A program made the translations under genes and the position numbers. Positions 1-64,000 of a stretch of DNA of 64,000 nt are shown here, piece by piece. Location: the NCBI GenBank assembly GCA_963668625.2, contig CAXXKA010000006.1, positions 800,001 through 864,000 of the forward strand. Direction: 5' to 3'. Numbering within the stretch: position 1 is the first letter of the stretch; every line of letters starts with the position of its first letter. Below the pieces are notes generated by a model. The model was not told the DNA's origin and made no database searches. It saw nothing but the letters and a program-made list of their open reading frames with translations. The stretch comes from an uncultured candidate division Zixibacteria bacterium (GTDB lineage Bacteria > Zixibacteria > MSB-5A5 > UBA10806 > 4484-95).

Positions 1-1140
1 AATATAAGTTTTCGCAGATCGTTAAACAACGGCCTGACCTGGCAACCAGTACAATATTTGCTGTATCCCAGGGATCACCATTTTCAAAAGCACACTTTAA
101 GCGTATCTGGTAGCAATGTATTTATTGCTTATAGTTACCACGATGAGGATCTGATTTACAATTTTATGAAAAGCACAAATGGGGGCCAAACATGGAGCGA
201 ACCGGAAGAATTGTTAAGACTATACGATGCTGATTTTATGGATATGGTCTGCCGAGGAGATACGATTTTCCTTGTTTGGGCTGGTAGGTACAGCGGTGAT
301 GATCGCTGGGAATCATACTATATGAAAAGCAATGATGCTGGAGATACCTGGTCCGATGCTATTTTACTTTCGGAGCCCGATACTATCGGTTCTCATCATC
401 CATCTATTTCAATTAATGATACTGGCAATATAGTCGTTTGTTGGTGTGATGGCAAGTACTCTCCTAACCCCTGGAATGGTGATTTGTTTGTGAGGTACAG
501 CTACGATATGGGCGAGACCTGGACAGATGAAGAACAGATATATTTTAACCATTGGGCGGCTTTTCCCAGAGTTATCTGGCAGGGCGATTCTATCCATGTT
601 GTCTGGCAGGATGATGACATTTGGGGAAGCATCGATTATATGTTAAGCCCAGATAATGGCTTGACCTGGGAGGAAGAACAGAGAGTCGATAACGATCCAT
701 CAGATTCGAATTATCCTGATATTGCAGTGACAGACAGCAACGTACATGTAGTCTGGAATGATTTTAGGGATTATTACCCTTACCGCGGAGTTTATTATAG
801 TCGCTGGGAACCTGAGGTTTCTATACCGGAACAACTACCACAGAACTACAGTACCAATCTAACCTCATATCCAAATCCATTCAATTCGACAACAATGATA
901 TCCTATTCAAATATAGAAGGAGGTGAGATAGAAATCTATGATATCAGAGGTCGTTTAGTCAAAACACTCGTTTTGGGGGACAGTCACGAGGGCCCGCATG
1001 GCAGTAGCCAGCAGGGCCAGGGATCAATTACTTGGGACGGCACCGATTTGTCAGGCGAAAAAGTTAGCACCGGGATATATTTTGCAAAAGCTGGGACAAG
1101 CAACAATAACAAATCATTGAAGGTTGTTTATTTGAAATGA
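1..1140 (+). CDS. Secreted BNR/Asp-box (sialidase-like) beta-propeller protein with T9SS-type/FlgD-Ig C-terminal domain, array copy 1 (5' truncated by window edge)
   Basis: Repeated SxDxGxTW Asp-box motifs (STNGGQTW, SNDAGDTW, SYDMGETW, SPDNGLTW) and a C-terminal YPNPFN...IYDIRGRLVKTL...WDG...GIYF tail. Bases 1-~130 are near-identical to 4351-~4480 of copy 4. Confidence 0.85.
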   Translation, partial: NISFRRSLNNGLTWQPVQYLLYPRDHHFQKHTLSVSGSNVFIAYSYHDEDLIYNFMKSTNGGQTWSEPEELLRLYDADFMDMVCRGDTIFLVWAGRYSGDDRWESYYMKSNDAGDTWSDAILLSEPDTIGSHHPSISINDTGNIVVCWCDGKYSPNPWNGDLFVRYSYDMGETWTDEEQIYFNHWAAFPRVIWQGDSIHVVWQDDDIWGSIDYMLSPDNGLTWEEEQRVDNDPSDSNYPDIAVTDSNVHVVWNDFRDYYPYRGVYYSRWEPEVSIPEQLPQNYSTNLTSYPNPFNSTTMISYSNIEGGEIEIYDIRGRLVKTLVLGDSHEGPHGSSQQGQGSITWDGTDLSGEKVSTGIYFAKAGTSNNNKSLKVVYLK

Positions 1141-2579
1141 GACATATTTTTATAGTCATACTCATAGTATTTTTAGTACAGATTACCAACGCCGGTTGGA
1201 CCCCCGCGGAGCGGATATCGGATGAGAATACAGTATATCATCCGAGGATAGCAGCTAATGGGCAATATATACATGTTACGTATAGTAAATCGGCAGGTTC
1301 AGATTTAGCCTACTATATACGCAGTGAAGATAATGGATTGACATGGGGTGAACCATACATGTTGATAGATACTTCATTATATTCAAATGGACTATTTCCC
1401 ATGGTAAAAACTACTGGCAATACTGTTTATACGCTATGGAGAAATAGTCATCGTGAAATTAATCGAAGATCGATTGTTTTAAGAAAATCTTTAAATAATG
1501 GTTTAAGCTGGGGGCCTATATTAAGCGTAACTCCGCCTTTTCAAGAATATTTTTCAAAACACACATTTTGTGTATATGAAGGGACACTTTATGTTGCTTA
1601 TAGTTACCGTGATGAGGATCTTATTTATGAGTTCGTTAAAAGCACAAACGGCGGCCAAACCTGGAGCGAACCTGCGGAACTATTGAGACTATACGATGCA
1701 GATCAGATGGATATGGCTTGCCGCGGAGATACTATTATTCTTGTCTGGGCTGGCAATTACAGTGTTGACGATAGCTGGGAGTCATATTATATGAAAAGTA
1801 TCGATGCTGGAGATACCTGGTCTGATGCTATCTTACTTTCAGAACCAGATACTATAAATTCTAATCACCCCTCAATTTCAATAAACGAACAGGGTAATAT
1901 TATTGTTTGCTGGTATGATGGCAAGTATTCTCCCAATCCCTGGAATGGTGATTTGTTTGTGAGATACAGCTACGATATGGGCGAGACCTGGACTGAAGAA
2001 GAACAGATATCTTTTGACCATTGGGATAGAGTCCCTCGCATTGTCTGGCAAGGAGATTCTATTCATGTAGTCTGGCAGGATGATGAGGGTTGGGGAAACA
2101 TATATTATATGCTTAGCCCGGATAACGGCTTAACCTGGGAAAACCAGCAAAGATTGGATGATGATTCTTATTACTCAAGTTATCCTGATTTAGCCTTATA
2201 TGGCAACAGTGTTCATGTAGTATGGAGTAATTACATAGATACTGGACCAGGTAGCGGGGTCTATTATTCGCGTTGGGAGCCGGAGGTTTCAGCTCCAGAG
2301 ATAATTCCACGAAACTATTATACGAATTTAACGGCATATCCGAATCCGTTTAATTCAACAACGAAAATATCTTATTCAAAATTAAAAGGAGGTGATATAG
2401 AGATATATGATATTACTGGTAGTTTGGTCAAAAAGCTCGTTTTGGGAGGCTGTCAGGAGGGTAGCATTACATGGGACGGCACCGATTTGTCAGGCGAAAA
2501 AGTTTGCACCGGTGTGTATTTTGCAAAAGCCGGGACAAACAATAATTACAAATCACTTAAGGTTGTTTATTTGAAATGA
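1137..2579 (+). CDS. Secreted BNR beta-propeller + T9SS-type CTD, array copy 2
   Basis: Signal peptide MRHIFIVILIVFLVQITNA, Asp-boxes, YPNPFN tail; ATGA overlap with copy 1. Confidence 0.88.
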   Translation: MRHIFIVILIVFLVQITNAGWTPAERISDENTVYHPRIAANGQYIHVTYSKSAGSDLAYYIRSEDNGLTWGEPYMLIDTSLYSNGLFPMVKTTGNTVYTLWRNSHREINRRSIVLRKSLNNGLSWGPILSVTPPFQEYFSKHTFCVYEGTLYVAYSYRDEDLIYEFVKSTNGGQTWSEPAELLRLYDADQMDMACRGDTIILVWAGNYSVDDSWESYYMKSIDAGDTWSDAILLSEPDTINSNHPSISINEQGNIIVCWYDGKYSPNPWNGDLFVRYSYDMGETWTEEEQISFDHWDRVPRIVWQGDSIHVVWQDDEGWGNIYYMLSPDNGLTWENQQRLDDDSYYSSYPDLALYGNSVHVVWSNYIDTGPGSGVYYSRWEPEVSAPEIIPRNYYTNLTAYPNPFNSTTKISYSKLKGGDIEIYDITGSLVKKLVLGGCQEGSITWDGTDLSGEKVCTGVYFAKAGTNNNYKSLKVVYLK

Positions 2580-4018
2580 GACATACTTTTATAGTCATAT
2601 TTATAATATTTATAGCACAGATTACCAACGCCGGTTGGACCCCTGCCGATCGAATCTCGGATGAGAATACTGTTTATCACCCGAGGATAGCCGCTAGTGG
2701 GCAATATTTACATGTTGTTTATAGTAAATCGGCAGGTTCAGATCTAACATATTATATACGCAGTGAAGATAGTGGATTGACTTGGGGTGAACCATACATG
2801 TTGATAGATACTTCTTTTTATTCAAACGGATTATTCCCTATGGTAAGAGTTACTGGCAATACTGTTTATACGCTATGGAGAAATAGTCATCGTGAAATTA
2901 ATCGAAGGTCTATTGTATTAAGAAAATCTTTAAATAATGGTTTAAGCTGGGGGCCTATATTAAGCGTAACTCCGCCTTTTCAAGAATATTTTTCAAAACA
3001 CACATTTTGTGTATATGAGGGGGCACTTTATGTTGCTTATAGTTACCGTGATGAGGATCTTATTTATGAGTTCGTTAAAAGCACAAACGGCGGCCAAACC
3101 TGGACTGAACCTGAGGAACTGCTAAGACTATACGATGCTGATCAGATGGATATGGCTTGTCGTGGAGATACGATCTTTCTGGTTTGGGCTGGCAGGTACA
3201 GCATTGATGATCGCTGGGAATCATACTATATGAAAAGCAACGATGCCGGAAATACCTGGTCTGACGCGATTTTACTTTCGGAGCCTGATACTATCGGTTC
3301 TCACCATCCATCTATTTCGATCAACGAAGTCGGTAATATAGTTGCTTGCTGGTGTGATGGTAAGTTCTCTCCTAATCCCTGGAATGGTGATTTGTTTGTG
3401 AGGTACAGCTACGATATGGGGGAGACCTGGACAGATGAAGAACAGATATATTTTAACCATTGGGCAGCTTTTCCTAGAGTTATCTGGCAGGGCGATTCTA
3501 TCCATGTTGTCTGGCAGGATGATGACATTTGGGGAAGCATCGATTATATGTTAAGCCCAGACAATGGTTTGACCTGGGAAAATCAACAGCGATTGGATAA
3601 TGATACTTATTTCTCGACCTATCCTGATCTAGCATTAAGCGATAGCTCTGTCCATGCAGTCTGGAGCAATTACGTAGACACCGAACCGGGCAGCGGGATA
3701 TATTATAGTCGCTGGGAACCTGAGGTTTCTATACCGGAACAACTACCACAGAACTACAGTGCTAATCTAACTTCATACCCCAATCCCTTCAATTCAACAA
3801 CGGTAATAAACTATCAAAACATCAAAGGAGGTGATATAGAAATCTATAACATCACAGGACGTTTGGTCAAAAAACTTGTTTTGGGAGGCTGTCAGGAGGG
3901 AACAGTTATTTGGGACGGCACCGATTTGTCAGGCGAAAAAGTTAGCACCGGTGTGTATTTTGCAAAAGCCGGGACAAACAATAATTACAAATCACTTAAG
4001 GTTGTTTATTTGAAATGA
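2576..4018 (+). CDS. Secreted BNR beta-propeller + T9SS-type CTD, array copy 3
   Basis: Same architecture; ATGA overlap with copy 2. Confidence 0.88.
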   Translation: MRHTFIVIFIIFIAQITNAGWTPADRISDENTVYHPRIAASGQYLHVVYSKSAGSDLTYYIRSEDSGLTWGEPYMLIDTSFYSNGLFPMVRVTGNTVYTLWRNSHREINRRSIVLRKSLNNGLSWGPILSVTPPFQEYFSKHTFCVYEGALYVAYSYRDEDLIYEFVKSTNGGQTWTEPEELLRLYDADQMDMACRGDTIFLVWAGRYSIDDRWESYYMKSNDAGNTWSDAILLSEPDTIGSHHPSISINEVGNIVACWCDGKFSPNPWNGDLFVRYSYDMGETWTDEEQIYFNHWAAFPRVIWQGDSIHVVWQDDDIWGSIDYMLSPDNGLTWENQQRLDNDTYFSTYPDLALSDSSVHAVWSNYVDTEPGSGIYYSRWEPEVSIPEQLPQNYSANLTSYPNPFNSTTVINYQNIKGGDIEIYNITGRLVKKLVLGGCQEGTVIWDGTDLSGEKVSTGVYFAKAGTNNNYKSLKVVYLK

Positions 4019-5460
4019 GATACGTTTTTGCGGTCATACTCGTTATATTTTCTATACAGGTTAGCCAAGCTGGTTGGACAACCGCCGAGAGAATATCGGA
4101 TGAGAATACGGCTTTTCATCCACGCTTTGCAGTGAATGGGCAGTATATACATATTATTTATTATACTTTTACCGGGGGAAATGGCTTAGTGCACTATTTA
4201 AGAAGCACAGATAATGGATGTTATTGGGATGAACCCTATTTATTAGTAGATACATCAGAAGCTTCAGGAACGATACTTCCGGTTATCAGGACTAACGGTG
4301 ATTCGGTTTTTGCACTTTGGAGTAATTATTATCATTCTGGAAGCCGTCGGAATATAAGTTTTCGCAGATCGTTAAACAACGGCCTGACCTGGCAACCAGT
4401 ACAATATTTGCTGTATCCCAGGGATTACCATTTTCAAAAGCACACTTTAAGCGTATCTGGTAGCAATGTATTTATTGCATATAGCGACTACGATGAGGAT
4501 CTGATTTACAATTTTATGAAAAGCACAAACGGCGGCCAGACCTGGACTGAACCTGAAGAACTACTAAGACTATATGACGCTGATTTTATGGACATGGCTT
4601 GCCGCGGAGATACTATTATTCTTGTTTGGGCTGGCAATTACAGTGTTGACGATAGCTGGGAGTCATATTATATGAAAAGTAACAATGCCGGAGATACCTG
4701 GTCTGATGCTGTTTTACTTTCAGAGCCTGATACTATTAATTCTAATCACCCCTCAATTTCAATAAATGAACAGGGCAATATTGTTGTTTGCTGGTATGAT
4801 GGAAAGTATTCCCCTCACCCCTGGAACGGAGACTTATTTGTAAGATATAGTTATGATATGGGTGAGAGTTGGACTCAGGAAGAGCAGATTTATTTTAACC
4901 ATTGGGCGGCTTTTCCCCGAGCTATCTGGCAAGGCGATTCAATTCATGTTGTCTGGCAGGATGATGACATTTGGGGAAGCATCGATTATATGTTAAGCCC
5001 TGATAATGGCTTGACCTGGGAGTACCTACAACGATTGGATAACGATACTTATTTCTCGACCTATCCTGATCTAGCGATAAATGATAGCTCTACGCATGTA
5101 GTATGGGGTAATAACATAGATACTGGACCTGGTAGCGGGATTTATTATAGCCGCTGGGAGCCAGAGGTTTCAGTTCCGGAGCTAATACCGCGTGATTACA
5201 ATACAAATTTAATGTCATATCCTAATCCATTCAATTCGACTACTAAATTACTTTTTAATGATGTGAAAGGGGGTGATATCGAGATATATAATATTACTGG
5301 GAAGTTAGTCACATGTCTCGTTTTGGGGGACTGTCAGGAGAGAGAAATTACATGGGACGGCACCGATTTGTCAGGCAAAAAAGTTAGCACTGGTGTGTAT
5401 TTTGCAAAAGCTGGTACACAACAGGGTTCGACATCAATCAAGTTAGTATTTTTAAAGTAA
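4015..5460 (+). CDS. Secreted BNR beta-propeller + T9SS-type CTD, array copy 4
   Basis: Same architecture; ATGA overlap with copy 3. Confidence 0.88.
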   Translation: MRYVFAVILVIFSIQVSQAGWTTAERISDENTAFHPRFAVNGQYIHIIYYTFTGGNGLVHYLRSTDNGCYWDEPYLLVDTSEASGTILPVIRTNGDSVFALWSNYYHSGSRRNISFRRSLNNGLTWQPVQYLLYPRDYHFQKHTLSVSGSNVFIAYSDYDEDLIYNFMKSTNGGQTWTEPEELLRLYDADFMDMACRGDTIILVWAGNYSVDDSWESYYMKSNNAGDTWSDAVLLSEPDTINSNHPSISINEQGNIVVCWYDGKYSPHPWNGDLFVRYSYDMGESWTQEEQIYFNHWAAFPRAIWQGDSIHVVWQDDDIWGSIDYMLSPDNGLTWEYLQRLDNDTYFSTYPDLAINDSSTHVVWGNNIDTGPGSGIYYSRWEPEVSVPELIPRDYNTNLMSYPNPFNSTTKLLFNDVKGGDIEIYNITGKLVTCLVLGDCQEREITWDGTDLSGKKVSTGVYFAKAGTQQGSTSIKLVFLK

Positions 5461-5550
5461 TTGAGTAACAATCTAACTTGACATTTGCGGTAAAGTGGGT
5501 ATATTTTATGTGTAGTAATAAATGTAAATCAGCTTAGGGGAATAACTGCC
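5461..5550 (+). promoter_or_regulatory. 90-bp repeated intergenic module with sigma70-like promoter and RBS (copy 1 of 4)
   Basis: TTGACA (5478-5483)-16 bp-TATATT (5500-5505), then AGGGGA before ATG. Near-identical copies lie at 8337-8426, 12592-12681 and 14131-14220. Confidence 0.7.
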
Positions 5551-5578
5551 ATGAGAAGAATATTATTATGTTTGCTGT

Positions 5579-6906
5579 CACTACTGTCCCAACGTTAGTT
5601 GAATAGTTTCAATTGGTTAGGGATTTCGGTTATAATTTCTTCCGTATCAATATCGCTAAGTGCTTGTTCTATAGGGATTTTCTCAAACAGGGTAACGCTT
5701 AAAATCTGTAGAATTTGATATAAGCTCGCTCTAAGATTTAAACGTTTCTTCACTATCGCTACCAGCACATAGATGCTGATTGCTATCCATATCTGAGTCT
5801 TGACTGCATTGTCTGATAGCCCGAAAAACTTCTTTATCCTGAGATGGCTTTTAATCCATTTGAAGAACAGTTCCACCTGCCAACGACAGCGATATAGTTC
5901 AGCAATTGTTATTGCCGGTAAATCAAAGTTATTGGTCAGAAAGATAAAGCGTTTGTTCAATATCTGATCAATATAACTTATGCGTCTGAGCTTCTCAGGA
6001 TAATCTAATCCGGCATAATAACCTTTAAGCATAACCGTCTGGTCACTTCTTATTCCGGCTTTTACATTCTTGGGATGAGAGTAAAGGCGTCTGTAGTTGA
6101 AGTTCTTCTTGGCACGAGTTACAAAAAATGCCAGAGATTTGTGAATGCCGTATAGACGAGCATAATCTATATAAGCCTTGTCCAGAATATAAATCGCGCC
6201 GGCTTCCACCATCAGATTATCCAGGATATTTACATCATGAACCTTTCCGGGAGTAACAATTACCATGCTGGGTATATTGCCGCGCAAATCCAGAAGAGTG
6301 TGCATCTTTATAGCTCCCTTCCTTCGCCTGAATTCAGCCCAGGGGAAAAGAGACAAACACAAATCGATGGTAGTCGAATCGAGAGCATAAACAGTCTGCT
6401 CCAATTCCACTCCGAAAGGCTCGTTAACATACAACCCTCTGGCCGTGCTGATAAGTGTCCTGGTAAAATCCTCATAAATGCGATAATCCCTCACCTCATT
6501 GGCATGAGCTAGAGTATTGTGTGATACTTTGCCTCTGATACCCATATGATAAAGCTTAACATGAGCCGCCCTCAGGCAAGCCTCGATATCCCGCAGACTC
6601 TCTCGGTAAGTAAGCTGAGCAAAAGCCATGCAAAGATATTGGTCCCAGCAGGAAAAGCTTTTGATCTTGTAATTGCCCCGGTAACGTCCCACACATTTGA
6701 GAAATTCGTATCTCGGGACAAAGTCCATAAGCTGCGATAAAAGAATCTTGCCTGAATGCATCAGCCATCTCCTTCCGAGTTCCCCCCTCGGAAGTATGGC
6801 TAAATCGGCTTTCCAAGTTCAAATCGAAAAATTCTATTTTTTGCTAAAATCCCTTGCCAGTTATCTGCTTACAGCAACTCAAAAACAAAACGTTGGGACA
6901 GTAATG
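5579..6906 (-). mobile_element. IS4-family insertion sequence
   Basis: 16-bp terminal IRs CACTACTGTCCCAACG / CGTTGGGACAGTAATG (1 mismatch); 9-bp TSD GTTTGCTGT at 5570-5578 and 6907-6915. Confidence 0.93.
5595..6761 (-). CDS. IS4-family DDE transposase (DUF4372 N-terminus)
   Basis: Motifs ALDSTTIDL, ILDKAY and Y-R-x-R-W-Q-V-E-L-F-F-K (YREK signature). Confidence 0.92.
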   Translation of the reverse strand: MHSGKILLSQLMDFVPRYEFLKCVGRYRGNYKIKSFSCWDQYLCMAFAQLTYRESLRDIEACLRAAHVKLYHMGIRGKVSHNTLAHANEVRDYRIYEDFTRTLISTARGLYVNEPFGVELEQTVYALDSTTIDLCLSLFPWAEFRRRKGAIKMHTLLDLRGNIPSMVIVTPGKVHDVNILDNLMVEAGAIYILDKAYIDYARLYGIHKSLAFFVTRAKKNFNYRRLYSHPKNVKAGIRSDQTVMLKGYYAGLDYPEKLRRISYIDQILNKRFIFLTNNFDLPAITIAELYRCRWQVELFFKWIKSHLRIKKFFGLSDNAVKTQIWIAISIYVLVAIVKKRLNLRASLYQILQILSVTLFEKIPIEQALSDIDTEEIITEIPNQLKLFN

Positions 6907-8336
6907 GTTTGCTGTTTATTTTTATTGCCGTACCATGCCAGGCAGGTTGGACCCCCGCCGAGCGAATATCGGATGAGAATACGGTATATAATCCTCGTAT
7001 TGCCGCTAATGGGCAATCTATTCATGTTGCCTATTCAAGTTGGATAGGTGCTAATATTCCATATTACGTGAAGAGTGATGATAATGGCTTGACCTGGAGC
7101 GAACCTTACCTAATGATTGATACTTCAATTAATATGAATGGCGTATTTCCATTAATTAAAACATCCGGTGATTCGGTTTTCTCGATATGGAAACATAATA
7201 TACGAAACTCCAGCCATAAAACTATAGCATTCAGAAGGTCTCTAGATAACGGTGATCACTGGCAACCGATTGTGGATGTAATCCAACCTCGGGATTATAT
7301 TTTACAAAAACATGCTATGAGTATATCCGGCAGAAATGTTTTTATCGCTTTTAGTTACAATGATGATAATTATGATTTAGTAAATAAGTTTATTAAAAGC
7401 GCAAACGGCGGCCAAACATGGAGCGAACCTGAAGAATTGTTAAGACTATACGATGCTGATCAGATGGATATGGCTTGCCGCGGAGATACGATTTTTCTTG
7501 TTTGGGCTGGTAGATATGGTGACGATGACACTTGGGAATCGTATTATATGAAGAGCAATAATGCCGGAGATTCATGGTCCGATGCTATTTTACTTTCGGA
7601 GCCTGATACTATCGGTTCTCATCATCCATCTATTTCAATTAATGATACTGGTGAAATTGTCGTTTGTTGGTGTGATGGTAAGTTCTCTCCTAATCCCTGG
7701 AACGGAGACTTATTTGTAAGATACAGTTACGATATGGGTGAGACCTGGACAGATGAAGAACAGATTTATTTTAACCATTGGGCAGCTTTTCCCCGAGTTG
7801 TCTGGCAGGGTGATTCTATCCATGTTGTCTGGCAGGATGATGACATTTGGGGGAGTATCGATTATATGTTGAGCCCGGATAACGGTTTAACCTGGGAGGA
7901 CCAACAACGATTGGATAATGATACTTATTTCTCGACCTATCCTGATCTAGCGATAAATGATAGCTCTACGCATGTAGTATGGGGTAATAACATAGATACT
8001 GGACCTGGTAGCGGGATTTATTATAGCCGCTGGGAGCCAGAGGTTTCAGTTCCGGAGCTAATACCGCTGGACTACAATACGACTTTAGTATCATATCCCA
8101 ATCCATTTAATTCTACAACACGGATATCTTACTCAAACATAGAAGGAGGTGATATAGAAATCTATGATATCAGAGGTCGTTTAGTCAATACACTCGTTTT
8201 GGGGGACTGTCAGGAGGGATCAGTTATTTGGGACGGCACCGATGTGTCTGGTAATACAATTTGTTCTGGAATTTATTTTGCAAAAACCAGGACATCACAA
8301 GGTTATACATCTATGAAGTTAGTATTTTTAAAGTAA

Positions 8337-8426
8337 TTGAGTAACAATCTAACTTGACATTTGCAGTAAAGTGGGTATATTTTATGTGTAGTAATATATG
8401 TAAATCAGCTTAGGGGAATAACTGCC
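8337..8426 (+). promoter_or_regulatory. Repeated intergenic promoter/RBS module (copy 2 of 4)
   Basis: Near-identical to 5461-5550. Confidence 0.7.
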
Positions 8427-9735
8427 ATGAGAAGAATATTATTAAACGTACTGTTTATTCTTATTGCTGTACCATGCCAAGCCGGTTGGACACCCGCAGA
8501 GAGAATATCGGATGAGAATACTGTTTATCATCCTCGTATTGCCGCTAATGGGCAAAATGTACATGTAATATACACTGAATCGATTGGCACAAACTTGAAT
8601 TATTATATACGGAGCACGGATGGCGGATTATCATGGGATGAACCTTTATTGCTAATGGATACTTTATTGTACTTTAACGGCACATTCCCACTTGTTAGAA
8701 TTTCGGGAGAAAATATTTACACATTATGGCGAAATAGTCACCGAGAGCTTAATCGAAGGTCCATTGTTTTAAGGAAATCCTCAGATAATGGGTTAAGTTG
8801 GGGGCCAACACTAAACGTAACTCCACCGTTCCAAGAATATTTTCAAAAACATACGTTTTGTGTGGTCGGTAGTATCCTTTATGTAGTTTATAGTTATCAA
8901 GGTGATCACTTGATTTATGAATTCGTTAAAAGTACAAACGGCGGGCAAACCTGGAGCGAACCGGAAGAATTGTTAAGACTATATGATGCTGATTTTATGG
9001 ATATGGCTTGCCGAGGAGATACGATTTTCTTGGTCTGGGCAGGTAGATACAGCAGTGATGACCGCTGGGAATCTTATTACATGAAAAGTGATGATGCCGG
9101 AGATACATGGTCTGAGGCGATTTTACTTTCAGAGCCTGATACTATTGGTTCGCATCACCCATCTATTTCGATCAACGAAGTCGGTAATATAGTTGTTTGC
9201 TGGTACGATGGGAAATACTCTCCTAATCCCTGGAATGGTGATTTGTTTGTGAGGTACAGTTACGATATGGGCGAGACCTGGACGGAGGAAGAACAGATAT
9301 ACTTTAACCATTGGGCCAGAGTTCCACGCATTGTTTGGCGAGGCGATTCAATTCATGTCGTCTGGCAGGACGATGAGGATTGGGGTAGTATTTATTATAT
9401 GCTAAGCCCAGATAACGGCCTAACCTGGGAGGATGAACAGAGAGTCGATAACGATCCATCAAATTCAAATTATCCTGATATCGCAGTAACTGACACTAAC
9501 GTACAAGTAGTCTGGAATGATTTCCGAGAATATGAACCAGGGCATGGCGTTTATTATTCACGCTGGGATTCAGAGGTTTCTGTAAATGAGATTACACCAT
9601 CTAATTATGATATCGACCTAGGCTCCTACCCTAATCCATTCAATTCATCGACAAAAATATCATATTCAAATATAGAAGGAGGTGATATAGAAATCTATGA
9701 CTTAGCTTCCCCCCATTGTTTGGACAGTAATTTAG

Positions 9736-10614
9736 CTAAAATAAGGTGGAATTTCTAAGTATTAGTCCATTATTTTTCTGTTTAATCGATTCCTTTTTTG
9801 AATTTAAATTATAAACCTCATAAGGCGTCTTGCCGTTTAAGGCCTGATGGAAACGTTCGGTGTTGTAGAATTCGAAATACCTCTTCAAACCGAGGTAAGC
9901 CTCCGCCGGCGTCTGGTAATCGTGAAGATAAACCTCCTCGTACTTGACCGATCTCCACAGACGCTCGACAAAAATATTGTCAAGATACCGACCGCGACCG
10001 TCCATGCTGATAGCGATCCGCTTGTCTTGCAGTACACCGGTGAAATCCTTGTCGGTAAACTGTGTTCCCTGATCGCTGTTGAATATCTCCGGCTGTTTGC
10101 CATCCAACGATTCCTCCAATGCCTCCACGCAGAAAGAGCTCTCAAGAGTATTGGACAAACGCCAGGCAAGAACGTAACGCGAGAACCAATCAATCACTGC
10201 CGCCAGATAGAGAAAGCCCCGGCTAAGACGAATATACGTGATATCGGCGCTCCAGACCTGGTCAACATGATCAATCAGGACATCGCGTAAAAGATACGGA
10301 TATATCTTGTTAGACGGACAAGGCTTGCTCGTATTTGGTTTAGGGTAAACAGCTTGAAGACCCATAATCCTCATCAGACGTTCAACCCGCTTGTGATTTA
10401 TATCATATCCCTGAGACTTTAGACAGAGTGTCATCTTAGGACTGCCGTAAAACGGGGTCCTGGTATATTGATCGTCAAGCAGACGCATAAGTGTCAGGTT
10501 CAAATCGCTTTCCCCAGTAGGCCGGTAGTAGTAGCTTGAACGGGGAAGCCCCAAAAGCTGGCACTGACGGCTAATTGAAATGTCCGGGTTTGATCGTTCC
10601 ACCAGATTCCTCAA
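9736..10614 (-). CDS. IS3 transposase OrfB (rve integrase core)
   Basis: DDE motifs WSADITY, NSDQGTQF, DNIFVERLWRSVKYE. Confidence 0.92.
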   Translation of the reverse strand: MRNLVERSNPDISISRQCQLLGLPRSSYYYRPTGESDLNLTLMRLLDDQYTRTPFYGSPKMTLCLKSQGYDINHKRVERLMRIMGLQAVYPKPNTSKPCPSNKIYPYLLRDVLIDHVDQVWSADITYIRLSRGFLYLAAVIDWFSRYVLAWRLSNTLESSFCVEALEESLDGKQPEIFNSDQGTQFTDKDFTGVLQDKRIAISMDGRGRYLDNIFVERLWRSVKYEEVYLHDYQTPAEAYLGLKRYFEFYNTERFHQALNGKTPYEVYNLNSKKESIKQKNNGLILRNSTLF

Positions 10615-10618
10615 ATCC

Positions 10619-10906
10619 TCAGGCGAGACGCCCGCTCCTTTTTTTTAGAAATGCCAACTCCACCTGAAGCTTACCAATCTCCTGATAGAGAGCATCCATC
10701 CTGGCTTGCTCATCCTCCCGCAACTTGGCCTTGCCGTTAGAAAAGGCTTCCGGGAGAGACTGTAAAGCCTGCTTCTTCCACATACCAACCTGATTAGGGT
10801 GTACTTCGTATTCCGAGGCTATCTGATTAACGGTCTTCTGACCGCGAATGGCCTCTATGGCTACTTTTGCTTTAAGCTCCCCGCTGTATCGACTTCGCTT
10901 CATCAA
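10619..10906 (-). CDS. IS3 transposase OrfA (HTH)
   Basis: RYSGELKAKVA...IASEYEVHPNQVGMWKKQ; A8G slippery run near the 3' end (minus strand, ~10638-10647) for -1 frameshift into OrfB. Confidence 0.88.
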   Translation of the reverse strand: MMKRSRYSGELKAKVAIEAIRGQKTVNQIASEYEVHPNQVGMWKKQALQSLPEAFSNGKAKLREDEQARMDALYQEIGKLQVELAFLKKRSGRLA

Positions 10907-11145
10907 TTACCCTTTCTGGACATTTCTACTAATTTAATACCACCTTAAACAATTGTCCAGTTTTTGGGGGAAACCTCAGACATAGCCGGTCGTTTGGTCA
11001 AAAAACTCGTTTTGGGAGGCTGTCAGGAGGGTAGCATTACTTGGGACGGCACCGATTTGTCAGGCGAAAAAGTTAGCACCGGGATATATTTTGCAAAAGC
11101 TGGGACAAACAATAATAACAAATCATTGAAGGTTGTTTATTTGAA

Positions 11146-12591
11146 ATGAAGCATATTTTTACAGTCATACTCATAGTATTTTTAGTACAGGTTAGCCAAG
11201 CAGGTTGGACGCCTGCCGAGCGGATATCGGATGAGAATACGGTTTATCATCCGAGGATAGCAGCTAATGGGGAATCTATTCATGTTGCATATTCTGTAGA
11301 TACAAACGGAAATAATATAGCGTATTATTTAAGAAGCACAGATAATGGACAATCTTGGGCTGATCCTTATTTAATGGTTGATACTTCCGAAGCTCATGGT
11401 ACATTATTTCCTATTATTAGAACCAACGGAGATTCACTCTTTATGCTTTGGAGAAATTATTATAATACGGGAAACTACAGAAATTTGAGTTTTCGCAGAT
11501 CGCTAAACAATGGCTTAACATGGCAACCAGTACAATACTTATTGTATCCCCGCGATTACCATTTTCAAAAACATACTTTAAGTGTATCTAGCAGCAATGT
11601 ATTTGTTGCTTATAGTTACCATGATAGGGATCTGATTTATGAATTTATTAAAAGCACAAATGGCGGCCAAACCTGGAGCGAACCGGAAGAATTGTTAAGA
11701 TTATATGATGCTGATTTTATGGATATGGCTTGTCGCGGAGATACGATTTTCCTTGTTTGGGCTGGTAGATACAGCAGTGATGACCGCTGGGAATCTTATT
11801 ACATGAAAAGCAATGATGCTGGAGAAAATTGGACTGAAGCTCTCTTGTTATCCGAGCCTGATACTATCGGTTCTCATCATCCATCTATTTCAATTAATGA
11901 TACTGGTGAAATTGTCGTTTGTTGGTGTGATGGTAAGTTCTCTCCTAATCCCTGGAATGGTGATTTGTTTGTGAGGTACAGCTACGATATGGGGGAGACC
12001 TGGACAAATGAAGAACAGATTTATTTTAACCATTGGGCAGCTTTTCCCCGAGTTATCTGGCAAGGCGATTCTATCCATGTTGTCTGGCAGGATGATGACA
12101 TTTGGGGAGGCATCAATTATATGTTAAGCCCTGATAATGGCTTGACCTGGGAGGACCAACAACGATTGGATAATGATACTTATTTCTCGACCTATCCTGA
12201 TCTAGCATTAAGCGATAGCTCTGTCCATGCAGTCTGGAGCAATTACGTAGATACAGAGCCGGGCAGCGGGATTTATTATTGTCGTTGGGAACCGGAGGTT
12301 TCAGCACCAGACTTAGTGCCGGAGAACTACCATATCAGCCTGGTATCTTATCCAAATCCATTCAATTCAACAACGATGATTAATTATCAAAACATCGAAG
12401 GAGGTGATATAGAAATCTATGATATCAGAGGTCGTTTGGTCAATACACTCGTTTTGGGGGACTGTAAGGAGGGAAAAATAACATGGGACGGCACCGATTT
12501 GTCAGGCAAAAAAGTTAGCACCGGTGTGTATTTTGCAAAAGCCGAGACACCGCAGGGACTCACATCAAACAAATTGATATTTTTAAAATAA
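11146..12591 (+). CDS. Secreted BNR beta-propeller + T9SS-type CTD, array copy 7
   Basis: Same architecture; ATGA overlap with copy 6 tail. Confidence 0.88.
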   Translation: MKHIFTVILIVFLVQVSQAGWTPAERISDENTVYHPRIAANGESIHVAYSVDTNGNNIAYYLRSTDNGQSWADPYLMVDTSEAHGTLFPIIRTNGDSLFMLWRNYYNTGNYRNLSFRRSLNNGLTWQPVQYLLYPRDYHFQKHTLSVSSSNVFVAYSYHDRDLIYEFIKSTNGGQTWSEPEELLRLYDADFMDMACRGDTIFLVWAGRYSSDDRWESYYMKSNDAGENWTEALLLSEPDTIGSHHPSISINDTGEIVVCWCDGKFSPNPWNGDLFVRYSYDMGETWTNEEQIYFNHWAAFPRVIWQGDSIHVVWQDDDIWGGINYMLSPDNGLTWEDQQRLDNDTYFSTYPDLALSDSSVHAVWSNYVDTEPGSGIYYCRWEPEVSAPDLVPENYHISLVSYPNPFNSTTMINYQNIEGGDIEIYDIRGRLVNTLVLGDCKEGKITWDGTDLSGKKVSTGVYFAKAETPQGLTSNKLIFLK

Positions 12592-12681
12592 TTGAGTAAC
12601 AATCTAACTTGACATTTGCAGTAAAGTGGGTATATTTTGTGTGTTGTAATAAATGTAAATCAGCTTAGGGGAATTACTGCC
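12592..12681 (+). promoter_or_regulatory. Repeated intergenic promoter/RBS module (copy 3 of 4)
   Basis: Near-identical to 5461-5550. Confidence 0.7.
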
Positions 12682-14130
12682 ATGAGAAGAATATTATTAT
12701 GTTTGCTGTTTATTTTTATTGCCGTACCATGCCAGGCAGGTTGGACCCCCGCCGAACGGATATCGGATGAGAATACGGTTTATCATCCGAGGATAGCAGC
12801 TAATGGGGAATCTATTCATGTTGTCTATTCCAGTTGGATGGGGGCTAATGTTCCATATTACGTGAAGAGTGATGATAATGGCTTAACCTGGAGTGAGCCT
12901 TACTTAATGATCGACACCTCAACTAATGCAAACGCTGTCTTTCCGTTAATTGAAACATCCGGTGATTCGGTTTTCTCGATATGGAAACATAATATACGAA
13001 ACTCCAGCCATAAAACTATAGCATTCAGAAGGTCTCTAGATAACGGTGATCACTGGCAACCGATTGTGGATGTAATCCAACCTTGGGATTATATTTTACA
13101 AAAACATGCTATGAGTATATCCGGCAGAAATGTTTTTATCGCTTTTAGTTACAATGATGATAATTATGATTTAGTATATAAGTTTATGAAAAGCACAAAT
13201 GGCGGCCAAACCTGGAGCGAACCTGAAGAATTGTTAAGACTATACGATGCTGATTTTATGGATATGGCTTGCCGCGGAGATACGATTTTCCTTGTTTGGG
13301 CCGGCAATTATAGTGTTGACGATAGCTGGGAATCGTATTACATGAAAAGCAGCGATGCTGGAGATACCTGGTCTGATGCTATCTTACTTTCAGAACCAGA
13401 TACTATAAATTCTAATCACCCCTCAATTTCAATAAACGAACAGGGTAATATTATTGTTTGCTGGTATGATGGCAAGTATTCTCCCAATCCCTGGAATGGT
13501 GATTTGTTTGTGAGATACAGCTACGATATGGGCGAGACCTGGACTGAAGAAGAACAGATAACGTTTAATCACTGGGCAAGAGTTCCGCGTATTGTATGGC
13601 AAGGCGATTCACTCCATGTTGTCTGGCAGGATGATGACATTTGGGGGAGCATCGATTATATGCTAAGCCCTGATAATGGCTTAACCTGGGAGGATCGGCA
13701 ACGCTTGGATGACGATTATTATTACTCAAGTTATCCTGATATTGCTACGGATGATAGTTCCATCCATGCAGTATGGAGCAATTACGTAGATACTGAACCC
13801 GGTAGCGGGATATATTATAGCCGCTGGGAGCCAGAGGTTTCAGTTCCGGAGCTAATACCGCGTGATTACAATACAAATTTAATGTCATATCCTAATCCAT
13901 TCAATTCGACTACTAAATTACTTTTTAATGATGTGAAAGGGGGTGATATCGAGATATATAATATTACTGGGAAGTTAGTCACATGTCTCGTTTTGGGGGA
14001 CTGTCAGGAGGGATCGGTTATTTGGGACGGCACCGATTTGTCTGGCGAAAGAGTTAGCACCGGGATATATTTTGCAAAAGCTGGGACAAAGCAGGGATTC
14101 ACATCAAACAAATTGATATTTTTAAAATAA
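12682..14130 (+). CDS. Secreted BNR beta-propeller + T9SS-type CTD, array copy 8
   Basis: Start reassigned to ATG 12682 (RBS AGGGGA, MRRILL signal peptide) instead of 12637. Confidence 0.88.
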   Translation: MRRILLCLLFIFIAVPCQAGWTPAERISDENTVYHPRIAANGESIHVVYSSWMGANVPYYVKSDDNGLTWSEPYLMIDTSTNANAVFPLIETSGDSVFSIWKHNIRNSSHKTIAFRRSLDNGDHWQPIVDVIQPWDYILQKHAMSISGRNVFIAFSYNDDNYDLVYKFMKSTNGGQTWSEPEELLRLYDADFMDMACRGDTIFLVWAGNYSVDDSWESYYMKSSDAGDTWSDAILLSEPDTINSNHPSISINEQGNIIVCWYDGKYSPNPWNGDLFVRYSYDMGETWTEEEQITFNHWARVPRIVWQGDSLHVVWQDDDIWGSIDYMLSPDNGLTWEDRQRLDDDYYYSSYPDIATDDSSIHAVWSNYVDTEPGSGIYYSRWEPEVSVPELIPRDYNTNLMSYPNPFNSTTKLLFNDVKGGDIEIYNITGKLVTCLVLGDCQEGSVIWDGTDLSGERVSTGIYFAKAGTKQGFTSNKLIFLK

Positions 14131-14220
14131 TTGAGTAACAATCTTACTTGACATATGCAGTAAAATGGGTATATTTTGTGTGTTGTAATAAATGTAAATC
14201 AGCTTAGGGGAATAACTGCC
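14131..14220 (+). promoter_or_regulatory. Repeated intergenic promoter/RBS module (copy 4 of 4)
   Basis: Near-identical to 5461-5550. Confidence 0.7.
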
Positions 14221-15666
14221 ATGAGAAGAATATTATTAAGCGTACTGTTTATTCTTATTGCTGTACCATGCCAAGCCGGTTGGACACCCGCCGAGAGAAT
14301 ATCGGATGAGAATACGATACTCCATCCACGGATTATCTCTAAGGGCGATAATTTACATGTTATGTATAGTAAATGGATAGGTTCTGACCTTCCTTATTAT
14401 ATTCGAAGCGAAAATAACGGTTTGTCGTGGAGCGAGCCGTACATGATGATTGATACAACGATTTATTCAAATGGGGTATTTCCAGTATTGGAAGTCGTTG
14501 GTAATGTTGTTTACGCATTGTGGCGGCAGAGTTATCGGAGTATTAATCGAAGGGCTCTTGCTTTCAGGATATCTGTAAATAATGGGATTACTTGGGGGCC
14601 AATAACGAATATAGTAACTCTTAACGATGAGTATTTTCAGAAACACACATTTTGCGTATCGGGAGATAATATATTTGTAATCTATAATTATTACGATAAT
14701 GAATTAATTTATAAGTTTGTCAAAAGTACAAATTATGGGCAGACTTGGTTTGAACCGATAGAGTTGTTCCGGGCCAATGAATCTGGTTTAATAGATATGG
14801 CTTGCAGGGGGGATACGATTTATTTCGTCTGGTCCGGCAATTTTAGTTCTCAAGATAGCTGGGAGACATATTATTTAAGAAGTTTAGATGGCGGCGATAC
14901 TTGGAGCGAAAATCAATTGCTTACAGAGCCTGATGCAATAGGCTCCCAACATCCCTCTATAGCTATTAATGAGAATGGCAATGTAGCTGTGTGCTGGACT
15001 GACGGCAAATACTCCCCAAACCCCTGGAATGGAGACTTATTTGTCAGATACATTTATAATTCAGGAGAAAACTGGACACAGGAAGAACAAATAACCTTTA
15101 CTCACTGGGCTAGAGTCCCTAGAATTGTCTGGAGAAGCGATTCTATTCATGTAGCCTGGGAAGATGGACGTTATAGTGCGAGTGATCCCTTTTATATGTT
15201 AAGCCCTAATAACGGAATTAGTTGGGAACAGGAACAGCTAATTGATAATGATCCTGAAGCATCGGAATATCCGGATATAGCTTTGACTGATAGCGGTGTT
15301 CATGTAGTATGGACTGATTTCCGTATGTATGATCTGGGGCGAGGCGTTTATTATTCGCGCTTGGAACCTGATGTATTCATCGATGAAGCTGTTCCATGGG
15401 ATTACCGTACGAAATTAATATCCTATCCTAACCCCTTTAATTCAACTACGCTAATTTTATATTCGAATCCGGAAGGATGTGATTTAAATATATACGATAT
15501 CACAGGACGATTGATTAAAACGCTGTGTCTTAGGGCAACTAGAAAGGGGAATATAGCCTGGGACGCTACTGACAACTCCGGTAATTTAGTGGCAACTGGA
15601 GTTTATTTCGCAATTATGAGTACACATCTGGGGACTGTTTCAACAAAGCTTATTTTCCTAAAATAA
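14221..15666 (+). CDS. Secreted BNR beta-propeller + T9SS-type CTD, array copy 9 (most divergent, terminal)
   Basis: Start at ATG 14221; same motifs, visibly more substitutions in the core. Confidence 0.86.
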   Translation: MRRILLSVLFILIAVPCQAGWTPAERISDENTILHPRIISKGDNLHVMYSKWIGSDLPYYIRSENNGLSWSEPYMMIDTTIYSNGVFPVLEVVGNVVYALWRQSYRSINRRALAFRISVNNGITWGPITNIVTLNDEYFQKHTFCVSGDNIFVIYNYYDNELIYKFVKSTNYGQTWFEPIELFRANESGLIDMACRGDTIYFVWSGNFSSQDSWETYYLRSLDGGDTWSENQLLTEPDAIGSQHPSIAINENGNVAVCWTDGKYSPNPWNGDLFVRYIYNSGENWTQEEQITFTHWARVPRIVWRSDSIHVAWEDGRYSASDPFYMLSPNNGISWEQEQLIDNDPEASEYPDIALTDSGVHVVWTDFRMYDLGRGVYYSRLEPDVFIDEAVPWDYRTKLISYPNPFNSTTLILYSNPEGCDLNIYDITGRLIKTLCLRATRKGNIAWDATDNSGNLVATGVYFAIMSTHLGTVSTKLIFLK

Positions 15667-15698
15667 CCAATAACTAAACCCAAAACAAGGAGGGTTTT

Positions 15699-18600
15699 GT
15701 GTTAAAAGCATTTTTTAACATTAGTGTGTTAGTGTGCTTAGTATTGATGAGTTCAATGTCTCTAGCTTCGGACGAATACTGGACAGATTTGAATGCGCCG
15801 TACTGGGCTAACGGAATTGATGTGGCCGTAGGACAAACAGATACTTCGCCTGGAATCCGATATCTTATAGGTTCTAACAATGAAAATACAAACCTAATGC
15901 GATGGAATCTAATAAGCAATGGCTGGGATGATTTTTTCCCAATTTCATCATCTGTAAAGCTCGTTTCATATAAAAGAAATAACCAAGGTCTCAGAGCTTT
16001 TTGTGCTCAATCTGGAGGGGATGTTTATCGGACTAATGATGGTGGCATCAGTTGGGATCATATATTATCCATCCCAGCTAATACCAACTACAGCGCCATT
16101 GATGTGACGACATTCTTCGGTGATCCCGGACAATATATATTCGCGGGAATGGCGAGTGAAACCGGTCATGTTTCAGCATATCTTTATGATAACGATTATC
16201 AGAATGGCACATGGTTTATGCTCGGTGATGACACCCCGCAAAATAATCTGCTCTATGAGAAGGATGTTTTCGATGTCGAATGCTCTGAAACTAGAGGTGT
16301 ATATGCCGGTACTGAGGATGGTCTCTATTTTCATGACTACCCTGCAGATCCTCAAAATCAGAATCCCTGGCAACACTTGAACGCACTACAAAACTGTCAG
16401 GTACGGGCTTTAGAATCAATCGATGATATGCACGGGGAGCAGCTTGCTGCTGTTATTGATCCCGGCCAAAACAGAAAACTGTACTTCTCGGGATTAGGGA
16501 ATATATGGGAAAATCCTATTGAACTTAAACCGCGAGGGGAGTCGTTTGAGAAGCCTGTCAATGATATAGCGGGAGTTTACTGGTATAATGATCATGTGTC
16601 TTGCTATGCGGCAACGTCTGATGGATTGTATAGCATATATTTTCAACAGAACACGACTGGCGACTGTGATGAAATAGATATCGCAAACTATGCAAATGTT
16701 TTTAACTATGATAAGAATTTTATCGCAGTTGACTATTATTTCTATGATGATGAAAATAAGCACGCGAAGGTGATAGCCTCAACACCGAACAGTGTTTACG
16801 AAATACATGAGGAGAGAGATAATAATGGTACCCTGGTTAGTATCGAAGTCACCGAAATAACCAACGGCACTTATAAATGCGATGCCGCCGCTTTAACATT
16901 CCCTGAATATGTTCCGGGAGTCACCAGGAAGGTATTCATGAACACCCCGGAAGGATTAATAAAAAAAGGCAATCTGGATGATTGGAAACTTTGCGGATTA
17001 TCGAATCTCAATCATTCATCATATATAGGTACCGATGTGGTTTCAGAACCAACTGGTAATGGGATAGTAATCGCAGCATCATCAGCAAGCGAGACTGCCA
17101 ATGGCATGATCATATATTCGGGTGACTATGGGGTAACATGGCAAGAACCGGAACTGCTTCCAAATTCTATAAGGTCGCTGGCGTTGAGTCCTCATTCCGA
17201 TGAAGCTTACGCCGGCGGATATGGTCAATTGCTTTACCATAGCTCCGACAATGGTCAGATATGGTCAGGAATAATTAATATGGGCGAATTGGTTTTCGTC
17301 AATGATATCCTGGTTGATCCCGATCCGAATAGACAGAACTATATATATGTTGCCGGGTCGGTGGCTTATGGAACTACAACAAAGATCAAAGCTGGCAATG
17401 GAGGTCAGTGGTATGATATAGAGAATGGTTTAAGCGCTGTAAACAACGTATACCAATTATGTAAAAAACGCCGATGATGATGCTTTATATGCCGCTACTG
17501 ATGACGGTATATATAAAGCGGATATCTCTAACCTACAAAATGTCACCTGGGTTAGAAAAACCGATGAGATAGGTAATCCCGCGTTTGCCTCGATAGTGAA
17601 CGATCCCAATGAGAAGTACGTGCTGTTTGGATCAACTTACCCCGGTATAGGTAATCCTCACGTATATGTCAGCGCGGATTCCGGCAGGAGCTGGAACGAT
17701 TATACTCAGATTATCGGTGATGATGATGCCGATATAAGTAAATTAGCATTTTCACAAAGCGCTGAACCCGCGGTCATCGCTGGAACAGAAAAAGGATTAT
17801 ACTTTGTACCGGATATAGTTAAGTCGGGCAATCATGATTCCCACCTTGAATGGGGACCTGGAAAAATAATTGTGAACGGTGATGTGTCCAATTGGCTTTA
17901 TGGTGATTTGGAAATAGTTAATCCATGCACGCTTCTTTTTGTATATGATTTTGCTAGGAGTGATTGTGACTTCGGTTGGCAAGCATCCAAATCTGAATTG
18001 TTTCTTAAGGGCAATACTGTTAATGAAGATTTTATTGCCAATGGATCACAGCAAGATAAAATAATATTTACATCATCTCACACTACAAATCCTCAACCGG
18101 GTGACTGGGGTGGAATTACTGTTTGCTATAACTCCCATCCTTGTATCAATATGCAGCATTGTAAGGTAGAATATGCTGATTATGGTATTATTTCACATTA
18201 TGCGGCTAGACCATATAAGTTTGAAGTCACTTATTGTGAATTTAAAGATATGGTGATGGGAGGAGTAATTGTAATCTGCAATCCTCTATATTATAGCACG
18301 ATTGTAAACAAGTGTACTTTTGAGAATTGTGGTGGCTATGCATTAGAATTAGCTCGCGATAAAGAGACATTTACTCCTTCACCTTATCTCACTAATAATA
18401 CTATTATTAATAGTACTATTGGATTGATTTACGCCGGTTCAGGTAACAGCACGGACTCGAGAAAGGCTTATATAGAACATAATGTAATTCAAGATTGTGA
18501 CGAGTATGGTATTCTTGTTAGCATAAGCTATGATGCAATATATCCGCCACGCGTCGAGATAAACGATAATACGTTGACAAATATTCAAGGTACAGGCATA

Positions 18601-19380
18601 CAATTATTCGAGGTTTCAGATAAGACTGTAATAGGAGGTAATGAGTTAATAAACTCGGGAAACTATGGGGTTTACATTACAAATTCATCACCTGTTCTGG
18701 ATGAGTATTCAGGTTCACCTAACATTATTAAAGCAGCGAAAGTCGGAATATACTGCGACGGATACAGTGGTCCTTACGTTAGAAATACTGTTATCAGAAA
18801 TAGTATAAATTATGGAATTCTTGCCGAGGTGAAGGAGCCACCCGTAACATTACCTAACTTTGGCGATGTGTCTGATCCAGGAAATAATTCATTTACTTAC
18901 ATTAATCCCTCTGCAAAGTACCGAGATATATCTATAAAATATGATGGTGCACAATATGAAGTCCTAGCTCAGGGAAATTGGTGGGGAGAATATCCTCCCA
19001 ATGCTACTGAAATTACGGGTTATGTAACTTATGATCCCGCGCTGGATTATGATCCCTGGAAAGGCTATGGTAAAAGAGTCGCTAACGAGGCAAACATACC
19101 GACTAGAGTAACATTGGATCAAAATTACCCGAACCCTTTTAACCCCAGTACGGATATCTCCCTTTATATTCCAGAGACACAACAGGTATCTGTAGATATT
19201 TATAATATCCGAGGCCAGGTAGTTAAGAATCTGATTTCAGAAATCCTTAGTATTGGTCACTACACGATCCATTGGGATGGGAAAAACGAGAACAACAATG
19301 CCGTGGCATCTGGTATATATTTCTACGTTTTAACTACTGATGATGAAAAAGTGACCAAGAAAATGACGCTTTTACGATAA
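15699..19380 (+). pseudogene. Large secreted protein (beta-propeller + right-handed beta-helix + T9SS-type CTD) split by a +1 frameshift at an A6 run (~17463-17468)
   Basis: Deleting one A gives ...CKNADDDALYAATDDGIYK... in frame with ORF 17596-19380. Signal peptide, Asp-boxes, PGDWGGI, NWWG and QNYPNPFNP tail are present. May be a sequencing error. Confidence 0.75.
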
Positions 19381-19409
19381 ATCACGGTTTTAAATAAAGG
19401 AGAATTAAA

Positions 19410-19961
19410 ATGAAAAGGTTTAAAATATTAGGCTCTTTATTTATTCTGATAGTCTCGCTCTTAGTACTATCTGGCAATGTAATAGCCGGGGAAGTTATGT
19501 ATGAAATATCGAGAGGTAAAGTAATACATGACCCAGATTCCCAAAATAATAGATTTATTTTCAGACCAGAGATAGATATTTTTGGAGAGAGCACTTATAT
19601 TGTTAAGGCAACATTAAGTACTGAAATCACGCCATTAACAAACGATACGACATTCTTGGAAATAAGAATTTATCCAATAACAACAGATTGGTATGGAAAC
19701 AATGTGTCTTGGACGAATCCTTGGAATGAGCCAGGCGGTGATTTTGATGAATTACATTACGCGCATGCTCTAGTATCTTTACCTCAGGAGCAGGAGGTAA
19801 GATTCGATCTAACGAATCTGCTACAGGGATTTTGTAGTGGCAACCTGGAATATTACGGATTTATTGTAACTGTCTCAGCTAGTTCTTGGGATGCTTTCAC
19901 ATTATCCAACCTGCACTCTAATAGGCCGCTAGCGACGATAAATGTGGTGTATTTTCAATGA
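19410..19961 (+). CDS. Secreted DNRLRE/disaggregatase-like domain protein
   Basis: Signal peptide; I-x-x-A-T-L ... IYPITTDW...VSW..PW..PGGDF...FDLTNLLQ...GFIV pattern. Confidence 0.6.
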   Translation: MKRFKILGSLFILIVSLLVLSGNVIAGEVMYEISRGKVIHDPDSQNNRFIFRPEIDIFGESTYIVKATLSTEITPLTNDTTFLEIRIYPITTDWYGNNVSWTNPWNEPGGDFDELHYAHALVSLPQEQEVRFDLTNLLQGFCSGNLEYYGFIVTVSASSWDAFTLSNLHSNRPLATINVVYFQ

Positions 19962-19990
19962 TGCTAGATTAGCATTCTGAGGAGAAAAAT

Positions 19991-20019
19991 AGCGGTTTTA
20001 TATCAGTGAAACCGCTTTT
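19991..20019 (+). terminator. Probable intrinsic terminator
   Basis: AGCGGTTT...AAACCGCT stem followed by TTT. Confidence 0.45.
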
Positions 20020-20060
20020 AATTAGCGCTGTCAATTATAAGGGGATATTTACGATTTTTA

Positions 20061-20089
20061 TTGACCATCTGGTGGATAATTCTTATACT
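20061..20089 (+). promoter_or_regulatory. Sigma70-like promoter for 20186 gene
   Basis: TTGACC-17 bp-TATACT. Confidence 0.6.
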
Positions 20090-20185
20090 TATTTACAGGG
20101 GCGTAGTTTAATTATGCCCTTTTTTTCTCGTTAAGGTTGTATTAAGGCAACACGATATTTATCAGCCTAATATTTCATCGGGCGC

Positions 20186-21229
20186 GTGGTTATGGATATA
20201 TCGGATAATAAAATATCACTTATAGAATTTTTAAATGACCCATCTAATAAAAGAAATTTCATAATATTTTATAAGCTGTGTTATGCTCACGTCTACGGTT
20301 TCCTGACATATCAAAAAAGAAAAGGTTACTATTATCCTGACAATATGTATACCAGCAATGATGGTCTCAGCGATATGGCTGTTGATATACTGGGGGCGCT
20401 ATTTCGAAATGATAAGAGCAGAAAGTTTAATGTGATATATGATTACTACAAGTCTCACAACATAACCGAGTATTCATCTACAAATGTCAACGAAATATAC
20501 GACTTATTTAAGCAGCTGGTAAATAGTTTTACTCGTCAAGAGCTGAGTAAACTGAAAAAAGCCGTCGACCCGCAGATAGATAATCTAAAGCGACGAATAA
20601 AGAGTATATTAAAAAGCTCTGATTACGCCGTGTATTCAGCGAACCCATCGGGAGAGAAGTATATAAGGTTATCATCGCAGGAGCATGACAAGAATGATAG
20701 CAACTCGCCAATTGAATTTGATTCTTTACTTGATATCGCCAGGGAGGCTTATTATAGCAGTAAGAACCGGGTGGAATGGTGCTTCAATATATTTGAAACA
20801 ATAACAGATGAATATGGCCCGGCCTCTTTTGTGAAATTTCATGAGCTGATCAAGGCAATGATCCAGGTTAATGTGACTGATTTGGAGCTTTATTATAATG
20901 ACAAAACCAATAAGATAACAACGGATATTACTTACAGCGATAGTACCTTAAATGAGAAAAAGAACCTGACACTCAAATGGGTAAAGGAAGATACGTTAAG
21001 TTCTTTTGTAATCAATGGGCGGCTTGATGATGATCTGGCCGAAAGAATACTACAGGCTGTTGATAATTATCTCTCTGATTTGTTATTTTCATCCGGTACT
21101 GATGCTTTACCATTGTATTTCCGTGAGGTTATGCCGGATTCCGAACATAAATGCTATCTGGATAAGTATAAATATATCTTTGAGACAACCATCCGAAACG
21201 CTGAGGATTATCTAAAAAAGATAATTTAA
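20186..21229 (+). CDS. Hypothetical protein, putative divergent sigma-factor-like regulator
   Basis: Soluble 347-aa ORF. LSDMAVDILGALF resembles the ECF region-2 'AEDLxQExF' helix, and the gene lies directly upstream of a ZAS anti-sigma gene. The call rests mostly on context. Confidence 0.45.
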   Translation: MVMDISDNKISLIEFLNDPSNKRNFIIFYKLCYAHVYGFLTYQKRKGYYYPDNMYTSNDGLSDMAVDILGALFRNDKSRKFNVIYDYYKSHNITEYSSTNVNEIYDLFKQLVNSFTRQELSKLKKAVDPQIDNLKRRIKSILKSSDYAVYSANPSGEKYIRLSSQEHDKNDSNSPIEFDSLLDIAREAYYSSKNRVEWCFNIFETITDEYGPASFVKFHELIKAMIQVNVTDLELYYNDKTNKITTDITYSDSTLNEKKNLTLKWVKEDTLSSFVINGRLDDDLAERILQAVDNYLSDLLFSSGTDALPLYFREVMPDSEHKCYLDKYKYIFETTIRNAEDYLKKII

Positions 21230-21231
21230 TA

Positions 21232-21259
21232 TTCTACAAATAAGCTGTTTGGCAGCTAT
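21232..21259 (+). promoter_or_regulatory. Bipartite motif TTCTACAAAT-N10-GCAGCTAT (copy 1), candidate alternative-sigma promoter
   Basis: Both blocks and the spacing recur exactly at 24449-24476. Confidence 0.55.
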
Positions 21260-21268
21260 ATCATTTTA

Positions 21269-22150
21269 ATGGGGGAGGATTTGAAAGTGGCGCACCCGGA
21301 TAAAGAAAAACTTAGAGCCTACGTAGATGGCTACCTCGATAAGTTATCCACAGATGATATCATCGAGCATGTTGAGGTGTGCGAGTTCTGCGGGGAGTAT
21401 TGTGAGGAGTATCGTATGCTCTCGGATTCGATCTCAGCCGCCATGTCGATGCCGCTGCCTGAAAATGCGGTTAAATCGGCTAATAGAATTTATGAGAGTA
21501 CTTTTACAGGCAAAATTATTATGCTGAATCTCATGTCTGTAAATGATAATAGCCGCGGGATGGATTATGTTCTAGCCGCGGATGGCAATATAAAAAGCGA
21601 ACTGCCGATTCAAAATATCGCCACGCTTTTCTCCGAGGACCCTGATATCGTTCTGCAGTTGATTCGTGATCATAATAATGACTCGGATTATCTGCAGGTT
21701 ATCAGCGAAAATATCGATTTATGTTCATTCGTGATGGTACATGCTCTGGAGCTGGGCAAGGAATATATCACCGATATAAATGGCAGGGCCGCGATAGAGG
21801 ATAGGCTATCGAAAGAATATATCGATTCCAAGTGGCAGATTAGACTACCTGATTCAGTGTTTGATTTGAAGGCGCTCGAGTACGATCCAGAAAAAACAGT
21901 TTCCCGTGATATGACAGTTATCGAGAATGAAAGCGGCGATAAGATAGAGATAAATCTTCTTAAAAAAACCGTGGGCTTACAATTAGATATTCGTATTGTC
22001 GAGTTTGCTGATGGCCAAAAATACGAGGAATTAAGAATATTAGTTTCTCAAAAAGGTTCAGCTAATGTTCTCCCGATAAGCCAGGGCAAAACGGTCTCAT
22101 TTCCACTTACCTCACCGGAGGAAATAATAAGTGTCAGGATATTCGCTTAA
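21269..22150 (+). CDS. Zinc-finger (ZAS/zf-HC2) anti-sigma-like protein, soluble
   Basis: HP...LRAYVDG...IIEHVEVCEFC gives HxxxCxxC; no TM segment; internal YVLAA. The real start may be TTG 21281 or GTG 21287 after GGAGG. Confidence 0.7.
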   Translation: MGEDLKVAHPDKEKLRAYVDGYLDKLSTDDIIEHVEVCEFCGEYCEEYRMLSDSISAAMSMPLPENAVKSANRIYESTFTGKIIMLNLMSVNDNSRGMDYVLAADGNIKSELPIQNIATLFSEDPDIVLQLIRDHNNDSDYLQVISENIDLCSFVMVHALELGKEYITDINGRAAIEDRLSKEYIDSKWQIRLPDSVFDLKALEYDPEKTVSRDMTVIENESGDKIEINLLKKTVGLQLDIRIVEFADGQKYEELRILVSQKGSANVLPISQGKTVSFPLTSPEEIISVRIFA

Positions 22151-24444
22151 TGGCAAAATCTCCAGTAGCATTCGCCCGGGAATATACCCGGTTACTATCA
22201 GATATAAATAATGCTCCGTATGACGAGCGCAAAATTAACCTCCTTATAGATTTCTGGCCAGTTATTGAGCCTCATATAAATTCAATAGCATATCAAAGCT
22301 ATGTTGATGAGTACTGCTCCAGACTCAGTTTCCTGGTAAGCGAGAACTCGTTATATGATTTTAATCTCGATGAGTTGCATGAATTATCGATGGTGGTAAA
22401 CGCGCTTACAGGTAATGAGCATCTCGATAAACTGAAGGCTCGTGTCGTATATTTTAAGCTGATAACCATGCTCTTCTATATTGGTGATATACAAAACGCG
22501 ATAAAGAGCTGTTACAATTTATTAGAAATTGGTGATGCTGGTATCCCCGAGGAAAGTAACCTGCAATCGGTTGATTCTTTTATGCAACTTGAAAAGCTGG
22601 TTGAGTATTATTCTGACAGTAATAAAAGACTGGGGGAGATTCTCGGCGAGATTCATGAGAGATGGAAAGCCGAGCGGGAATGTGTCAATAACGATCGCGC
22701 GGTATGCCTGTTTGTCGAGAAGGATGGTAGAGGCGATAGTATCCGCGGCAGGATGAGAATACTCAAGGGACGAGTGGAACGAAACGATACGTCTAATTCT
22801 GGTGATGTAGACACTGTCACATTCGATAATCAAGCCAGGTCGCCGGATGATCCATTCATCGGTGTTGCTTATGAGTCGTTACAAGCTGTCAGGAAAACTC
22901 TGGCCATACAAAAGTTATCAAGCAAAAAAGATATATCCTATCGGGCTTATTTTCATATTGAAAACAGCGACCATATATTCACCGGCGATTCGATCGGGGT
23001 GGCAATGGGATTAATTTCCTATACGCAGCTTATCAAGGATGATATAGCCAGGCGGGAGAGATATATTGCCAACGAGGTAGCCTTGACCGGCGGGGTAGAT
23101 AACGAGGGGAATCTATTACCGGTTAATGAGGCTACTCTCGCTTATAAATTGAAACGGGCGTTTTTCTCACCGGTGAAATACGTTCTTGTACCGGACTCCT
23201 GTCTTGTTGTCGCGCGCGAAAGCCTGGCTGAGTCAGCGAAGCTTTATCCGAACCGTCAGATGACACTGATTGGCTGTAACTCACTATATGATGTCATAAG
23301 GGATTACAACATACTCCGCGCGGAAAAAGTATGTATGAGTCGGTATATAACCAGGTATGTGGTCAAATACAGCAGGGTCACGAAGATCCAGGTGCCGCTG
23401 CTGTTGTTATTGATTTATGGTATGCTGTGTTTGATATATCCCAAGGCGTGGGTGGGATTTGATAGGAATCCCTGGTATGTCAACCAATTAAAGTCAGGTT
23501 TTGAGGTATTTAATGCTGATTCTTTACGGCTGTGGAGTATAGATTATGGGCGTGATCTCTGCTGGGTTAAGGAATTAATTGAGCTAGATGATTTAGATAA
23601 TGATAGCTATAACGAAGTGGTTGTTGTTCCCAATGAAAGCACTGCTGTGGAAGATAACGCGCATTTATTCGTATATGACAGTAATGGCAATTTGCTTTTT
23701 GAGAGAAACTGCGGTATAGAAGGCCAGTATCCTGGCGATGAGTCAATTTCCCCGCAATTTGTCAGCGCTTATTTTAATGTGTTGAATCTTGGCGATAGAA
23801 ATATCATTCTTACCAAGGCGTTCAGGTCATACCCGGCAAGGCACCATTTGAAATTATGGGATATTGATAGTGATTCTATTGGCTGGTACATAAACGCAGG
23901 AACTACCGCCTCTAAATCAGGCACCATAGTTTATGATAATAATAAATTAATGATGATTGGTGATAACAACCGAATGATGAGAGGTGCTTTGTTTGTTTTA
24001 TTAATTGACTCTTGCTATGGAGTGTCACCGCCTTACGAGGATGACTATTACGATTTAAGCTGGGTCAAAAGGGGAAATCAGCTTTGTTATATCGTATTCC
24101 CTAATACTGATATAGAGGAGTTGATAGGTTCGCCATACAACACACCGGTATCGATGACAATTGATAAAGACAATACAGTTTTGGTCGATGTTTGCTCGAA
24201 CTCATGGGAAATGAATGAACATAAAGCAGTCATTAGTTATTGGGTAGATAGTAGTTTTCGAGTAGTCGGTGCCAGTGCAAGCGATGCATTTAAAAAGCGG
24301 CGCAATGAGCTTGTTGTCGATGGCAAGCTTGAGCCGGTTGAATTGCATCAATACTGTGAGGAATTATTAGATTCGGTGCTTTATTGGACAGATTCAGGCT
24401 GGGTAAGCGAGGCTCAGCTTCGGCTTGCAGAAAATCCGCAATAG
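22150..24444 (+). CDS. Membrane-anchored Lon-type (S16) protease-domain protein with extracytoplasmic C-terminal domain
   Basis: TGDSIG (Ser281) ... VALTGGVDNEGNLLPV..TLAYK (Lys333) matches Lon DGPSAG...AMTGEI...G.VLPIGG.KEK. TM helix at ~aa 415-437; FG-GAP-like DLDNDSYNEVVV after it; no Walker A motif seen. Confidence 0.7.
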   Translation: MAKSPVAFAREYTRLLSDINNAPYDERKINLLIDFWPVIEPHINSIAYQSYVDEYCSRLSFLVSENSLYDFNLDELHELSMVVNALTGNEHLDKLKARVVYFKLITMLFYIGDIQNAIKSCYNLLEIGDAGIPEESNLQSVDSFMQLEKLVEYYSDSNKRLGEILGEIHERWKAERECVNNDRAVCLFVEKDGRGDSIRGRMRILKGRVERNDTSNSGDVDTVTFDNQARSPDDPFIGVAYESLQAVRKTLAIQKLSSKKDISYRAYFHIENSDHIFTGDSIGVAMGLISYTQLIKDDIARRERYIANEVALTGGVDNEGNLLPVNEATLAYKLKRAFFSPVKYVLVPDSCLVVARESLAESAKLYPNRQMTLIGCNSLYDVIRDYNILRAEKVCMSRYITRYVVKYSRVTKIQVPLLLLLIYGMLCLIYPKAWVGFDRNPWYVNQLKSGFEVFNADSLRLWSIDYGRDLCWVKELIELDDLDNDSYNEVVVVPNESTAVEDNAHLFVYDSNGNLLFERNCGIEGQYPGDESISPQFVSAYFNVLNLGDRNIILTKAFRSYPARHHLKLWDIDSDSIGWYINAGTTASKSGTIVYDNNKLMMIGDNNRMMRGALFVLLIDSCYGVSPPYEDDYYDLSWVKRGNQLCYIVFPNTDIEELIGSPYNTPVSMTIDKDNTVLVDVCSNSWEMNEHKAVISYWVDSSFRVVGASASDAFKKRRNELVVDGKLEPVELHQYCEELLDSVLYWTDSGWVSEAQLRLAENPQ

Positions 24445-24448
24445 TATT

Positions 24449-24476
24449 TTCTACAAATTTCATCTTTAGCAGCTAT
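24449..24476 (+). promoter_or_regulatory. Bipartite motif TTCTACAAAT-N10-GCAGCTAT (copy 2), upstream of the C10 protease
   Basis: Identical blocks and spacing to 21232-21259. Confidence 0.55.
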
Positions 24477-24540
24477 TAGTAATATAGAGAAACAAGATAA
24501 GGTAGCTTAAATCGTGATAACTAAATTATAGGGAGATGTC

Positions 24541-27500
24541 ATGAAAAAATCAATAATTCTAACAATAGTTATATTGTTTAATTTTGCGATGCTATTCGCT
24601 GGTGAAGTTACGATAAATACCGCAATAAATGTAGCAGATAACTGGCTTTATTTCCACAGTAAAAATCTTGAAAACAGTTGGAATCAATCACAAAATCCTC
24701 TTATAGGTGATTATAAAGCTTTAGTATCGGGAAACGATACTTTAGCTTATGTATTTTTTGTTAATCCGACTGGATATATCTTAGTTGCGAAATTTAGTGA
24801 AATTGTGCCCGTTGTAGCATATTCCACTACTGAGCAATTAGAAACTAGTGGCGATTATAGTTTTGCAAGAGTATTAAAAGATGATATGCTAAAGAGAAAC
24901 AAATTAGTTGAAAATTATCTTTCTGGGAAAATCGTTCTTGATGATAGTCCCAATGGGACGCATGCTGTTGAAATAAATCGGGGGAAATGGAATTTATGGT
25001 CATTAGATGCTTATACGTTTGCAAATATTTACAATGACTACATTCCTTGCAATATCATGGATGTTGGTCCTTTGTTAGAAAGCGAATGGCATCAAAGTGA
25101 GCCATACTATGACCTATGTCCTGTTGGTAATGATGGAGGGCAATGCGTAGTTGGTTGTGTAGCAACAGCAACTGCTCAAATCATGCGGTATTGGCAATGG
25201 CCACCTTCTGGAAATGGTTCACATACATATTACTGGCGCGGTGATGGCAGTGCTCCGGGATGTAATCTCATCGGCGATTTCACCGATCCCTATAATTGGT
25301 CAAATATTCTGCTTGATTACTCTGAAGGGTATAATGATGATCAAGCTTTGGCAGTAGCTGAGTTATGCTATGAAGTGGGCGTTGGTTATGAAATGGATTA
25401 CCATGTCGGTGGTTCTGGAGCATTTACAAGCCATTGTGTTTCTGTGTTACCTGCTTATTTTAGATATGCTAATGAAATAGATCAAGAAAGCAGACCTGAC
25501 CATACAGCCGAAAGTTGGTTTAACATGATCAAAGCAGAGCTTGATTTAGCGAGACCGTTACTTTATAGGATTTACCAAACAGGCTGGGGTGGTCATGCAA
25601 TTGTATGTGATGGATGGAGAAATTCCGGCGGTGAAAATCAACTACATTTTAATTATGGCTGGGCCGATGGTCATAATACTTGGTACTCGGTTGATAACCT
25701 ATATCCCGGTTCACCGGAAAATGATCGATGTTATCTCGGTATAGTCCCAGCTTTTGAGGATGATAGATCAATTACATTATTATCCCCGAACGGCGGCGAT
25801 ACCGTATTTAATGGTAGAACAGAGCATATTACATGGGAATTTGAAGGCAATGTTGGGGATACAGTTATAATAGATCTTTGGAAGGGCGGGAGTTTCCGGT
25901 GTAATCTCGATACGGCCAGAAATATAACATGGGCAAGTTGTTATATTCCGACAAACTTGCCCGAAGATTCCGACTACAAGGTAAGGATTTCTTCCCTTGA
26001 CAATTCAGTTATCGATTTGAGCGATGCGAATTTTTTAATTATTGAGCCGCTTCCCACAGAGTTAGATACAATTCGAATATCTAATGCCTCCCAACTCCAG
26101 CAGATTGGCAGTGACGACCAACATCCGCGGAACGGATACTACGTACTGATGAATGATATAGACGCTGGCGTAATTCCAAATTGGCAACCCATTGGTCAAG
26201 ATTATCAGCATTATTTTCGAGGAACCCTTGATGGTCAAGGATTTAAAGTGTACGACCTTCAAATCGATCGCCGCTCTCAATCGTATATAGGTTTATTTTC
26301 TGTACTTATGGATAATGCTGTAGTGAAGAACCTTACAGTAGCTGATGATGGAATATATGGCTGGGGATCGGTAGGAGCCCTTGCCGGTGAATGCGCGGGA
26401 ACAGTAGTTAACTGCCATGCTTATATAGATGATCTTGAAAGTAAGGGAGGCGATAATACAGGAGGTTTGATTGGCGAAATAACTAACACTGGTAGAATTA
26501 TCAATTGCTCTGTAAGTTCATTGAATGACGGTGATGTAGAAGCGGACTCAACGGACACTAGCCCTGACTATATCGGTGGTTTTGCCGGAACCAATTCTGG
26601 CCAAATCAAATGGTGCTGGTCGGATATTACCGTTGATGGAGATCGTAGTGATTGTGAGGCTGATGGAGTTAGTGGACTTGTTGGGCAAAATGTGGGCTCA
26701 ATAATAGAATGCTATGTTAATAACCCATTAGTTGATGGCCATAATCAGGTCGGAGGTATCGCTGGTTTTCATTATTCTAATGGCTCTATAAGTAATTGTC
26801 TTGATGAGGCTCGTGTAATTTCAGATTATGCCGCCGGAGGGATTGCTGGGGAGACTGGGGGAGCATCAACTATTGATTGTTGTTTGGCAAATGGTTTTGT
26901 ACAAGGAGGTTGCCCCGGAGCGCTTGTCGGCGAACACTATGCAACAGCATCCAATTCTTTTTGGAACCGTGATAGAACAGGTATTGACCAAGTTACCTGT
27001 AATGATGGAGGTACTGTCATCAATTGTCATAGTATAAACGATACAGAAGCCAAACTCCAAGCTACCTATACTTCACAATATAGTACTAATTGGGATTTTT
27101 CTAATGTTTGGGCTATTAATAACGGCGTTAGCTATCCAAGGTTGAGAGGAATAGGGCCCATGCTTCAATCCCCGACTGGACTTTTGGCTTCTCAAGATCA
27201 ATCGGACGGTGTACATTTATCATGGAGCCATAGAACTTATCTTGTTCCTAATCCGGGGGGAGATTCACTTGGTCCATACAATGCAGTTTATCGGGTTTTT
27301 CGCTCAACGATACCGAATGCAAACCCGCCTGAAACCGAATTGACATCCGGGTGGCAAACAGGCATTACATTTCTTGATGTCACTGCTCTTTCTGGAACAA
27401 GTTACTATTATTACATAAAAGCCGCAGCGACTTTCAATGGTGCCCGTGAAAGTGGGTATAGTAGCTATGTACAAGGCCAACGTATTTTTGAATCACTTTC

Positions 27501-28077
27501 TGCTCCAACCAGTGTTTATGCCAGTGATGGTCTAGATAACGAGATTTATATTCGCTGTAACAACGTTCCTAATGCCAATTATTATTGTGCTTTCAGGGCA
27601 AACTCTATAGGTGGAACAAAAACACCATTGGGAAACTGGCAGGAAACCCCATCTTTTCTAGATACGCCTCCGCTTCCTGACACAATATATTATTATTGGA
27701 TAAAGGCGGCTGTTGATAATTCCGGCGGGAGAGAGAGTGACTATGGCGGCCCTGATAGCGGTTATTATGAAGTAATGGTCGATGTCAAGGATGATGAAGA
27801 GTATCTTATTCCTGATGCTTTTTCTATCGGGCAAAATTATCCCAATCCCTTCAATGCAAGTACAATAATAGAATATGCATTACCTCAAGCCTCAGATGTC
27901 TCCATTAAAATCTATGATGTTTTGGGACGTAAGGTTAAAAACCTTGTAAATGAGTACAAACAAGCCGGTATGCACCAAGCTGTATTTAACGCTAGTGACC
28001 TCAGTTCAGGAATATATTTTTATCGAATAGAGGTTGGCAAGTTTACTGAATCTAAAAAGTTGTTGCTGGTAAAATGA
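24541..28077 (+). CDS. Secreted C10-family (streptopain-like) cysteine peptidase with Spi-like prodomain, GLUG-like repeats, FN3-like domains and T9SS-type CTD
   Basis: WHQSEPY, CVVGCVATATAQIMRYW (catalytic Cys), GGHAIVCDG (His), HFNYGW; FRGTLDGQG..V.DL and VGGIAG repeats; QNYPNPFN tail. Confidence 0.88.
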   Translation: MKKSIILTIVILFNFAMLFAGEVTINTAINVADNWLYFHSKNLENSWNQSQNPLIGDYKALVSGNDTLAYVFFVNPTGYILVAKFSEIVPVVAYSTTEQLETSGDYSFARVLKDDMLKRNKLVENYLSGKIVLDDSPNGTHAVEINRGKWNLWSLDAYTFANIYNDYIPCNIMDVGPLLESEWHQSEPYYDLCPVGNDGGQCVVGCVATATAQIMRYWQWPPSGNGSHTYYWRGDGSAPGCNLIGDFTDPYNWSNILLDYSEGYNDDQALAVAELCYEVGVGYEMDYHVGGSGAFTSHCVSVLPAYFRYANEIDQESRPDHTAESWFNMIKAELDLARPLLYRIYQTGWGGHAIVCDGWRNSGGENQLHFNYGWADGHNTWYSVDNLYPGSPENDRCYLGIVPAFEDDRSITLLSPNGGDTVFNGRTEHITWEFEGNVGDTVIIDLWKGGSFRCNLDTARNITWASCYIPTNLPEDSDYKVRISSLDNSVIDLSDANFLIIEPLPTELDTIRISNASQLQQIGSDDQHPRNGYYVLMNDIDAGVIPNWQPIGQDYQHYFRGTLDGQGFKVYDLQIDRRSQSYIGLFSVLMDNAVVKNLTVADDGIYGWGSVGALAGECAGTVVNCHAYIDDLESKGGDNTGGLIGEITNTGRIINCSVSSLNDGDVEADSTDTSPDYIGGFAGTNSGQIKWCWSDITVDGDRSDCEADGVSGLVGQNVGSIIECYVNNPLVDGHNQVGGIAGFHYSNGSISNCLDEARVISDYAAGGIAGETGGASTIDCCLANGFVQGGCPGALVGEHYATASNSFWNRDRTGIDQVTCNDGGTVINCHSINDTEAKLQATYTSQYSTNWDFSNVWAINNGVSYPRLRGIGPMLQSPTGLLASQDQSDGVHLSWSHRTYLVPNPGGDSLGPYNAVYRVFRSTIPNANPPETELTSGWQTGITFLDVTALSGTSYYYYIKAAATFNGARESGYSSYVQGQRIFESLSAPTSVYASDGLDNEIYIRCNNVPNANYYCAFRANSIGGTKTPLGNWQETPSFLDTPPLPDTIYYYWIKAAVDNSGGRESDYGGPDSGYYEVMVDVKDDEEYLIPDAFSIGQNYPNPFNASTIIEYALPQASDVSIKIYDVLGRKVKNLVNEYKQAGMHQAVFNASDLSSGIYFYRIEVGKFTESKKLLLVK

Positions 28078-28112
28078 TAGATAATACTTAGCACACCAAC
28101 CACAGGGGCAAA

Positions 28113-28147
28113 GCCGGGGATATCATTTCGATACCCCGGCTTTTTTC
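28113..28147 (+). terminator. Intrinsic terminator (possibly bidirectional)
   Basis: GCCGGGG..TATC/GATA..CCCCGGC hairpin + TTTTTT, preceded by AAA. Confidence 0.75.
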
Positions 28148-28151
28148 ATTA

Positions 28152-29042
28152 CTATAGATGATCTCCCGGTGAATATTTGCGATGGCTCATTCTCAGGCCC
28201 TCTAAATTTAACACCTGGTTGATGTAACGTTGGGTGGTGCCCAGATCGGAGTGGCCGAGGAGAATTTGCAGATGTTGGGCCGGCATCCCGGAGCGGGCGA
28301 GGAAAGTGGCCGCGCTGTGACGTAAAAGATGCGGGTTTGTTTTAGAGCCGATCTTCTTTCCGAGCCGCCCGAGGATCCTGTGAAATATGCGTTTGCCAAC
28401 CTGGTTGCCCTCTTTCGTGCAGAACAACCATTCGGATTGGTTGACGCCTCTAATCTCCAGGTATTTGAGGATCGCTAGTTTCGATTTGTGGCCAATCGGT
28501 ACGAACCTGTCTTTTTCGCCTTTGCCTATTATATGGATTGAGTTTTTCCTGTAATCAATATCCTCAAGGGTGATCGAGACAGTCTCGTTAAGACGGATAG
28601 CCGTGTCCCACATCAGGAGAATCATCGATTTTGTTCGCTGGACGTAAAACTCATCACCTTTGATAGCCTCGAGCAGCAGTTTAATCTTATGCGGCCCTAA
28701 TACCGGTTTGAGTTTTTTGGGTTCATTCATCAGGGATAAACCGCGCATGATATTCTCGCTGATATACCCCTCTTTATGGAGAAAGGTGAAAAAGGCTTTT
28801 ACCACACGTATGTAATGGTTGACACTGGCAGGCGCTAATCCCGTCTCTTTTTTCATCAGGACGAGCCTTTTGATTGCGTTACGATGGGCTTTTGATAAAT
28901 CGCCTAATTGATTTTGCATTTCATTTAGATGCCACCTGTAGTCATTAATAGTTGACCGCGAAAGACCCCGAAATTGGCAATCTTCGAGAAATAGAATAGT
29001 GGTGTCATAGGTCGCTTGATTAGTAAACATAAAGACCTCCAT
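28152..29042 (-). CDS. Tyrosine recombinase/integrase (XerC/D-like)
   Basis: DTAIRLNE (R), GKGEKDR (K), PHLLRHS (HxxR), LGHSDLGTTQRY (H, Y). Confidence 0.9.
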   Translation of the reverse strand: MEVFMFTNQATYDTTILFLEDCQFRGLSRSTINDYRWHLNEMQNQLGDLSKAHRNAIKRLVLMKKETGLAPASVNHYIRVVKAFFTFLHKEGYISENIMRGLSLMNEPKKLKPVLGPHKIKLLLEAIKGDEFYVQRTKSMILLMWDTAIRLNETVSITLEDIDYRKNSIHIIGKGEKDRFVPIGHKSKLAILKYLEIRGVNQSEWLFCTKEGNQVGKRIFHRILGRLGKKIGSKTNPHLLRHSAATFLARSGMPAQHLQILLGHSDLGTTQRYINQVLNLEGLRMSHRKYSPGDHL

Positions 29043-29061
29043 GAGGTTAGGGTTAATTATG

Positions 29062-29114
29062 GAGTATCTTGACTACGGATCAGAAGGTTGGGGGTTCAAC
29101 TCCTCCTGGGCGTA
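29062..29114 (+). other. 3' fragment of tRNA-Arg(ACG), probable integration (att) site
   Basis: TGA-CTACGGA-TCA anticodon loop, AGGTT variable loop, GGGGGTTCAACTCCTCC T-arm, TGGGCGTA acceptor 3' strand. No matching 5' acceptor strand or D-arm upstream. Confidence 0.8.
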
Positions 29115-29125
29115 GTTAACTATTT

Positions 29126-29166
29126 AACGGACAATGAGTTACAGAAACTTATTGTCCGTTTTTTTA
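29126..29166 (+). terminator. Terminator downstream of tRNA fragment
   Basis: AACGGACAATGAGTT-acaga-AACTTATTGTCCGTT + T-run. Confidence 0.7.
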
Positions 29167-29197
29167 TGGCCAGAAACCATGAAAAGAGCGTCTGACT

Positions 29198-29958
29198 ATG
29201 AAATGTCATTTTAAAGAGTTAGTTAGCATTGTCGATGATGTTAATATGAAAGGGGCCTTAAAATTATTCGAATATCACATTCGAACCAAGAATCTATCCC
29301 CTAAAACAATATCTGTTTATGGCGAAAGGTTGGGGTATTTCTATCGCTTTTTGAAAAAGAATCGCTTGCCGTTTGAGTCAGTATCAAAGAGCACGATCCA
29401 GGAGTATATTTTATTCCAAAAAGACCGCGGCCTGGCAGATATCTCTATAAATGGCCAGGTAAAAGTATTGAAGATATTTTTCAAGTTCCTCTTAGAGGAA
29501 GGAATGGTAGAGGAAGACCCGGCAGAGAAGATAGATTTGCTTAAAACAGAGAAGCGGATCAAACCGATTATATCAGAAGAAGAGATAGAGAAACTGTTAT
29601 CTGTCCCTGATAAAAAGACCTATACTGGAATGAGGAATTTCTGTATGATTATTGTTTTCTATGATACGTTGGTAAGATTAAGCGAGCTTATAAATATCAA
29701 AATTAAAGATATCGACCTGGATAGCGGGACAATTCTTATCTTCGGTAAAGGACGTAAAGAACGCATTGTACCCATAGGCACCAAGACTATTAAGTATATC
29801 TACAAATTCCTAATGAATCACAGGCGTGATATAAACGGCGACTATCTGTTTTGCACAATGCAGGGAAGACCGTTAGATCATAGAAACGTGCTGAGGATTC
29901 TTCAGAGAATTGGTGATAAAGTAAATGTGCATGTTAGCCCACACTTAATTAGGCACAG
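29198..29958 (+). pseudogene. Tyrosine integrase truncated just after the HxxRHS motif by IS insertion
   Basis: DTLVRLSE, GKGRKER, SPHLIRHS, then IS-derived sequence; lacks LGH...Y. Confidence 0.85.
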
Positions 29959-30045
29959 TGTATCTTGTCAGAGCCTACCGTGCCATTTTGGCATTTGAGT
30001 TAAGAGATGGTTTTGGTTAGCTTAACCTGATGAAAGGAGCTGGCC

Positions 30046-30417
30046 ATGACTAAAGACAACAATCATAATCCGGAATCTGTAGTGCGGGAGATTCGCCGTA
30101 AAACCATGAAGAAGTATTCCTCTGAGGAGAAGATTCGTATTGTTTTGGAGGGTTTGAAGGGGGAGGAAAGCATCGCCGCGATTTGCCGAAGAGAGGGTAT
30201 TGTGCCGAATCTCTACTATCGCTGGAGTAAGGATTTTTTAGAGGCAGGTAAGAAACGATTGCAGGGAGATACGGTTCGGGAGGCTAACAGCGCTGAGGTA
30301 AACGGTATAAAGCAGGAGAACGATCAGTTGAAGCAGCTGGCAGCTGAGTTGTTGCTGAAGAATCGGGTGCTCAAAAAAAGCTTGAATGGTTTGGAGTCAG
30401 GCTTGGGCGGTGTATGA
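30046..30417 (+). CDS. Transposase OrfA (HTH)
   Basis: KYSSEEKIRIVLEGLKGEESIAAICRREGI..NLYYRW; A7G slippery site near 30373. Confidence 0.85.
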   Translation: MTKDNNHNPESVVREIRRKTMKKYSSEEKIRIVLEGLKGEESIAAICRREGIVPNLYYRWSKDFLEAGKKRLQGDTVREANSAEVNGIKQENDQLKQLAAELLLKNRVLKKSLNGLESGLGGV

Positions 30418-31400
30418 GATATGCCCAAGCTGAGAAGATGGAGATAATCAGGACGGTGGAGAACTCGGAACTGAGTGTCAGGAAAACCCTCTTGGAGCTT
30501 GATATCAACCGGGGCACGTTCTACGAGTGGTACAGGCGGTATCGAGAGTATGGTTATGATGGTCTGGCCAACAGGAAGACATCGCCAAGGAAGTTCTGGA
30601 ACCGTATCCCCGATCAGGTAAAGTAGCAAGTTGTTGATATAGCTCTGGAGCATCCTGATAAGTCCCCGAGAGAGCTGGCCTGGTATATCACCGATACCCA
30701 GGAGTACTTTATCTCGGAATCGAGTGTTTACCGGACATTGAAGGCTTACGATCTGATCACCTCGCCAGCCTACATCGTTTTAAGGGCCTCGGATAAGTTC
30801 AAACATCCGACCACCGGGATAAACGAGCTCTGGCAGACTAATTTTACCTATTTCAAGATAGTCGGCTGGGGCTGGTATTACCTGTCTACGGTTATGGATG
30901 ATTATTCGAGGTATATCATCTCCTGGAAACTGTTTAGCTCGATGACTGCTGATGATGTCAAACAGACACTGGATATTGCGATTGATATCACCGGTATCGA
31001 TGCAATTCACGTTCTAAACAAACCGAGACTGCTGTCGGATAACGGTCCCTGCTATCTGGCAGCCCAACTCAAGGAGTATCTCGACAGCCATCACATGGAG
31101 CATACCCGAGGCGCTCCCTATCATTCCCAGACACAGGGCAAGATCGAGCGGTACCACCGCACCATGAAGAACCTGATCAAACTTCAACATTACTATCTGC
31201 CTGGTGAGTTGGAACATGAGATCGAGCAGTTCGTGGAGTACTACAATAATCAGAGATATCATGAATCACTGGATAATTTAACACCTGCCGATGTTTACTA
31301 TGGTAGAGATTTAGATATTTTAAGTAAGCGAGATGAGATCAAAAAGAGGACGTTAAGTCTTAGAAAACAACAAAATATGAGAAAGCAGGTTTTAGCTTGA
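30414..31400 (+). pseudogene. Transposase OrfB with in-frame TAG at 30624-30626
   Basis: ORFs 30414-30626 and 30738-31400 are in the same frame; WQTNFTY (first catalytic D replaced by N), SDNGPCY, QGKIER. Confidence 0.82.
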
Positions 31401-31462
31401 TATTATCAAAACTGTCTCTTAGATTTTGCCTAAATCTGTCAAAAAGGTTCTGAATACGTACA

Positions 31463-32122
31463 AAAGCCGGTGGTAACCATAAAAATCTTAATTATGGGCT
31501 TTACTTTGGAAATCCATATAGCTATTCTTTAAATAATCCGGTAAAGTTTGTAGACAGGGATGGAAATGAAGGGCTAACAATAGCTGCCCTTACGTACGTA
31601 TGCCTTGAAACATCAGCAGATATAACATGTTTATATTGGACTGTAAAGGAATACCAGGCAAATCCATCATGGTTAGGTTTGGGGGCAATTGGGCTAGACG
31701 CAACGTTTGTTTTTGGAATAGGTGGACCAAATGTACTTGGCTATATTCGACATGCTGATAATTTTGCTGATTTGTTCAATACTTTTAGAGGTGTAAGGAA
31801 TGCATCTAAAGTTCTAAGTAGCGGGAAGACAGTCATCGGAAAAGTGGGCCAATACGAACCACTGGCAGAAGAACTTGGCGCAAATTATTTTAAAGTATCA
31901 AACGAAGTTTGGAATTCATTGGATCGCGAAGGAAGATGGGCTTTAAACAGAGCATTTCTTGATGAAGCTGTCAAAAGAGGAGATGAATTCATTTTGGCAA
32001 CTCCCTTAAGTGGTTTAGATGAACTTAATACAATGGTAGGGTTTTACGGAGATGAGCTTAGATACCTTAATAACGTACATGGTTACAATCTAAGTGCGGA
32101 TGGTACAAGAATGTTTCGTTGA
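31463..32122 (+). pseudogene. Orphan RHS core tip + C-terminal toxin domain
   Basis: The frame is open from the IS end: ...NPYSYSLNNPVKFVDRDGNEG (RHS-associated core terminus), continuing into ORF 31679-32122. Confidence 0.75.
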
Positions 32123-32131
32123 GGAGGATGA

Positions 32132-32497
32132 ATGGATAGAAAAACTGTTGTAGATAATATAGTCAATTTGGCTAATGACTTCTATAGAAGAAGAAATATT
32201 TCTATGTACCAATTATTTCTGGACTCAGGATACTTAACCTTACAAGAAGAAATATCTATCGATGAGATCAAAGCAGAGTTAAGAAGTTGCCCTTATCTTA
32301 TAGAATCATGGTTTAATTATTCTGATGACCAAAGAATTAGTAATGGGTGGTACGTTAGGAAAGAAAGCGAGAATAATTATATAATTAATAGAATAGAATC
32401 CGATTCAATTTCTACATTTACGAGTAAACTCGACGCATGCGCACGTTTTGTGCAATTACAGGTCGAAGTATTGAAAAAAATGAAATTAGATAAATAG
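32132..32497 (+). CDS. Putative immunity protein for the RHS toxin
   Basis: Small ORF directly after the toxin tip with a strong GAGGAGG RBS. Confidence 0.55.
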   Translation: MDRKTVVDNIVNLANDFYRRRNISMYQLFLDSGYLTLQEEISIDEIKAELRSCPYLIESWFNYSDDQRISNGWYVRKESENNYIINRIESDSISTFTSKLDACARFVQLQVEVLKKMKLDK

Positions 32498-32592
32498 AAT
32501 ATAGCGTAATCTTTGTACTTAATTCTATTATCTATTCAGTCAGTGGAACTTGTTCTTGATAATGCAATTGACACAGTCCTTCTAGGGATAAC

Positions 32593-32624
32593 AACTGCCG
32601 GGCCTGATCCCCGGCAGTTTTTTT
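32593..32624 (+). terminator. Intrinsic terminator
   Basis: AACTGCCGGG...CCCGGCAGTT + T-run. Confidence 0.7.
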
Positions 32625-32846
32625 ATAAATCACATTGAGTAAAATTGAATATTATCTGCCACAACATTGGCTTATTTTTACGAGTAGTGAAGGGAAGGAT
32701 TATCTTTTTCATTTGCTATTATTAAATACCTTACATCTTAGATTGTATAGCAGATGCACCGATTTTTACCGGGTTTTACATCGGCTTTGTTAATTACTTC
32801 AAATCTCTTTTATTCTTTTATCGTGGTGTCGTTGATCTAATAAATT

Positions 32847-32878
32847 TGTAACCCTTCGGAGCCTACCGTGCCATTTTG
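32847..32878 (+). mobile_element. Isolated left end of an IS related to the 29959 element
   Basis: TGTAACCCTTCGGAGCCTACCGTGCCATTTTG vs TGTATCTTGTCAGAGCCTACCGTGCCATTTTG. Confidence 0.65.
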
Positions 32879-33550
32879 TGTCATAGGTCGGGTAAAACCG
32901 GCCAGTTTGGATCGCTTTAAAACCGGCCACTTGAGGAGGCTTTATTTGCCATATTGTCTATCCGTAAAGGAGGACAGATATGGCGAATCAGCTCAAGATG
33001 GTTATGGTTCAGGCGATTATAGGCTTACTGGAGCAGGGCTGGTCACATCGGCGGATAGCCCGTGAACTGGGTATTCATCGTGAGACAGTGGCCCGGTATG
33101 ATCGGTTACGGCACTCAAAACCGGCCAACCCGACCCCGGCTCAGATATAACAGACTTCTCAAAACCGGCCAATGCGACCCCCGGGTTAATGCTGCCGGAT
33201 CACTCATTAGGTCCACCAAGCTTATGTCAACCTTTCGATGAGATCATCAATTATAGGCTCGAGCAGAATCTATCCGGCCAGCGGATCTGGCAGGCTCTGG
33301 TCGAGGAGCATGGTTTCAACGGTTCTTACAGTTCGGTCAAACGTTATGTTCGCCGCCTTGGTATGATCCTGAGCTTAATCCCAAGATAGTCGAGTTCGCC
33401 CGGCATTACGGCTTCGTGTTTTTACCTACGATCGTATACCTTGTTTCAAAGGTAAGGTTGTGCGCAGCATCCCACGTGAAAAGCGGTGTGAAGTATGTCA
33501 AAAGCAACGCCCTGAAAAGCCGGACATTCACCAGTCTTGAGGAGCAGAAT
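32879..33550 (+). mobile_element. Degraded IS21-family element (istA remnant)
   Basis: TG start with repeated AAAACCGGCCA subterminal motifs; ATG 32980 MANQLKM...GWSHRRIARELGIHRETV; later fragments GSYSSVKRYVRRL and VKYVKSNAL are frameshifted. Confidence 0.75.
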
Positions 33551-33669
33551 AAAGAGAGGCTTGTTTAAATCGAAGTATTATGGAAATCACTTAAAACAAA
33601 AATGTTCGTTTCTAACCCGATCCCAGCTGCTAAATATTAATCCGATCCGTGACACCGTGATATAAGACC

Positions 33670-33747
33670 ATGTTGAGCAGCTAGAAGAATACATAATGCT
33701 TGAAATAATACGAAAAAATGGGTCTCAAAAATAATTCCGCGTGCCTG
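33670..33747 (+). repeat. 78-bp direct repeat, left copy
   Basis: Matches 36479-36556 with 1 mismatch. Confidence 0.9.
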
Positions 33748-33933
33748 TAACACGGGGGGGTAGTAGAGTACACATAGAGGCTACATAATGGTAGCAAGTA
33801 GTTGCTTGGCAACTATATATGGCAAATTTTCACCGGAGGGGGTTAAAAGATTCAAACGTGACCGAGAGGACACGGTTTTTTAAAACCATTTGACAGAAGA
33901 AGTAATAGTAGTTACTTGCGTATAAAATCCATC

Positions 33934-33962
33934 TTGACTTAGCATTGTTTAAAAGGTATTAT
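33934..33962 (+). promoter_or_regulatory. Sigma70-like promoter
   Basis: TTGACT-17 bp-TATTAT. Confidence 0.55.
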
Positions 33963-34026
33963 TGAGAATATAATTTGAAATGTGTGTGTAGTTTATTTTG
34001 TTAAATTGATGATTGAAGGAGAACTT

Positions 34027-34569
34027 ATGAATGAAAGAAGAATAGTGCTAACCGTTAATGAACGCTTAATGCTTTCTAATCAATATTGTATTCTTGAAGC
34101 TCTCTATCCAAAAGAAGCTGTTTTATTCAAAAGGATGCGCACGATAGTTGAAGAGGGATATGAACTTCATTATAACGATCTTAATGCGACAATATTAGAG
34201 AGCAGAATCTCAGTAGAAGATTGCAAAGAAGTTATGGATATACTAGATATGTATCGGGCGTTACTTTTTAGCTACCGCAGAATAGATGAAAAAGAAGATA
34301 TAGATGCTAAACAATTAGAATTCGAAGGGTTTGACGGAAATTCATCATCAGGAAGACTAGGATATGCACGTTTTTTAATACTAACTCAAGAACGGTGGCA
34401 GGAAGTTTTAGAAGGTAGACCTGATTTTGATTTAAACAGTCATCGTCAAGTAATTGAGATGTATCGTAGAATGCTTCAAGTGTGGAAGGAGATTGATGAT
34501 AAATTTAATCTAAAAAAAGATGAAATCAAAAATATAATTGAAGCAAAAATACATCCGGATTATAAATAG
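34027..34569 (+). CDS. YfbU-family (UPF0304) protein
   Basis: ERLMLSNQY.IL..L.P...EEGYELHY...EVMDILDMY...FEGFDGN...LNSH...YRRML; start at ATG 34027 after GAAGGAG. Confidence 0.8.
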   Translation: MNERRIVLTVNERLMLSNQYCILEALYPKEAVLFKRMRTIVEEGYELHYNDLNATILESRISVEDCKEVMDILDMYRALLFSYRRIDEKEDIDAKQLEFEGFDGNSSSGRLGYARFLILTQERWQEVLEGRPDFDLNSHRQVIEMYRRMLQVWKEIDDKFNLKKDEIKNIIEAKIHPDYK

Positions 34570-35048
34570 TGTTAGAGGTTATATATATAATTGGTTCAAT
34601 TGCGTCTATTATTGGAGCTATAATATCATGGCGATTTGCAGGTAGGGCAAGGAAATATGCATCATATGTAATGGAACAATTATCGAATAAGCGAAAAATA
34701 TCTGAATTGGCTGAATTAAAGACAAAATGGGATGAAACTTATGGTGAACTACGTGATTTTGGGCCAGCAATGAGAGAGTCGGAATTGAGAGGGAAAGATT
34801 CTTCTAAAGCGGCTAAGCTAGTTCAAGATTATATTGGTGAAGTAAAAAAGCGTAGTTATAGCCTTAGTAACATAAATAATCTTGATGAAATTTTAAGAGA
34901 AATTGGTATAAAGTTAAAAGAGTTTACTGAGGCATATGAGGCTAAAGTTTTAAAAGATAAAGGAAGCAAGCTATTAGGAGATTTAGGTGATCTGGATGCA
35001 AAAATAAGAGCATCATTTATTGCGGCTAAAGATAAAATTGAAATTTAA
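34569..35048 (+). CDS. Hypothetical protein, N-terminal TM helix + helical domain
   Basis: VIYIIGSIASIIGAIISW hydrophobic segment; translationally coupled to the YfbU gene. Confidence 0.65.
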   Translation: MLEVIYIIGSIASIIGAIISWRFAGRARKYASYVMEQLSNKRKISELAELKTKWDETYGELRDFGPAMRESELRGKDSSKAAKLVQDYIGEVKKRSYSLSNINNLDEILREIGIKLKEFTEAYEAKVLKDKGSKLLGDLGDLDAKIRASFIAAKDKIEI

Positions 35049-35223
35049 TATCTGAATATGTAATTAAAATAATAAAACTATTACCCTACGCTGAACTTGC
35101 GTGCCCATGGGGTGGCCATAATCGCAATGTTCGCGGCATTCATGAAAACCAAATAAGCATGATTTAATAACCAAACTGTTAGGTGGAGTAGAGGTTAGTA
35201 ATATTATTGAGGGATAATCCAGA

Positions 35224-35904
35224 ATGGTAAAAAGAAGATATAATAAAAAAATAAGAAAGGAAGTTCAGGAAAATAAATATTGGAAAATAATAGTAGATAT
35301 AGCTACTATAGCGATTGCTGGAGGTATGTTATACAATGCTTATTTATTATATGATATAAACGAGGATGTGGCAAAATACAATGAAGCTAATTTACAGCCA
35401 CAATTGTTTGTAAATTTAGATACTTTAGAGACATTTGAATCTAGAGAGAATGAAGTAGAAATAAATAATATTATTGAAGATATTTTAGATTCTATGGATA
35501 TTCATTATTCATGGATAAATAGTGGGGAGACTGTTGCAGTAAATGCTTATGTAATAAAGCCAAGATTATTTTGTGATAATGCGAGTAATATCATTTTACC
35601 AGTACCTCCAAAAAGCGATGTTTATACTTTTATATTACCAAAAAAGGATATTAAAAGAGCATGCAAATTAAGCGGAGATGAAAAAGCATTTAAGAAGTTA
35701 GAAAGAAAGAAGACGGTATATTTATATTTTGCCGTATTTTATGAAGATTTAAAAGAGAAAAAATACTTATCTATTTTTATTAAGGGTATTAAAATCAAAG
35801 AAGACAGTAAAGGTATATATGTAGAACATTATGATGAAAAGCATAAAATAATTAAATTTGAATCAGAATTAGATTCAACGGTAACTATATCGTGGGATTC
35901 TTAA
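35224..35904 (+). CDS. Hypothetical single-TM protein
   Basis: AT-rich 226-aa ORF with one N-terminal hydrophobic segment. Confidence 0.6.
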   Translation: MVKRRYNKKIRKEVQENKYWKIIVDIATIAIAGGMLYNAYLLYDINEDVAKYNEANLQPQLFVNLDTLETFESRENEVEINNIIEDILDSMDIHYSWINSGETVAVNAYVIKPRLFCDNASNIILPVPPKSDVYTFILPKKDIKRACKLSGDEKAFKKLERKKTVYLYFAVFYEDLKEKKYLSIFIKGIKIKEDSKGIYVEHYDEKHKIIKFESELDSTVTISWDS

Positions 35905-35927
35905 ATAATAAATAAAATGTTTAACAT

Positions 35928-36359
35928 ATGAATTACGAATGGATAATAGGATTTGCAGGTATTTTTATTGGTTTTTTCTTAAGCAGAATTGATAAGTTTA
36001 TTGATGAAAGAAAAAGGATTAGGAATGTAAAAAAGATACTAATTAAGGAATTAGAGTTAAATGTTGAAGCGTTAGATATAGCTATAGAAGATAATGAATC
36101 AAATAAAGTGAAGGTGTTATTATCAGCTGGTGATGAATTAAGGATGGATGTATTTAAAAGTTATCTAAATAAGATTGATAATTTGAAATTTCATCAACTT
36201 GATGCTTTATTCGATGGTTATGATTCATTAATATATTACAAAAGTAAATGTGAATTTGTAAGTAAAAAAGAGAATAAAAGACAGTATCAAGATAAGTTAT
36301 ATAAGAATGCTAAGGATACTATGAATGATCTTATTCATGCAATAGAGTCAATTGAATAA
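35928..36359 (+). CDS. Hypothetical protein with N-terminal TM
   Basis: WIIGFAGIFIGFFL followed by a charged helical region. Confidence 0.6.
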   Translation: MNYEWIIGFAGIFIGFFLSRIDKFIDERKRIRNVKKILIKELELNVEALDIAIEDNESNKVKVLLSAGDELRMDVFKSYLNKIDNLKFHQLDALFDGYDSLIYYKSKCEFVSKKENKRQYQDKLYKNAKDTMNDLIHAIESIE

Positions 36360-36434
36360 CTTAGTAAATGGTAAAACACAAAGTTCGCAAATCACACAAC
36401 TCGGCGTAGTTAAAATTATAGCGAAGTTAAGCTT

Positions 36435-36473
36435 AAAAACCGTGCCAATAGAATTGGCGCGGTTTTTGTTTTT
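36435..36473 (+). terminator. Intrinsic terminator
   Basis: AAAAACCGTGCCAAT-AGA-ATTGGCGCGGTTTTT. Confidence 0.65.
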
Positions 36474-36478
36474 ATAAT

Positions 36479-36556
36479 ATGTTGAGCAGCTAGAAGAATA
36501 CATAATGCTTGAAATAATACCAAAAAATGGGTCTCAAAAATAATTCCGCGTGCCTG
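36479..36556 (+). repeat. 78-bp direct repeat, right copy
   Basis: Matches 33670-33747. Confidence 0.9.
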
Positions 36557-36569
36557 GGTAGTAAGAGAC

Positions 36570-36690
36570 TGATCTTTCCTCGCTTTGACGGACACGTAGA
36601 TAAGGCGTATATTAATCATCAGGAGGTGTCTGCATGGGAGACGGATGCAGATATAACCGGTGATTCAAGCTTGAGCGAGTCCGCTTACCA
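36570..36690 (+). mobile_element. Degraded IS3-family left end and orfA start
   Basis: TGATCTTTCC...GGACAC...AGGAGGTGTC end structure, then R-Y-N-R-*-F-K-L-E-R-V-R-L (cf. OrfA RYxxEFKLEAVRL). Confidence 0.5.
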
Positions 36691-36853
36691 GTAGGTCGGT
36701 AAGCCGTGGTTCCCGACTAACCAGCGTATGGAATATCGAATATACTTGCATGAATCAGTAGAATACTCAATCGGCGTATTTCGTGTAAGTCGGTTACACC
36801 GCCCCTTAGCAGGAGCCGCAGTTCGCTGACCTGCGATTAAAGATAGTCACTCA

Positions 36854-37555
36854 TCACTTATTCACCAGTAATTTAAAACCTCGGCCGTGGATATTGACTA
36901 TCTCTATGCGGTCATCCGGTTTAAGATATTTACGGAGCTTGGATATGAAAACATCCATACTGCGGCTGTTGAAATAATTCTCATCACCCCATATCTGACG
37001 AAGGGCATCGCCGCGCTCCAAAGTGTGATTGACATTCAAACACAGCAGGCGCAATAGCTCGGATTCTTTAGAGGTGAGCTTGAACTCGGATGTTTTACCG
37101 GTCAGGGTTCGTTTGTCGCTGTCGAAAATAAAATCGCCGATCTCGAAACTACCTGGCGAATCTCCACCAGTATCCCGGTTGACTCGCTTCAATACCGCTT
37201 GCATACGAAGCATCAATTCCTCGACACTGAAAGGCTTGGTGATATAATCATCACAACCGACTTTGAAGCCCTTGATTTTGTCCTCCTGAAGAGATTTAGC
37301 GGTGAGGAAGATGATCGGTACGGACTCATTCTTTTTTCGTATCTCCGAGGTAAAAGCGAAACCATCCATTTTAGGCATCATGATGTCGACCAGGCAAAGA
37401 TCGAAAGAGCCGGTGTTGAAAGTATCCAACCCCTCGCGGCCATCCTGGCAAAGGGTGACCTGATATCCATGCAGTTTGAGATGTTCGCAGACTATCAGGC
37501 CGAGGTTATGGTCATCCTCTAACAGGAGTATTTTTGCTTTTGATGATTCCGTCAT
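36854..37555 (-). CDS. OmpR/PhoB-family response regulator
   Basis: LLEDD, DIMMPKMDG, FLTAK, DDYITKPF, winged helix RSMDVFISKLRK. Confidence 0.93.
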   Translation of the reverse strand: MTESSKAKILLLEDDHNLGLIVCEHLKLHGYQVTLCQDGREGLDTFNTGSFDLCLVDIMMPKMDGFAFTSEIRKKNESVPIIFLTAKSLQEDKIKGFKVGCDDYITKPFSVEELMLRMQAVLKRVNRDTGGDSPGSFEIGDFIFDSDKRTLTGKTSEFKLTSKESELLRLLCLNVNHTLERGDALRQIWGDENYFNSRSMDVFISKLRKYLKPDDRIEIVNIHGRGFKLLVNK

Positions 37556-37617
37556 CTTCTATTCCTTTACCTGTTGATCGCCTCTTTGATAACGCGGCGT
37601 CCAGATAGGTGGAGTAC

Positions 37618-39225
37618 TCAATCTTTCTGCGGAAAGTACAACTCAACCCTCGTTCCTTTACCGGGCTGGCTTTTGATTTCAACTTTGCCTTTATGCGCCT
37701 CGACCATCAACTTGACATAGCTGAGGCCCAGTCCGAACCCTTTGACATCATGAACATCACCGGATGAAACCCGGTAGTATTTATTGAATACCATCTTTAA
37801 ATCGCTTTTACTTATTCCAATACCTTTATCGGATATTCGAATATAAATACCTCCATCGGCGTTCAATGTAGAGATATTAATTTTGGGATATTCAGGCGAA
37901 TATTTCAACGCGTTATCCAAAAGATTATTAATGATACCGCTCAAATGAACTTTATCCGAGCTTATGACCGGGTTATCAGCTTTATTCTCGAAAGCCACGG
38001 CTCCCGATCGTTTGGCAACCGAAAGCGATATGTTATCGACTGCCTCCTTTATGACCTCGTGAATGTCGATCGAATCGAGGTTAAGTTTGATATCGCCGTT
38101 TTCCATCGAAGCCATATGTAGTATTTTTTCCGCCTGATTGCGCATACGTTTGTTTTCATCCTGAATCATTTTAGAAAATTGCCTGACCTTCTCATTGTCG
38201 GATATCATATCCTCTCGTAGTATCGCCTCTGTTGCTAACGTGATGGTGGAGATAGGTGTTTTGAATTCGTGAGTCATATTGTTAACGAAATCCGCCATCA
38301 GCGCCGCATTACGTTTTTGCATGAGTATCACTTTAATGGTGTAAATGAATGTCGTTATGATTATTAATAGAAATATTCCAATTATAGCAAGCATCGGTAA
38401 TATCTGTTTCCACAGGTATACCTGCCGATCCGGGAAATAAAGTAGCAACTCCGTATCGGGTGATAAAATATCGAGAGGAAAAAGGCGCGTGCGATATCCG
38501 GTAGCTATCAGTTCGTCCTCGAATTTCGCCGGGGCGATTATTAGCGAATCGGGTTTGCTCAGACTGATACCGAACACATAATCAAGATAAACATTGACCT
38601 CGGCCAAACTCCGGGTAAGGCTGGAATCGATCAGGGCCGAATCGATTCGACTTTCCACCGGCACCGATTCCGAAACCCACATCTGGCTAAGTACCCTTTG
38701 CATGAAATCGACTCTACTGTCGGTAATTGCGCCGAATATTTTGATGCTACTCGCTGAACTATCACTTCCTGTTTTGAATTTATGTTTTTCGGTTTTGAAT
38801 ATCTCGATGTCATTGCGTCGCCGCTTATCCAGCAAGTTGATTGAGTCGAGAGTACCGTTTTGAATACAGGTGCTGAAAATCGTACTATCGAAGCAGCCTT
38901 CCCGGGTGATAACGGTGTCGGCTTTAAACAATATCAATTTCGATCTGACAGTATCAGCCATCGAGGAGTCATCGGCGTCCACGGTGATAGTCATGCTGTC
39001 GAGATCATCCAGGTCACCGGCAACATCGATGATAACCGACACCGCTTGATGAACCTCGATCAGGTCGATAGCCGAGTTAAGCGCGGTGGCGACATTGTTG
39101 TTGAACGTTTGCTCACGCGATTTGATGGCATCCCTAAGCAATAAGCCTTGCAGAAAAATCAAACCGGCCAGGGATACTACGATCAACGCTATTAACGTGC
39201 CGACTTTTTTGGTACCCAATATCAT
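37618..39225 (-). CDS. Membrane sensor histidine kinase
   Basis: Two TM segments, H-box NMTHEFKTP, NLLDNALKY, DKGIG, GFGLGL; likely start MILGTKK at 39225. Confidence 0.92.
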   Translation of the reverse strand: MILGTKKVGTLIALIVVSLAGLIFLQGLLLRDAIKSREQTFNNNVATALNSAIDLIEVHQAVSVIIDVAGDLDDLDSMTITVDADDSSMADTVRSKLILFKADTVITREGCFDSTIFSTCIQNGTLDSINLLDKRRRNDIEIFKTEKHKFKTGSDSSASSIKIFGAITDSRVDFMQRVLSQMWVSESVPVESRIDSALIDSSLTRSLAEVNVYLDYVFGISLSKPDSLIIAPAKFEDELIATGYRTRLFPLDILSPDTELLLYFPDRQVYLWKQILPMLAIIGIFLLIIITTFIYTIKVILMQKRNAALMADFVNNMTHEFKTPISTITLATEAILREDMISDNEKVRQFSKMIQDENKRMRNQAEKILHMASMENGDIKLNLDSIDIHEVIKEAVDNISLSVAKRSGAVAFENKADNPVISSDKVHLSGIINNLLDNALKYSPEYPKINISTLNADGGIYIRISDKGIGISKSDLKMVFNKYYRVSSGDVHDVKGFGLGLSYVKLMVEAHKGKVEIKSQPGKGTRVELYFPQKD

Positions 39226-39265
39226 GTAATTAATATAGGCGAAAATCCAGCGATAAGCACTCAAT

Positions 39266-39302
39266 TTAACATAATTTAACATTCGATAACATTTCTTAAC
39301 TA
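39266..39302. promoter_or_regulatory. Four direct repeats (T/A)TAAC(A) at exact 10-bp period; probable OmpR-family operator
   Basis: TTAACA 39266, TTAACA 39276, ATAACA 39286, TTAACT 39296, in the divergent intergenic region. Confidence 0.65.
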
Positions 39303-39371
39303 TTCCCGGAGTAACTTATCAATTTATATACAGTAATAGAACCAAGCAAAATAATAACAACGAGAGGAGTT

Positions 39372-40139
39372 ATGATGAGGCCATCAGTATGGACGAAAAA
39401 GCATTGCCGCACGGCGATTGCCAGTCTAGTATTCGCTTTAATATTAATGGTAGCCACGGGATATTCTCAGGCAGTTACCACGCTCGTAATAGATGACCCT
39501 GATGAGGTCATGAATATCAACGAATTCGGCGGCTTAATAGTCGGGATGAACGATACCGTTACGGTGCAGATGGTATTTCCCGAGGATCAAAGAGCGGATG
39601 CCTATAAGGCGCTGGATATTCGTTTCGGTGATATTATCAAGATGGTAAACGGTAAAACAATAACCTCGGTGAAACCACTCAAAGAAATATACGATAACGC
39701 AACATTCGGTGAAATTATCAAACTAGGCATTCTACGTGACGGCAAAATGAAGCTGTTGAAATTCGAGAAAGCCGATCCTGAGGTATTGCCAAACAACATG
39801 CAAATAACTATGGATGGATCGAGCGAGGTGCAAACTATGACGACCTTGTTTATTGACGGGATGATGATCTCCACTGCGGACAATAATGTTGTCATCAGCG
39901 ATGTCATTTCCAATATGTCGCCGGAGTTTACCGGCTATACACCGGCGAAGGGAGATTATATCGTTCAATTACAGGGCAAGGAAATAAGCTCTCCCGATGA
40001 ATTCGATAAGATATACGAAAGTATAAAGCAAGGCGATATGGTAAAACTGAAACTTCTCAGCGGAGATAAGGAGAAGGAATGTTCGTATATCAAACCTGCT
40101 CAAACGGAACAACAAACAATTATTCAAAAAGCGGGATAA
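39372..40139 (+). CDS. Exported tandem PDZ-like domain protein
   Basis: Signal peptide; two GDxIxxxxG..I motifs (GDIIKMVNGK, GDYIVQLQGK). Confidence 0.7.
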   Translation: MMRPSVWTKKHCRTAIASLVFALILMVATGYSQAVTTLVIDDPDEVMNINEFGGLIVGMNDTVTVQMVFPEDQRADAYKALDIRFGDIIKMVNGKTITSVKPLKEIYDNATFGEIIKLGILRDGKMKLLKFEKADPEVLPNNMQITMDGSSEVQTMTTLFIDGMMISTADNNVVISDVISNMSPEFTGYTPAKGDYIVQLQGKEISSPDEFDKIYESIKQGDMVKLKLLSGDKEKECSYIKPAQTEQQTIIQKAG

Positions 40140-40157
40140 TTAAACAAAGGATGTATC

Positions 40158-41660
40158 GTGATAAAATCGCGCCTGAAAATACTGCTTTTCATAATGCTAC
40201 TAGGCTTTTCCTGCCAGGCGTCTTTCGGCCAGGCTTACAGCACTTTTAACGAACGCGATGATCAATACCGTCTGCTGGGATTGAAGCGGGCGAAGGAATC
40301 ATACGAGGTTGCCCGGGCGGAATACGAGCGGCAGAAAGAACTGTTCGATAAGCGCCTTATCTCGCAAACCGAACTCGATCAAGCGCGTGGCGTATTTTCC
40401 GATGCCGAGGTAAACTATCAGCAATCGCTGCTGGCCGTGTTGTTCGAAAAACAGTTTATCTCGGTGCAATCAGCGGTAAAGTACCATGCCCCCGATGGCT
40501 CCCGCCATGTGCGTTTGACAATGGCCAACACCTCAGGCGGTTCCGAGGAGTTTCAGAAGATGCTCAAGATCGATGACGAGCTTTTCAGGTCTCTTCAACC
40601 TAATATTATACACAATACTTACGTGTCGTTGATGAACGATGACAACGCTATAGTCAGCCAGCCTTATGAGGCAAAAATTACCGAACTTCGATATAGCCAA
40701 CCGCAGACGATCGATTTCCGGCTTCTGCAAGACCTTGACGCCGTAACCGTGTTCGTAATTTACGGTAATGGAAATCAGCGAAGCATGAAAATATTTCTTC
40801 AAAAAGATTCCTCGGTGAATAAAGTCGCAGTTCAATCGGAGCAGTTTTCTCAGGAGGTCGAACTCGGCAAAACCGCCAATTACGGTTTGACACTCGAGCT
40901 GTTCAGTGGTATCGAAAATACATTCTCACTCGAGGTGGTCAACCTACCCTCGGAAATAAGCCATTATTTCAGCAATGCCGACGGTAATGTCAGGCTGAGG
41001 CAGGTCAAGTTTAACGAAAGCAGCCGGACTAAAAATGCTATCCTGAAAATAACGTTGCCCGACAGGACCGGGGCCGAACTCGCGATGGATGAGCCGATCG
41101 TTTTCTATGCCCTGGCAATGCCGCAAAACAAGCTCAAGGATGTGAGCGGTAAGCGTGAACATCACTGGACGGAGGAGGAACTGATTGCTCTCGATATTGG
41201 CTATGTCAGGCTGGAATTGATACCTCGCGGTAGAGGCGAATTGATAGTCAGGGCGCCACAGCTATATCGTAGTATACTTCCCGATGAGACAGTTGAGATG
41301 AGCCTTGACCTGGTTAACGAAGGCAGTCGTCGATTGGACCACATTGAGATCGAGGCCGACCCGCCGCTCAATTGGGATAAAGAGATCATTCCCCAGAATC
41401 TAGCCTCGCTGGATATTAACGAAGAGGCGAAAATCAAGCTCAAATTTACCCCGCCTGAAAATATAGCGATGGGTAAATACGAGATCAGGATTAAAACCTC
41501 AGGACTTTCCAGCGGATTACCGGTATCAGGCAGCGAGAAGATAGCTACGGTGGAGATACGTTCCAAAACCAATATTATCGGCACGGCTGCTATCGTGTTG
41601 TTTATTCTGCTGATTGTCGGGGGAATAGTATTTTACGGTATAAGGCTTTCAAGAAAATAA
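40158..41660 (+). CDS. Exported/membrane-anchored protein with coiled-coil and NEW3-like domain
   Basis: Signal peptide; efflux-hairpin-like AEYERQKELFDKRLISQTELDQA; LVNEG...PPLNW...P..IAMGKYEI; C-terminal TM. Confidence 0.65.
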   Translation: MIKSRLKILLFIMLLGFSCQASFGQAYSTFNERDDQYRLLGLKRAKESYEVARAEYERQKELFDKRLISQTELDQARGVFSDAEVNYQQSLLAVLFEKQFISVQSAVKYHAPDGSRHVRLTMANTSGGSEEFQKMLKIDDELFRSLQPNIIHNTYVSLMNDDNAIVSQPYEAKITELRYSQPQTIDFRLLQDLDAVTVFVIYGNGNQRSMKIFLQKDSSVNKVAVQSEQFSQEVELGKTANYGLTLELFSGIENTFSLEVVNLPSEISHYFSNADGNVRLRQVKFNESSRTKNAILKITLPDRTGAELAMDEPIVFYALAMPQNKLKDVSGKREHHWTEEELIALDIGYVRLELIPRGRGELIVRAPQLYRSILPDETVEMSLDLVNEGSRRLDHIEIEADPPLNWDKEIIPQNLASLDINEEAKIKLKFTPPENIAMGKYEIRIKTSGLSSGLPVSGSEKIATVEIRSKTNIIGTAAIVLFILLIVGGIVFYGIRLSRK

Positions 41661-41680
41661 CTGCTAATGAAAGGTAAGAT

Positions 41681-42469
41681 ATGAATGAGACTAGCATAAA
41701 TTTCACGCCTGCACTGGAGGCAAAGAACCTGACCAAAATATACGAGGATGATGTAAGAGCGTTGGACAATGTCTCGTTTACGGTGAAACCGGGGGAGATA
41801 TTCGCTTTACTCGGCGGAAACGGAGCAGGCAAAACAACAACTATAAATATCTTTCTCAATTTCATAGAGCCTACGGAAGGGCAGGCTTTAATAAACGGTA
41901 TAGACTCGTCGGGGGAGCCGTTGAAGGCCAAGAAAAACGTGGCCTTCGTTTCGGAAAACGTGATGTTGTATTCTAATTTTACTGCCATCCAGAATCTCGA
42001 TTTCTTCGCGCATCTTGGCGGACAAAACGAATACAGCCGAAGCGATTATCATGATATATTGTTCCGGGTTGGGCTGGATGAGAAATACCATTCGAGGAAG
42101 CTGAAAGATTTTTCCAAAGGGATGCGTCAAAAATGCGGTATCGCCATAGCTATATTGAAAAACGCTCCCGCGGTACTTCTGGATGAACCTACCTCGGGAC
42201 TCGATCCGAAAGCGGGGCGCGATTTCATAGAGCTGCTTAAATCACTTAAAGATGAGCGCAAGGCGATACTCATGTCCACTCATGATATATTTCGGGCCAA
42301 GGAGATAGCCGATACGGTGGCGATCATGGATCGCGGTAAGCTGGTGATGAAAAAATCAGTGGCTGAGATTGCCGATAAGGATCTCGAACATATTTACCTT
42401 CAGTATATGAGCGGTTTTAACGGCGTGGATGAAGGAAGTGGAGGGCTTTATGCTGAAGGTCATCATTGA
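41681..42469 (+). CDS. ABC transporter ATP-binding protein
   Basis: GGNGAGKTT, FSKGMRQK, LLDEPTSGLD, H-loop. Confidence 0.95.
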   Translation: MNETSINFTPALEAKNLTKIYEDDVRALDNVSFTVKPGEIFALLGGNGAGKTTTINIFLNFIEPTEGQALINGIDSSGEPLKAKKNVAFVSENVMLYSNFTAIQNLDFFAHLGGQNEYSRSDYHDILFRVGLDEKYHSRKLKDFSKGMRQKCGIAIAILKNAPAVLLDEPTSGLDPKAGRDFIELLKSLKDERKAILMSTHDIFRAKEIADTVAIMDRGKLVMKKSVAEIADKDLEHIYLQYMSGFNGVDEGSGGLYAEGHH

Positions 42470-43877
42470 AAAAGAGATTCGCGATCTTGTCGGCTCCTCC
42501 AAGTTCGTTATCACATTCGGCGTATGCGCGTTTTTGGTCATCCTGACATTTTACCTGGGGGCCACGCGTTACAAGCTGAATCTAGCTCAGCATGAAGCTT
42601 CGAAATCCGAGCTGTATCGGTCGATGGAGGGAGTGACCGATTGGTTTGATATCGAGGATATCAATATATTTCTGCCACCTCAACCGTTGGCTGCTTTAGT
42701 GTCCGGCGTCTCCAACGATATCGGGCGCACCGCTCATATCTCCGGTCAAGGATCGATTCCCACCGAGGACAGCAGGTACAACGAGGACCCGATATTCGCA
42801 ATCTTCCGCTTTATCGACCTGGAGTTCATTTTCGCTGTCATCCTGTCGCTATTCGCTATTCTGCTAGGCTATGATATGATAAGCGGAGAAAAGGAGAAAG
42901 GCACCTTGAAACTCTCGTTTGCCAACGCCATACCGAAAGGCCAGTACATATTAGGCAAACTGATCGGCTCGTTGATTACGCTATTCATTTCGATAATACT
43001 TGCTATCTCATTAGGGGTGCTGGTATTCGTGCTGATGGGAATAGAGCTGAACTCGGGAGAATGGCTGCGCCTGGGTTTGATAATACTTTCCGGGATGCTT
43101 TTTATCGGTGTATTTCTCAATCTTTCGGTATTCATCTCGGCGCTTACTCATCACTCGGCCAATTCGTTTCTGATCCTACTGGTTATCTGGGTGATGTGCG
43201 TGCATATAATTCCCCGGGCGTCGGTGTTGATGGCGGCGCGTTCGGTGGATGTATTATCCGTGGATGAGATCACCTATCAAAAGGCGATATTGTCAGCGCA
43301 ACTTTCCGAGGAGTTCCGGGATGGCATGATGAATTTCTCGATTGCCCCGAATACGGGCGATCCCGAAACGATTAATATCGGAAATATAAACCGATATATC
43401 GATTCGTTGAGTGGCATCCGTGAAGCCAAGATGAATAAATTGTCATCCCGTCTGGATGAGCAGCGAACGAACGAACAGCGGCAGCAGGAGATTCGGGCAA
43501 TGGGCATCGCCAGGATATCGCCTGTAACCGCCTACTCGCTTTCGGTCGCCGACCTGGCCGGCACCTCGACTCGGCTGAAAAACAGATTTTTGGATGAGGC
43601 CATCAAATACCAGGACGAGTTCCGGGAGTTTATCAAAGAGAAAACCGGTTTCAGTTTAGGCAGTGGCCTGAGAGTTACAGCAACTTTCGATGATGGCAGC
43701 GAACAACAAAAGCCTGAGCCAATCGATATCGGGGAGATGCCGGCGTTTACGTTTGCCAATCACGGTATTAAAGAGGCGGCTAATAGAGCGGTGAAAGATA
43801 TGGGCTTACTTTCGATTTTTAACCTGTTGTTTTTCGCCGGAGCGTTCATCGCGTTCGTGCGGTATGATGTCAGGTAA
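42450..43877 (+). CDS. ABC-2 type permease
   Basis: MLKVIIEKE..., ISGEKEKGTLKL, multiple TMs, ends RYDVR. Confidence 0.88.
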   Translation: MLKVIIEKEIRDLVGSSKFVITFGVCAFLVILTFYLGATRYKLNLAQHEASKSELYRSMEGVTDWFDIEDINIFLPPQPLAALVSGVSNDIGRTAHISGQGSIPTEDSRYNEDPIFAIFRFIDLEFIFAVILSLFAILLGYDMISGEKEKGTLKLSFANAIPKGQYILGKLIGSLITLFISIILAISLGVLVFVLMGIELNSGEWLRLGLIILSGMLFIGVFLNLSVFISALTHHSANSFLILLVIWVMCVHIIPRASVLMAARSVDVLSVDEITYQKAILSAQLSEEFRDGMMNFSIAPNTGDPETINIGNINRYIDSLSGIREAKMNKLSSRLDEQRTNEQRQQEIRAMGIARISPVTAYSLSVADLAGTSTRLKNRFLDEAIKYQDEFREFIKEKTGFSLGSGLRVTATFDDGSEQQKPEPIDIGEMPAFTFANHGIKEAANRAVKDMGLLSIFNLLFFAGAFIAFVRYDVR

Positions 43878-43889
43878 GGGTAGGTAATA

Positions 43890-45349
43890 ATGTTAAAACA
43901 TATGATAAACAAAGAGATAAGAGCAATTTCATTAAGCCCCAAATTCACCGGCACGTTTTTGGTTTGCTCAATACTGATACTTCTTTCCATGTATTCTGGG
44001 ATCAGGGAATATAATGCGATGAACGAGCGCTATCATTCGGCCTCGCAACTCGTAGATCAGAAAATAGAGCAAGTTACATCATGGAGCAGTATGAACACGC
44101 GTGTTTACCGCGAGCCCGATCCGATGCTGGTTTTCGTTTCAGGACTCGACTACGATATCGGCCGCTGGACGCCGATTTCCGATGAAAGCAGTATCAAGCT
44201 AAAAAACAGCGCTTACTCGGATGATCCGATTTATGCCGTATTCAGATTCATCGATTTCGGTTTTATCGTGCAATACGTGCTGACTTTATTTGCGCTGCTG
44301 TTTACGTTCAATGCCATAAACGGGGAACGAGAGGATGGTACGCTCAAGCTGGTGCTATCCAATTCGATTAAAAGAGCTAAATACCTGACCGGCAAGATTG
44401 TCGGTACCTGGCTCAGCCTGGTTATTCCGATAAGTATCCCGGTACTTCTGGGACTTCTCTTGTTGATGATATTCAATGTGCCGCTTGGTGCGGAGGATTG
44501 GCTGAAGATAATATTATTTCTGGTATTTTCGCTGATACTATTCACATTCTTCATTTCGCTGGGGTTGTTGATATCCGCGCTTACCCGAAAATCCTCTACC
44601 TCGTTTTTAATCAGCCTCGTGATCTGGGTTATCCTGGTGATAATCATTCCCCGGGCCGGGATTATGGCTGCTGGTTATATGGTGAACGTGCCGCGCGTGG
44701 CTGAAATAGAAGGGCAGTTAAGCAAGTACTCCCAGGATTTATGGAGGAATTCAATCAGGGATCATCGGAGCGCTGGGCGGAATACGAACAGGAAGGTGAC
44801 GATATATCAATCGATGATGAGATGTTGTGGGAGATGCTCGAGGTCGAGGATTCGCTGCAGCATGTACTCGAACAGAGAATTCATGCTTTCGATTTGAAAC
44901 TGCGAGAGGATTTACGCCAACGGAAAATACAGCAAGAGAGGTTGGCTTACGTACTTTCGGGCATATCGCCAGTGGCCGCTTATCAGATAGGCGCGATGTC
45001 TTTAGCTGGCACCGATGCCGAGATAAAGAAGCGTTACGAGGACGCTGCCAATAACTTCCGACATGAGTTTTACGAGCATGTAGAGAAGAAGAAGAAGGAG
45101 ACCGGTGATCTGGGCAGGATGATCGTTACTTTTACTATGGATGATGATGGCAATCAGAGCATGTCAAGCGCCGGCGACCGCGAGCCGGGCAAGCTCGATA
45201 CCGACGGCCTGCCGAAATTCTCACCACCGAAACAGACATTGAGCGAGGCAATATCGCCCACGGTATTGCCAATCGGTATGATACTGATGTATTCGATAGT
45301 CGCTTTCGGTGCGGCCTCGGTGGCATTCGTAAGGTATGATGTGAGATGA
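43890..45349 (+). pseudogene. ABC-2 type permease paralog split by a one-base-deletion frameshift near 44743
   Basis: INGEREDGTLKL in the 5' ORF; the 3' ORF 44741-45349 ends RYDVR like its paralog. One extra G in TGGAGG joins them. Confidence 0.78.
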
Positions 45350-45429
45350 TGCTGCGGTAGGTCACGCGTGACTAACCCGCGCAAGATTTTACAACCGTGG
45401 TATGCATGAAATAGCAGAGAATTCAACAA

Positions 45430-45680
45430 GTGGTAGCCCACCTCAGGGGGACTATTGAGAAGTCTATTTCATGAGTTGTTGGGCGAACGAAGTCCTTTAT
45501 TCATCTTTTCCCGGCGACATGCCGCATGAATGCAGCAGGAAGGAAAGGATTCCTTCCTGCTCAGTGAAAGATAAAATAGTGGCAGCCCACCTCAGGATAG
45601 AAGATCTGAGGTGGGTTAGCCTGCTTGCAGCAAACGAATATCCCCGCCCCGTTGTCAGGAGCTACAGCTCCTGACCTACG
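45430..45680. repeat. REP-like palindromes
   Basis: (T/C)AGCCCACCTCAGG occurs twice; CCCACCTCAG...CTGAGGTGGG hairpin; GTCAGGAGC-taca-GCTCCTGAC followed by CTAC. Confidence 0.5.
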
Positions 45681-45879
45681 CCTCACCCCATCTCATAAAC
45701 ATCTAAATAAATTATTTCTTCATCATAAAAAAGTTAGCTGACAGTAAATCATCAACTTAGAAAAACAGGTGTGCTTGCACCATCTACTCAGGCTCAATTA
45801 TTATTCATTGCGGCTTGACAGCTCGGAAATTCCATCGTATAAACACCCGGTTGTAATGTTAATATTAATTCTTCTTTAG

Positions 45880-45998
45880 GAGGTTGTTGAAAAGTTTGTC
45901 ATTAGCGTCGTTAGGAATCCTTTCCTGACGAAATACCGCTTGGAACCAGGTGACAGGAAGGGATTCCTACCACCTCAGGCAGGTTTTTCAACAACCTC
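45880..45998. mobile_element. MITE-like element
   Basis: Perfect 14-bp terminal IR GAGGTTGTTGAAAA / TTTTCAACAACCTC; inner IR TAGGAATCCTTTCCTG / CAGGAAGGGATTCCTA. Confidence 0.6.
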
Positions 45999-46017
45999 TC
46001 AAGCAACGGTGGTGTGA

Positions 46018-46662
46018 ATGGTTCCCCCGAATGGTGATTTTATTAAACCGGGAGTTCTAGAAGTCTTTCCCGGATGTATGTTCTCGTTTAAAACCAGACG
46101 ATTAGTAGATAGAGTAAGACCGCTTCAACATATACCCGGAGCCAGATTTCTATTTATCCGGCCACAGATCGATACCCGTCCCCCGGATGTTCGCAACGAT
46201 CCGCTCGATTACGCTAACTGGGAGTTCGTTGACCAGAATAATCCCGAGGGCATATTCGACCTGGTACAAACGGTTCATTGCTATATCTCTATCGATGAGG
46301 CGCACTTTTTCGGAGATGGATTCACGCAAGTGATCGAGGAACTTCTACTGGACGGTAAGAATGTAGGAATAGCCGGACTTGATCTCGATTTTAAAGGTGA
46401 ACCGTTTGGCCAGATGCCGGATATCCTGTGTATGGCCAACGAGGTTTACAAAGGCTCGGCTGTCTGCAAATACCCTGGATGCGGCGCGCCTGCCACGCGA
46501 ACTCAGCGGCTGTTAAACGGCCGACCGGCGGATTACGACTCGCCGCTGGTAGCAATCGAGGGCGAGGCGTATTACGAGCCGCGATGCCTGCACCATCACG
46601 AGGTGCCCGGCAAACCCAAGCTGGATACGGTTTATTTTGCCAGAAATGTGCAGAGTAATTAA
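46018..46662 (+). CDS. tdk: Thymidine kinase (divergent P-loop)
   Basis: GCMFSFKT, IDEAHFF, AGLDLDFKGEPFG, C..C...ATRTQR, YEPRC..H. Confidence 0.88.
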   Translation: MVPPNGDFIKPGVLEVFPGCMFSFKTRRLVDRVRPLQHIPGARFLFIRPQIDTRPPDVRNDPLDYANWEFVDQNNPEGIFDLVQTVHCYISIDEAHFFGDGFTQVIEELLLDGKNVGIAGLDLDFKGEPFGQMPDILCMANEVYKGSAVCKYPGCGAPATRTQRLLNGRPADYDSPLVAIEGEAYYEPRCLHHHEVPGKPKLDTVYFARNVQSN

Positions 46663-46765
46663 CATAGTATTTCAGAATCTTGACATTATCTATATTCCTA
46701 TTTGATATTTTGGGTGCAATTATATAAATTAGCCGCAATTAATTTAAAATATAAAGGGAGGAGCG

Positions 46766-47485
46766 ATGAATACGAGCCAAACTAAAGCCGTAACCGGAAA
46801 CCTGACTATCCATACCAACCCATTGATCGAGCAGGATCTTACTATTATGATGCAACAGGATGCTGATATACGTGATTACAACGGCGCGGTTACTCGTATC
46901 ACTTTCCTGCTTGCCTCTTTAGCCTCAGGTTTGTTAGATACTAAACAGCTCGAATTCACTACTAAATGGGGGGAAACCCAAAGCCAGGTGATCGACTCGC
47001 AGCCGCTTATCATATATATAGAGCGCGGGGTTAAAGCCATGCGTTACCCGTTCGAGCTATTATATCCCAATGCCGATACGCTTACATTAACAGCCTCCCG
47101 GGATGGTGATAATCCGTGGAACGCCAAGCTTACCATGATGAATATCAAATTTCCACCACATAATCCAAAACGTAAGTATATTATTGCGGATGCCACCTGC
47201 GCTACCGGCGGGACTATTTTCGCGGTCGCCGATTACCTCAGGAAAGAGGGCTTGATCTCGCCTGATAATAACGAGGTGGATAATTTGGCGGTAGTCAGCA
47301 TATTCACCGGCCAGCCCGGTCTGGACAGGTTATTCGAGACGTTCCCGAAAATTCATGTGTACACGGCCAGGGTAATTCCCGAGCTCGATAAGCATTGCTA
47401 TTTGATACACGGTCCTTATGATGCCGGTACACGCGGTAATTTCTGTATCGAGACGATTAAGACCATACCTGAGAGTAAGAAGTAG
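46766..47485 (+). CDS. upp: Uracil phosphoribosyltransferase (divergent)
   Basis: DATCATGGT (cf. DPMLATGGS), FPKIHVYTA, LDKHCYLIHGPYDAGTR (cf. LNDHGYIVPGLGDAGDR). Confidence 0.72.
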   Translation: MNTSQTKAVTGNLTIHTNPLIEQDLTIMMQQDADIRDYNGAVTRITFLLASLASGLLDTKQLEFTTKWGETQSQVIDSQPLIIYIERGVKAMRYPFELLYPNADTLTLTASRDGDNPWNAKLTMMNIKFPPHNPKRKYIIADATCATGGTIFAVADYLRKEGLISPDNNEVDNLAVVSIFTGQPGLDRLFETFPKIHVYTARVIPELDKHCYLIHGPYDAGTRGNFCIETIKTIPESKK

Positions 47486-47570
47486 ACAAAGCCCACTCGG
47501 GGCTTGACTGACCCGCGTACATAATTACAAACACAATTTGAATTTATAGAAACAATTTAGATTAATATAT

Positions 47571-47954
47571 CATCTCATTACGAAGCGCTGCTTCGTGATG
47601 CCGCTGGCATTGGAACGGTTATTTTATAGCCCACGCCGGGTAAGCCGTTTCCCAAGCAGCGCTCGGGAAACAGGGAAAAGAGGGTAGCGCTCGGGAAACA
47701 GGGAATAGACGGCAACGTTTGGAGCACAAGGGAGAAATGCAAATGGATTTCTCCACCCGGTGTCAGCAGCTACAGAACTATGCACCCGATTTGTCGCCCT
47801 CGGCTTTTCGCTATAACTAATTATATCTTATCACTACTGTCCGGCCTTTCCATCTCGTTGCGAAGCGCTGCTTCTCAACGTGGCTTGTTTACCGGCAGAA
47901 TGCGCATTCTACATGACTCAAGAAGGTTTCCAAGCAGCGCTTGGAAACCAGGAA
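47571..47954. repeat. Two ~105-bp REP-like units (47571-47677, 47851-47954)
   Basis: Each begins CATCTC(A/G)TT(A/G)CGAAGCGCTGCTTC and ends TTCC(C)AAGCAGCGCT(C/T)GG(G)AAAC. AGCGCTCGGGAAACAGGGAA is also tandemly duplicated. Confidence 0.6.
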
Positions 47955-48115
47955 ACTAAGCCTAACATCAGCAGGACATGTCAGGATGCATGATACGCTG
48001 AATATAATAATTATATCGGAAAATATTTTTCACTAACAATTCCAAAGAAAAATATAAAAATTAGCGAAAAACGCCGGACACTAGTGATATCTTATATTCT
48101 ATTACCAACCTCTGA

Positions 48116-48566
48116 TTATTTCCCTATCAGCTCCTCCACCTTGGCTATAACCGCCTCCGGATCGATTGGCTTGTCGATAAACATATCGGGCTTCAGCATA
48201 CCGTCATCCCGCATTTGTTTGATATTTTTTCGCATTGCCTCGCGCAAGGCTGTCGTAGGGACGCTCATGCGTATCATCCGATTCGGCGTCGAGATCATCC
48301 AACACCTCAGCCACGCCGGTAAGCATTATCACCGGTAAATCTTTGTATTTTTCATCCATCCTGAGCTGCTTTATAAGCACGAACCCGGTCTTTTTCGGCA
48401 TCATAACATCCAGTAAAACCAGATCCGGGTTTTGAGCTTTTATCATCTCCAAACCATCCCTACCATTATCGGCGGAGATGGGAGTATAGCCGTTCTCCTC
48501 CAGAGCGGCTGATAAAAACTTGACTGTGCTGACATCATCGTCAACTACCAGAACTTTTTTGGCCAT
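48116..48566 (-). pseudogene. Single-domain response regulator split by a +1 frameshift near 48246
   Basis: VVDDD, LDVMMP and MLTG lie in one frame, KPIDPE in another. Removing one base gives DSLREAMRKNIKQ...KP. Confidence 0.78.
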
Positions 48567-50061
48567 GATTGTTCTCCTTGTTTACGCCGGTTGCTGTTAT
48601 TGGAATCACGATCCGAAACACGGTACCCTTATCGGGTTCGGATTCGACATCGATATTTCCATTATGTACTTCGATCATTCTCGAGGTGATAGATAAACCC
48701 AGACCGGTGCCGGCCTTGCTTTTAGTACTGAAAAAAGGCGCGAATATATTGGCCTTGACATCCTCCGGCATTCCGCAGCCGTTGTCACTCACCTCGATAA
48801 CTGCGTTTTCTCCATTATGATTGCGATAAGCGGTAAGCTCAACCCTGGGTGTTTCACCCTCGCTATACTCTTTCCACAGGCAGGCATCGATGGCGTTAGA
48901 AACGATATCCATCACCGAGGAGTGAATCATCCGCGAATCGCACTGAACCAGAGGCATCTCAGGCGAGGAGTGGAGCTGAAATAGCACGCCTTTATCTGCC
49001 GCCGATTTCTCAATCACCTGGTTGATATCAGATAGCAACTGCGATAGGTCGACATCCTCCGGGCGAGGTTTCCACTCTTTAACGTACTTGAGCATATCCA
49101 TCGACATGGCGGTGAGCTTTTCGATACCCTCCTGCACGATATCCCAGCCCTCGGCCAGCATCTTCTTATTATCTTTGGCTATGCCTGTCCTGACCATATA
49201 CGAGCCGCCCTTCAAGGCATTGAGCATGTTTTTCATCGAATGTTGAATGCCGGTGAACACCTCGCCGATTGCCGCCAGACGTTGCGATTGTATAAGCTGT
49301 TTCTGCAGGCGTTTCTCCTCGGTGATATCCTTGCTGATTCCGATAGTGCCGATCATTTCACCGGCCGGATTACGCAGACGCGAGATAGTCAATAGAACAT
49401 CCCTGATCTGGTTATCGCTGGTGCGGAATTTGGTTTCGTAGTTGGCCACGCTTTCACGATGCTCCAACCTGCCGATGGCTATCTCTCTATCGCGAGGATT
49501 GGCAAACAGCATCTCTATAGGTTTGCCTAAAAGATCGAATCTTTTATAGCCAAGGGCATTTTCGGCGCCGGAATTTAGCGAGAGAATTTTACCGGTAGAA
49601 TTGACCGTGATGATTATATCGGCGGTGCTTTCCAGGATGCCCTCCAGATAATCGCGGGCTTTTTTCAGCTCGGCAACGAAAAACGACAGCATATCGGCCA
49701 TATCGTTAAACGAGGAGGCAAGCTCGCTGAATTCATCGCCATCATTCTCATGCAAACGATAGTCGAACTCTTTGTCGGCCAGCTTCTCCATCGCGATCGA
49801 TAACTTGTTCGCCGGTTTTTTGATATACAATCCGACAATGAACCATGAGAATCCGAAACTTAGTATTATTAATATTGATAAGGTGATAATCGTACGAATC
49901 AAACCGCCCCATTCGGAGATACGCAGAAGATAGAATCCGGAAATCAACACCAGCGAGTTTAGTATGAAAAACGCCAGACCCAATTTCCAAAATATCGTGA
50001 CACGAGAATACATGAGTAACCCCATCACCTTAGATTTACGGTAACGACTCGTTGAATACAC
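48541..50061 (-). CDS. HAMP-PAS sensor histidine kinase
   Basis: 2 TMs, HAMP (DEFSELASSFNDM), PAS, H-box GIQHSMKN, DNGCG, GTGLGL. Confidence 0.9.
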   Translation of the reverse strand: MYSTSRYRKSKVMGLLMYSRVTIFWKLGLAFFILNSLVLISGFYLLRISEWGGLIRTIITLSILIILSFGFSWFIVGLYIKKPANKLSIAMEKLADKEFDYRLHENDGDEFSELASSFNDMADMLSFFVAELKKARDYLEGILESTADIIITVNSTGKILSLNSGAENALGYKRFDLLGKPIEMLFANPRDREIAIGRLEHRESVANYETKFRTSDNQIRDVLLTISRLRNPAGEMIGTIGISKDITEEKRLQKQLIQSQRLAAIGEVFTGIQHSMKNMLNALKGGSYMVRTGIAKDNKKMLAEGWDIVQEGIEKLTAMSMDMLKYVKEWKPRPEDVDLSQLLSDINQVIEKSAADKGVLFQLHSSPEMPLVQCDSRMIHSSVMDIVSNAIDACLWKEYSEGETPRVELTAYRNHNGENAVIEVSDNGCGMPEDVKANIFAPFFSTKSKAGTGLGLSITSRMIEVHNGNIDVESEPDKGTVFRIVIPITATGVNKENNHGQKSSGS

Positions 50062-50092
50062 TTTTCTTTATATCAACAGCCCCCGGTGGCTT

Positions 50093-51292
50093 TTATTCTT
50101 CCAATATAGAGGGTTGCCTGAGTACCCGCGCCTCGGTTGGTAGAAGTTTGAATATTTTCAGGCCGAATCCGAACATGAAACCTATTATACCGAACACTCC
50201 GATTGCCTGGAGCACCTCGAGGAAACTTATCGAATACGAGGCGATTCCCTCCTGTATGACCGACCGGGTTATCTCCATGTTAGGAAATAACTCCGCCGGG
50301 TGGGTAAGCCCCGGAATTACGATAACGTAACGTTCGCATAGCACGCCGAAAATCACCAGGCTGGAGGCCAGTACTATCCACTTGATAGAGCTGCTACGTT
50401 TTTTATTGAACAGTATGAACATGGGGATGACACAACCTACGAATATCAGGCCGAACCAGAACAGCAAGCTGTGCACGCCGCCGAACAGGTAGTACATTGC
50501 AGCTTGCCGAAGCTCGATCACGTAGGCACGATAAGCGTTTTCGACGAATAGAAAGTAAACCACCACCAGTATACAGATAGCCAGGAATCGTCCCAGCCAG
50601 ATTATGAGTTCATCATCCAGGTGACGTTTGGTGACTTTAAACAAGGTAACGATTAGTATTATCATCAAAGCAGTCCCGGAGGCCATAGCGGCCGCGACGA
50701 AGCTGGCCGGCAGCAGGGGAGACTCGTATAGTACTCGCGCGCCGAACCCGAATATCGCCCCGGTGCCTGAATGTACGCAAAATGCCCAGCCGAAAGCCAG
50801 TGTAGCGATCACTTTAGTCAAGGTTCGCCTCTCGGTGAAAAGCGCCCAGAGGTAAACAACACAGATTAAAATATGACCGATATAGAGAATCGGGTTGATC
50901 GAGAACATAGACTGAAGGTTGAAATGCACGAACGGCTCGACAAAAACCCGATCCATTCGACCCTGATCTGTTAGGATGGATAACAGCCCGGCTATCAGAA
51001 ACATCATAGCGACATACACGGCGATACGCGCGAACGGTTTGTATTCGAGTTTGCCGAAAACGCCGTACAGTCCGGAGATAACCAGTGAACCGGCTGATAG
51101 GCCGATATAGTAAACCGCCATTACTATTTGAAGTCCCCACGGTACGCGGGAATACATACCGGTCACCCACAATCCTTTATCGATAATGTATAATGTCGAG
51201 ATCAAACCGGTAATCGCGAAAGCCGCGAAAGTAATCATCACAACCCTATACACGAACGAGTTGCCCTCAATGCTTTCGAATTTTATCTCCAT
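50093..51292 (-). CDS. dsrP: NrfD/DsrP-family integral membrane subunit
   Basis: GLWVTGM...PWGL...YYIGLSAGSL, DQGR, HSGTGAIF, ERY.IVIPG. Confidence 0.82.
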   Translation of the reverse strand: MEIKFESIEGNSFVYRVVMITFAAFAITGLISTLYIIDKGLWVTGMYSRVPWGLQIVMAVYYIGLSAGSLVISGLYGVFGKLEYKPFARIAVYVAMMFLIAGLLSILTDQGRMDRVFVEPFVHFNLQSMFSINPILYIGHILICVVYLWALFTERRTLTKVIATLAFGWAFCVHSGTGAIFGFGARVLYESPLLPASFVAAAMASGTALMIILIVTLFKVTKRHLDDELIIWLGRFLAICILVVVYFLFVENAYRAYVIELRQAAMYYLFGGVHSLLFWFGLIFVGCVIPMFILFNKKRSSSIKWIVLASSLVIFGVLCERYVIVIPGLTHPAELFPNMEITRSVIQEGIASYSISFLEVLQAIGVFGIIGFMFGFGLKIFKLLPTEARVLRQPSILEE

Positions 51293-51317
51293 AATTTACC
51301 TCGTTATTCCCGATTTC

Positions 51318-52058
51318 CTATAAACCGACATAGTAAACTTTCGGATTGGTACCCAGATCCTCCCGCAGTCTCTTAACTGCTGCGTTTCTGACAATGTGGG
51401 AGATTTTACTGTCAGGATCATTGAGGTCGCCAACCAGCAGGGCGTTTGCTCCAATGCGATGGCATACCTCAACACACGCCGGGAGACGACCACTATCCAG
51501 GCGATGAGCGCAAAGGTTACACGATTCGGCAACGCCATGCGATCTTTTGGGGTGGTCTTTATTATTCCAGTGCTCGTTCTCCTTGAAATTGAATGATCGG
51601 GCGTTATACGGGCAGGCGATCATGCAGTAGCGGCAGCCTATACAGCGGTGATGATCGACAATCACTATGCCATCCTCGCGCTTATAGGTAGCCTGCACGG
51701 GGCAAACCTGTGCGCAGGGCGGATTATCGCAATGGTTGCACATCAGTATCACTGATTTCTCGGTGGTTTCGTGCCCGACTTTGCTTTCGAGCTTGACCTT
51801 GCGTATCCAGTTTACATCCCAGCGGTTATCATCGAAATGAGCCACATTGTTTTCCTGACGGCAGGCATCGAGGCAGGCTGTGCAATTCTCGCGGCATTTG
51901 GTCATATCGATGAGCATTCCCCATTTCTTGCCGGCTAAAGGGCTGCCCTCGCTATCCCCATGTATTATCGAGGAGGTCAGGAAACGGAAGGCATATACGC
52001 TGGATGCGCCTATCAAGAAGGTGCCGCCGGTAATTTTTAGAAAATCTCTTCTATCCAT
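51318..52058 (-). CDS. dsrO: Tat-exported 4Fe-4S protein DsrO
   Basis: MDRRDFLK Tat motif; CNHCDNPPCAQVCP, CIGCRYCMIACPY, CNLC...PACVEVC. Confidence 0.88.
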   Translation of the reverse strand: MDRRDFLKITGGTFLIGASSVYAFRFLTSSIIHGDSEGSPLAGKKWGMLIDMTKCRENCTACLDACRQENNVAHFDDNRWDVNWIRKVKLESKVGHETTEKSVILMCNHCDNPPCAQVCPVQATYKREDGIVIVDHHRCIGCRYCMIACPYNARSFNFKENEHWNNKDHPKRSHGVAESCNLCAHRLDSGRLPACVEVCHRIGANALLVGDLNDPDSKISHIVRNAAVKRLREDLGTNPKVYYVGL

Positions 52059-52082
52059 ATAGAATACACCTCGCTAACGATT

Positions 52083-52451
52083 TTATGGGTAATAGTGACA
52101 GCCGTAACAATCTGGTGTCATGCTTACCGAACTGTGACATTTGTTACAGAACTGCATCCTGTTGGTGTGGCAATCGCGGCATCTGCTCAAGCTGATATCA
52201 CCGCGTTTGCCATAGCGTACGAACTCCTCGCGTACCGATCTTAGCAGCTCCCAGTGGTGGTGACGCATATACTCGGTATCTTTCAGGCATTGCTTGTATT
52301 TAGGGTCGGGCATCTCGAGGAATGGTTTCGATTCCAACGTGGCTTTATGAGATGGATAAGCGATAAGGCTGTATGCAAACGGGAAGAGGATAATCAAAAT
52401 CGGAATAATTATTATAATTTTCGAGGATTTGTTATTGGATACTTTGCTCAT
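52083..52451 (-). CDS. dsrJ: Triheme cytochrome c DsrJ
   Basis: C...TEYMRHHHWELL...R, three CxxCH motifs (CRDCH, CNKCH, CYGCH). Confidence 0.85.
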   Translation of the reverse strand: MSKVSNNKSSKIIIIIPILIILFPFAYSLIAYPSHKATLESKPFLEMPDPKYKQCLKDTEYMRHHHWELLRSVREEFVRYGKRGDISLSRCRDCHTNRMQFCNKCHSSVSMTPDCYGCHYYP

Positions 52452-52460
52452 ACGATCCCC

Positions 52461-53723
52461 CTATCGTTTGATATTAGCAGTTGCAGTTATTTCCGACTCG
52501 ATCTTCCTGCCGGTATGCTCGGCATATACCAGAGCTACCGTACGGTAAACTATATGCGCCAGCTTGGAATAGGGCAGGTATAGCAAAAGCGAGCAGACGA
52601 ATACCAGATGAATGAAATAGGCTATATGACGATGTGGCTCCAGCCTGACATAGTGCAGCGCCTCGGTGATAAAGCCGGTTAAGGTCACGATGAATATCAC
52701 GGCGATCAGCGTCCAGTCGAAATAGTGAGAGGCTGAGGTGTTCTTGCGTTCGCGAAAGCGCTCGAATATCATTACCGATAAACCGCCCAACACCGATAGC
52801 CCGCCGAGATTCGCCAATATCTTCCATGGGCTGAAAAAGCCGAATGGATATACGAAACCATCCTGAGTGAGCGGGTTGATGCTCGAGGTTATAATCCAGA
52901 ACGTAACCGCAGATAATGCTATAAAACCGAAAAAGACACACATATGCGACCAATAACGGGTATGGTTCGAGGTACATTGATCGAAATTCTTGTGAATTAT
53001 TACATTACCGATTGCTGTCAGAATGCTGGAGCCGATACTTTTTACCGGCTTGATATTGTAGTATCTACCGGAGGATGATTTGAGTGTTTTCCAAAATCTG
53101 CTCGCACCGATCGTGATAGCTATCAGGGCCAGCCCGGTTATAATAAAGAAAAAACTATTAAGCAACCAGTGGGGGAAGATGTTGGAATAATTGAATACGA
53201 TTTTGCTTTCGGTGAATCCCGAGATGCCCAGCGTCTTTTCAAGCGGGTCTTTAAGGAATAGCGCTAAACTGAGTAAGATTATCGGTATAGCAATCATCAT
53301 GAGAGCTGCCGCAGGCTGGTTGGCCCATCTGCCTAAAAAACGCGGGAAGGAGTACTGCTCGATTCCATGTTGCCTGATAGCCGCTAAAACATCCCCGGGT
53401 TTGGCTCCCCGTGGGCATCTGACCGAGCAGTCGTTGCACTGGTAGCAAAGCCAGATATCGACATCGGTCATCAACCTGTTTTTCATCCCCCAGCTTGCCC
53501 AGGCCATCTCTTTCGAGGGAAACGGGCTGTGATCGGGCGACAGGGCGCAGGTGCTCGAGCAGGTGCCGCATTGCATGCATAGCTTGTATTGATCACCGCC
53601 GCTTTTGGATAATGCCCTGATGAAATCAAGATCTGGATCGACTACAGACGGCTTGTTGTTGCCTGATGATTCAGGTTGAGCCTCCGGTTGCCCCTGTTTC
53701 TGAATGTTCGCTGTATCCTGCAT
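52461..53723 (-). CDS. qmoC: QmoC (HdrC-like FeS + membrane heme b domain)
   Basis: CMQCGTCSSTC, WLCYQCNDCS.RCPRGAKPGD, YLPYSKLAH.VYR. Confidence 0.9.
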   Translation of the reverse strand: MQDTANIQKQGQPEAQPESSGNNKPSVVDPDLDFIRALSKSGGDQYKLCMQCGTCSSTCALSPDHSPFPSKEMAWASWGMKNRLMTDVDIWLCYQCNDCSVRCPRGAKPGDVLAAIRQHGIEQYSFPRFLGRWANQPAAALMMIAIPIILLSLALFLKDPLEKTLGISGFTESKIVFNYSNIFPHWLLNSFFFIITGLALIAITIGASRFWKTLKSSSGRYYNIKPVKSIGSSILTAIGNVIIHKNFDQCTSNHTRYWSHMCVFFGFIALSAVTFWIITSSINPLTQDGFVYPFGFFSPWKILANLGGLSVLGGLSVMIFERFRERKNTSASHYFDWTLIAVIFIVTLTGFITEALHYVRLEPHRHIAYFIHLVFVCSLLLYLPYSKLAHIVYRTVALVYAEHTGRKIESEITATANIKR

Positions 53724-53797
53724 AACACTCTCATTGTTTTTCCGTGATGTTTAGCCGTTGATGCTCCTTTGTTTTATCTATATATGTTAATACTGTA

Positions 53798-56071
53798 TTA
53801 CATTCCCTTGAACGGGTTCATGCCGATTTCCTCGATCATCTCGGCGAAATTATTGAATATCTCCGGCAGCTTATGATAGTCCGATATTTGCAGCTGGTGA
53901 AGCTCCAGGCGTTGATCCTCCATCGACATCTGCTCCAGTTTTTCCCGAATATTTCCGCTTCGGTAATCTGCCAGCTCGCTGCCCTTGCAGAAATGACACT
54001 GGTAATCATCCCCGTACTTACAGCCGATTAGTATGACGCCATCATAGCCTTTCGATATCGCCTCGGTAATCCAAACACTATTTACCGATCCCAAACACCT
54101 GATAGGAATCACCCTGACAAACGGGCTGTAACTCAAGCGATGTTGCCCCATCAAATCCATAGCCGGGAAAGCATCATTTTCGCACATGATAGCCAGTATC
54201 CGGGGTTTCTCCTCGAACTCATCGGGAACCTCGATAGCCTGAATCATCGAGACGATTATATTAACCGAGAAATCCTTAAACGATACGATACGTTCGGGAC
54301 AGGCGCCCAGGCATACGCCGCATCTACGGCAGCGGGTTGCCTGAAGTAATGGCGTGCCTTTGGTATCTTCGTTTAATACGCCGAACGGACATTCCTCGGT
54401 GCAGCGTTTGCACTGAGTACATTTTTGCAGGAAGAAATCGGGATACGATTTATCACCCGCCCGGGGATGAACGGCCTCGCCTCGGGAGGTCATCTCGATA
54501 CACTGGATCGCTTTCAAGGCCGCGCCGGTAGCGTCCTCGATACTGTTGGAGCTATCCATGGGCGCGCGCACGGCCCCGGCAGGGTAGATGCCGGTACGGC
54601 GGCTCTCATAGGGGAAACAGATGAAATGCGAATCGGGGAAACCGTATTCCAGCGTCGGCAGGTCTGGTCCCTGACGGTATACCAGGTTCAATATCTCGGT
54701 TTTATCATGAGCCGCCAGTTCATCTATTTTGTCCTCGGCGGTTTTGCGCTGAGTATCCGTTTCACCTTTAATCATTGCTATTTTGGCATCCTCGAGCGCG
54801 CGTATTTTCTCACCATCGGCGGAGTTTGGTACCATCCCGGTAGCCATCACGATGAGGTCGACGCTAACCTGAATCCGGTCGCCGGGCATCGTGTTCTTAG
54901 CGGTGATTATCAACTTGCCATCCTTGCTTTCGCTGACCTCGGCGATATCGCCGCGCGTGAAGAATATGCCCTCATCCTCCTGCGCCGCCCGGTAAAAATC
55001 CTCGTACAATCCGGAGGTACGGATGAACTCGTAAAATATGAACGCCTTTGTATCGGAGCCTTGCTGACGGAGATACATGGCTTGTTTTATCGAGGTCAAA
55101 CAACAGATAGAGGAGCAGTATGAGTGATGTTCTTTATTGCGCGAACCGCCACATTGTATGAAGGCGATAGATTTGACCTCTTTGCCATCGGAGGGACGGC
55201 TTATCTTACCATAGTTTTTAACCATCTCCTCAAAATCAACGTTACGTATTACATTGTTGAATTTAGCGTAGGGTAAATTGCTGTCTATGGCCTTTGGCCT
55301 CCAGCCGGTCGCTTGAACGATAGAACCTACCCTGAAAGTATCAAGCGGCTCGGCATCGATATTGCCGTTTTCGGAAGGTTTAACCGTGACATCGAACAAG
55401 CCGGGCGCGCCCTCGATACGTGAGGTAACCGCCGATTTGAATACTTTAACACGCTTGTGATGCTCGACTTGCTCGATCAATTCGTTAACACCGACATCCT
55501 CAAGCTCACGGAACGGCGGTTTCGTTGGAATGGATTTATGTTGTTTGCCAAGCCAGCCGCCGAGCTTATCGGATTTCTCCACCAGTTTGACTTTATAGCC
55601 GGTATTGGCCGCTTCCAGGGCCGCGGTTAATCCGGTGATGCCGCCGCCTACTACCAGGATATTCTTGTTGATCTCCTCCTCGGATTTAAACGGCTCGAGC
55701 GGCTGCATTTTTTTGATTTTAGCGATATACATGCGCAGGTAGTCCTCGGCCATCATCTGCGTATCCTCCTCGTTGGGAGGCTGGCACCAGACCACATGCT
55801 CACGTATGGGGATTTTCTCGACTATCACATCCGCCGGAAACATATCATCACTGTATTGACGGGGTGATACGCCGGCGATAACCACCTTATTGAGCTGCTG
55901 GCTTTCTATATCGCGATTAATCGATTCTATATCGGGTATCTCGCATGAATCGATTTTCTTACAGAAAGGCGCCTTGTGCTCATCGGTGGCTACCTTACAC
56001 AATGCCTCGATATCGATTGCCTCGGCTATTCCATAACCCGTACATATGAAGACACCTATTTTATCCTCCAT
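53798..56071 (-). CDS. qmoB: QmoB (HdrA-like FAD/FeS + MvhD-like domain)
   Basis: GGGITG, CSSICC, SHFICFPYE.RRTGIY, CTQCKRCTEECP, CENDA...RCLGS, GCKYGDDYQCHF. Confidence 0.92.
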   Translation of the reverse strand: MEDKIGVFICTGYGIAEAIDIEALCKVATDEHKAPFCKKIDSCEIPDIESINRDIESQQLNKVVIAGVSPRQYSDDMFPADVIVEKIPIREHVVWCQPPNEEDTQMMAEDYLRMYIAKIKKMQPLEPFKSEEEINKNILVVGGGITGLTAALEAANTGYKVKLVEKSDKLGGWLGKQHKSIPTKPPFRELEDVGVNELIEQVEHHKRVKVFKSAVTSRIEGAPGLFDVTVKPSENGNIDAEPLDTFRVGSIVQATGWRPKAIDSNLPYAKFNNVIRNVDFEEMVKNYGKISRPSDGKEVKSIAFIQCGGSRNKEHHSYCSSICCLTSIKQAMYLRQQGSDTKAFIFYEFIRTSGLYEDFYRAAQEDEGIFFTRGDIAEVSESKDGKLIITAKNTMPGDRIQVSVDLIVMATGMVPNSADGEKIRALEDAKIAMIKGETDTQRKTAEDKIDELAAHDKTEILNLVYRQGPDLPTLEYGFPDSHFICFPYESRRTGIYPAGAVRAPMDSSNSIEDATGAALKAIQCIEMTSRGEAVHPRAGDKSYPDFFLQKCTQCKRCTEECPFGVLNEDTKGTPLLQATRCRRCGVCLGACPERIVSFKDFSVNIIVSMIQAIEVPDEFEEKPRILAIMCENDAFPAMDLMGQHRLSYSPFVRVIPIRCLGSVNSVWITEAISKGYDGVILIGCKYGDDYQCHFCKGSELADYRSGNIREKLEQMSMEDQRLELHQLQISDYHKLPEIFNNFAEMIEEIGMNPFKGM

Positions 56072-56075
56072 AACC

Positions 56076-57335
56076 TCACTCTCCTTCATTCAGGCATTGA
56101 ATAGCTTTCAGTGCGGCCGAGGTAGAATCCTTTGTCGCCCGCGAAACCTCGCACGGATGCTTGGCGCAGCCGACAGCGTAAATACCGTTGCCGTTCGCGC
56201 CGTTGTCTATGAATCCGTATTTATCATAATTGACCTCAACCGGGAATTTCAGTCCCTCGGTATTGGGTACCATACCGGTTGCCAGCACCACCATATCGAA
56301 TTGGTCATGCAGGTTCTCTCGAGTGATAGTGTCCTCGACATCAAGGATGAGATTGTGATTATCTCTCTCGGAGATTTCAGCCACCTTACCTTTTATGAAA
56401 TTGATATGATCATCATCAAGGATGTTGTAGTAGAATTTCTCGTGACGGCCAACTGCGCGGATATCTATGTAAAACATGGTTGCTTTAGTGTTTTCGTTAC
56501 TCTGCCTGAGATATCTCATATGTTTAAGCGAGGCCATGCAACAAACAGCCGAGCAGTAGGGGAGATGGTTGTCATCCCGGGAGCCCGCGCATTGCACGAA
56601 CGCCACGTTCTCCGCCGGTTTGCCATCGGAGGGGCGAAGTATTTTACCGCCGGTGGGGCCGCCCGCCGAGGCGAAACGTTCCATCATGACATTAGTAATT
56701 ACATTAGGGAATTTGCCATAACCGAGGTTGTCGAGATTGTTAGCGTCGTAAGGATGCCAGCCGGTGGCTACGATTATCGCGCCGACATCGAAAGCAATCA
56801 CCTTATCTGTCATTTCCAAATCGATTGCTCCCTCAGGGCAGATTTTCAGTATGTTGTCGGCGTCCTCCTCGGAAAGCGCCTCGCGATCGAGCATGTAGGT
56901 AGAGGGATATGCCATATCATGAGGTATGTACAGGGCTTTGGTGTTATCCAGGCCATAGTTGAAATCGTTTGGCCGTTCGGATTTCAGCTTATCGGCCATT
57001 TCCTCATCGATAGGTTTCCGGCCGGTTACATATCTTGGCTTAAGCCTTACTTTCACCCGGAAATCTCCAACCTCGCCGGAGATTTTCTCTACCTCGGCTA
57101 AAGTGTGTATTGTAATCCGGGGATTATTTCTGATTCTCCTGGTGTTGATTTCGAAGCCGCAGGTGGGTGGGCACATTTTGGGGAAATAGCGGTACATGCG
57201 CATTACCCTGCCGCCCAGATATGCCTCTTTTTCGACAAGTATAACCCGATAACCTACCTCGGCTGCCTCGACTGCCGCAGTTATGCCTGCAATTCCACCG
57301 CCAATTACCAGAATTGGTTTCGCATTGTTATTCAT
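56076..57335 (-). CDS. qmoA: QmoA (HdrA-like flavoprotein)
   Basis: GGGIAG, YFPKMCPPTCG, QCAGSRD..HLPYCSAVCCMASLK, AALKAIQ. Confidence 0.92.
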   Translation of the reverse strand: MNNNAKPILVIGGGIAGITAAVEAAEVGYRVILVEKEAYLGGRVMRMYRYFPKMCPPTCGFEINTRRIRNNPRITIHTLAEVEKISGEVGDFRVKVRLKPRYVTGRKPIDEEMADKLKSERPNDFNYGLDNTKALYIPHDMAYPSTYMLDREALSEEDADNILKICPEGAIDLEMTDKVIAFDVGAIIVATGWHPYDANNLDNLGYGKFPNVITNVMMERFASAGGPTGGKILRPSDGKPAENVAFVQCAGSRDDNHLPYCSAVCCMASLKHMRYLRQSNENTKATMFYIDIRAVGRHEKFYYNILDDDHINFIKGKVAEISERDNHNLILDVEDTITRENLHDQFDMVVLATGMVPNTEGLKFPVEVNYDKYGFIDNGANGNGIYAVGCAKHPCEVSRATKDSTSAALKAIQCLNEGE

Positions 57336-57958
57336 TTTTATCTCTCGAATTAAATATTGATATCATCGATGTTTCACCTTGCGCTGATACTAGTGGACCG
57401 TAGAGTCGCATTATTTCCGGTATAGTTGTCCGTTCAGTCATTTTTAAAAAAGAAAATAATAAACGCACGATAACCGGAGACCGGCTGTAATACCACTGTG
57501 ATAGTTTCCCTGTTGTATTCTTATTTTCAAAGAAAAACAGAAATTATATTGTAATGTCTCTGGTGCTAATCTTGTAAATTGATATTGCTAACTTAACCTA
57601 CGTTCATATCAGAAATTTGTCAAGAGTTTTTTATTCGATTAATATTACACTTTATGTTCGCATAGTAAAAATAACGAACTCCGATTGTACTAAAATTATT
57701 AAGAAATATAGCAAGAGTTAACACGATTCACTATACGAGTTTTTGATAAGAGATATTAATTTGTGAATCCCGAATCGGCGCTACACCGGTTTTTGGGGGC
57801 AGATAGATACTAGATATTGCATTATAAGTTATTTAAATTGTATCAGAGAATATTTAACCTGCTCAATCAGACCTATAAAATGCCGAAATCTATAACAAGT
57901 CGTGATATCTCGGTTAGGTCTAATATTTTACGCGTGTTTCGTTGGAGTGATCGATTAG

Positions 57959-59701
57959 GTGATAAAAATCAAACTTAATATGCTGATTATTGGTTCGCAG
58001 TATAAAACCATTAATAAAATTCGCGCTATTCTAAAACATACCGAACAAATGGATGTTAAAGTTACTTACTCGTACAGCTTTGCCAATGGCCTGGCAAAAT
58101 GCCGGGATAATCATCATGATATTATTCTGATAAGCAAAAGCACCGAGAGTTATACCGAATTGGAGATATTGGAAACTCTCAGGCATGAGGGAGATGATCG
58201 CCCGATCGTGGTTATTTCCAGTATCTATGATGACAACCTGGCGGCTTCACTCATTAAGGCCGGCGCGGATGATTATATGCGTGCGGATACTATTGATGAG
58301 GGCTCGTTTTTAAAATCCGTAAGATATGCCCTGGATCGTTCTCGAATGCGTTTGATGTTAAAACGTGCCCAGCAATTGGAACATCATATGGCCTACCATG
58401 ATCAATTGACCAATCTTCCTAACCGTCAGCTTCTAATTGACAGGCTTCACCAGGCAATCAATCAGAGCCTGCGTTCGGGCGTGTACATGGGGGTTATTTA
58501 TCTGGATTTGAATGAGTTCAAGGATGTTAACGATACACTGGGCCATAAGATAGGTGATTTGCTGTTAAAGTCGGTGGCCGAGCGTCTGAAGCATAGTATT
58601 CGCCAGAGTGATACGGTATCACGGCTGGGTGGGGATGAGTTTATGGTAATACTAAACGGAATCGCCGGCCCTCGCGATGCCGCGCGAGTTGCTAAAAAGA
58701 TCAATATCGAACTGGCTAAACCTCATAAACTGGAGAACCATTCAGTCAGCATGTCAGCCAGTATCGGAATCAGTATTTTCCCGTGGGATGGCGACAATGT
58801 CGATTCGCTTATGAAAAACGCCGATAAAGCAATGTATTTGGCCAAGCGTTACAACACCGGGTACCAATTTTACCATCGTACCATGAACGAGCAGGTTGAG
58901 GCGAAAATCAGACTCGAACGAAACCTGTTAAACGCCCTGAAAAATGACGAGCTAGTGCTTCATTTTCAGCCCATACTCGAAACATATAGTAATAATGTCA
59001 GCGCTTTCGAGGTACTATTAAGATGGAACCATCCCGAGGTTGGCATGATGTATCCGATCGATTTCTTGCCCGTGGCCGAGGAGAGCGATCTTATCCAGAA
59101 GATTCAGAGCTGGGTCATAAATGCCAGTATAGGGTATCTTGAAGAAATTAGAAAATTCAATTATACTGCCAAATTTTCCATTAATGTATGTAATCGGGTA
59201 AATCAAAGAGACGATTATAAACAATGGTTCGATTATAAAATCAGCGAGTTCGGAAACTACGCGGAAAATTTCATACTGGAATTTAACGATCCAACCTCGA
59301 TGGAAAATATAGATGATTTATCGATTTTGCTAAGGCAGGCTAAAAAAAACGGCCTTCAGGTTGTGATAGATAATTTCGGTAGCGGTTTCTCCTCGCTGGC
59401 TTTATTAAATAATTTACCACTTGATATGGTCAAAATCGATAGATCGCTTTTGAAAGTTGATTCTCAATCGTTAAATGATATTCAATTACTTGATGGCCTG
59501 GTTGATTTGACTCATCGCATAGGGCTAAAATCGATAGCCTCCGGAATAGAGACAAAGGAGCAGGATTTGTTCGCCGACAGGATAGAATGCGATTTGAAAC
59601 AAGGTTATTACTACAGTAAACCGTTTCCCGGCAGTCAATTGAAATCATACATAAGTAATTCAATGAAATCTGCGAAACAGACGTTCAGCCAGGTAAAGTG
59701 A
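57959..59701 (+). CDS. Pseudo-receiver/GGDEF/EAL protein
   Basis: HDQLTNLPNR, RQSD I-site, RLGGDEF; the EAL domain reads EVL, DNFG, ASGIET. Confidence 0.88.
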   Translation: MIKIKLNMLIIGSQYKTINKIRAILKHTEQMDVKVTYSYSFANGLAKCRDNHHDIILISKSTESYTELEILETLRHEGDDRPIVVISSIYDDNLAASLIKAGADDYMRADTIDEGSFLKSVRYALDRSRMRLMLKRAQQLEHHMAYHDQLTNLPNRQLLIDRLHQAINQSLRSGVYMGVIYLDLNEFKDVNDTLGHKIGDLLLKSVAERLKHSIRQSDTVSRLGGDEFMVILNGIAGPRDAARVAKKINIELAKPHKLENHSVSMSASIGISIFPWDGDNVDSLMKNADKAMYLAKRYNTGYQFYHRTMNEQVEAKIRLERNLLNALKNDELVLHFQPILETYSNNVSAFEVLLRWNHPEVGMMYPIDFLPVAEESDLIQKIQSWVINASIGYLEEIRKFNYTAKFSINVCNRVNQRDDYKQWFDYKISEFGNYAENFILEFNDPTSMENIDDLSILLRQAKKNGLQVVIDNFGSGFSSLALLNNLPLDMVKIDRSLLKVDSQSLNDIQLLDGLVDLTHRIGLKSIASGIETKEQDLFADRIECDLKQGYYYSKPFPGSQLKSYISNSMKSAKQTFSQVK

Positions 59702-60605
59702 TTTCTGAAATTTGATCCGGTGTTTCTATAGCTATTTTTTTGAGCTCGATCCGCTTTTTCGTGTCATACAGTTGTTCGAGATATTTGAATGCCACCACAC
59801 CGATAATACCTATAACTATGCCGGCGATAACATCCAGAGGGTAATGGTATCGGCCGTAAATCGTAGCCAGTATCAGCGTAATGAGTACCGGCGCTAAGGC
59901 CACGAATAGCCTTTTACCATAACGAAAAACCAGGATAAACATGACCGTGGCCGCCGAACAATGTGCCGAGGGGAAAGCCCCGCCTTTAAGCATATGATCC
60001 GATTCCAGCATTTTGGTGAACGATCGGAATATGTAACCTTTCAGCTCGACCGAATACATATCGGCCATAGCCACCCGGGGGCCAACTACTGGAATCAGCG
60101 AGTAAAGCACGTAGCAAATAAAAAACGAAATTAACAGCGAACCCAACAGATGTCGCCATTCGTTATCGCGATGGGTGGCGTATAACCAGATAGTAGTGAA
60201 CGGGATCAGTAGCAGGTAGACAGAGTATGAAAGCAGCATCCACTCGGTAAGAAGGGGATGATAGTATTTCTGCACCCAGATAGTGGGGTGTACTCCGAAA
60301 AACCAATTCTCCAGATCGATAATATAATCATCGAAAACACCATCGAAAAACATATGCACCTGATGCCCCGCTACCTGGTAGAAAAACACGGTAAGCACCA
60401 CAGGATAGAGGCTGCCGATAAATTTACACACCCTGTTTTTGAATCTGATTCTGAGGAATATACTGATTAACGTAAGCGCCAGGCATCCCGAGTAAACCGA
60501 AATGATATAATACGGGTCATCGAGATTATAACCCAGTAGCGATACGTAAAGTATCTGAAATATGCAGTAACTGATCACTATCAGATCGATAAGTGTCAGT
60601 TTCAT
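59685..60605 (-). CDS. PAP2/Aur1-like membrane phosphatase or phosphotransferase
   Basis: PVVGPR, AFPSAH, RYHYPLD; multiple TMs. Confidence 0.82.
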   Translation of the reverse strand: MKLTLIDLIVISYCIFQILYVSLLGYNLDDPYYIISVYSGCLALTLISIFLRIRFKNRVCKFIGSLYPVVLTVFFYQVAGHQVHMFFDGVFDDYIIDLENWFFGVHPTIWVQKYYHPLLTEWMLLSYSVYLLLIPFTTIWLYATHRDNEWRHLLGSLLISFFICYVLYSLIPVVGPRVAMADMYSVELKGYIFRSFTKMLESDHMLKGGAFPSAHCSAATVMFILVFRYGKRLFVALAPVLITLILATIYGRYHYPLDVIAGIVIGIIGVVAFKYLEQLYDTKKRIELKKIAIETPDQISEITLPG

Positions 60606-60621
60606 GATTTGCTCTTTTAGT

Positions 60622-61305
60622 TTACCGCCCATATACAATGAATATATCCAATGCCACCCCTAGTGTCCAGTGCCATATGAATATCGGCCAGATAGATCGG
60701 GTTTTCAGGACAATTATCCCGAAAACTATCCCGGCAAAAATCGCGCTGAATATCTCGCCATCCGGTTTGCCGATATGTATCAGACAGGAGGGGATGGTTT
60801 GAATAAGCACGCTGTTTAGTTCTCCGAATTTACTTTTCAATCCGAATAGCATGAAACCCCGGAAAAACACCTCCCAGCCTATATAGTACAGGCCATACAT
60901 GAGCCAGTATTGCCAGCCGACCGAGTGATTATGCAATAGTCCCCGGTATAGCGGATACTCAGCCATGAAATCGGGATTATCGGCGGTCAGGTACGCAATC
61001 AGTACCATCACCGGTATACCTGCTATCGCGATAATCAACGATAATCTGCTGATACCTAATGACAGCCCCATATCTTTTAAATAATCTCCGAATCCGAAAC
61101 GCCAGATTAATACTGGAATTATACCCATCAAAACGAAAGAGGCTAAAAAATAATAGTACTGAGATATCGGGCCGTTTACCGGGCCGAAATGATTTTCATA
61201 AAAATCCGCTGAGCCGTAATAAACAAATATCGTAAGTACGATCGAACAATACAACAGTATAGCCGAGGTTCTCACATTACTGATTTTTGGAATTTCTAAA
61301 CGCAT
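60622..61305 (-). CDS. CPBP (Abi/CAAX) intramembrane metalloprotease
   Basis: WEVFFRG, HIGKP..E, SIWP...WH. Confidence 0.82.
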   Translation of the reverse strand: MRLEIPKISNVRTSAILLYCSIVLTIFVYYGSADFYENHFGPVNGPISQYYYFLASFVLMGIIPVLIWRFGFGDYLKDMGLSLGISRLSLIIAIAGIPVMVLIAYLTADNPDFMAEYPLYRGLLHNHSVGWQYWLMYGLYYIGWEVFFRGFMLFGLKSKFGELNSVLIQTIPSCLIHIGKPDGEIFSAIFAGIVFGIIVLKTRSIWPIFIWHWTLGVALDIFIVYGR

Positions 61306-61434
61306 TTACACTCCTGCAACTAATACGTGAATGCCTATTATAGGGTTCAATTAAATCCCTGTCAATAATATACAAAATACTTGATATGCATCCGAATCTG
61401 ATATATGTTTGGTGAATTGAGAAAGGATGCTTAA

Positions 61435-62853
61435 ATGAAGAGAATGCTTACTTTGTTTGTTGTCTGTGCCGTAACCCTGTTTACTTACCAGGTGTTTGCC
61501 CAGATTGGCCACGAACAGGAAACTGAGATACGCGATACTTCATCAGTTTTCGAAAAACATGTCGAGCCTGTCGAAAGCTCGGAACATCAAACTGAGCCCG
61601 TGGAGTCCGAGGATTCCGGCCACGGGAACTCCGACTTTGCCGAAATCTTGATTTCACTGGTGATTATTTTATTGGCGGCTAAAATTGGCGGTGATTTATG
61701 CGAGAGGATAAAACAACCGGCAGTTTTAGGCGAGCTGTTGTTTGGTGTAATTATCGGTAACCTGTATTTGTTGGGATTTCATGGATTCGAGCACATTAAG
61801 CATCACATTTCAATCGAAATATTGGCGGAAATAGGCGTAATCATCCTGCTTTTCGAGGTTGGTCTGGAGTCGAATCTCAAAGAAATGATCAAAGTCGGCT
61901 TGCTATCGTTTTTGGTGGCCGTGCTTGGCGTAATCGCGCCGTTTTTGCTCGGCTGGGGCGTTTCGGCGTATTTTATGCCTGAAGCCTCGATATATGTCCA
62001 CGTATTCATAGGCGCGACTTTAACCGCCACCTCGGTGGGAATAACCGCCAGGGTTCTTCAAGATATGGGGAAAATTCGAACTCGGGAATCGAAGATTATT
62101 CTGGGAGCGGCAGTTATCGATGATATTCTCGGGCTCGTAATCCTGGCAATCGTTATGGGTATCATAACCTCGGTAAATACCGGCGGTGGTGATGTTTCCA
62201 GCCTCCAGATACTGTTGATCGTCGGCAAAGCGTTCGCGTTTATCGTAGGCTCGATCCTGATAGGCGGCTTTCTTGCACCTTATCTTTTCAGGTTCGTTGC
62301 CCGGATGCGTGGGGCCGGGCTATTAATATCGTTTGCCCTGATGTTCTGTTTCGTGCTGGCTTATATCGCCCAACTCATTAATTTAGCTCCGATCGTTGGC
62401 GCATTCGCCGCAGGTCTAATCCTCGATGATGTCCATTATAAGAGCCTGACAGATAAAGGCGAGAAACAGCTCGGCGAGTTACTTAAACCAATTGCTGCAT
62501 TCCTGGTACCGATATTTTTCGTTCATATGGGCATGCGGGTAGAACTTCTGAGCTTTGGCAATGTTGCCATTCTCGGTTTCGCCATGGTTTTGACACTGGT
62601 TGCTATAATAGGCAAGCAGATTTGCTCGCTGGGAGTTGTTTTCGAGAAAAATATCAATAAATGGGTTATCGGACTGGGGATGATACCCAGAGGCGAAGTA
62701 GGCCTGATATTCGCCGGGATCGGTTCCAAGCTTATGATCGATAATGTACCGGTTATCGATTCGAACACGTTCTCAGCGGTTGTCATTATGGTTATCCTTA
62801 CAACTTTGATAACACCTCCTGTTTTAAAGGCAGTATTTTCAAGAAGTTCTTAG
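61435..62853 (+). CDS. Cation:proton antiporter (CPA2/NapA-like)
   Basis: QPAVLGEL, LLFEVGLE, ATSVGIT, AAVIDD, GAFAAGL, PRGEVGL. Confidence 0.9.
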   Translation: MKRMLTLFVVCAVTLFTYQVFAQIGHEQETEIRDTSSVFEKHVEPVESSEHQTEPVESEDSGHGNSDFAEILISLVIILLAAKIGGDLCERIKQPAVLGELLFGVIIGNLYLLGFHGFEHIKHHISIEILAEIGVIILLFEVGLESNLKEMIKVGLLSFLVAVLGVIAPFLLGWGVSAYFMPEASIYVHVFIGATLTATSVGITARVLQDMGKIRTRESKIILGAAVIDDILGLVILAIVMGIITSVNTGGGDVSSLQILLIVGKAFAFIVGSILIGGFLAPYLFRFVARMRGAGLLISFALMFCFVLAYIAQLINLAPIVGAFAAGLILDDVHYKSLTDKGEKQLGELLKPIAAFLVPIFFVHMGMRVELLSFGNVAILGFAMVLTLVAIIGKQICSLGVVFEKNINKWVIGLGMIPRGEVGLIFAGIGSKLMIDNVPVIDSNTFSAVVIMVILTTLITPPVLKAVFSRSS

Positions 62854-62913
62854 TGACTTCCTTAACATATCCACCTATATGACGATAAAGAAATAAGGTG
62901 GATAGGTACGTTT

Positions 62914-64000
62914 ATGTCTTTGACCGGTAGAATCGAAAAACTTTATTTTATCGCCAAGCTGTTCGCTATAGCGCCGCTGGTTAGCTGGGTTTACTTCCAT
63001 GCTAAAAGCGATATATTATCCCAATTTACAGTACTACTTCTTGTTTATGGTCTTATAAACATGCTAATCATGTGGTTGTCGGGTAAACGCCTGATCAAAG
63101 GATCCGGTATATATTTCCCGTTAACAGCTATTGATGTGCTTTACGTATTCTCCTCGATGGCTTATTTCGGGGAAGCGACACAGAATATGTATGTGCTGTT
63201 TTATTTCTTGATACTACTGCTTTCGATTATCAGGCCTGCCTCGGCGGTTATACTGGCTGCTGCCGTTTTTACCGTTACATATATAAGCACCTCGTTAATC
63301 AGTCCGGAAACGGTTACTGTCGGCGAGATAGTGATACGTTGTTTATATATTTGGCTTACCGGCGGAATGGGCTTTTTTATTGCTCGCTTTATCGGCTCCT
63401 CGGAGAAAAAACTGCTTAAAACCCTGGATGTTTTAAACGAACGTACATGGGAACTCGAATCTTCTCAGTCTATGCTCGAGAATATGTACGAGACAACGCG
63501 AATGTTTTCTACGATTCTCGACATCTACGAGTTAATGGATTCGGTATTGAATGTCGCTAAAGAGCTTCTTCAGGTGAAAAAATGTACTATTATGATGATT
63601 GATCAACGTGATAAAAACCTCTGTATCTATGCTGAACTCGATTATAATAAGAAACATATCTATAAACCGCCGAAAAGCGTCTCGGAAAAGATGCCAAACG
63701 ATATCGGTTCTTTAATTGCCGCCAAATACAGCGAAAGGCTGATTATTGGCGAGGATAAAAGCAAACGGGTGATGGAGGTGCCGCTTATATCTCATGGCAA
63801 AGTGCTGGGGCTTATCCAGATAGAGCCCCCGGCGAATCAGGAATATGCCGAAAAGGAACGCAAGAATTTCACCATCCTGGCCAACGCCACCGCTATCGCT
63901 ATGGATAACGCGGTTTTGCATATGAAAATGCAGGAGTTAACGGTCATCGATGAGTTAACCGGGTTGTTTAATTATCGCTATTTCAGGTCAAAACTCTCCG
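62914..64000 (+). CDS. Membrane sensor GAF-GGDEF diguanylate cyclase (3' truncated by window)
   Basis: Open frame from ATG 62914 with several TMs, a GAF-like VPLISHGKVLGLI segment, ending AMDNAVLH...IDELTGLFNYRYF. Confidence 0.8.
   Translation, partial: MSLTGRIEKLYFIAKLFAIAPLVSWVYFHAKSDILSQFTVLLLVYGLINMLIMWLSGKRLIKGSGIYFPLTAIDVLYVFSSMAYFGEATQNMYVLFYFLILLLSIIRPASAVILAAAVFTVTYISTSLISPETVTVGEIVIRCLYIWLTGGMGFFIARFIGSSEKKLLKTLDVLNERTWELESSQSMLENMYETTRMFSTILDIYELMDSVLNVAKELLQVKKCTIMMIDQRDKNLCIYAELDYNKKHIYKPPKSVSEKMPNDIGSLIAAKYSERLIIGEDKSKRVMEVPLISHGKVLGLIQIEPPANQEYAEKERKNFTILANATAIAMDNAVLHMKMQELTVIDELTGLFNYRYFRSKLS

Follow-up and report, generated by a model that had tools for sequence, protein, structure and literature searches.

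Three adjacent genes in the window, the 64,000-nucleotide stretch of Zixibacteria DNA analysed here, encode a candidate sigma-like factor (ORF1), a soluble zinc anti-sigma-like (ZAS) protein (ORF2) and a membrane-spanning Lon-like protease, and we put the probability that together they act as a sigma/anti-sigma switch working across the membrane, with a receptor-like Lon protease as its driver, at roughly 0.55. The initial annotation had described these genes and a neighbouring C10 protease gene as four open reading frames with products of 347, 293, 764 and 1178 residues, and all four were recovered as such. The features of the locus are as follows.

20061..20089, + strand: housekeeping-type promoter of ORF1, TTGACC-17-TATACT
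20186..21229, + strand: ORF1, putative divergent sigma-like factor, 347 aa (the alternative start ATG 20192 gives the 345-aa P0075)
21232..21260, + strand: motif copy A, promoter-like, TTCTAC (21232-21237)-N18-CTATA (21256-21260), 55 nt before GTG 21287
21269..22150, + strand: ORF2, soluble ZAS anti-sigma-like protein, 293 aa (likely true start GTG 21287)
22150..24444, + strand: Lon-like receptor protease, 764 aa (start overlaps the ORF2 stop, TAATG)
24449..24477, + strand: motif copy B, promoter-like, TTCTAC (24449-24454)-N18-CTATT (24473-24477), 5 nt past the stop of the Lon-like gene, 64 nt ahead of the C10 ATG
24541..28077, + strand: C10 cysteine protease, 1178 aa, likely output gene in this genome

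The GTG start of ORF2, which gives a 287-residue product (MAHPDKE...), is favored by a GGAGG 8 nt upstream and agrees with the database protein P0081; residue numbers below follow the 293-residue numbering. As the ORF2 stop overlaps the start of the Lon-like gene, the two are probably translationally coupled. The proposed linkage of the three genes held up in a survey of other loci: of the 30 whose upstream sequence spans 2 kb or more, 26 have ORF1, ORF2 and the Lon-like gene in colinear order, and the other four (L013, L027, L031 and L033) have no detectable ORF1. In a divergent subfamily (class 2) of 12 loci, an ORF2-like gene was found in every locus and an ORF1-like gene in 11 of them. The genome of the window carries one copy of the cassette, whose distribution is patchy, and across 285 genomes of the phylum the family-by-family tallies of its genes mirror one another; one genome retains ORF1 and ORF2 in a degraded locus that lacks the Lon-like gene.

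The Lon-like protein consists of a helical N-domain (residues 1-177), a Lon protease domain (about 178-394), a transmembrane segment (410-437) and a beta-propeller (439-738). Its expected Lon fold was found by Foldseek (E 2.3e-8) and by the VIA structure search (Z 19.8-20.8; at Z 19.8 the rmsd is 2.5 Å, with 174/182 residues of 1rr9_A aligned), and RadA and ComM also match, at Z 16-17. The S16 catalytic dyad reported in the initial annotation is intact, with S281 and K333, together with G279 and R336, invariant in 54/54 class-1 sequences, and the catalytic serine and lysine are present in 12/12 class-2 sequences. In an alignment with the LonA of the same genome, S281 corresponds to the serine of DGPSAG and K333 to the lysine before ALAA. 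Also in line with that description, Pfam gives no AAA family, and the segment at 410-437 is the only transmembrane helix; the count of lysine and arginine residues, five before this helix and two after it, places the N-terminus inside. The C-terminal domain, described as FG-GAP-like and extracytoplasmic, matches beta-propellers at Z 11-13.3, and FG-GAP_3 is found in 9/54 members. Residues 70-177 of the N-domain align with the helical segment that directly precedes the protease domain of LonA (6u5z_A, 247 aligned).

ORF2 is soluble, as first proposed, with no transmembrane segment, and carries an HxxxCxxC zinc motif in which H34, C38 and C41 are invariant in 28/28 homologs; H9 is nearly invariant, and we take the spacing of these ligands (H/C...HxxxCxxC) to be ChrR-like. 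The protein comprises an N-terminal zinc domain (about 1-85), an invariant L-A-A-D-G at 102-106 and a C-terminal domain, for which neither family searches nor the comparison of profiles with solved chains gave a family match. A zf-HC2 assignment had been anticipated; 5/28 family members reach this Pfam family (best E 7.6e-9), while the copy in the window does not. The ORF2 family profile matches RsiW at E 0.012 and 3hug_B at E 2.3 among solved chains, and in its own genome it also finds two ORFs (E 2.2e-4 and 4.4e-4) that directly adjoin genuine ECF sigma genes. Beyond the zinc domain, [L/M]-A-A-D is present in 28/28 class-1 homologs, with variable and gapped columns around it, and [L/I]-A-A in 12/12 class-2 homologs despite a change of the following residue, so that [LMI]-A-A is invariant across both classes (40/40). 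The tmRNA tag of this genome ends in AMAA, and the genome carries clpP and clpX. By analogy with CalpT, this suggests that cleavage of ORF2 exposes an ssrA-like degron, although [LMI]-A-A could alternatively be merely a structural motif of the C-domain.

ORF1 is soluble, with no 19-residue hydrophobic window reaching 1.6. Its resemblance to sigma region 2, raised in the initial annotation, is borne out by structure and not by sequence. Neither Pfam nor NCBIfam searches with ORF1 gave a match, none of the Pfam sigma families matched any of 26 ORF1 members, hhalign against the nine ECF sigmas of the genome gave 1.6% probability, a profile search of PDB sequences returned nothing, and Foldseek with the whole model gave no match below E 0.39. 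In the AlphaFold2 model (pLDDT 83.9), the N-domain (about residues 1-131) is predicted to be sigma-2-like. In the VIA wide search, every one of the 11 rows spanning residues 1-131 is a sigma factor, the best being pro-sigmaK (Z 7.2, rmsd 3.2, 98 aligned), BldN (6.4) and RpoS (6.1), as are 26/27 rows spanning this domain in a second structure search (SigB Z 6.9, rmsd 2.7; SigW and AlgU 6.6). Thus the product has a candidate sigma fold in its N-domain, at Z 5.4-7.2, a range in which the tool warns of chance likeness from common helical arrangements; two rows run on to about residue 230, against sigma-2 plus sigma-3. The helical C-domain (244-347) is the best conserved region of ORF1 and resembles, at Z 4.5-7.1, lambda Q (top, Z 7.1), POLRMT and TFIIB-like helical domains rather than sigma-4 in particular; the expectation of both sigma2 and sigma4 was therefore borne out in its first half, and no sigma-4 match was displayed. 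In our preferred explanation, ORF1 is taken as a very divergent sigma-70-family-like factor.

The proposed sigma:anti-sigma pairing is supported by complex prediction with ESMFold2, in which ORF1 binds the ZAS domain of ORF2 with an ipSAE of 0.71, against 0.00 for the best of three controls; in calibration, the mark was reached by 58/80 solved complexes and 2/110 mismatched pairs. Between runs, 82% or more of the contacts are shared, and the partner pLDDT is 77 or higher. The predicted interface sets ORF2 residues 9-81 against ORF1 residues 5-80 and covers two N-terminal ORF1 helices, presumably the core-binding surface of sigma-2. The ORF1 C-domain is predicted to lie outside the interface, whereas classical class I anti-sigma complexes do involve the sigma C-domain.

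Upstream of ORF1, a strict TTGACN-N16-18-TANNNT is present in 17/26 loci (shuffled mean 0.575, maximum 3; 39/890 background tiles). Elsewhere in the cassette we find a bipartite motif, TTCTAC-N18-CTATT, which from its sequence is promoter-like: it has sigma-70-type geometry, with two short elements at fixed spacing, 40-150 nt ahead of start codons. In 1.18 Mb, a loose pattern matches 52 times, with 26 of these matches lying within -60 to +250 of a Lon-like stop, in 26/41 loci. With a leave-one-out matrix, a site scoring 14 bits or more follows the Lon-like stop in 24/39 loci (copy B is missed in 15/39), compared with 3 matches in 1.13 million other positions. Copy A sits at a set offset of -53 to -63 from ORF2 in 25/28 class-1 loci, reaching at least 14 bits in only 10/40 loci. 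The 4.3-Mb genome of the window holds 13 matches, and its best two are the copies of this locus: copy B, part of the training set, is the top site at 43.7 bits (29.5 bits leave-one-out), and copy A, outside the training set, is second at 26.9 bits. At position 5 of the -35 half, 37/39 class-1 sites have A and 17/17 class-2 sites have G, which holds for both copies of a locus; this split runs between two clades and could stem from one evolutionary event. No terminator-like site was found between the Lon-like gene and the C10 gene, and 0/26 gaps downstream of the Lon-like gene hold a housekeeping-type TTGACN-N16-18-TANNNT.

The gene adjoining the triad encodes a secreted C10 protease, as described (Peptidase_C10 E 1.2e-50, Por_Secre_tail 1.2e-12, Inhibitor_I69 3.5e-5), with a signal peptide, an I69-like propeptide, a GLUG region and a T9SS C-terminal sorting domain; a T9SS sortase of the PorU type is also encoded in the genome, scoring 681.8 bits against a cut-off of 420. 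Its suggested role as output fits this genome, where motif copy B precedes it, and does not extend to other genomes, in which the downstream gene encodes a varied secreted protein. Integrase and transposase genes come after the C10 gene.

From the computed folds, invariant residues, topology, linkage, motif positions with their genome-wide specificity and predicted ORF1:ORF2 interface, we propose the following mechanism. ORF1 would be produced from its housekeeping promoter and held inactive by the ZAS N-domain of ORF2, which covers the sigma-2-like domain. The Lon-like protein would cross the membrane once, with its protease domain in the cytoplasm and its propeller outward; the propeller would sense an extracytoplasmic signal and activate the Lon domains, plausibly via clustering as in CalpL. 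From gene order, which ties the two together, we infer that the Lon domains act on ORF2; they would cut it in the exposed stretch past the ZAS domain, at or beside the invariant [L/M/I]-A-A. The ZAS fragment, ending in an ssrA-like tail, would be cleared by ClpXP or some other housekeeping protease, and freed ORF1 would guide RNA polymerase to the two TTCTAC-N18-CTATT promoters. The promoter before ORF2 and the Lon-like gene would give negative feedback and reset; that before the downstream secreted-protein gene would give the output, here the T9SS-exported C10 protease. The one-step switch first envisaged thus gives way to a likelier two-step route, in which degron-directed degradation comes after the Lon cut.

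Other readings of the cassette deserve consideration. The sigma-like/ZAS pair might instead be triggered in the cytoplasm by thiol oxidation or zinc loss at HxxxCxxC, as in RsrA, for which redox sensing by a soluble ZAS protein is established, with the Lon-like protein in a separate or secondary role, clearing ORF2 or ORF1 for reset or serving in quality control of the co-expressed secreted protein. The solubility of ORF2 and its four conserved ZAS ligands suit this reading, and the tie between the Lon domain and ORF2 is one of gene order. We nevertheless think it improbable: the Lon-like gene is coupled to ORF2, retained in both subfamilies and mirrored in its phylum distribution, its dyad is invariant, and pure redox control leaves the invariant [LMI]-A-A within a variable stretch unexplained; simple redox switching does not describe many ZAS proteins, ChrR and RslA among them. 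To a similar degree we doubt that ORF1 is an RNA polymerase-associated activator or DNA-binding regulator that aids the housekeeping sigma, with the bipartite motif as its binding site and ORF2 sequestering it. Its lack of sequence similarity to sigma families, its length (about 150 residues more than the 178-214 aa ECF sigmas of the genome) and a C-domain closest to lambda Q and TFIIB-like domains rather than sigma-4 speak for such a role; against it, the motif has promoter geometry, the gaps after the Lon-like gene offer no housekeeping-type promoter to assist, and ORF2 is predicted over the presumed core-binding helices, ZAS domains being known to bind sigma factors.

Protease-inactive Lon-fold domains exist, for example in RadA, and the RadA and ComM matches, with a helical N-domain that could serve for docking, would suit a non-proteolytic membrane tether or partner-switch that binds ORF2 upon signal and draws it off ORF1. 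The conservation of the catalytic residues in both classes and their alignment with the LonA dyad make a pure scaffold unlikely, and we give this reading little weight. Slighter still is the chance that the cassette is a CalpL-type anti-phage or abortive-infection module lying beside secreted-protein genes by accident. Its logic of Lon, anti-sigma and sigma is that of CalpL-CalpT-CalpS, and its patchy distribution and the integrase and transposase genes would fit; however, a PADLOC search with the three proteins found no CRISPR or defence genes, no SAVED or other nucleotide-sensing domain is present where an extracytoplasmic propeller stands, CalpL (7qda_A) matches the Lon domain far more weakly (Z 11.7, 137 aligned) than do housekeeping LonA and LonB (Z 19-20), and the motif in this genome points to a secreted protease gene.

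Under the preferred reading of a Lon-driven transmembrane switch, the cassette resembles CalpL-CalpT-CalpS in its ATPase-less Lon domain, its two-part anti-sigma of about 290-300 residues whose N-terminal part holds the sigma, and the sigma as released output. According to the CalpT study, the CalpL cut in a part of CalpT that has little structure exposes a degron ending in LAA, and freeing of the sigma depends on cellular proteases (10.1101/2024.05.08.593097); the same study, and an editorial, describe the new C-terminus VAA of RseA as a degron for ClpXP. ORF2 likewise has its invariant [LMI]-A-A in a variable stretch. The sensor differs, being an extracytoplasmic beta-propeller behind a transmembrane helix in place of the cytoplasmic, cA4-binding SAVED of CalpL, and the Lon domain is structurally nearer LonA/LonB; unlike CalpT and CalpS, the anti-sigma is a ZAS protein and its partner of about 350 residues is unrecognisable by sequence. 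With LonA, LonB, LonC and the Lon-like domains of BrxL and RadA the protease shares its proteolytic fold and Ser-Lys dyad. Archaeal LonB is membrane-anchored (a membrane-anchored LonB is also named in an editorial). The protein differs in having no AAA+ ATPase core and keeping only the helical N-domain, and its transmembrane helix comes after the protease domain and connects it to the extracytoplasmic propeller, an architecture not found in the literature searched.

As in ChrR-SigE, RsrA-SigR and RsiW-SigW, the sigma-like gene precedes that of the anti-sigma and the sigma-2-like domain is predicted to be covered, and, as with soluble ZAS anti-sigmas and RsiW, the ORF2 family reaches zf-HC2 and weakly matches RsiW. 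In contrast to ZAS/ECF pairs, no sequence test identifies ORF1 as an ECF sigma, no family matches the C-terminal domain of ORF2, a membrane Lon-like protease is a constant companion of the pair, and ORF1 has a housekeeping-type promoter in place of autoregulation, with the specific motif on the anti-sigma and protease genes. DegS/RseP-RseA-SigE and PrsW/RasP-RsiW also turn an extracytoplasmic signal into anti-sigma proteolysis; here, in contrast to regulated intramembrane proteolysis, ORF2 has no transmembrane segment, and the signal would be carried across by the protease, itself a membrane-spanning protein, with neither a site-1/site-2 relay nor intramembrane cleavage needed. Taken together, this conserved three-gene cassette of Zixibacteria-like bacteria appears to be a new route for passing signals across the membrane.

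The four open reading frames (ORFs) of the locus lie at the coordinates, and have the lengths, that the initial annotation gave them. The features of the locus are as follows.

20061-20089, housekeeping-type promoter of ORF1
20186-21229, co-directional with the other three genes, ORF1, sigma-like protein of 347 aa
21232-21260, copy A of a bipartite motif, before ORF2
21269-22150, co-directional, ORF2, ZAS anti-sigma-like protein of 293 aa
22150-24444, co-directional, Lon-like ORF, putative membrane receptor protease of 764 aa
24449-24477, copy B of the motif, after the Lon-like stop codon
24541-28077, co-directional, C10 ORF, protein of 1178 aa

The window is C6:800001-864000 of a genome that measures 4.3 Mb and is 95.9% complete, and the named relatives are mostly Zixibacteria MAGs. 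Searches of the first three proteins against Pfam, NCBIfam and PADLOC gave no significant match; for ORF1 the Pfam and NCBIfam output was empty, and PADLOC returned no match for any of the three. The 1178-aa product of the fourth gene matches Peptidase_C10 over the complete profile (positions 1-194 of 194, E 1.2e-50, Pfam). It also has an I69-like propeptide and a T9SS tail (Por_Secre_tail, E 1.2e-12, Pfam; TIGR04183, E 1.1e-13, NCBIfam), and a PorU-type T9SS sortase is encoded in the same genome.

The triad of ORF1, ORF2 and the Lon-like gene recurs elsewhere. Of the 33 loci around Lon-like genes, 30 extend 2 kb or more upstream of the gene, and ORF1 and ORF2 lie directly upstream and colinear in 26 of these. 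The exceptions are L027, with ORF2 only, and L013, L031 and L033, in which neither gene was detected; in L008, ORF1 is split. A survey of the phylum added a divergent subfamily with a shorter N-domain (class 2, the subfamily of the window being class 1), with an ORF2-like gene in 12/12 and an ORF1-like gene in 11/12 of the fetched loci. Of 285 phylum genomes, 105 have the Lon-like gene and 87 have ORF1, and the tallies for the two mirror each other by genome family (15/21 against 16/21 in f3, 43/108 against 37/108 in f7, and 9/15 for both in f20). Families f15 and f16 break this pattern, with the propeller part of the Lon-like protein alone being matched. The cassette is single-copy in its own genome and is missing from most of the closest relatives, being found in one of the nine other genomes of the same family. 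At locus L058, ORFs resembling RHS/YD repeats on the opposite strand (6242-11755, minus strand) replace the Lon-like gene. ORF1 and ORF2 are kept there, with divergence over the final ~30 residues of ORF2; the cassette at L058 is a degraded one.

Directly 3' of the C10 gene lies a tyrosine recombinase ORF on the minus strand (28152-29042; Phage_integrase, E 4.8e-34), followed by a second tyrosine-recombinase ORF on the plus strand (29198-29998) and by an IS3-like orfA/orfB pair (30046-30417 and 30738-31400, the latter with an rve domain). These neighbors (28152-31400), together with the presence of the cassette in so few genomes of its family, suggest that it lies on the margin of a region that is mobile or rearranged. 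Further along, the segment at 34001-36000 has a low G+C content (0.303, against about 0.40-0.47 around it) and a high GC skew (0.33), and the sole ORF of at least 200 aa in it (35224-35904) has no Pfam match. On the other side of the cassette, about eight paralogous ORFs, each 443-497 aa long, stand in tandem at 58-15666. The six that were scanned all encode BNR_2 (sialidase-like) proteins, and five have T9SS tails; an IS element on the opposite strand (5595-6761, DUF4372 and DDE_Tnp_1) breaks the array. Further T9SS cargo at 15699-19380 and a DNRLRE-domain protein at 19410-19961 complete the upstream region.

The protein encoded by the third gene belongs to a family of 74 clusters and has the architecture that was initially proposed for it: a Lon proteolytic domain with an intact Ser281/Lys333 dyad, a single transmembrane (TM) segment and an FG-GAP-like domain on the outside. 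Gly279, Ser281, Lys333 and Arg336 are invariant in the alignment of 54 class-1 members, and the dyad is also kept in 12/12 class-2 sequences. In an hhalign comparison with LonA of the same genome, Ser281 falls on the serine of DGPSAG and Lys333 on the lysine before ALAA, which we take to be the catalytic residues of LonA. The AlphaFold2 model (pLDDT 89.9) has the Lon proteolytic fold at residues ~178-394 (VIA Z 19.8-20.8; 1rr9_A at Z 19.8 and an rmsd of 2.5 Å, with 174 of 182 residues aligned; Foldseek E 2.3e-8), and Pfam Lon_C is reached by only 4/54 members. CalpL (7qda_A) aligns with a Z of only 11.7. No AAA family was found in the Lon-like proteins with Pfam; residues 1-177 are all-helical in the model, and of these only 70-177 can be aligned with LonA, where they match the helices just ahead of its protease domain (6u5z_A, 247 aligned). 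The single hydrophobic segment at 410-437 is flanked by five Lys/Arg residues before and two after, a bias that places the protease domain in the cytoplasm. Beyond it, residues 439-738 form a beta-propeller (Z 11-13.3), with FG-GAP_3 reached by 9/54 members and a profile match to 6mlt_A (E 1.1e-4). Both the Lon fold and the dyad are therefore present and the ATPase is absent, and the catalytic step is predicted. In the f15 and f16 genomes, proteins of ~700 aa match only the TM-plus-propeller part (profile positions ~421-660; for example G206:C5:184903-185859), and no ORF1 homolog was found in the same genomes; the sensor module thus seems to be reused with other cytoplasmic parts.

By its zinc ligands ORF2 is a ZAS-type protein, as proposed. 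A word-based search gave no relatives for it, and 27 homologs were taken from the loci around Lon-like genes. The ligands His34, Cys38 and Cys41 of the HxxxCxxC motif are invariant in all 28 sequences and His9 nearly so, and class 2 has C...HxxxCxxC in 12/12; the spacing is that of ChrR-type ZAS domains. The Pfam family zf-HC2 is reached by 5/28 members (best E 7.6e-9), the copy in the window not being among them, while NCBIfam ChrR matches at E 0.026, under the cut-off of that family. The ORF2 profile weakly matches the solved anti-sigma factor RsiW (E 0.012), and within its own genome it picks out two ORFs (E 2.2e-4 and 4.4e-4), each located just downstream of a genuine ECF sigma gene. The C-terminal two thirds have no family match, and the protein has no TM segment. 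Its likely start is the GTG at 21287, with GGAGG 8 nt upstream, in agreement with the starts of the homologs and of the database protein P0081; residue numbers here are those of the 293-aa form.

The sigma-like character claimed for ORF1 is suggested by structure but not by sequence. No Pfam sigma family was found at E <= 0.01 in 26 members of the ORF1 family, and none was assigned to ten divergent or long relatives from an exhaustive search; hhalign against nine ECF sigma factors of the same genome gave a probability of 1.6%, and a PDB sequence profile search with ORF1 found no sigma factor. In the ESM Atlas the whole protein leads only to unnamed clusters and residues 245-347 to no usable match. 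The AlphaFold2 model has a pLDDT of 83.9 and a pTM of 0.43, and Foldseek with the whole model returned nothing below E 0.39. Structural alignment of the N-domain gives a different picture. In a wide VIA search 11 rows cover residues 1-131, and every one is a member of the sigma-70 family at Z 5.4-7.2, led by pro-sigmaK (Z 7.2, rmsd 3.2, 98 aligned) and followed by BldN (6.4), RpoS (6.1), SigB (6.0), CnrH (5.7) and SigA domain 2 (5.6), with SigI6, sigma32, SigK, sigmaS and WhiG at 5.4-5.5. A second search gave sigma factors in 26 of the 27 rows covering this domain, the best being SigB (Z 6.9, rmsd 2.7 Å, 86 aligned), with SigW and AlgU at Z 6.6; two rows extend to residue ~230 against sigma-2 plus sigma-3. 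Since these Z values lie in the warning range of the tool, below its safe level for helical domains, the proposed sigma-2 fold is argued from the consistency of the matches and not from their strength.

Conservation across the two subfamilies is highest in the C-domain of ORF1 (244-347), where residue 329 is Lys in 26/26 class-1 and Arg in 10/11 class-2 proteins. This domain matches generic transcription-related helical domains only (lambda Q at Z 7.1, POLRMT and TFIIB-like); no sigma-4-specific row is among the matches listed, where one domain can fill the lists, and this is not evidence of a different fold. Both ends of ORF1 are spanned by whole-chain rows only (SigB, sigma32, sigmaS and WhiG), at rmsd values of 9-26 Å. 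The family is large: at E <= 0.001 it has 1,082 representatives, and at E <= 1e-30 it still has 136. Because every sequence test failed, while structure and gene context point to a sigma-like factor, we call ORF1 sigma-like and do not file it as a member of the sigma-70 family. The 951-aa database protein P0207 has an ORF1-like module at 624-948, C-terminal to ~620 residues without a Pfam match, and may be the sigma-like factor in a fused form.

ORF1 and ORF2 are predicted to bind each other. The modeled complex has an ipSAE of 0.71 (0.71, 0.71 and 0.69 in individual runs), against 0.00 for the best of three controls; in the calibration of the prediction tool the mark was reached by 58/80 solved complexes and 2/110 mismatched pairs. 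These values express the confidence of a model and do not measure binding. The runs share at least 82% of contacts, with a partner pLDDT of at least 77. In the predicted interface the ZAS domain (ORF2 residues 9, 20 and 37-81) contacts residues 5-80 of ORF1, with lesser patches at 189-195 and 229-235. The main patch on ORF1 consists of the helices that we take to match the core-binding face of sigma-2.

Two kinds of promoter-like sequence accompany the cassette. Upstream of ORF1, a strict housekeeping-type pattern (TTGACN-N16-18-TANNNT) is found at 17/26 loci, against a mean of 0.575 and a maximum of 3 in shuffled controls and 39/890 background tiles; in none of the 26 gaps after the Lon-like stop does it occur. 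These gaps share a different bipartite motif, TTCTAC-N18-CTATT. A loose form of it, T[TC]C[TCG][AG]C-N18-CTA[ATC][AT], matches 52 times in 1.18 Mb. Half of these matches (26, in 26/41 loci) fall between -60 and +250 relative to a Lon-like stop, and many others at the junction of ORF1 and ORF2. With a leave-one-out matrix at a threshold of at least 14 bits, a site follows the Lon-like stop at 24/39 loci and precedes ORF2 at 10/40, as compared with three hits among 1.13 million positions elsewhere. Ahead of ORF2, the best site falls at -53 to -63 in 25/28 class-1 loci, and copy A in the window is at -55 from the revised start. Immediately after the -10 element of the ORF1 promoter in the window, at 20097-20121, is a strong hairpin (-13 kcal/mol, z -3.9) followed by seven U, which resembles a terminator placed at the extreme 5' end of the ORF1 leader. 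A conserved attenuator was considered for this hairpin and rejected, as it was seen in one of 17 loci, that of the window. An Rfam scan of 19300-28400 gave only a sub-threshold L20_leader (E 0.39).

Copy A overlaps the 3' end of ORF1, and could in principle be a conserved C-terminal peptide of that protein and not a regulatory site. It is read as N-S-T-I-R in some loci, but in others the same DNA spans the ORF1 stop codon (CTATAA), and in the window it lies past the stop. What is conserved is therefore the DNA and not the peptide, and we reject the peptide explanation. A scan of the window's own genome, with a matrix built only from the post-Lon sites of the other class-1 loci and of the window, gave 13 hits at or above 12 bits, among which the two sites of this locus rank first and second. 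Copy B (24449) scores 43.7 bits, the best in the genome, and was in the training set; copy A (21232), outside the training set, scores 26.9 bits, and the third-best site anywhere in the genome reaches 19.1. At the same threshold of 12 bits, no site was found in the BNR_2 array, the cargo genes at 15699-19380 or the DNRLRE gene. Position 5 of the first element, which was masked during site choice, is A in 37/39 class-1 and G in 17/17 class-2 sites, in both copies of each locus; the -35 half of the motif co-varies with the ORF1 subfamily, in a contrast between two clades that, like the one at residue 329 of ORF1, may go back to a single event. The motif thus occurs at two fixed places per locus and is specific on a genome-wide scale. 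The simplest reading is that the motif is a promoter and that the cassette itself encodes the factor that reads it, which we infer to be ORF1.

The initial annotation named the C10 protease as the likely output of the cassette. In this genome C10 remains the likely output, and copy B precedes its gene; elsewhere the downstream gene varies, and C10 is a lineage-specific output. A co-directional ORF of at least 150 aa begins within 900 nt of the Lon-like gene at 31/36 loci. Sixteen of these 31 ORFs have a T9SS-like tail according to a home-made HMM; ten of the 16 are seeds of that HMM, so that the figure for non-seeds is 6/21. For comparison, such a tail is present in 220 of the 3,915 six-frame ORFs that reach 150 aa in the window's genome. 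The ten tail-bearing proteins scanned with Pfam, which were picked for their tail, are all T9SS cargo and contain FG-GAP, CBM, dockerin or PD40 domains, and eight of nine scanned tail-less downstream proteins have LVIVD, dockerin/cohesin, FG-GAP or CarboxypepD_reg domains. We rejected the idea that C10 is a fourth, conserved component of the cassette: elsewhere, downstream genes match the C10 protein in its T9SS tail only, and the sole C10 homolog near another Lon-like gene, in L027, is on the opposite strand (10833-13961, minus strand; 42% identity over 378 residues). L027 is itself atypical, with no ORF1 detected, an extended ORF2 and a short Lon-like ORF.

ORF2 contains a candidate cleavage site. 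Residues 102-106 read [L24/M4]-A-A-D-[G23/S4/T1] and are invariant among gapped, variable columns; class 2 keeps [L11/I1]-A-A, followed by Gln, Lys or Glu, and [LMI]-A-A is thus present in 40/40 homologs. The tmRNA tag of the genome ends in AMAA, and clpP-clpX is present. ARAGORN finds two tmRNA genes with the same tag, GDDYSYAMAA, on contig C6 (155-508 and complement 18059-18413); they are inverted, 18 kb apart and near the contig end, and represent either a real duplication or an assembly repeat. As described in the CalpL report, CalpL cuts CalpT in a poorly structured region to give a degron ending in LAA, the freeing of CalpS needs cellular proteases, and RseA exposes VAA for ClpXP (10.1101/2024.05.08.593097). 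By analogy with the CalpT and RseA degrons, and on that analogy only, a candidate cut in ORF2 would fall after Ala104. Overall, the initial annotation is supported with three amendments: C10 is the output of one lineage, the switch probably has two steps instead of one, and its catalytic step is a prediction.

We propose the following mechanism, to which we assign a probability of roughly 0.55 as a whole. ORF1 would be expressed constitutively, while ORF2 and the Lon-like gene would be under feedback control and the downstream gene would be the output. A signal outside the cell would activate the Lon domain, plausibly by clustering, and the protease would cut ORF2 at or near [LMI]-A-A and so free ORF1. 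A broader proposal is more tentative, and we put it at somewhat worse than even odds: the cassette would be an unrecognized form of transmembrane signaling, by a single-pass receptor with a Lon output. In this proposal, ligand would cluster the beta-propellers outside the cell, and the active state of Lon would assemble. The Lon domain would then clip the soluble ZAS anti-sigma factor at a hard-wired [LMI]-A-A, creating an ssrA-like degron. Clipping would free the founder of a large, unannotated sigma-70-like clade of 1,082 representative clusters, with a sigma-2/sigma-3-like front and a novel promoter-reading C-domain, and each such factor would have a regulon of one or two promoters for secreted proteins.

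Alternative sigma factors are known to be controlled from the envelope either through a membrane-spanning anti-sigma factor with a two-protease relay or through a partner switch. The cassette would work like the envelope-stress sigma/anti-sigma cascades and is not a member of them, as it has neither a membrane anti-sigma factor nor a site-2 protease; here the role of receptor would fall to the protease itself, and the anti-sigma factor is soluble. It would likewise share the Lon and anti-sigma logic of CalpL-CalpT-CalpS without being a member of that system. Unlike the latter, it lacks both a SAVED domain and a link to CRISPR (there was no match in Pfam or PADLOC, and no CRISPR-associated family was found among the window ORFs scanned), and in contrast to CalpL its sensor is an extracytoplasmic beta-propeller. 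The arrangement is not described in the literature found on Lon-like proteases, anti-sigma factors, FG-GAP or Zixibacteria sigma factors. For membrane-anchored Lon this literature consists of one editorial, on archaeal LonB; 'Lon' does not occur in the main text of the paper on ECF reclassification (PMC7826278), whose supplements may list gene-context families.

The cassette is compact, with one promoter motif, one anti-sigma factor, one protease and an apparent regulon of two promoters in a 4.3-Mb genome. With parts this well defined, it can be tested directly in a laboratory host, and it could serve as an orthogonal switch. If the proposed mechanism is true, the CalpL-type combination of Lon and an anti-sigma factor would be a more general signaling design and not a one-off of phage defense. 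Furthermore, a sigma-like family of 1,082 clusters that is missed by every sequence profile implies that the alternative sigma factors of the FCB group may be undercounted.

Follow-up and report, generated by a model that had tools for sequence, protein, structure and literature searches.

Cutting an anti-sigma factor so that a tag for ClpXP is unmasked is an established principle, known from RseA and CalpT, and the repressor LexA is likewise cut to unmask such a tag. In the sigma-E pathway of Escherichia coli (RseA, DegS-RseP, SspB-ClpXP), the anti-sigma factor is a membrane protein that is processed by two successive proteases, at site 1 and then, within the membrane, at site 2. LexA cuts itself, using a Ser/Lys pair on a small-residue Ala|Gly site, and Neher et al. 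in 2003 reportedly found that its N-terminal fragment, which ends in VAA after self-cleavage, becomes a ClpXP substrate. Proteolysis of RseA exposes a C-terminal VAA and sends the sigma-binding fragment to ClpXP, according to a preprint on a CRISPR-linked system (bioRxiv 10.1101/2024.05.08.593097). That system, CalpL-CalpT-CalpS, consists of a type III CRISPR SAVED-Lon protease, an anti-sigma factor and a sigma factor that is ECF-like. As the preprint describes it, CCaCalpL cuts CCaCalpT at 202-LAA|A, exposing an LAA C-degron that the A204D substitution disables; cleavage alone was not enough to free the sigma factor, for which the LAA ending was needed too (bioRxiv 10.1101/2024.05.08.593097). 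In the same account CalpL binds CalpT in a stable complex in which the C-terminal part of CalpT docks on the protease, and the LAA|A cut falls in a poorly structured region. The original prediction for the locus treated below had taken CalpT as a precedent for an Ala-ending C-degron left by cleavage, accurately so by this account. Mycobacterium tuberculosis anti-sigma factors also carry an ssrA-like degron recognised by ClpX (bioRxiv 10.1101/491043); they are membrane-associated, and the abstract of that study names no dedicated Lon-like partner.

How far does a three-gene locus from Zixibacteria follow this logic? The window, by which we mean the whole 64,000-nucleotide stretch that was analysed, encodes on its forward strand a sigma-like protein (gene 1, 20186..21229), a ZAS-type anti-sigma-like protein (gene 2, 21287..22150) and a membrane-anchored Lon-like protease-sensor (gene 3, 22150..24444). 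The tripartite logic of sigma factor, anti-sigma factor and Lon_C-only Ser/Lys protease resembles that of CalpL-CalpT-CalpS as set out in the preprint, and we treat the module as its analogue, a likeness that carries no claim of homology. Between the two domains of the anti-sigma protein runs a linker with a hydrophobic-Ala-Ala-(Asp/Gln/Glu)-(Gly/Ser) motif. We read this motif as a regulated-proteolysis site of the sigma-like/ZAS anti-sigma/membrane Lon-like module, a claim that we hold to be evenly poised between right and wrong. The LAA within it is probably the cut site of the neighbouring membrane Lon-like protease, whose action would expose a ClpXP tag. All parts of this degron reading that lend themselves to computation held up, and the interpretation as a whole is partly supported.

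The motif had been predicted as an ssrA-like YVLAA at 21566-21580, and sequence and translation confirm both this and the residues quoted around it. These positions encode Y100-V-L-A-A104, followed by D-G, in the forward ORF 21269-22150; the codons at 21566-21586 read tat gtt cta gcc gcg gat ggc (Y-V-L-A-A-D-G, residues 100-106), and residues 91-104 read VNDNSRGMDYVLAA. Residue numbers for the anti-sigma protein count here from the ATG at 21269 (293 aa). The true start is probably the GTG at 21287 (287 aa), because homologs begin (M/V)HP, the stored gene call (P0001) has 287 aa, and a Shine-Dalgarno-like GGGGGAGGA run at 21271-21279 lies 7 nt ahead of this GTG; counted from there, LAA occupies residues 96-98. 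Is one such motif surprising? From a roughly drawn set of the same genome's ORFs (2077, each 250 aa or longer), the expectation per 293 aa is 0.16 for LAA, 0.49 for [LMIV]AA and 0.007 for Y.LAA, so a single occurrence of LAA is not significant in itself. By alignment conservation and the CalpT LAA|A precedent, we propose that the island L102-A103-A104-D105-G106 (21572..21586, +) comprises a scissile site (A104|D105) and a latent C-degron (…LAA-COOH).

Relatives of the anti-sigma protein were gathered by an exhaustive representative search, a word-index search having recovered just the query, and aligned with MAFFT. The 129 representatives are the members of 240-340 aa among the best 150 of 167 matches (E<=1e-3), 21 being excluded for length. 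Hydrophobic-Ala-Ala is the most conserved feature of this family: all 129 sequences have A104, the column of highest information content among the 287; A103 is retained in 124/129 and comes sixth, and at residue 102 (rank 18) 102 sequences have L, 15 M and 7 I. Ala-Ala is thus present in 124 of the 129 representatives, and L, M or I stands ahead of Ala-Ala in 124; in five, R, H, E, S or P replaces A103, which would make poor ClpX endings. At position 105, 92 sequences have D, 15 have Q and 11 have E; at position 106, 74 have G, 36 have S and 7 have T. The motif occurs in all 23 rows from genome loci and persists across ~20-40% identity. Divergent paralogs keep hydrophobic-Ala-Ala in 12/12 while the residue that follows wanders among Q, K, M and E, so that the residues which cleavage would turn into the new C-terminus are the most tightly constrained. 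A degron has no need of the strongly conserved D/Q/E-G/S after Ala-Ala, whose conservation shows that being recognised while uncut is at least as important as the degron. The original prediction, which had from the outset been staked on conservation of LAA among homologs, survives this comparison for its last three residues (A104 in 129/129, A103 in 124/129, paralogs 12/12). The remainder of the ssrA resemblance, however, does not stand: Y100 is Y in only 21/129, positions 93-99 vary, and the upstream NDN is not conserved. A scan of positions 19000-25000 with Rfam found no RNA family, so the conservation of the DNA is not explained by a hidden RNA element.

The protein that carries the motif is soluble, with no hydrophobic segment (maximum KD19 1.22), and its AF2 model has a pLDDT of 91.9. 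Judged by sequence and predicted structure, its N-terminal domain (residues 9-79; 21293..21505, +) is a ZAS-type anti-sigma domain, as had been supposed. Four helices (12-19, 25-37, 39-60 and 65-79, with pLDDT >90 within 12-79) carry the candidate zinc ligands H9, H34, C38 and C41, the last three forming an H-x3-C-x2-C motif that is present in 12/12 divergent paralogs and whose residues are kept in 126/129, 126/129 and 127/129 representatives, respectively. Four VIA rows span residues 5-79, and every one is an anti-sigma factor, at middling Z values: RslA (Z 6.5, rmsd 5.0, 60 aligned), RsiW (Z 6.1, rmsd 3.4, 70 aligned), MucA (Z 5.7) and ChrR (Z 5.2). By hhalign the family matches a ZAS anti-sigma factor of the same genome that adjoins an ECF sigma gene (locus L037) with 91% probability (E 1.1e-6, 47 columns), and three further ZAS-like ORFs of this genome are matched by the family profile; NCBIfam's curated ChrR model reaches E 0.026 and 14.3 bits, far under its cut-off of 124.5. 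The zinc motif, the four-helix fold and a further His (H9) 25 residues upstream, a spacing that we take to be ChrR-like, are shared with the ZAS or class I domains of RslA, RsiW, ChrR and RsrA, whereas those four proteins have nothing that corresponds to the C-terminal beta domains or the conserved linker motif. CalpT differs in having a MazF-like domain at its N-terminus.

The motif had been placed between the ZAS and C-terminal domains, and in the AF2 model it does fall in a low-confidence linker there (residues 86-113; 21524..21607, +). The sequence and length of this linker vary around the motif, the block at residues 91-110 has a pLDDT of 67, residues 86-113 have no predicted secondary structure, and the alignment is often gapped at 91-92 and 110-111. 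A role for the motif in a structural core is disfavoured, the linker being of low confidence and flanked by indels. Beyond it lies a beta-rich C-terminal domain (residues 114-293; 21608..22147, +), delimited by the AF2 model, VIA matches and the list of interface residues. Its last ~100 residues are MATH/TRAF-like, with middling VIA matches to the SPOP MATH domain (Z 7.7) and TRAF6 (Z 7.3). Neither Pfam nor VIA made a catalytic motif evident in the anti-sigma protein.

The ATG of gene 3 overlaps the stop codon of the anti-sigma gene (TAATG). Its 764-aa product, read from the ORF translation and 74 homologs, starts with a helical domain (residues ~1-190; 22150..22719, +; boundary approximate) in which a consensus SPLxFARxF and Y51/E54 are conserved. 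A Lon_C-like (S16) protease domain follows (residues ~222-392; 22813..23325, +). S281 (in GDSIG, codon 22990-22992) and K333 (in KxKRAFF, codon 23146-23148) are invariant in 27/27 gene 3 relatives and align with the DGPSAG Ser and catalytic Lys of the genome's own Lon (hhalign against its Lon_C: 51.8% probability, E 1.5e-4, 146 columns) and also with those of Archaeoglobus fulgidus LonB, whose protease domains in the PDB the family profile matches at E 0.008. This pair bears out the Lon-type neighbour that had been invoked. By sequence the Lon assignment is nonetheless weak: Pfam Lon_C matches 7/27 relatives at E<=1 (best 6.1e-4), and the protein encoded in the window has no Pfam Lon_C match at E<=0.1 and matches NCBIfam LonB only at E 0.083. 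Canonical LonA and LonB carry AAA+ modules, whereas Pfam and NCBIfam find no AAA+ family in gene 3 or its 27 relatives, and the order here is helical N-domain, Lon_C-like domain, transmembrane helix and FG-GAP domain.

The single predicted transmembrane helix of gene 3 (residues ~413-433; 23386..23448, +; KD19 up to 2.05) has five K/R and no D/E in the 20 residues before it and two K/R and two D/E in the 20 after it. From this N-in/C-out pattern the Lon domain is predicted to face the cytoplasm. The outer part (23449..24441, +) is an FG-GAP-like repeat domain, a presumed sensor, identified by Pfam (FG-GAP_3 in 14/27 and FG-GAP in 5/27 relatives) and by profile matches to the FG-GAP/propeller proteins 6mlt and 2z8r. 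CalpL, in contrast, is cytoplasmic and has a cA4-binding SAVED domain. Pfam found no SAVED domain in gene 3 or its 27 relatives, PADLOC gave no hit, and no CalpL chain is among the matches of the gene 3 profile to the PDB.

Do the anti-sigma protein and the protease meet? The original prediction allowed that the C-terminal domain might dock onto the protease, and a complex model agrees, placing that domain on the N-terminal helices of the protease with an ipSAE of 0.71, against 0.00 for the best of three controls. This mark is reached by 116/157 solved complexes and 2/215 mismatched pairs, counts that hold only roughly because our own alignments were used. The runs have at least 85% of contacts in common and partner pLDDT of at least 72. 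In the model the first C-terminal part of the anti-sigma protein (110-132, 143-147 and 171-172) contacts protease residues 4-16 and 46-61, and contacts flank the motif on both sides (anti-sigma residues 89-92 and 110-132); residues 102-106 are absent from the confident contacts and are not placed at S281/K333. The score could in principle come partly from model memory, since a solved CalpL-CalpT10 complex exists; a profile search of the PDB detected no sequence similarity to that complex. An invariant hydrophobic-Ala-Ala in a disordered linker, combined with predicted C-terminal docking, is the arrangement in which the Zixibacteria protein resembles CalpT.

Gene 1 encodes a 347-aa, all-helical protein (AF2 pLDDT 83.6) whose start codon is uncertain, and its likeness to sigma factors is one of fold: the N-terminal domain (residues 1-131) appears sigma-domain-2-like. 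Sigma factors make up 14/15 rows covering residues ~1-130 in a VIA-wide search, at Z 5.7-7.3, all <8, values that are common for helical models; they include pro-sigmaK (7.3), ShbA (7.2), RpoS (6.4), BldN (6.3), SigW (6.2) and sigmaE region 2 (6.2). Pfam and NCBIfam found no Sigma70 family in gene 1, nor did Pfam in 18 relatives; the gene 1 profile matched no sigma factor in the PDB; hhalign against an ECF sigma factor gave 0.2% probability; and a search of the ESM Atlas returned unnamed hypothetical clusters only. Upstream of gene 1 at 36 loci, a search for ECF-type promoters (5-mer/4-mer pairs at 15-18 nt spacing) found no special autoregulated promoter, only a housekeeping-like TTGAC...TAT(T) pair in 6/36 loci against a shuffle maximum of 4-5. 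This outcome neither supports nor weakens the sigma reading.

The three genes travel together. Of 23 evaluable metagenome loci anchored on the anti-sigma gene, all 23 carry a sigma-like homolog upstream of it and 22 have the Lon-like gene directly downstream; of 26 evaluable genome loci, 23 have an anti-sigma gene upstream of the Lon-like gene. With 12/12 divergent paralogs also linked, the association with the Lon-like gene is near-obligate; at one locus (L052) the motif is kept as IAADN and an alanine-racemase-like gene takes the place of the downstream protease. We detected the module in 65/151 sampled genomes of this little-studied phylum, spread over 43/88 genera. It is an undescribed module that is common in Zixibacteria-like genomes. 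Searches of the three proteins with Pfam, NCBIfam, PDB sequences and PADLOC gave no significant matches, the sources in which these proteins are named call all three "hypothetical", neither whole model had a Foldseek match in the PDB at E<=0.001, and in the literature searched the pairing of a membrane Lon-like protease with a ZAS anti-sigma factor is not described. The neighbours of the cassette encode secreted or T9SS-type proteins rather than CRISPR components.

The genome also holds what disposal of a tagged fragment would call upon: ClpX (604 bits, above cut-off) and, in an adjoining clpP-clpX arrangement, ClpP (287 bits). A canonical housekeeping Lon (G000:C8) is encoded too. Its own tmRNA (ssrA) tag is GDDYSYAMAA, and in three other module-carrying genomes the tags end in IAA, LAA and MAA; by sequence, hydrophobic-Ala-Ala falls in the same class as the organism's own ending (...AMAA).

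We infer the following course of events. The four-helix domain of the anti-sigma protein would hold the sigma-like protein, and its C-terminal domain would dock on the protease's N-terminal helices, by which the linker is predicted to loop out beside the cytoplasmic Lon-type domain. An outside signal sensed by the FG-GAP domain would activate Ser281/Lys333; as in CalpL, activation may proceed through oligomers that cut in trans. The protease would then cut the linker, most likely directly after A104, leaving an N-terminal fragment that ends in ...LAA-COOH. Because this ending shares a class with the organism's own ssrA tag, ClpXP would unfold and degrade the fragment, and the sigma-like protein would be freed.

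Why should the motif be a degron at all, and not simply a protease site? Cutting might occur at another bond (A103|A104, or after D105), or might merely untether the sigma/anti-sigma pair from the protease with no part for ClpXP, and the motif would then be a Lon-like recognition and cut site lacking any hydrophobic-Ala-Ala C-degron. Conservation that reaches D105 (D/Q/E in 118/129) and G106 (G/S/T in 117/129) is what protease subsites would impose, the model tethers the anti-sigma protein to a membrane protein through its C-terminal domain, and the gene linkage fits equally. We still find this version unlikely, if one to be reckoned with, given that the prime side drifts in the paralogs (Q/K/M/E, then G/A) with hydrophobic-Ala-Ala kept in 12/12, that the organism has ClpXP and a tag ending in MAA, and that in CalpT, as the preprint reports, cleavage alone left sigma bound and the LAA ending was required.

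One could go further and suppose that the motif is never cut, serving instead for binding (for instance as a strand in contact with the sigma-like protein), as a hinge, or as a pseudosubstrate in the active site, with regulation by partner switching or through the zinc and redox chemistry of the ZAS domain. RsrA-type ZAS anti-sigma factors are indeed redox-regulated without proteolysis, and residues that contact the protease flank the motif in the model. Against this, the segment is unstructured, of low confidence and set between indel-rich positions, as is typical of a short linear motif; the invariant Ser/Lys pair in an obligate neighbour implies that a substrate exists; and Ser/Lys proteases with known sites cut at small-residue Ala-Ala sites, LAA|A in the preprint's account of CalpT and Ala|Gly in LexA. 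An uncut motif is, to our minds, distinctly improbable. Less probable again, and very unlikely, is use of the motif by another protease, such as the housekeeping Lon, or by self-cleavage, the Lon-like neighbour having a different substrate: the genome does encode a canonical Lon, and L052 keeps IAADN with no adjoining Lon-like gene, but the linkage (22/23 and 12/12), the translational coupling, the predicted docking and the absence of an evident catalytic motif in the anti-sigma protein speak for the neighbour. That the ssrA resemblance is a functionless chance match deserves hardly any credence. The expected number of LAA in a protein this long is 0.16, and Y100 and NDN are not conserved; A104 is nevertheless the family's top column, and the motif holds at ~20-40% identity and in paralogs, conservation on which the chance reading was rejected.

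Regulated cleavage at hydrophobic-Ala-Ala followed by ClpXP degradation would set this module apart from its described relatives. RseA is a membrane protein handled by two proteases; here the anti-sigma protein is soluble, as the M. tuberculosis factors are not, and one cytoplasmic Ser/Lys protease anchored in the membrane would suffice. LexA cuts itself, whereas here anti-sigma factor and protease are separate proteins. Tentatively, and with rather less than even confidence in the proposal as a whole, we suggest that the cassette is a one-step transmembrane signalling device, in which a single-pass Lon-like protease that senses through an FG-GAP propeller clips a soluble ZAS anti-sigma factor at hydrophobic-Ala-Ala and hands the fragment to ClpXP, replacing the two-protease intramembrane ECF cascade. 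The sigma-like protein so freed, too diverged for sequence models, would drive the adjacent, highly variable genes for secreted (T9SS, dockerin or FG-GAP) proteins, and the cassette would be the equivalent of CalpL-CalpT-CalpS outside CRISPR, turned towards the envelope. What is new here is the appearance of an established logic in an unannotated family, with a membrane-anchored Lon_C-only protease and an outer sensor domain. If the proposal is true, it would give three protein families their function in a single step and extend Lon-type "clip and tag" signalling beyond CRISPR defence. It also suggests that the module may control a large, variable repertoire of secreted surface proteins in these bacteria.

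The YVLAA element named in the original prediction lies where it was placed: in sequence and translation, Y100-A104 are encoded at 21566-21580, within a 293-aa anti-sigma ORF on the + strand (21269-22150) whose residues 91-106 read VNDNSRGMDYVLAADG. The motif considered here, L102-G106, occupies 21572-21586. A lone LAA in the anti-sigma is unremarkable: across 2077 crude ORFs of the source genome, each 250 aa or longer, the expectation per 293 aa is 0.16 for LAA and 0.49 for [LMIV]AA. The true start of the ORF is probably GTG 21287, since a GGGGGAGGA run ends 7 nt before it, homologs begin (M/V)HP and the gene call on record has a length of 287 aa; residue numbers here nevertheless count from the ATG at 21269. 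A GC-rich 9-mer, TAGCCGCGG, occurs at 21550-21558 and 21573-21581 as two copies 23 nt apart in differing reading frames; (G)ATGG follows both, and copy 2 codes for the LAAD of the motif. This pair, which falls below the 10-nt minimum length of our repeat search, could be coincidental or the trace of an old slippage duplication.

Is the motif conserved? A word-index homolog search with the anti-sigma found no match beyond the protein itself; an exhaustive search of 50%-identity representatives detected 167 relatives at E<=1e-3. From the 150 listed among these, the 129 of 240-340 aa were aligned with MAFFT, 21 being left out for length. The check on homologs finds LAA kept at the linker: A104 is alanine in 129/129, a count that is partly MAFFT-dependent because the weakest representatives align poorly, A103 is alanine in 124 (R, H, E, S or P in the other five), and position 102 is L in 102, M in 15 and I in seven. 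Position 105 is D in 92, Q in 15 and E in 11, and position 106 is G in 74, S in 36 and T in seven, the commonest forms being LAADG (46), LAADS (20) and MAADG (7). H34, C38 and C41 are retained in 126, 126 and 127 sequences, respectively. Among 287 columns, A104, A103 and L102 rank first, sixth and 18th in information content. An independent check on the alignment, using rows from genome loci, recovers the motif in 23/23. In a divergent paralogous branch the motif persists in 12/12 (LAAQG, LAAKA, IAAQG, LAAMG, IAAEG and similar), the residue after AA having drifted and hydrophobic-Ala-Ala being unchanged. The likeness of the stretch to ssrA stands for the three-residue core LAA, plus two residues after it, but not for Y100, a tyrosine in 21 of the 129, or for the variable positions 93-99. 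Alignment gaps concentrate at residues 91-92 and 110-111.

The AF2 model of the anti-sigma (pLDDT 91.9, 80 sequences) contains four helices at residues 12-79, a segment without secondary structure at 86-113 (block pLDDT 67 for 91-110) and a beta-rich region at 114-293. The motif falls in the unstructured segment and so, as had been proposed, between the ZAS domain and the C-terminal domain. Sequence and model together identify a ZAS-type anti-sigma domain at the N-terminus, in agreement with the earlier assignment: this region carries H-x3-C-x2-C, and each of the four VIA rows spanning residues 5-79 is an anti-sigma factor (RslA, Z 6.5; RsiW, 6.1; MucA, 5.7; ChrR, 5.2). The family profile matches three other ZAS-like ORFs in the source genome, one of which adjoins a canonical ECF sigma; hhalign aligns the family to this protein with 91% probability (E 1.1e-6). 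For the final ~100 residues the resemblance is to peptide-binding sandwiches of the MATH/TRAF kind, with middling Z (SPOP, 7.7). No hydrophobic segment was found in the anti-sigma.

The upstream gene (20186-21229, + strand, 347 aa) gave no sigma signal at the sequence level in family, profile or hhalign searches. In its model (pLDDT 83.6), 14 of the 15 VIA rows covering the N-terminal domain are sigma factors (Z 5.7-7.3), and we regard the protein, with moderate strength and on structural grounds, as sigma-like. The downstream gene (22150-24444, + strand, 764 aa), whose start overlaps the anti-sigma stop codon (TAATG), has 74 homologs. The claim that this neighbor has a Lon-type domain is supported: S281 (GDSIG) and K333 (KxKRAFF) are invariant in 27 aligned members and fall on the DGPSAG serine and the catalytic lysine of the source genome's own Lon, whose Lon_C domain aligns over 146 columns (hhalign, 51.8% probability, E 1.5e-4). 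The family profile also matches A. fulgidus LonB protease domains (E 0.008), and Pfam detects Lon_C at E<=1 in 7/27 members and FG-GAP_3 in 14/27. Neither an AAA+ module nor a SAVED domain turned up in family searches, and there was no PADLOC match. Because five K/R residues precede its single transmembrane helix (~413-433), the Lon-like domain is predicted to be cytoplasmic and the FG-GAP domain outside. Elsewhere in the source genome, a 525-aa frame has a second weak Lon_C match (G000:C9:68253-68564, 23 bits) and could be another Lon_C-only protease.

These genes usually travel together. With the anti-sigma as anchor, 26 metagenome loci were compared. Three end too early to judge the downstream side, and a Lon-like gene lies immediately downstream in 22 of the 23 evaluable; a sigma-like gene lies upstream in 23 of 23 evaluable. 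The single locus lacking the protease, L052 (1254-3350), keeps a motif (SIAADN) and an upstream sigma-like gene, with an alanine-racemase-like gene downstream. Anchoring instead on the Lon-like gene gave 29 genome loci. Setting aside two that start within that gene and one with masked upstream sequence leaves 26 evaluable, 23 of which have an anti-sigma upstream. At locus L029 the ZAS-like ORF is distant, carries LAAKG and falls under the HMM threshold, while L023 (5001-7421) and L028 (4998-5993) have Lon-like genes without sigma-like or anti-sigma partner and with a rubrerythrin-like 160-aa ORF upstream. The Lon-like frame of L023 is broken into three overlapping ORFs and is therefore probably a decaying copy.

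Docking of the C-terminal domain onto the protease, also proposed originally, is predicted by complexes of protease residues 1-410 with full anti-sigma: custom alignments gave ipSAE 0.71, 0.67 and 0.71 in three runs, against 0.00 for the best of three controls. The ipSAE mark is reached by 116/157 solved complexes and 2/215 mismatched pairs, an approximate guide since custom alignments were used. At least 85% of contacts are common to the runs, and partner pLDDT is at least 72. On the protease, the confident contacts involve residues 4-16 and 46-61, where SPLxFARxF and Y51/E54 are conserved; on the anti-sigma they involve residues 89-92, 110-132, 143-147, 152 and 171-172, among them the conserved TLYSEDPEIVLRVMRD stretch. 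The motif loop (93-109) sits between two anchored segments and is absent from the confident contacts. Model memory may contribute to this score, as a solved CalpL-CalpT10 complex exists; a profile search of the PDB saw no sequence similarity to that complex. A CalpL subunit likewise docks the CalpT site away from its own active site, and within a filament cleavage occurs in trans (10.1101/2024.05.08.593097). Our model, in which the motif is not at S281/K333, is thus compatible with cleavage but does not demonstrate it.

What, then, does the motif do? In the reading we consider most likely, at roughly an even chance, the Lon-like protease would cleave the anti-sigma linker after A104, and the ZAS fragment, newly ended in LAA, would pass to ClpXP. 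Precedent comes from the same CalpL report, in which CCaCalpL cleaves CCaCalpT at 202-LAA|A, CalpS is not freed by cleavage alone, the new LAA end is a C-degron disabled by A204D, and the authors liken CalpT to RseA, ending in VAA (10.1101/2024.05.08.593097); a ClpXP-degron idea is also stated for the Sulfurihydrogenibium system (PMC11417357). The ClpP and ClpX genes adjoin in the source genome, whose tmRNA tag is GDDYSYAMAA. Five other module-carrying genomes were searched, and the three with a tmRNA above cut-off have tags ending IAA, LAA and MAA and anti-sigma motifs YLAADG, LLAADG and YMAADG. The non-prime side of the motif is thus in the same class as its hosts' ClpX tags. The source genome has two tmRNA genes with identical tags on opposite strands, ~18 kb apart (G000:C6:155-508 and C6:18059-18413, outside the window); the second copy suggests either an inverted duplication or a tmRNA-bounded integrated element.

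There are rival readings. That the same site is used with no degron role, or with another bond cut, is unlikely but a serious contender. An uncleaved binding or hinge element is somewhat less likely again. Use of the motif by another protease seems improbable, and a chance origin is very improbable.

The proposed cleavage by the Lon-like protease followed by ClpXP is a mechanism of a known kind, LexA being a further example beside CalpT and RseA. In the literature searched, no prior description was apparent of the family, its membrane-sensor architecture or its highly diverged sigma-like partner. Upstream of the cassette lie more secreted-type genes (15699-19961); their products include a T9SS-tailed beta-helix protein of 594 aa (17596-19380) and, at 19410-19961, a 183-aa protein that weakly matches a disaggregatase repeat. 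Two head-to-tail runs of three + strand ORFs (1137-5460, 480-481 aa; 11146-15666, 481-497 aa) look like tandem paralogs.

An anti-sigma homolog (E<=1e-10) occurs in 65/151 genomes and 43/88 genera of the phylum sample, and some genomes (G018, G048, G143 and others) have two to three family copies. Relatives are named as Zixibacteria and a few other groups. In the divergent branch, a Lon-like gene is downstream in 12/12 and a sigma-like gene upstream in 11/12. The multiple copies and this branch suggest several parallel signaling channels per cell. The gene immediately after the cassette usually encodes a large and variable protein that is secreted or at the surface; its counterpart in the window (24541-28077) codes for a Peptidase_C10 protein carrying a T9SS tail (Por_Secre_tail). 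Of 33 such genes scanned, including loci L003-L089, seven have a T9SS sorting tail, eight a dockerin-type domain and six FG-GAP repeats, others have beta-propellers, two are without match and two are of unrelated families. They hint at a regulon; the secreted proteins may be that regulon, or what the outer FG-GAP domain senses.
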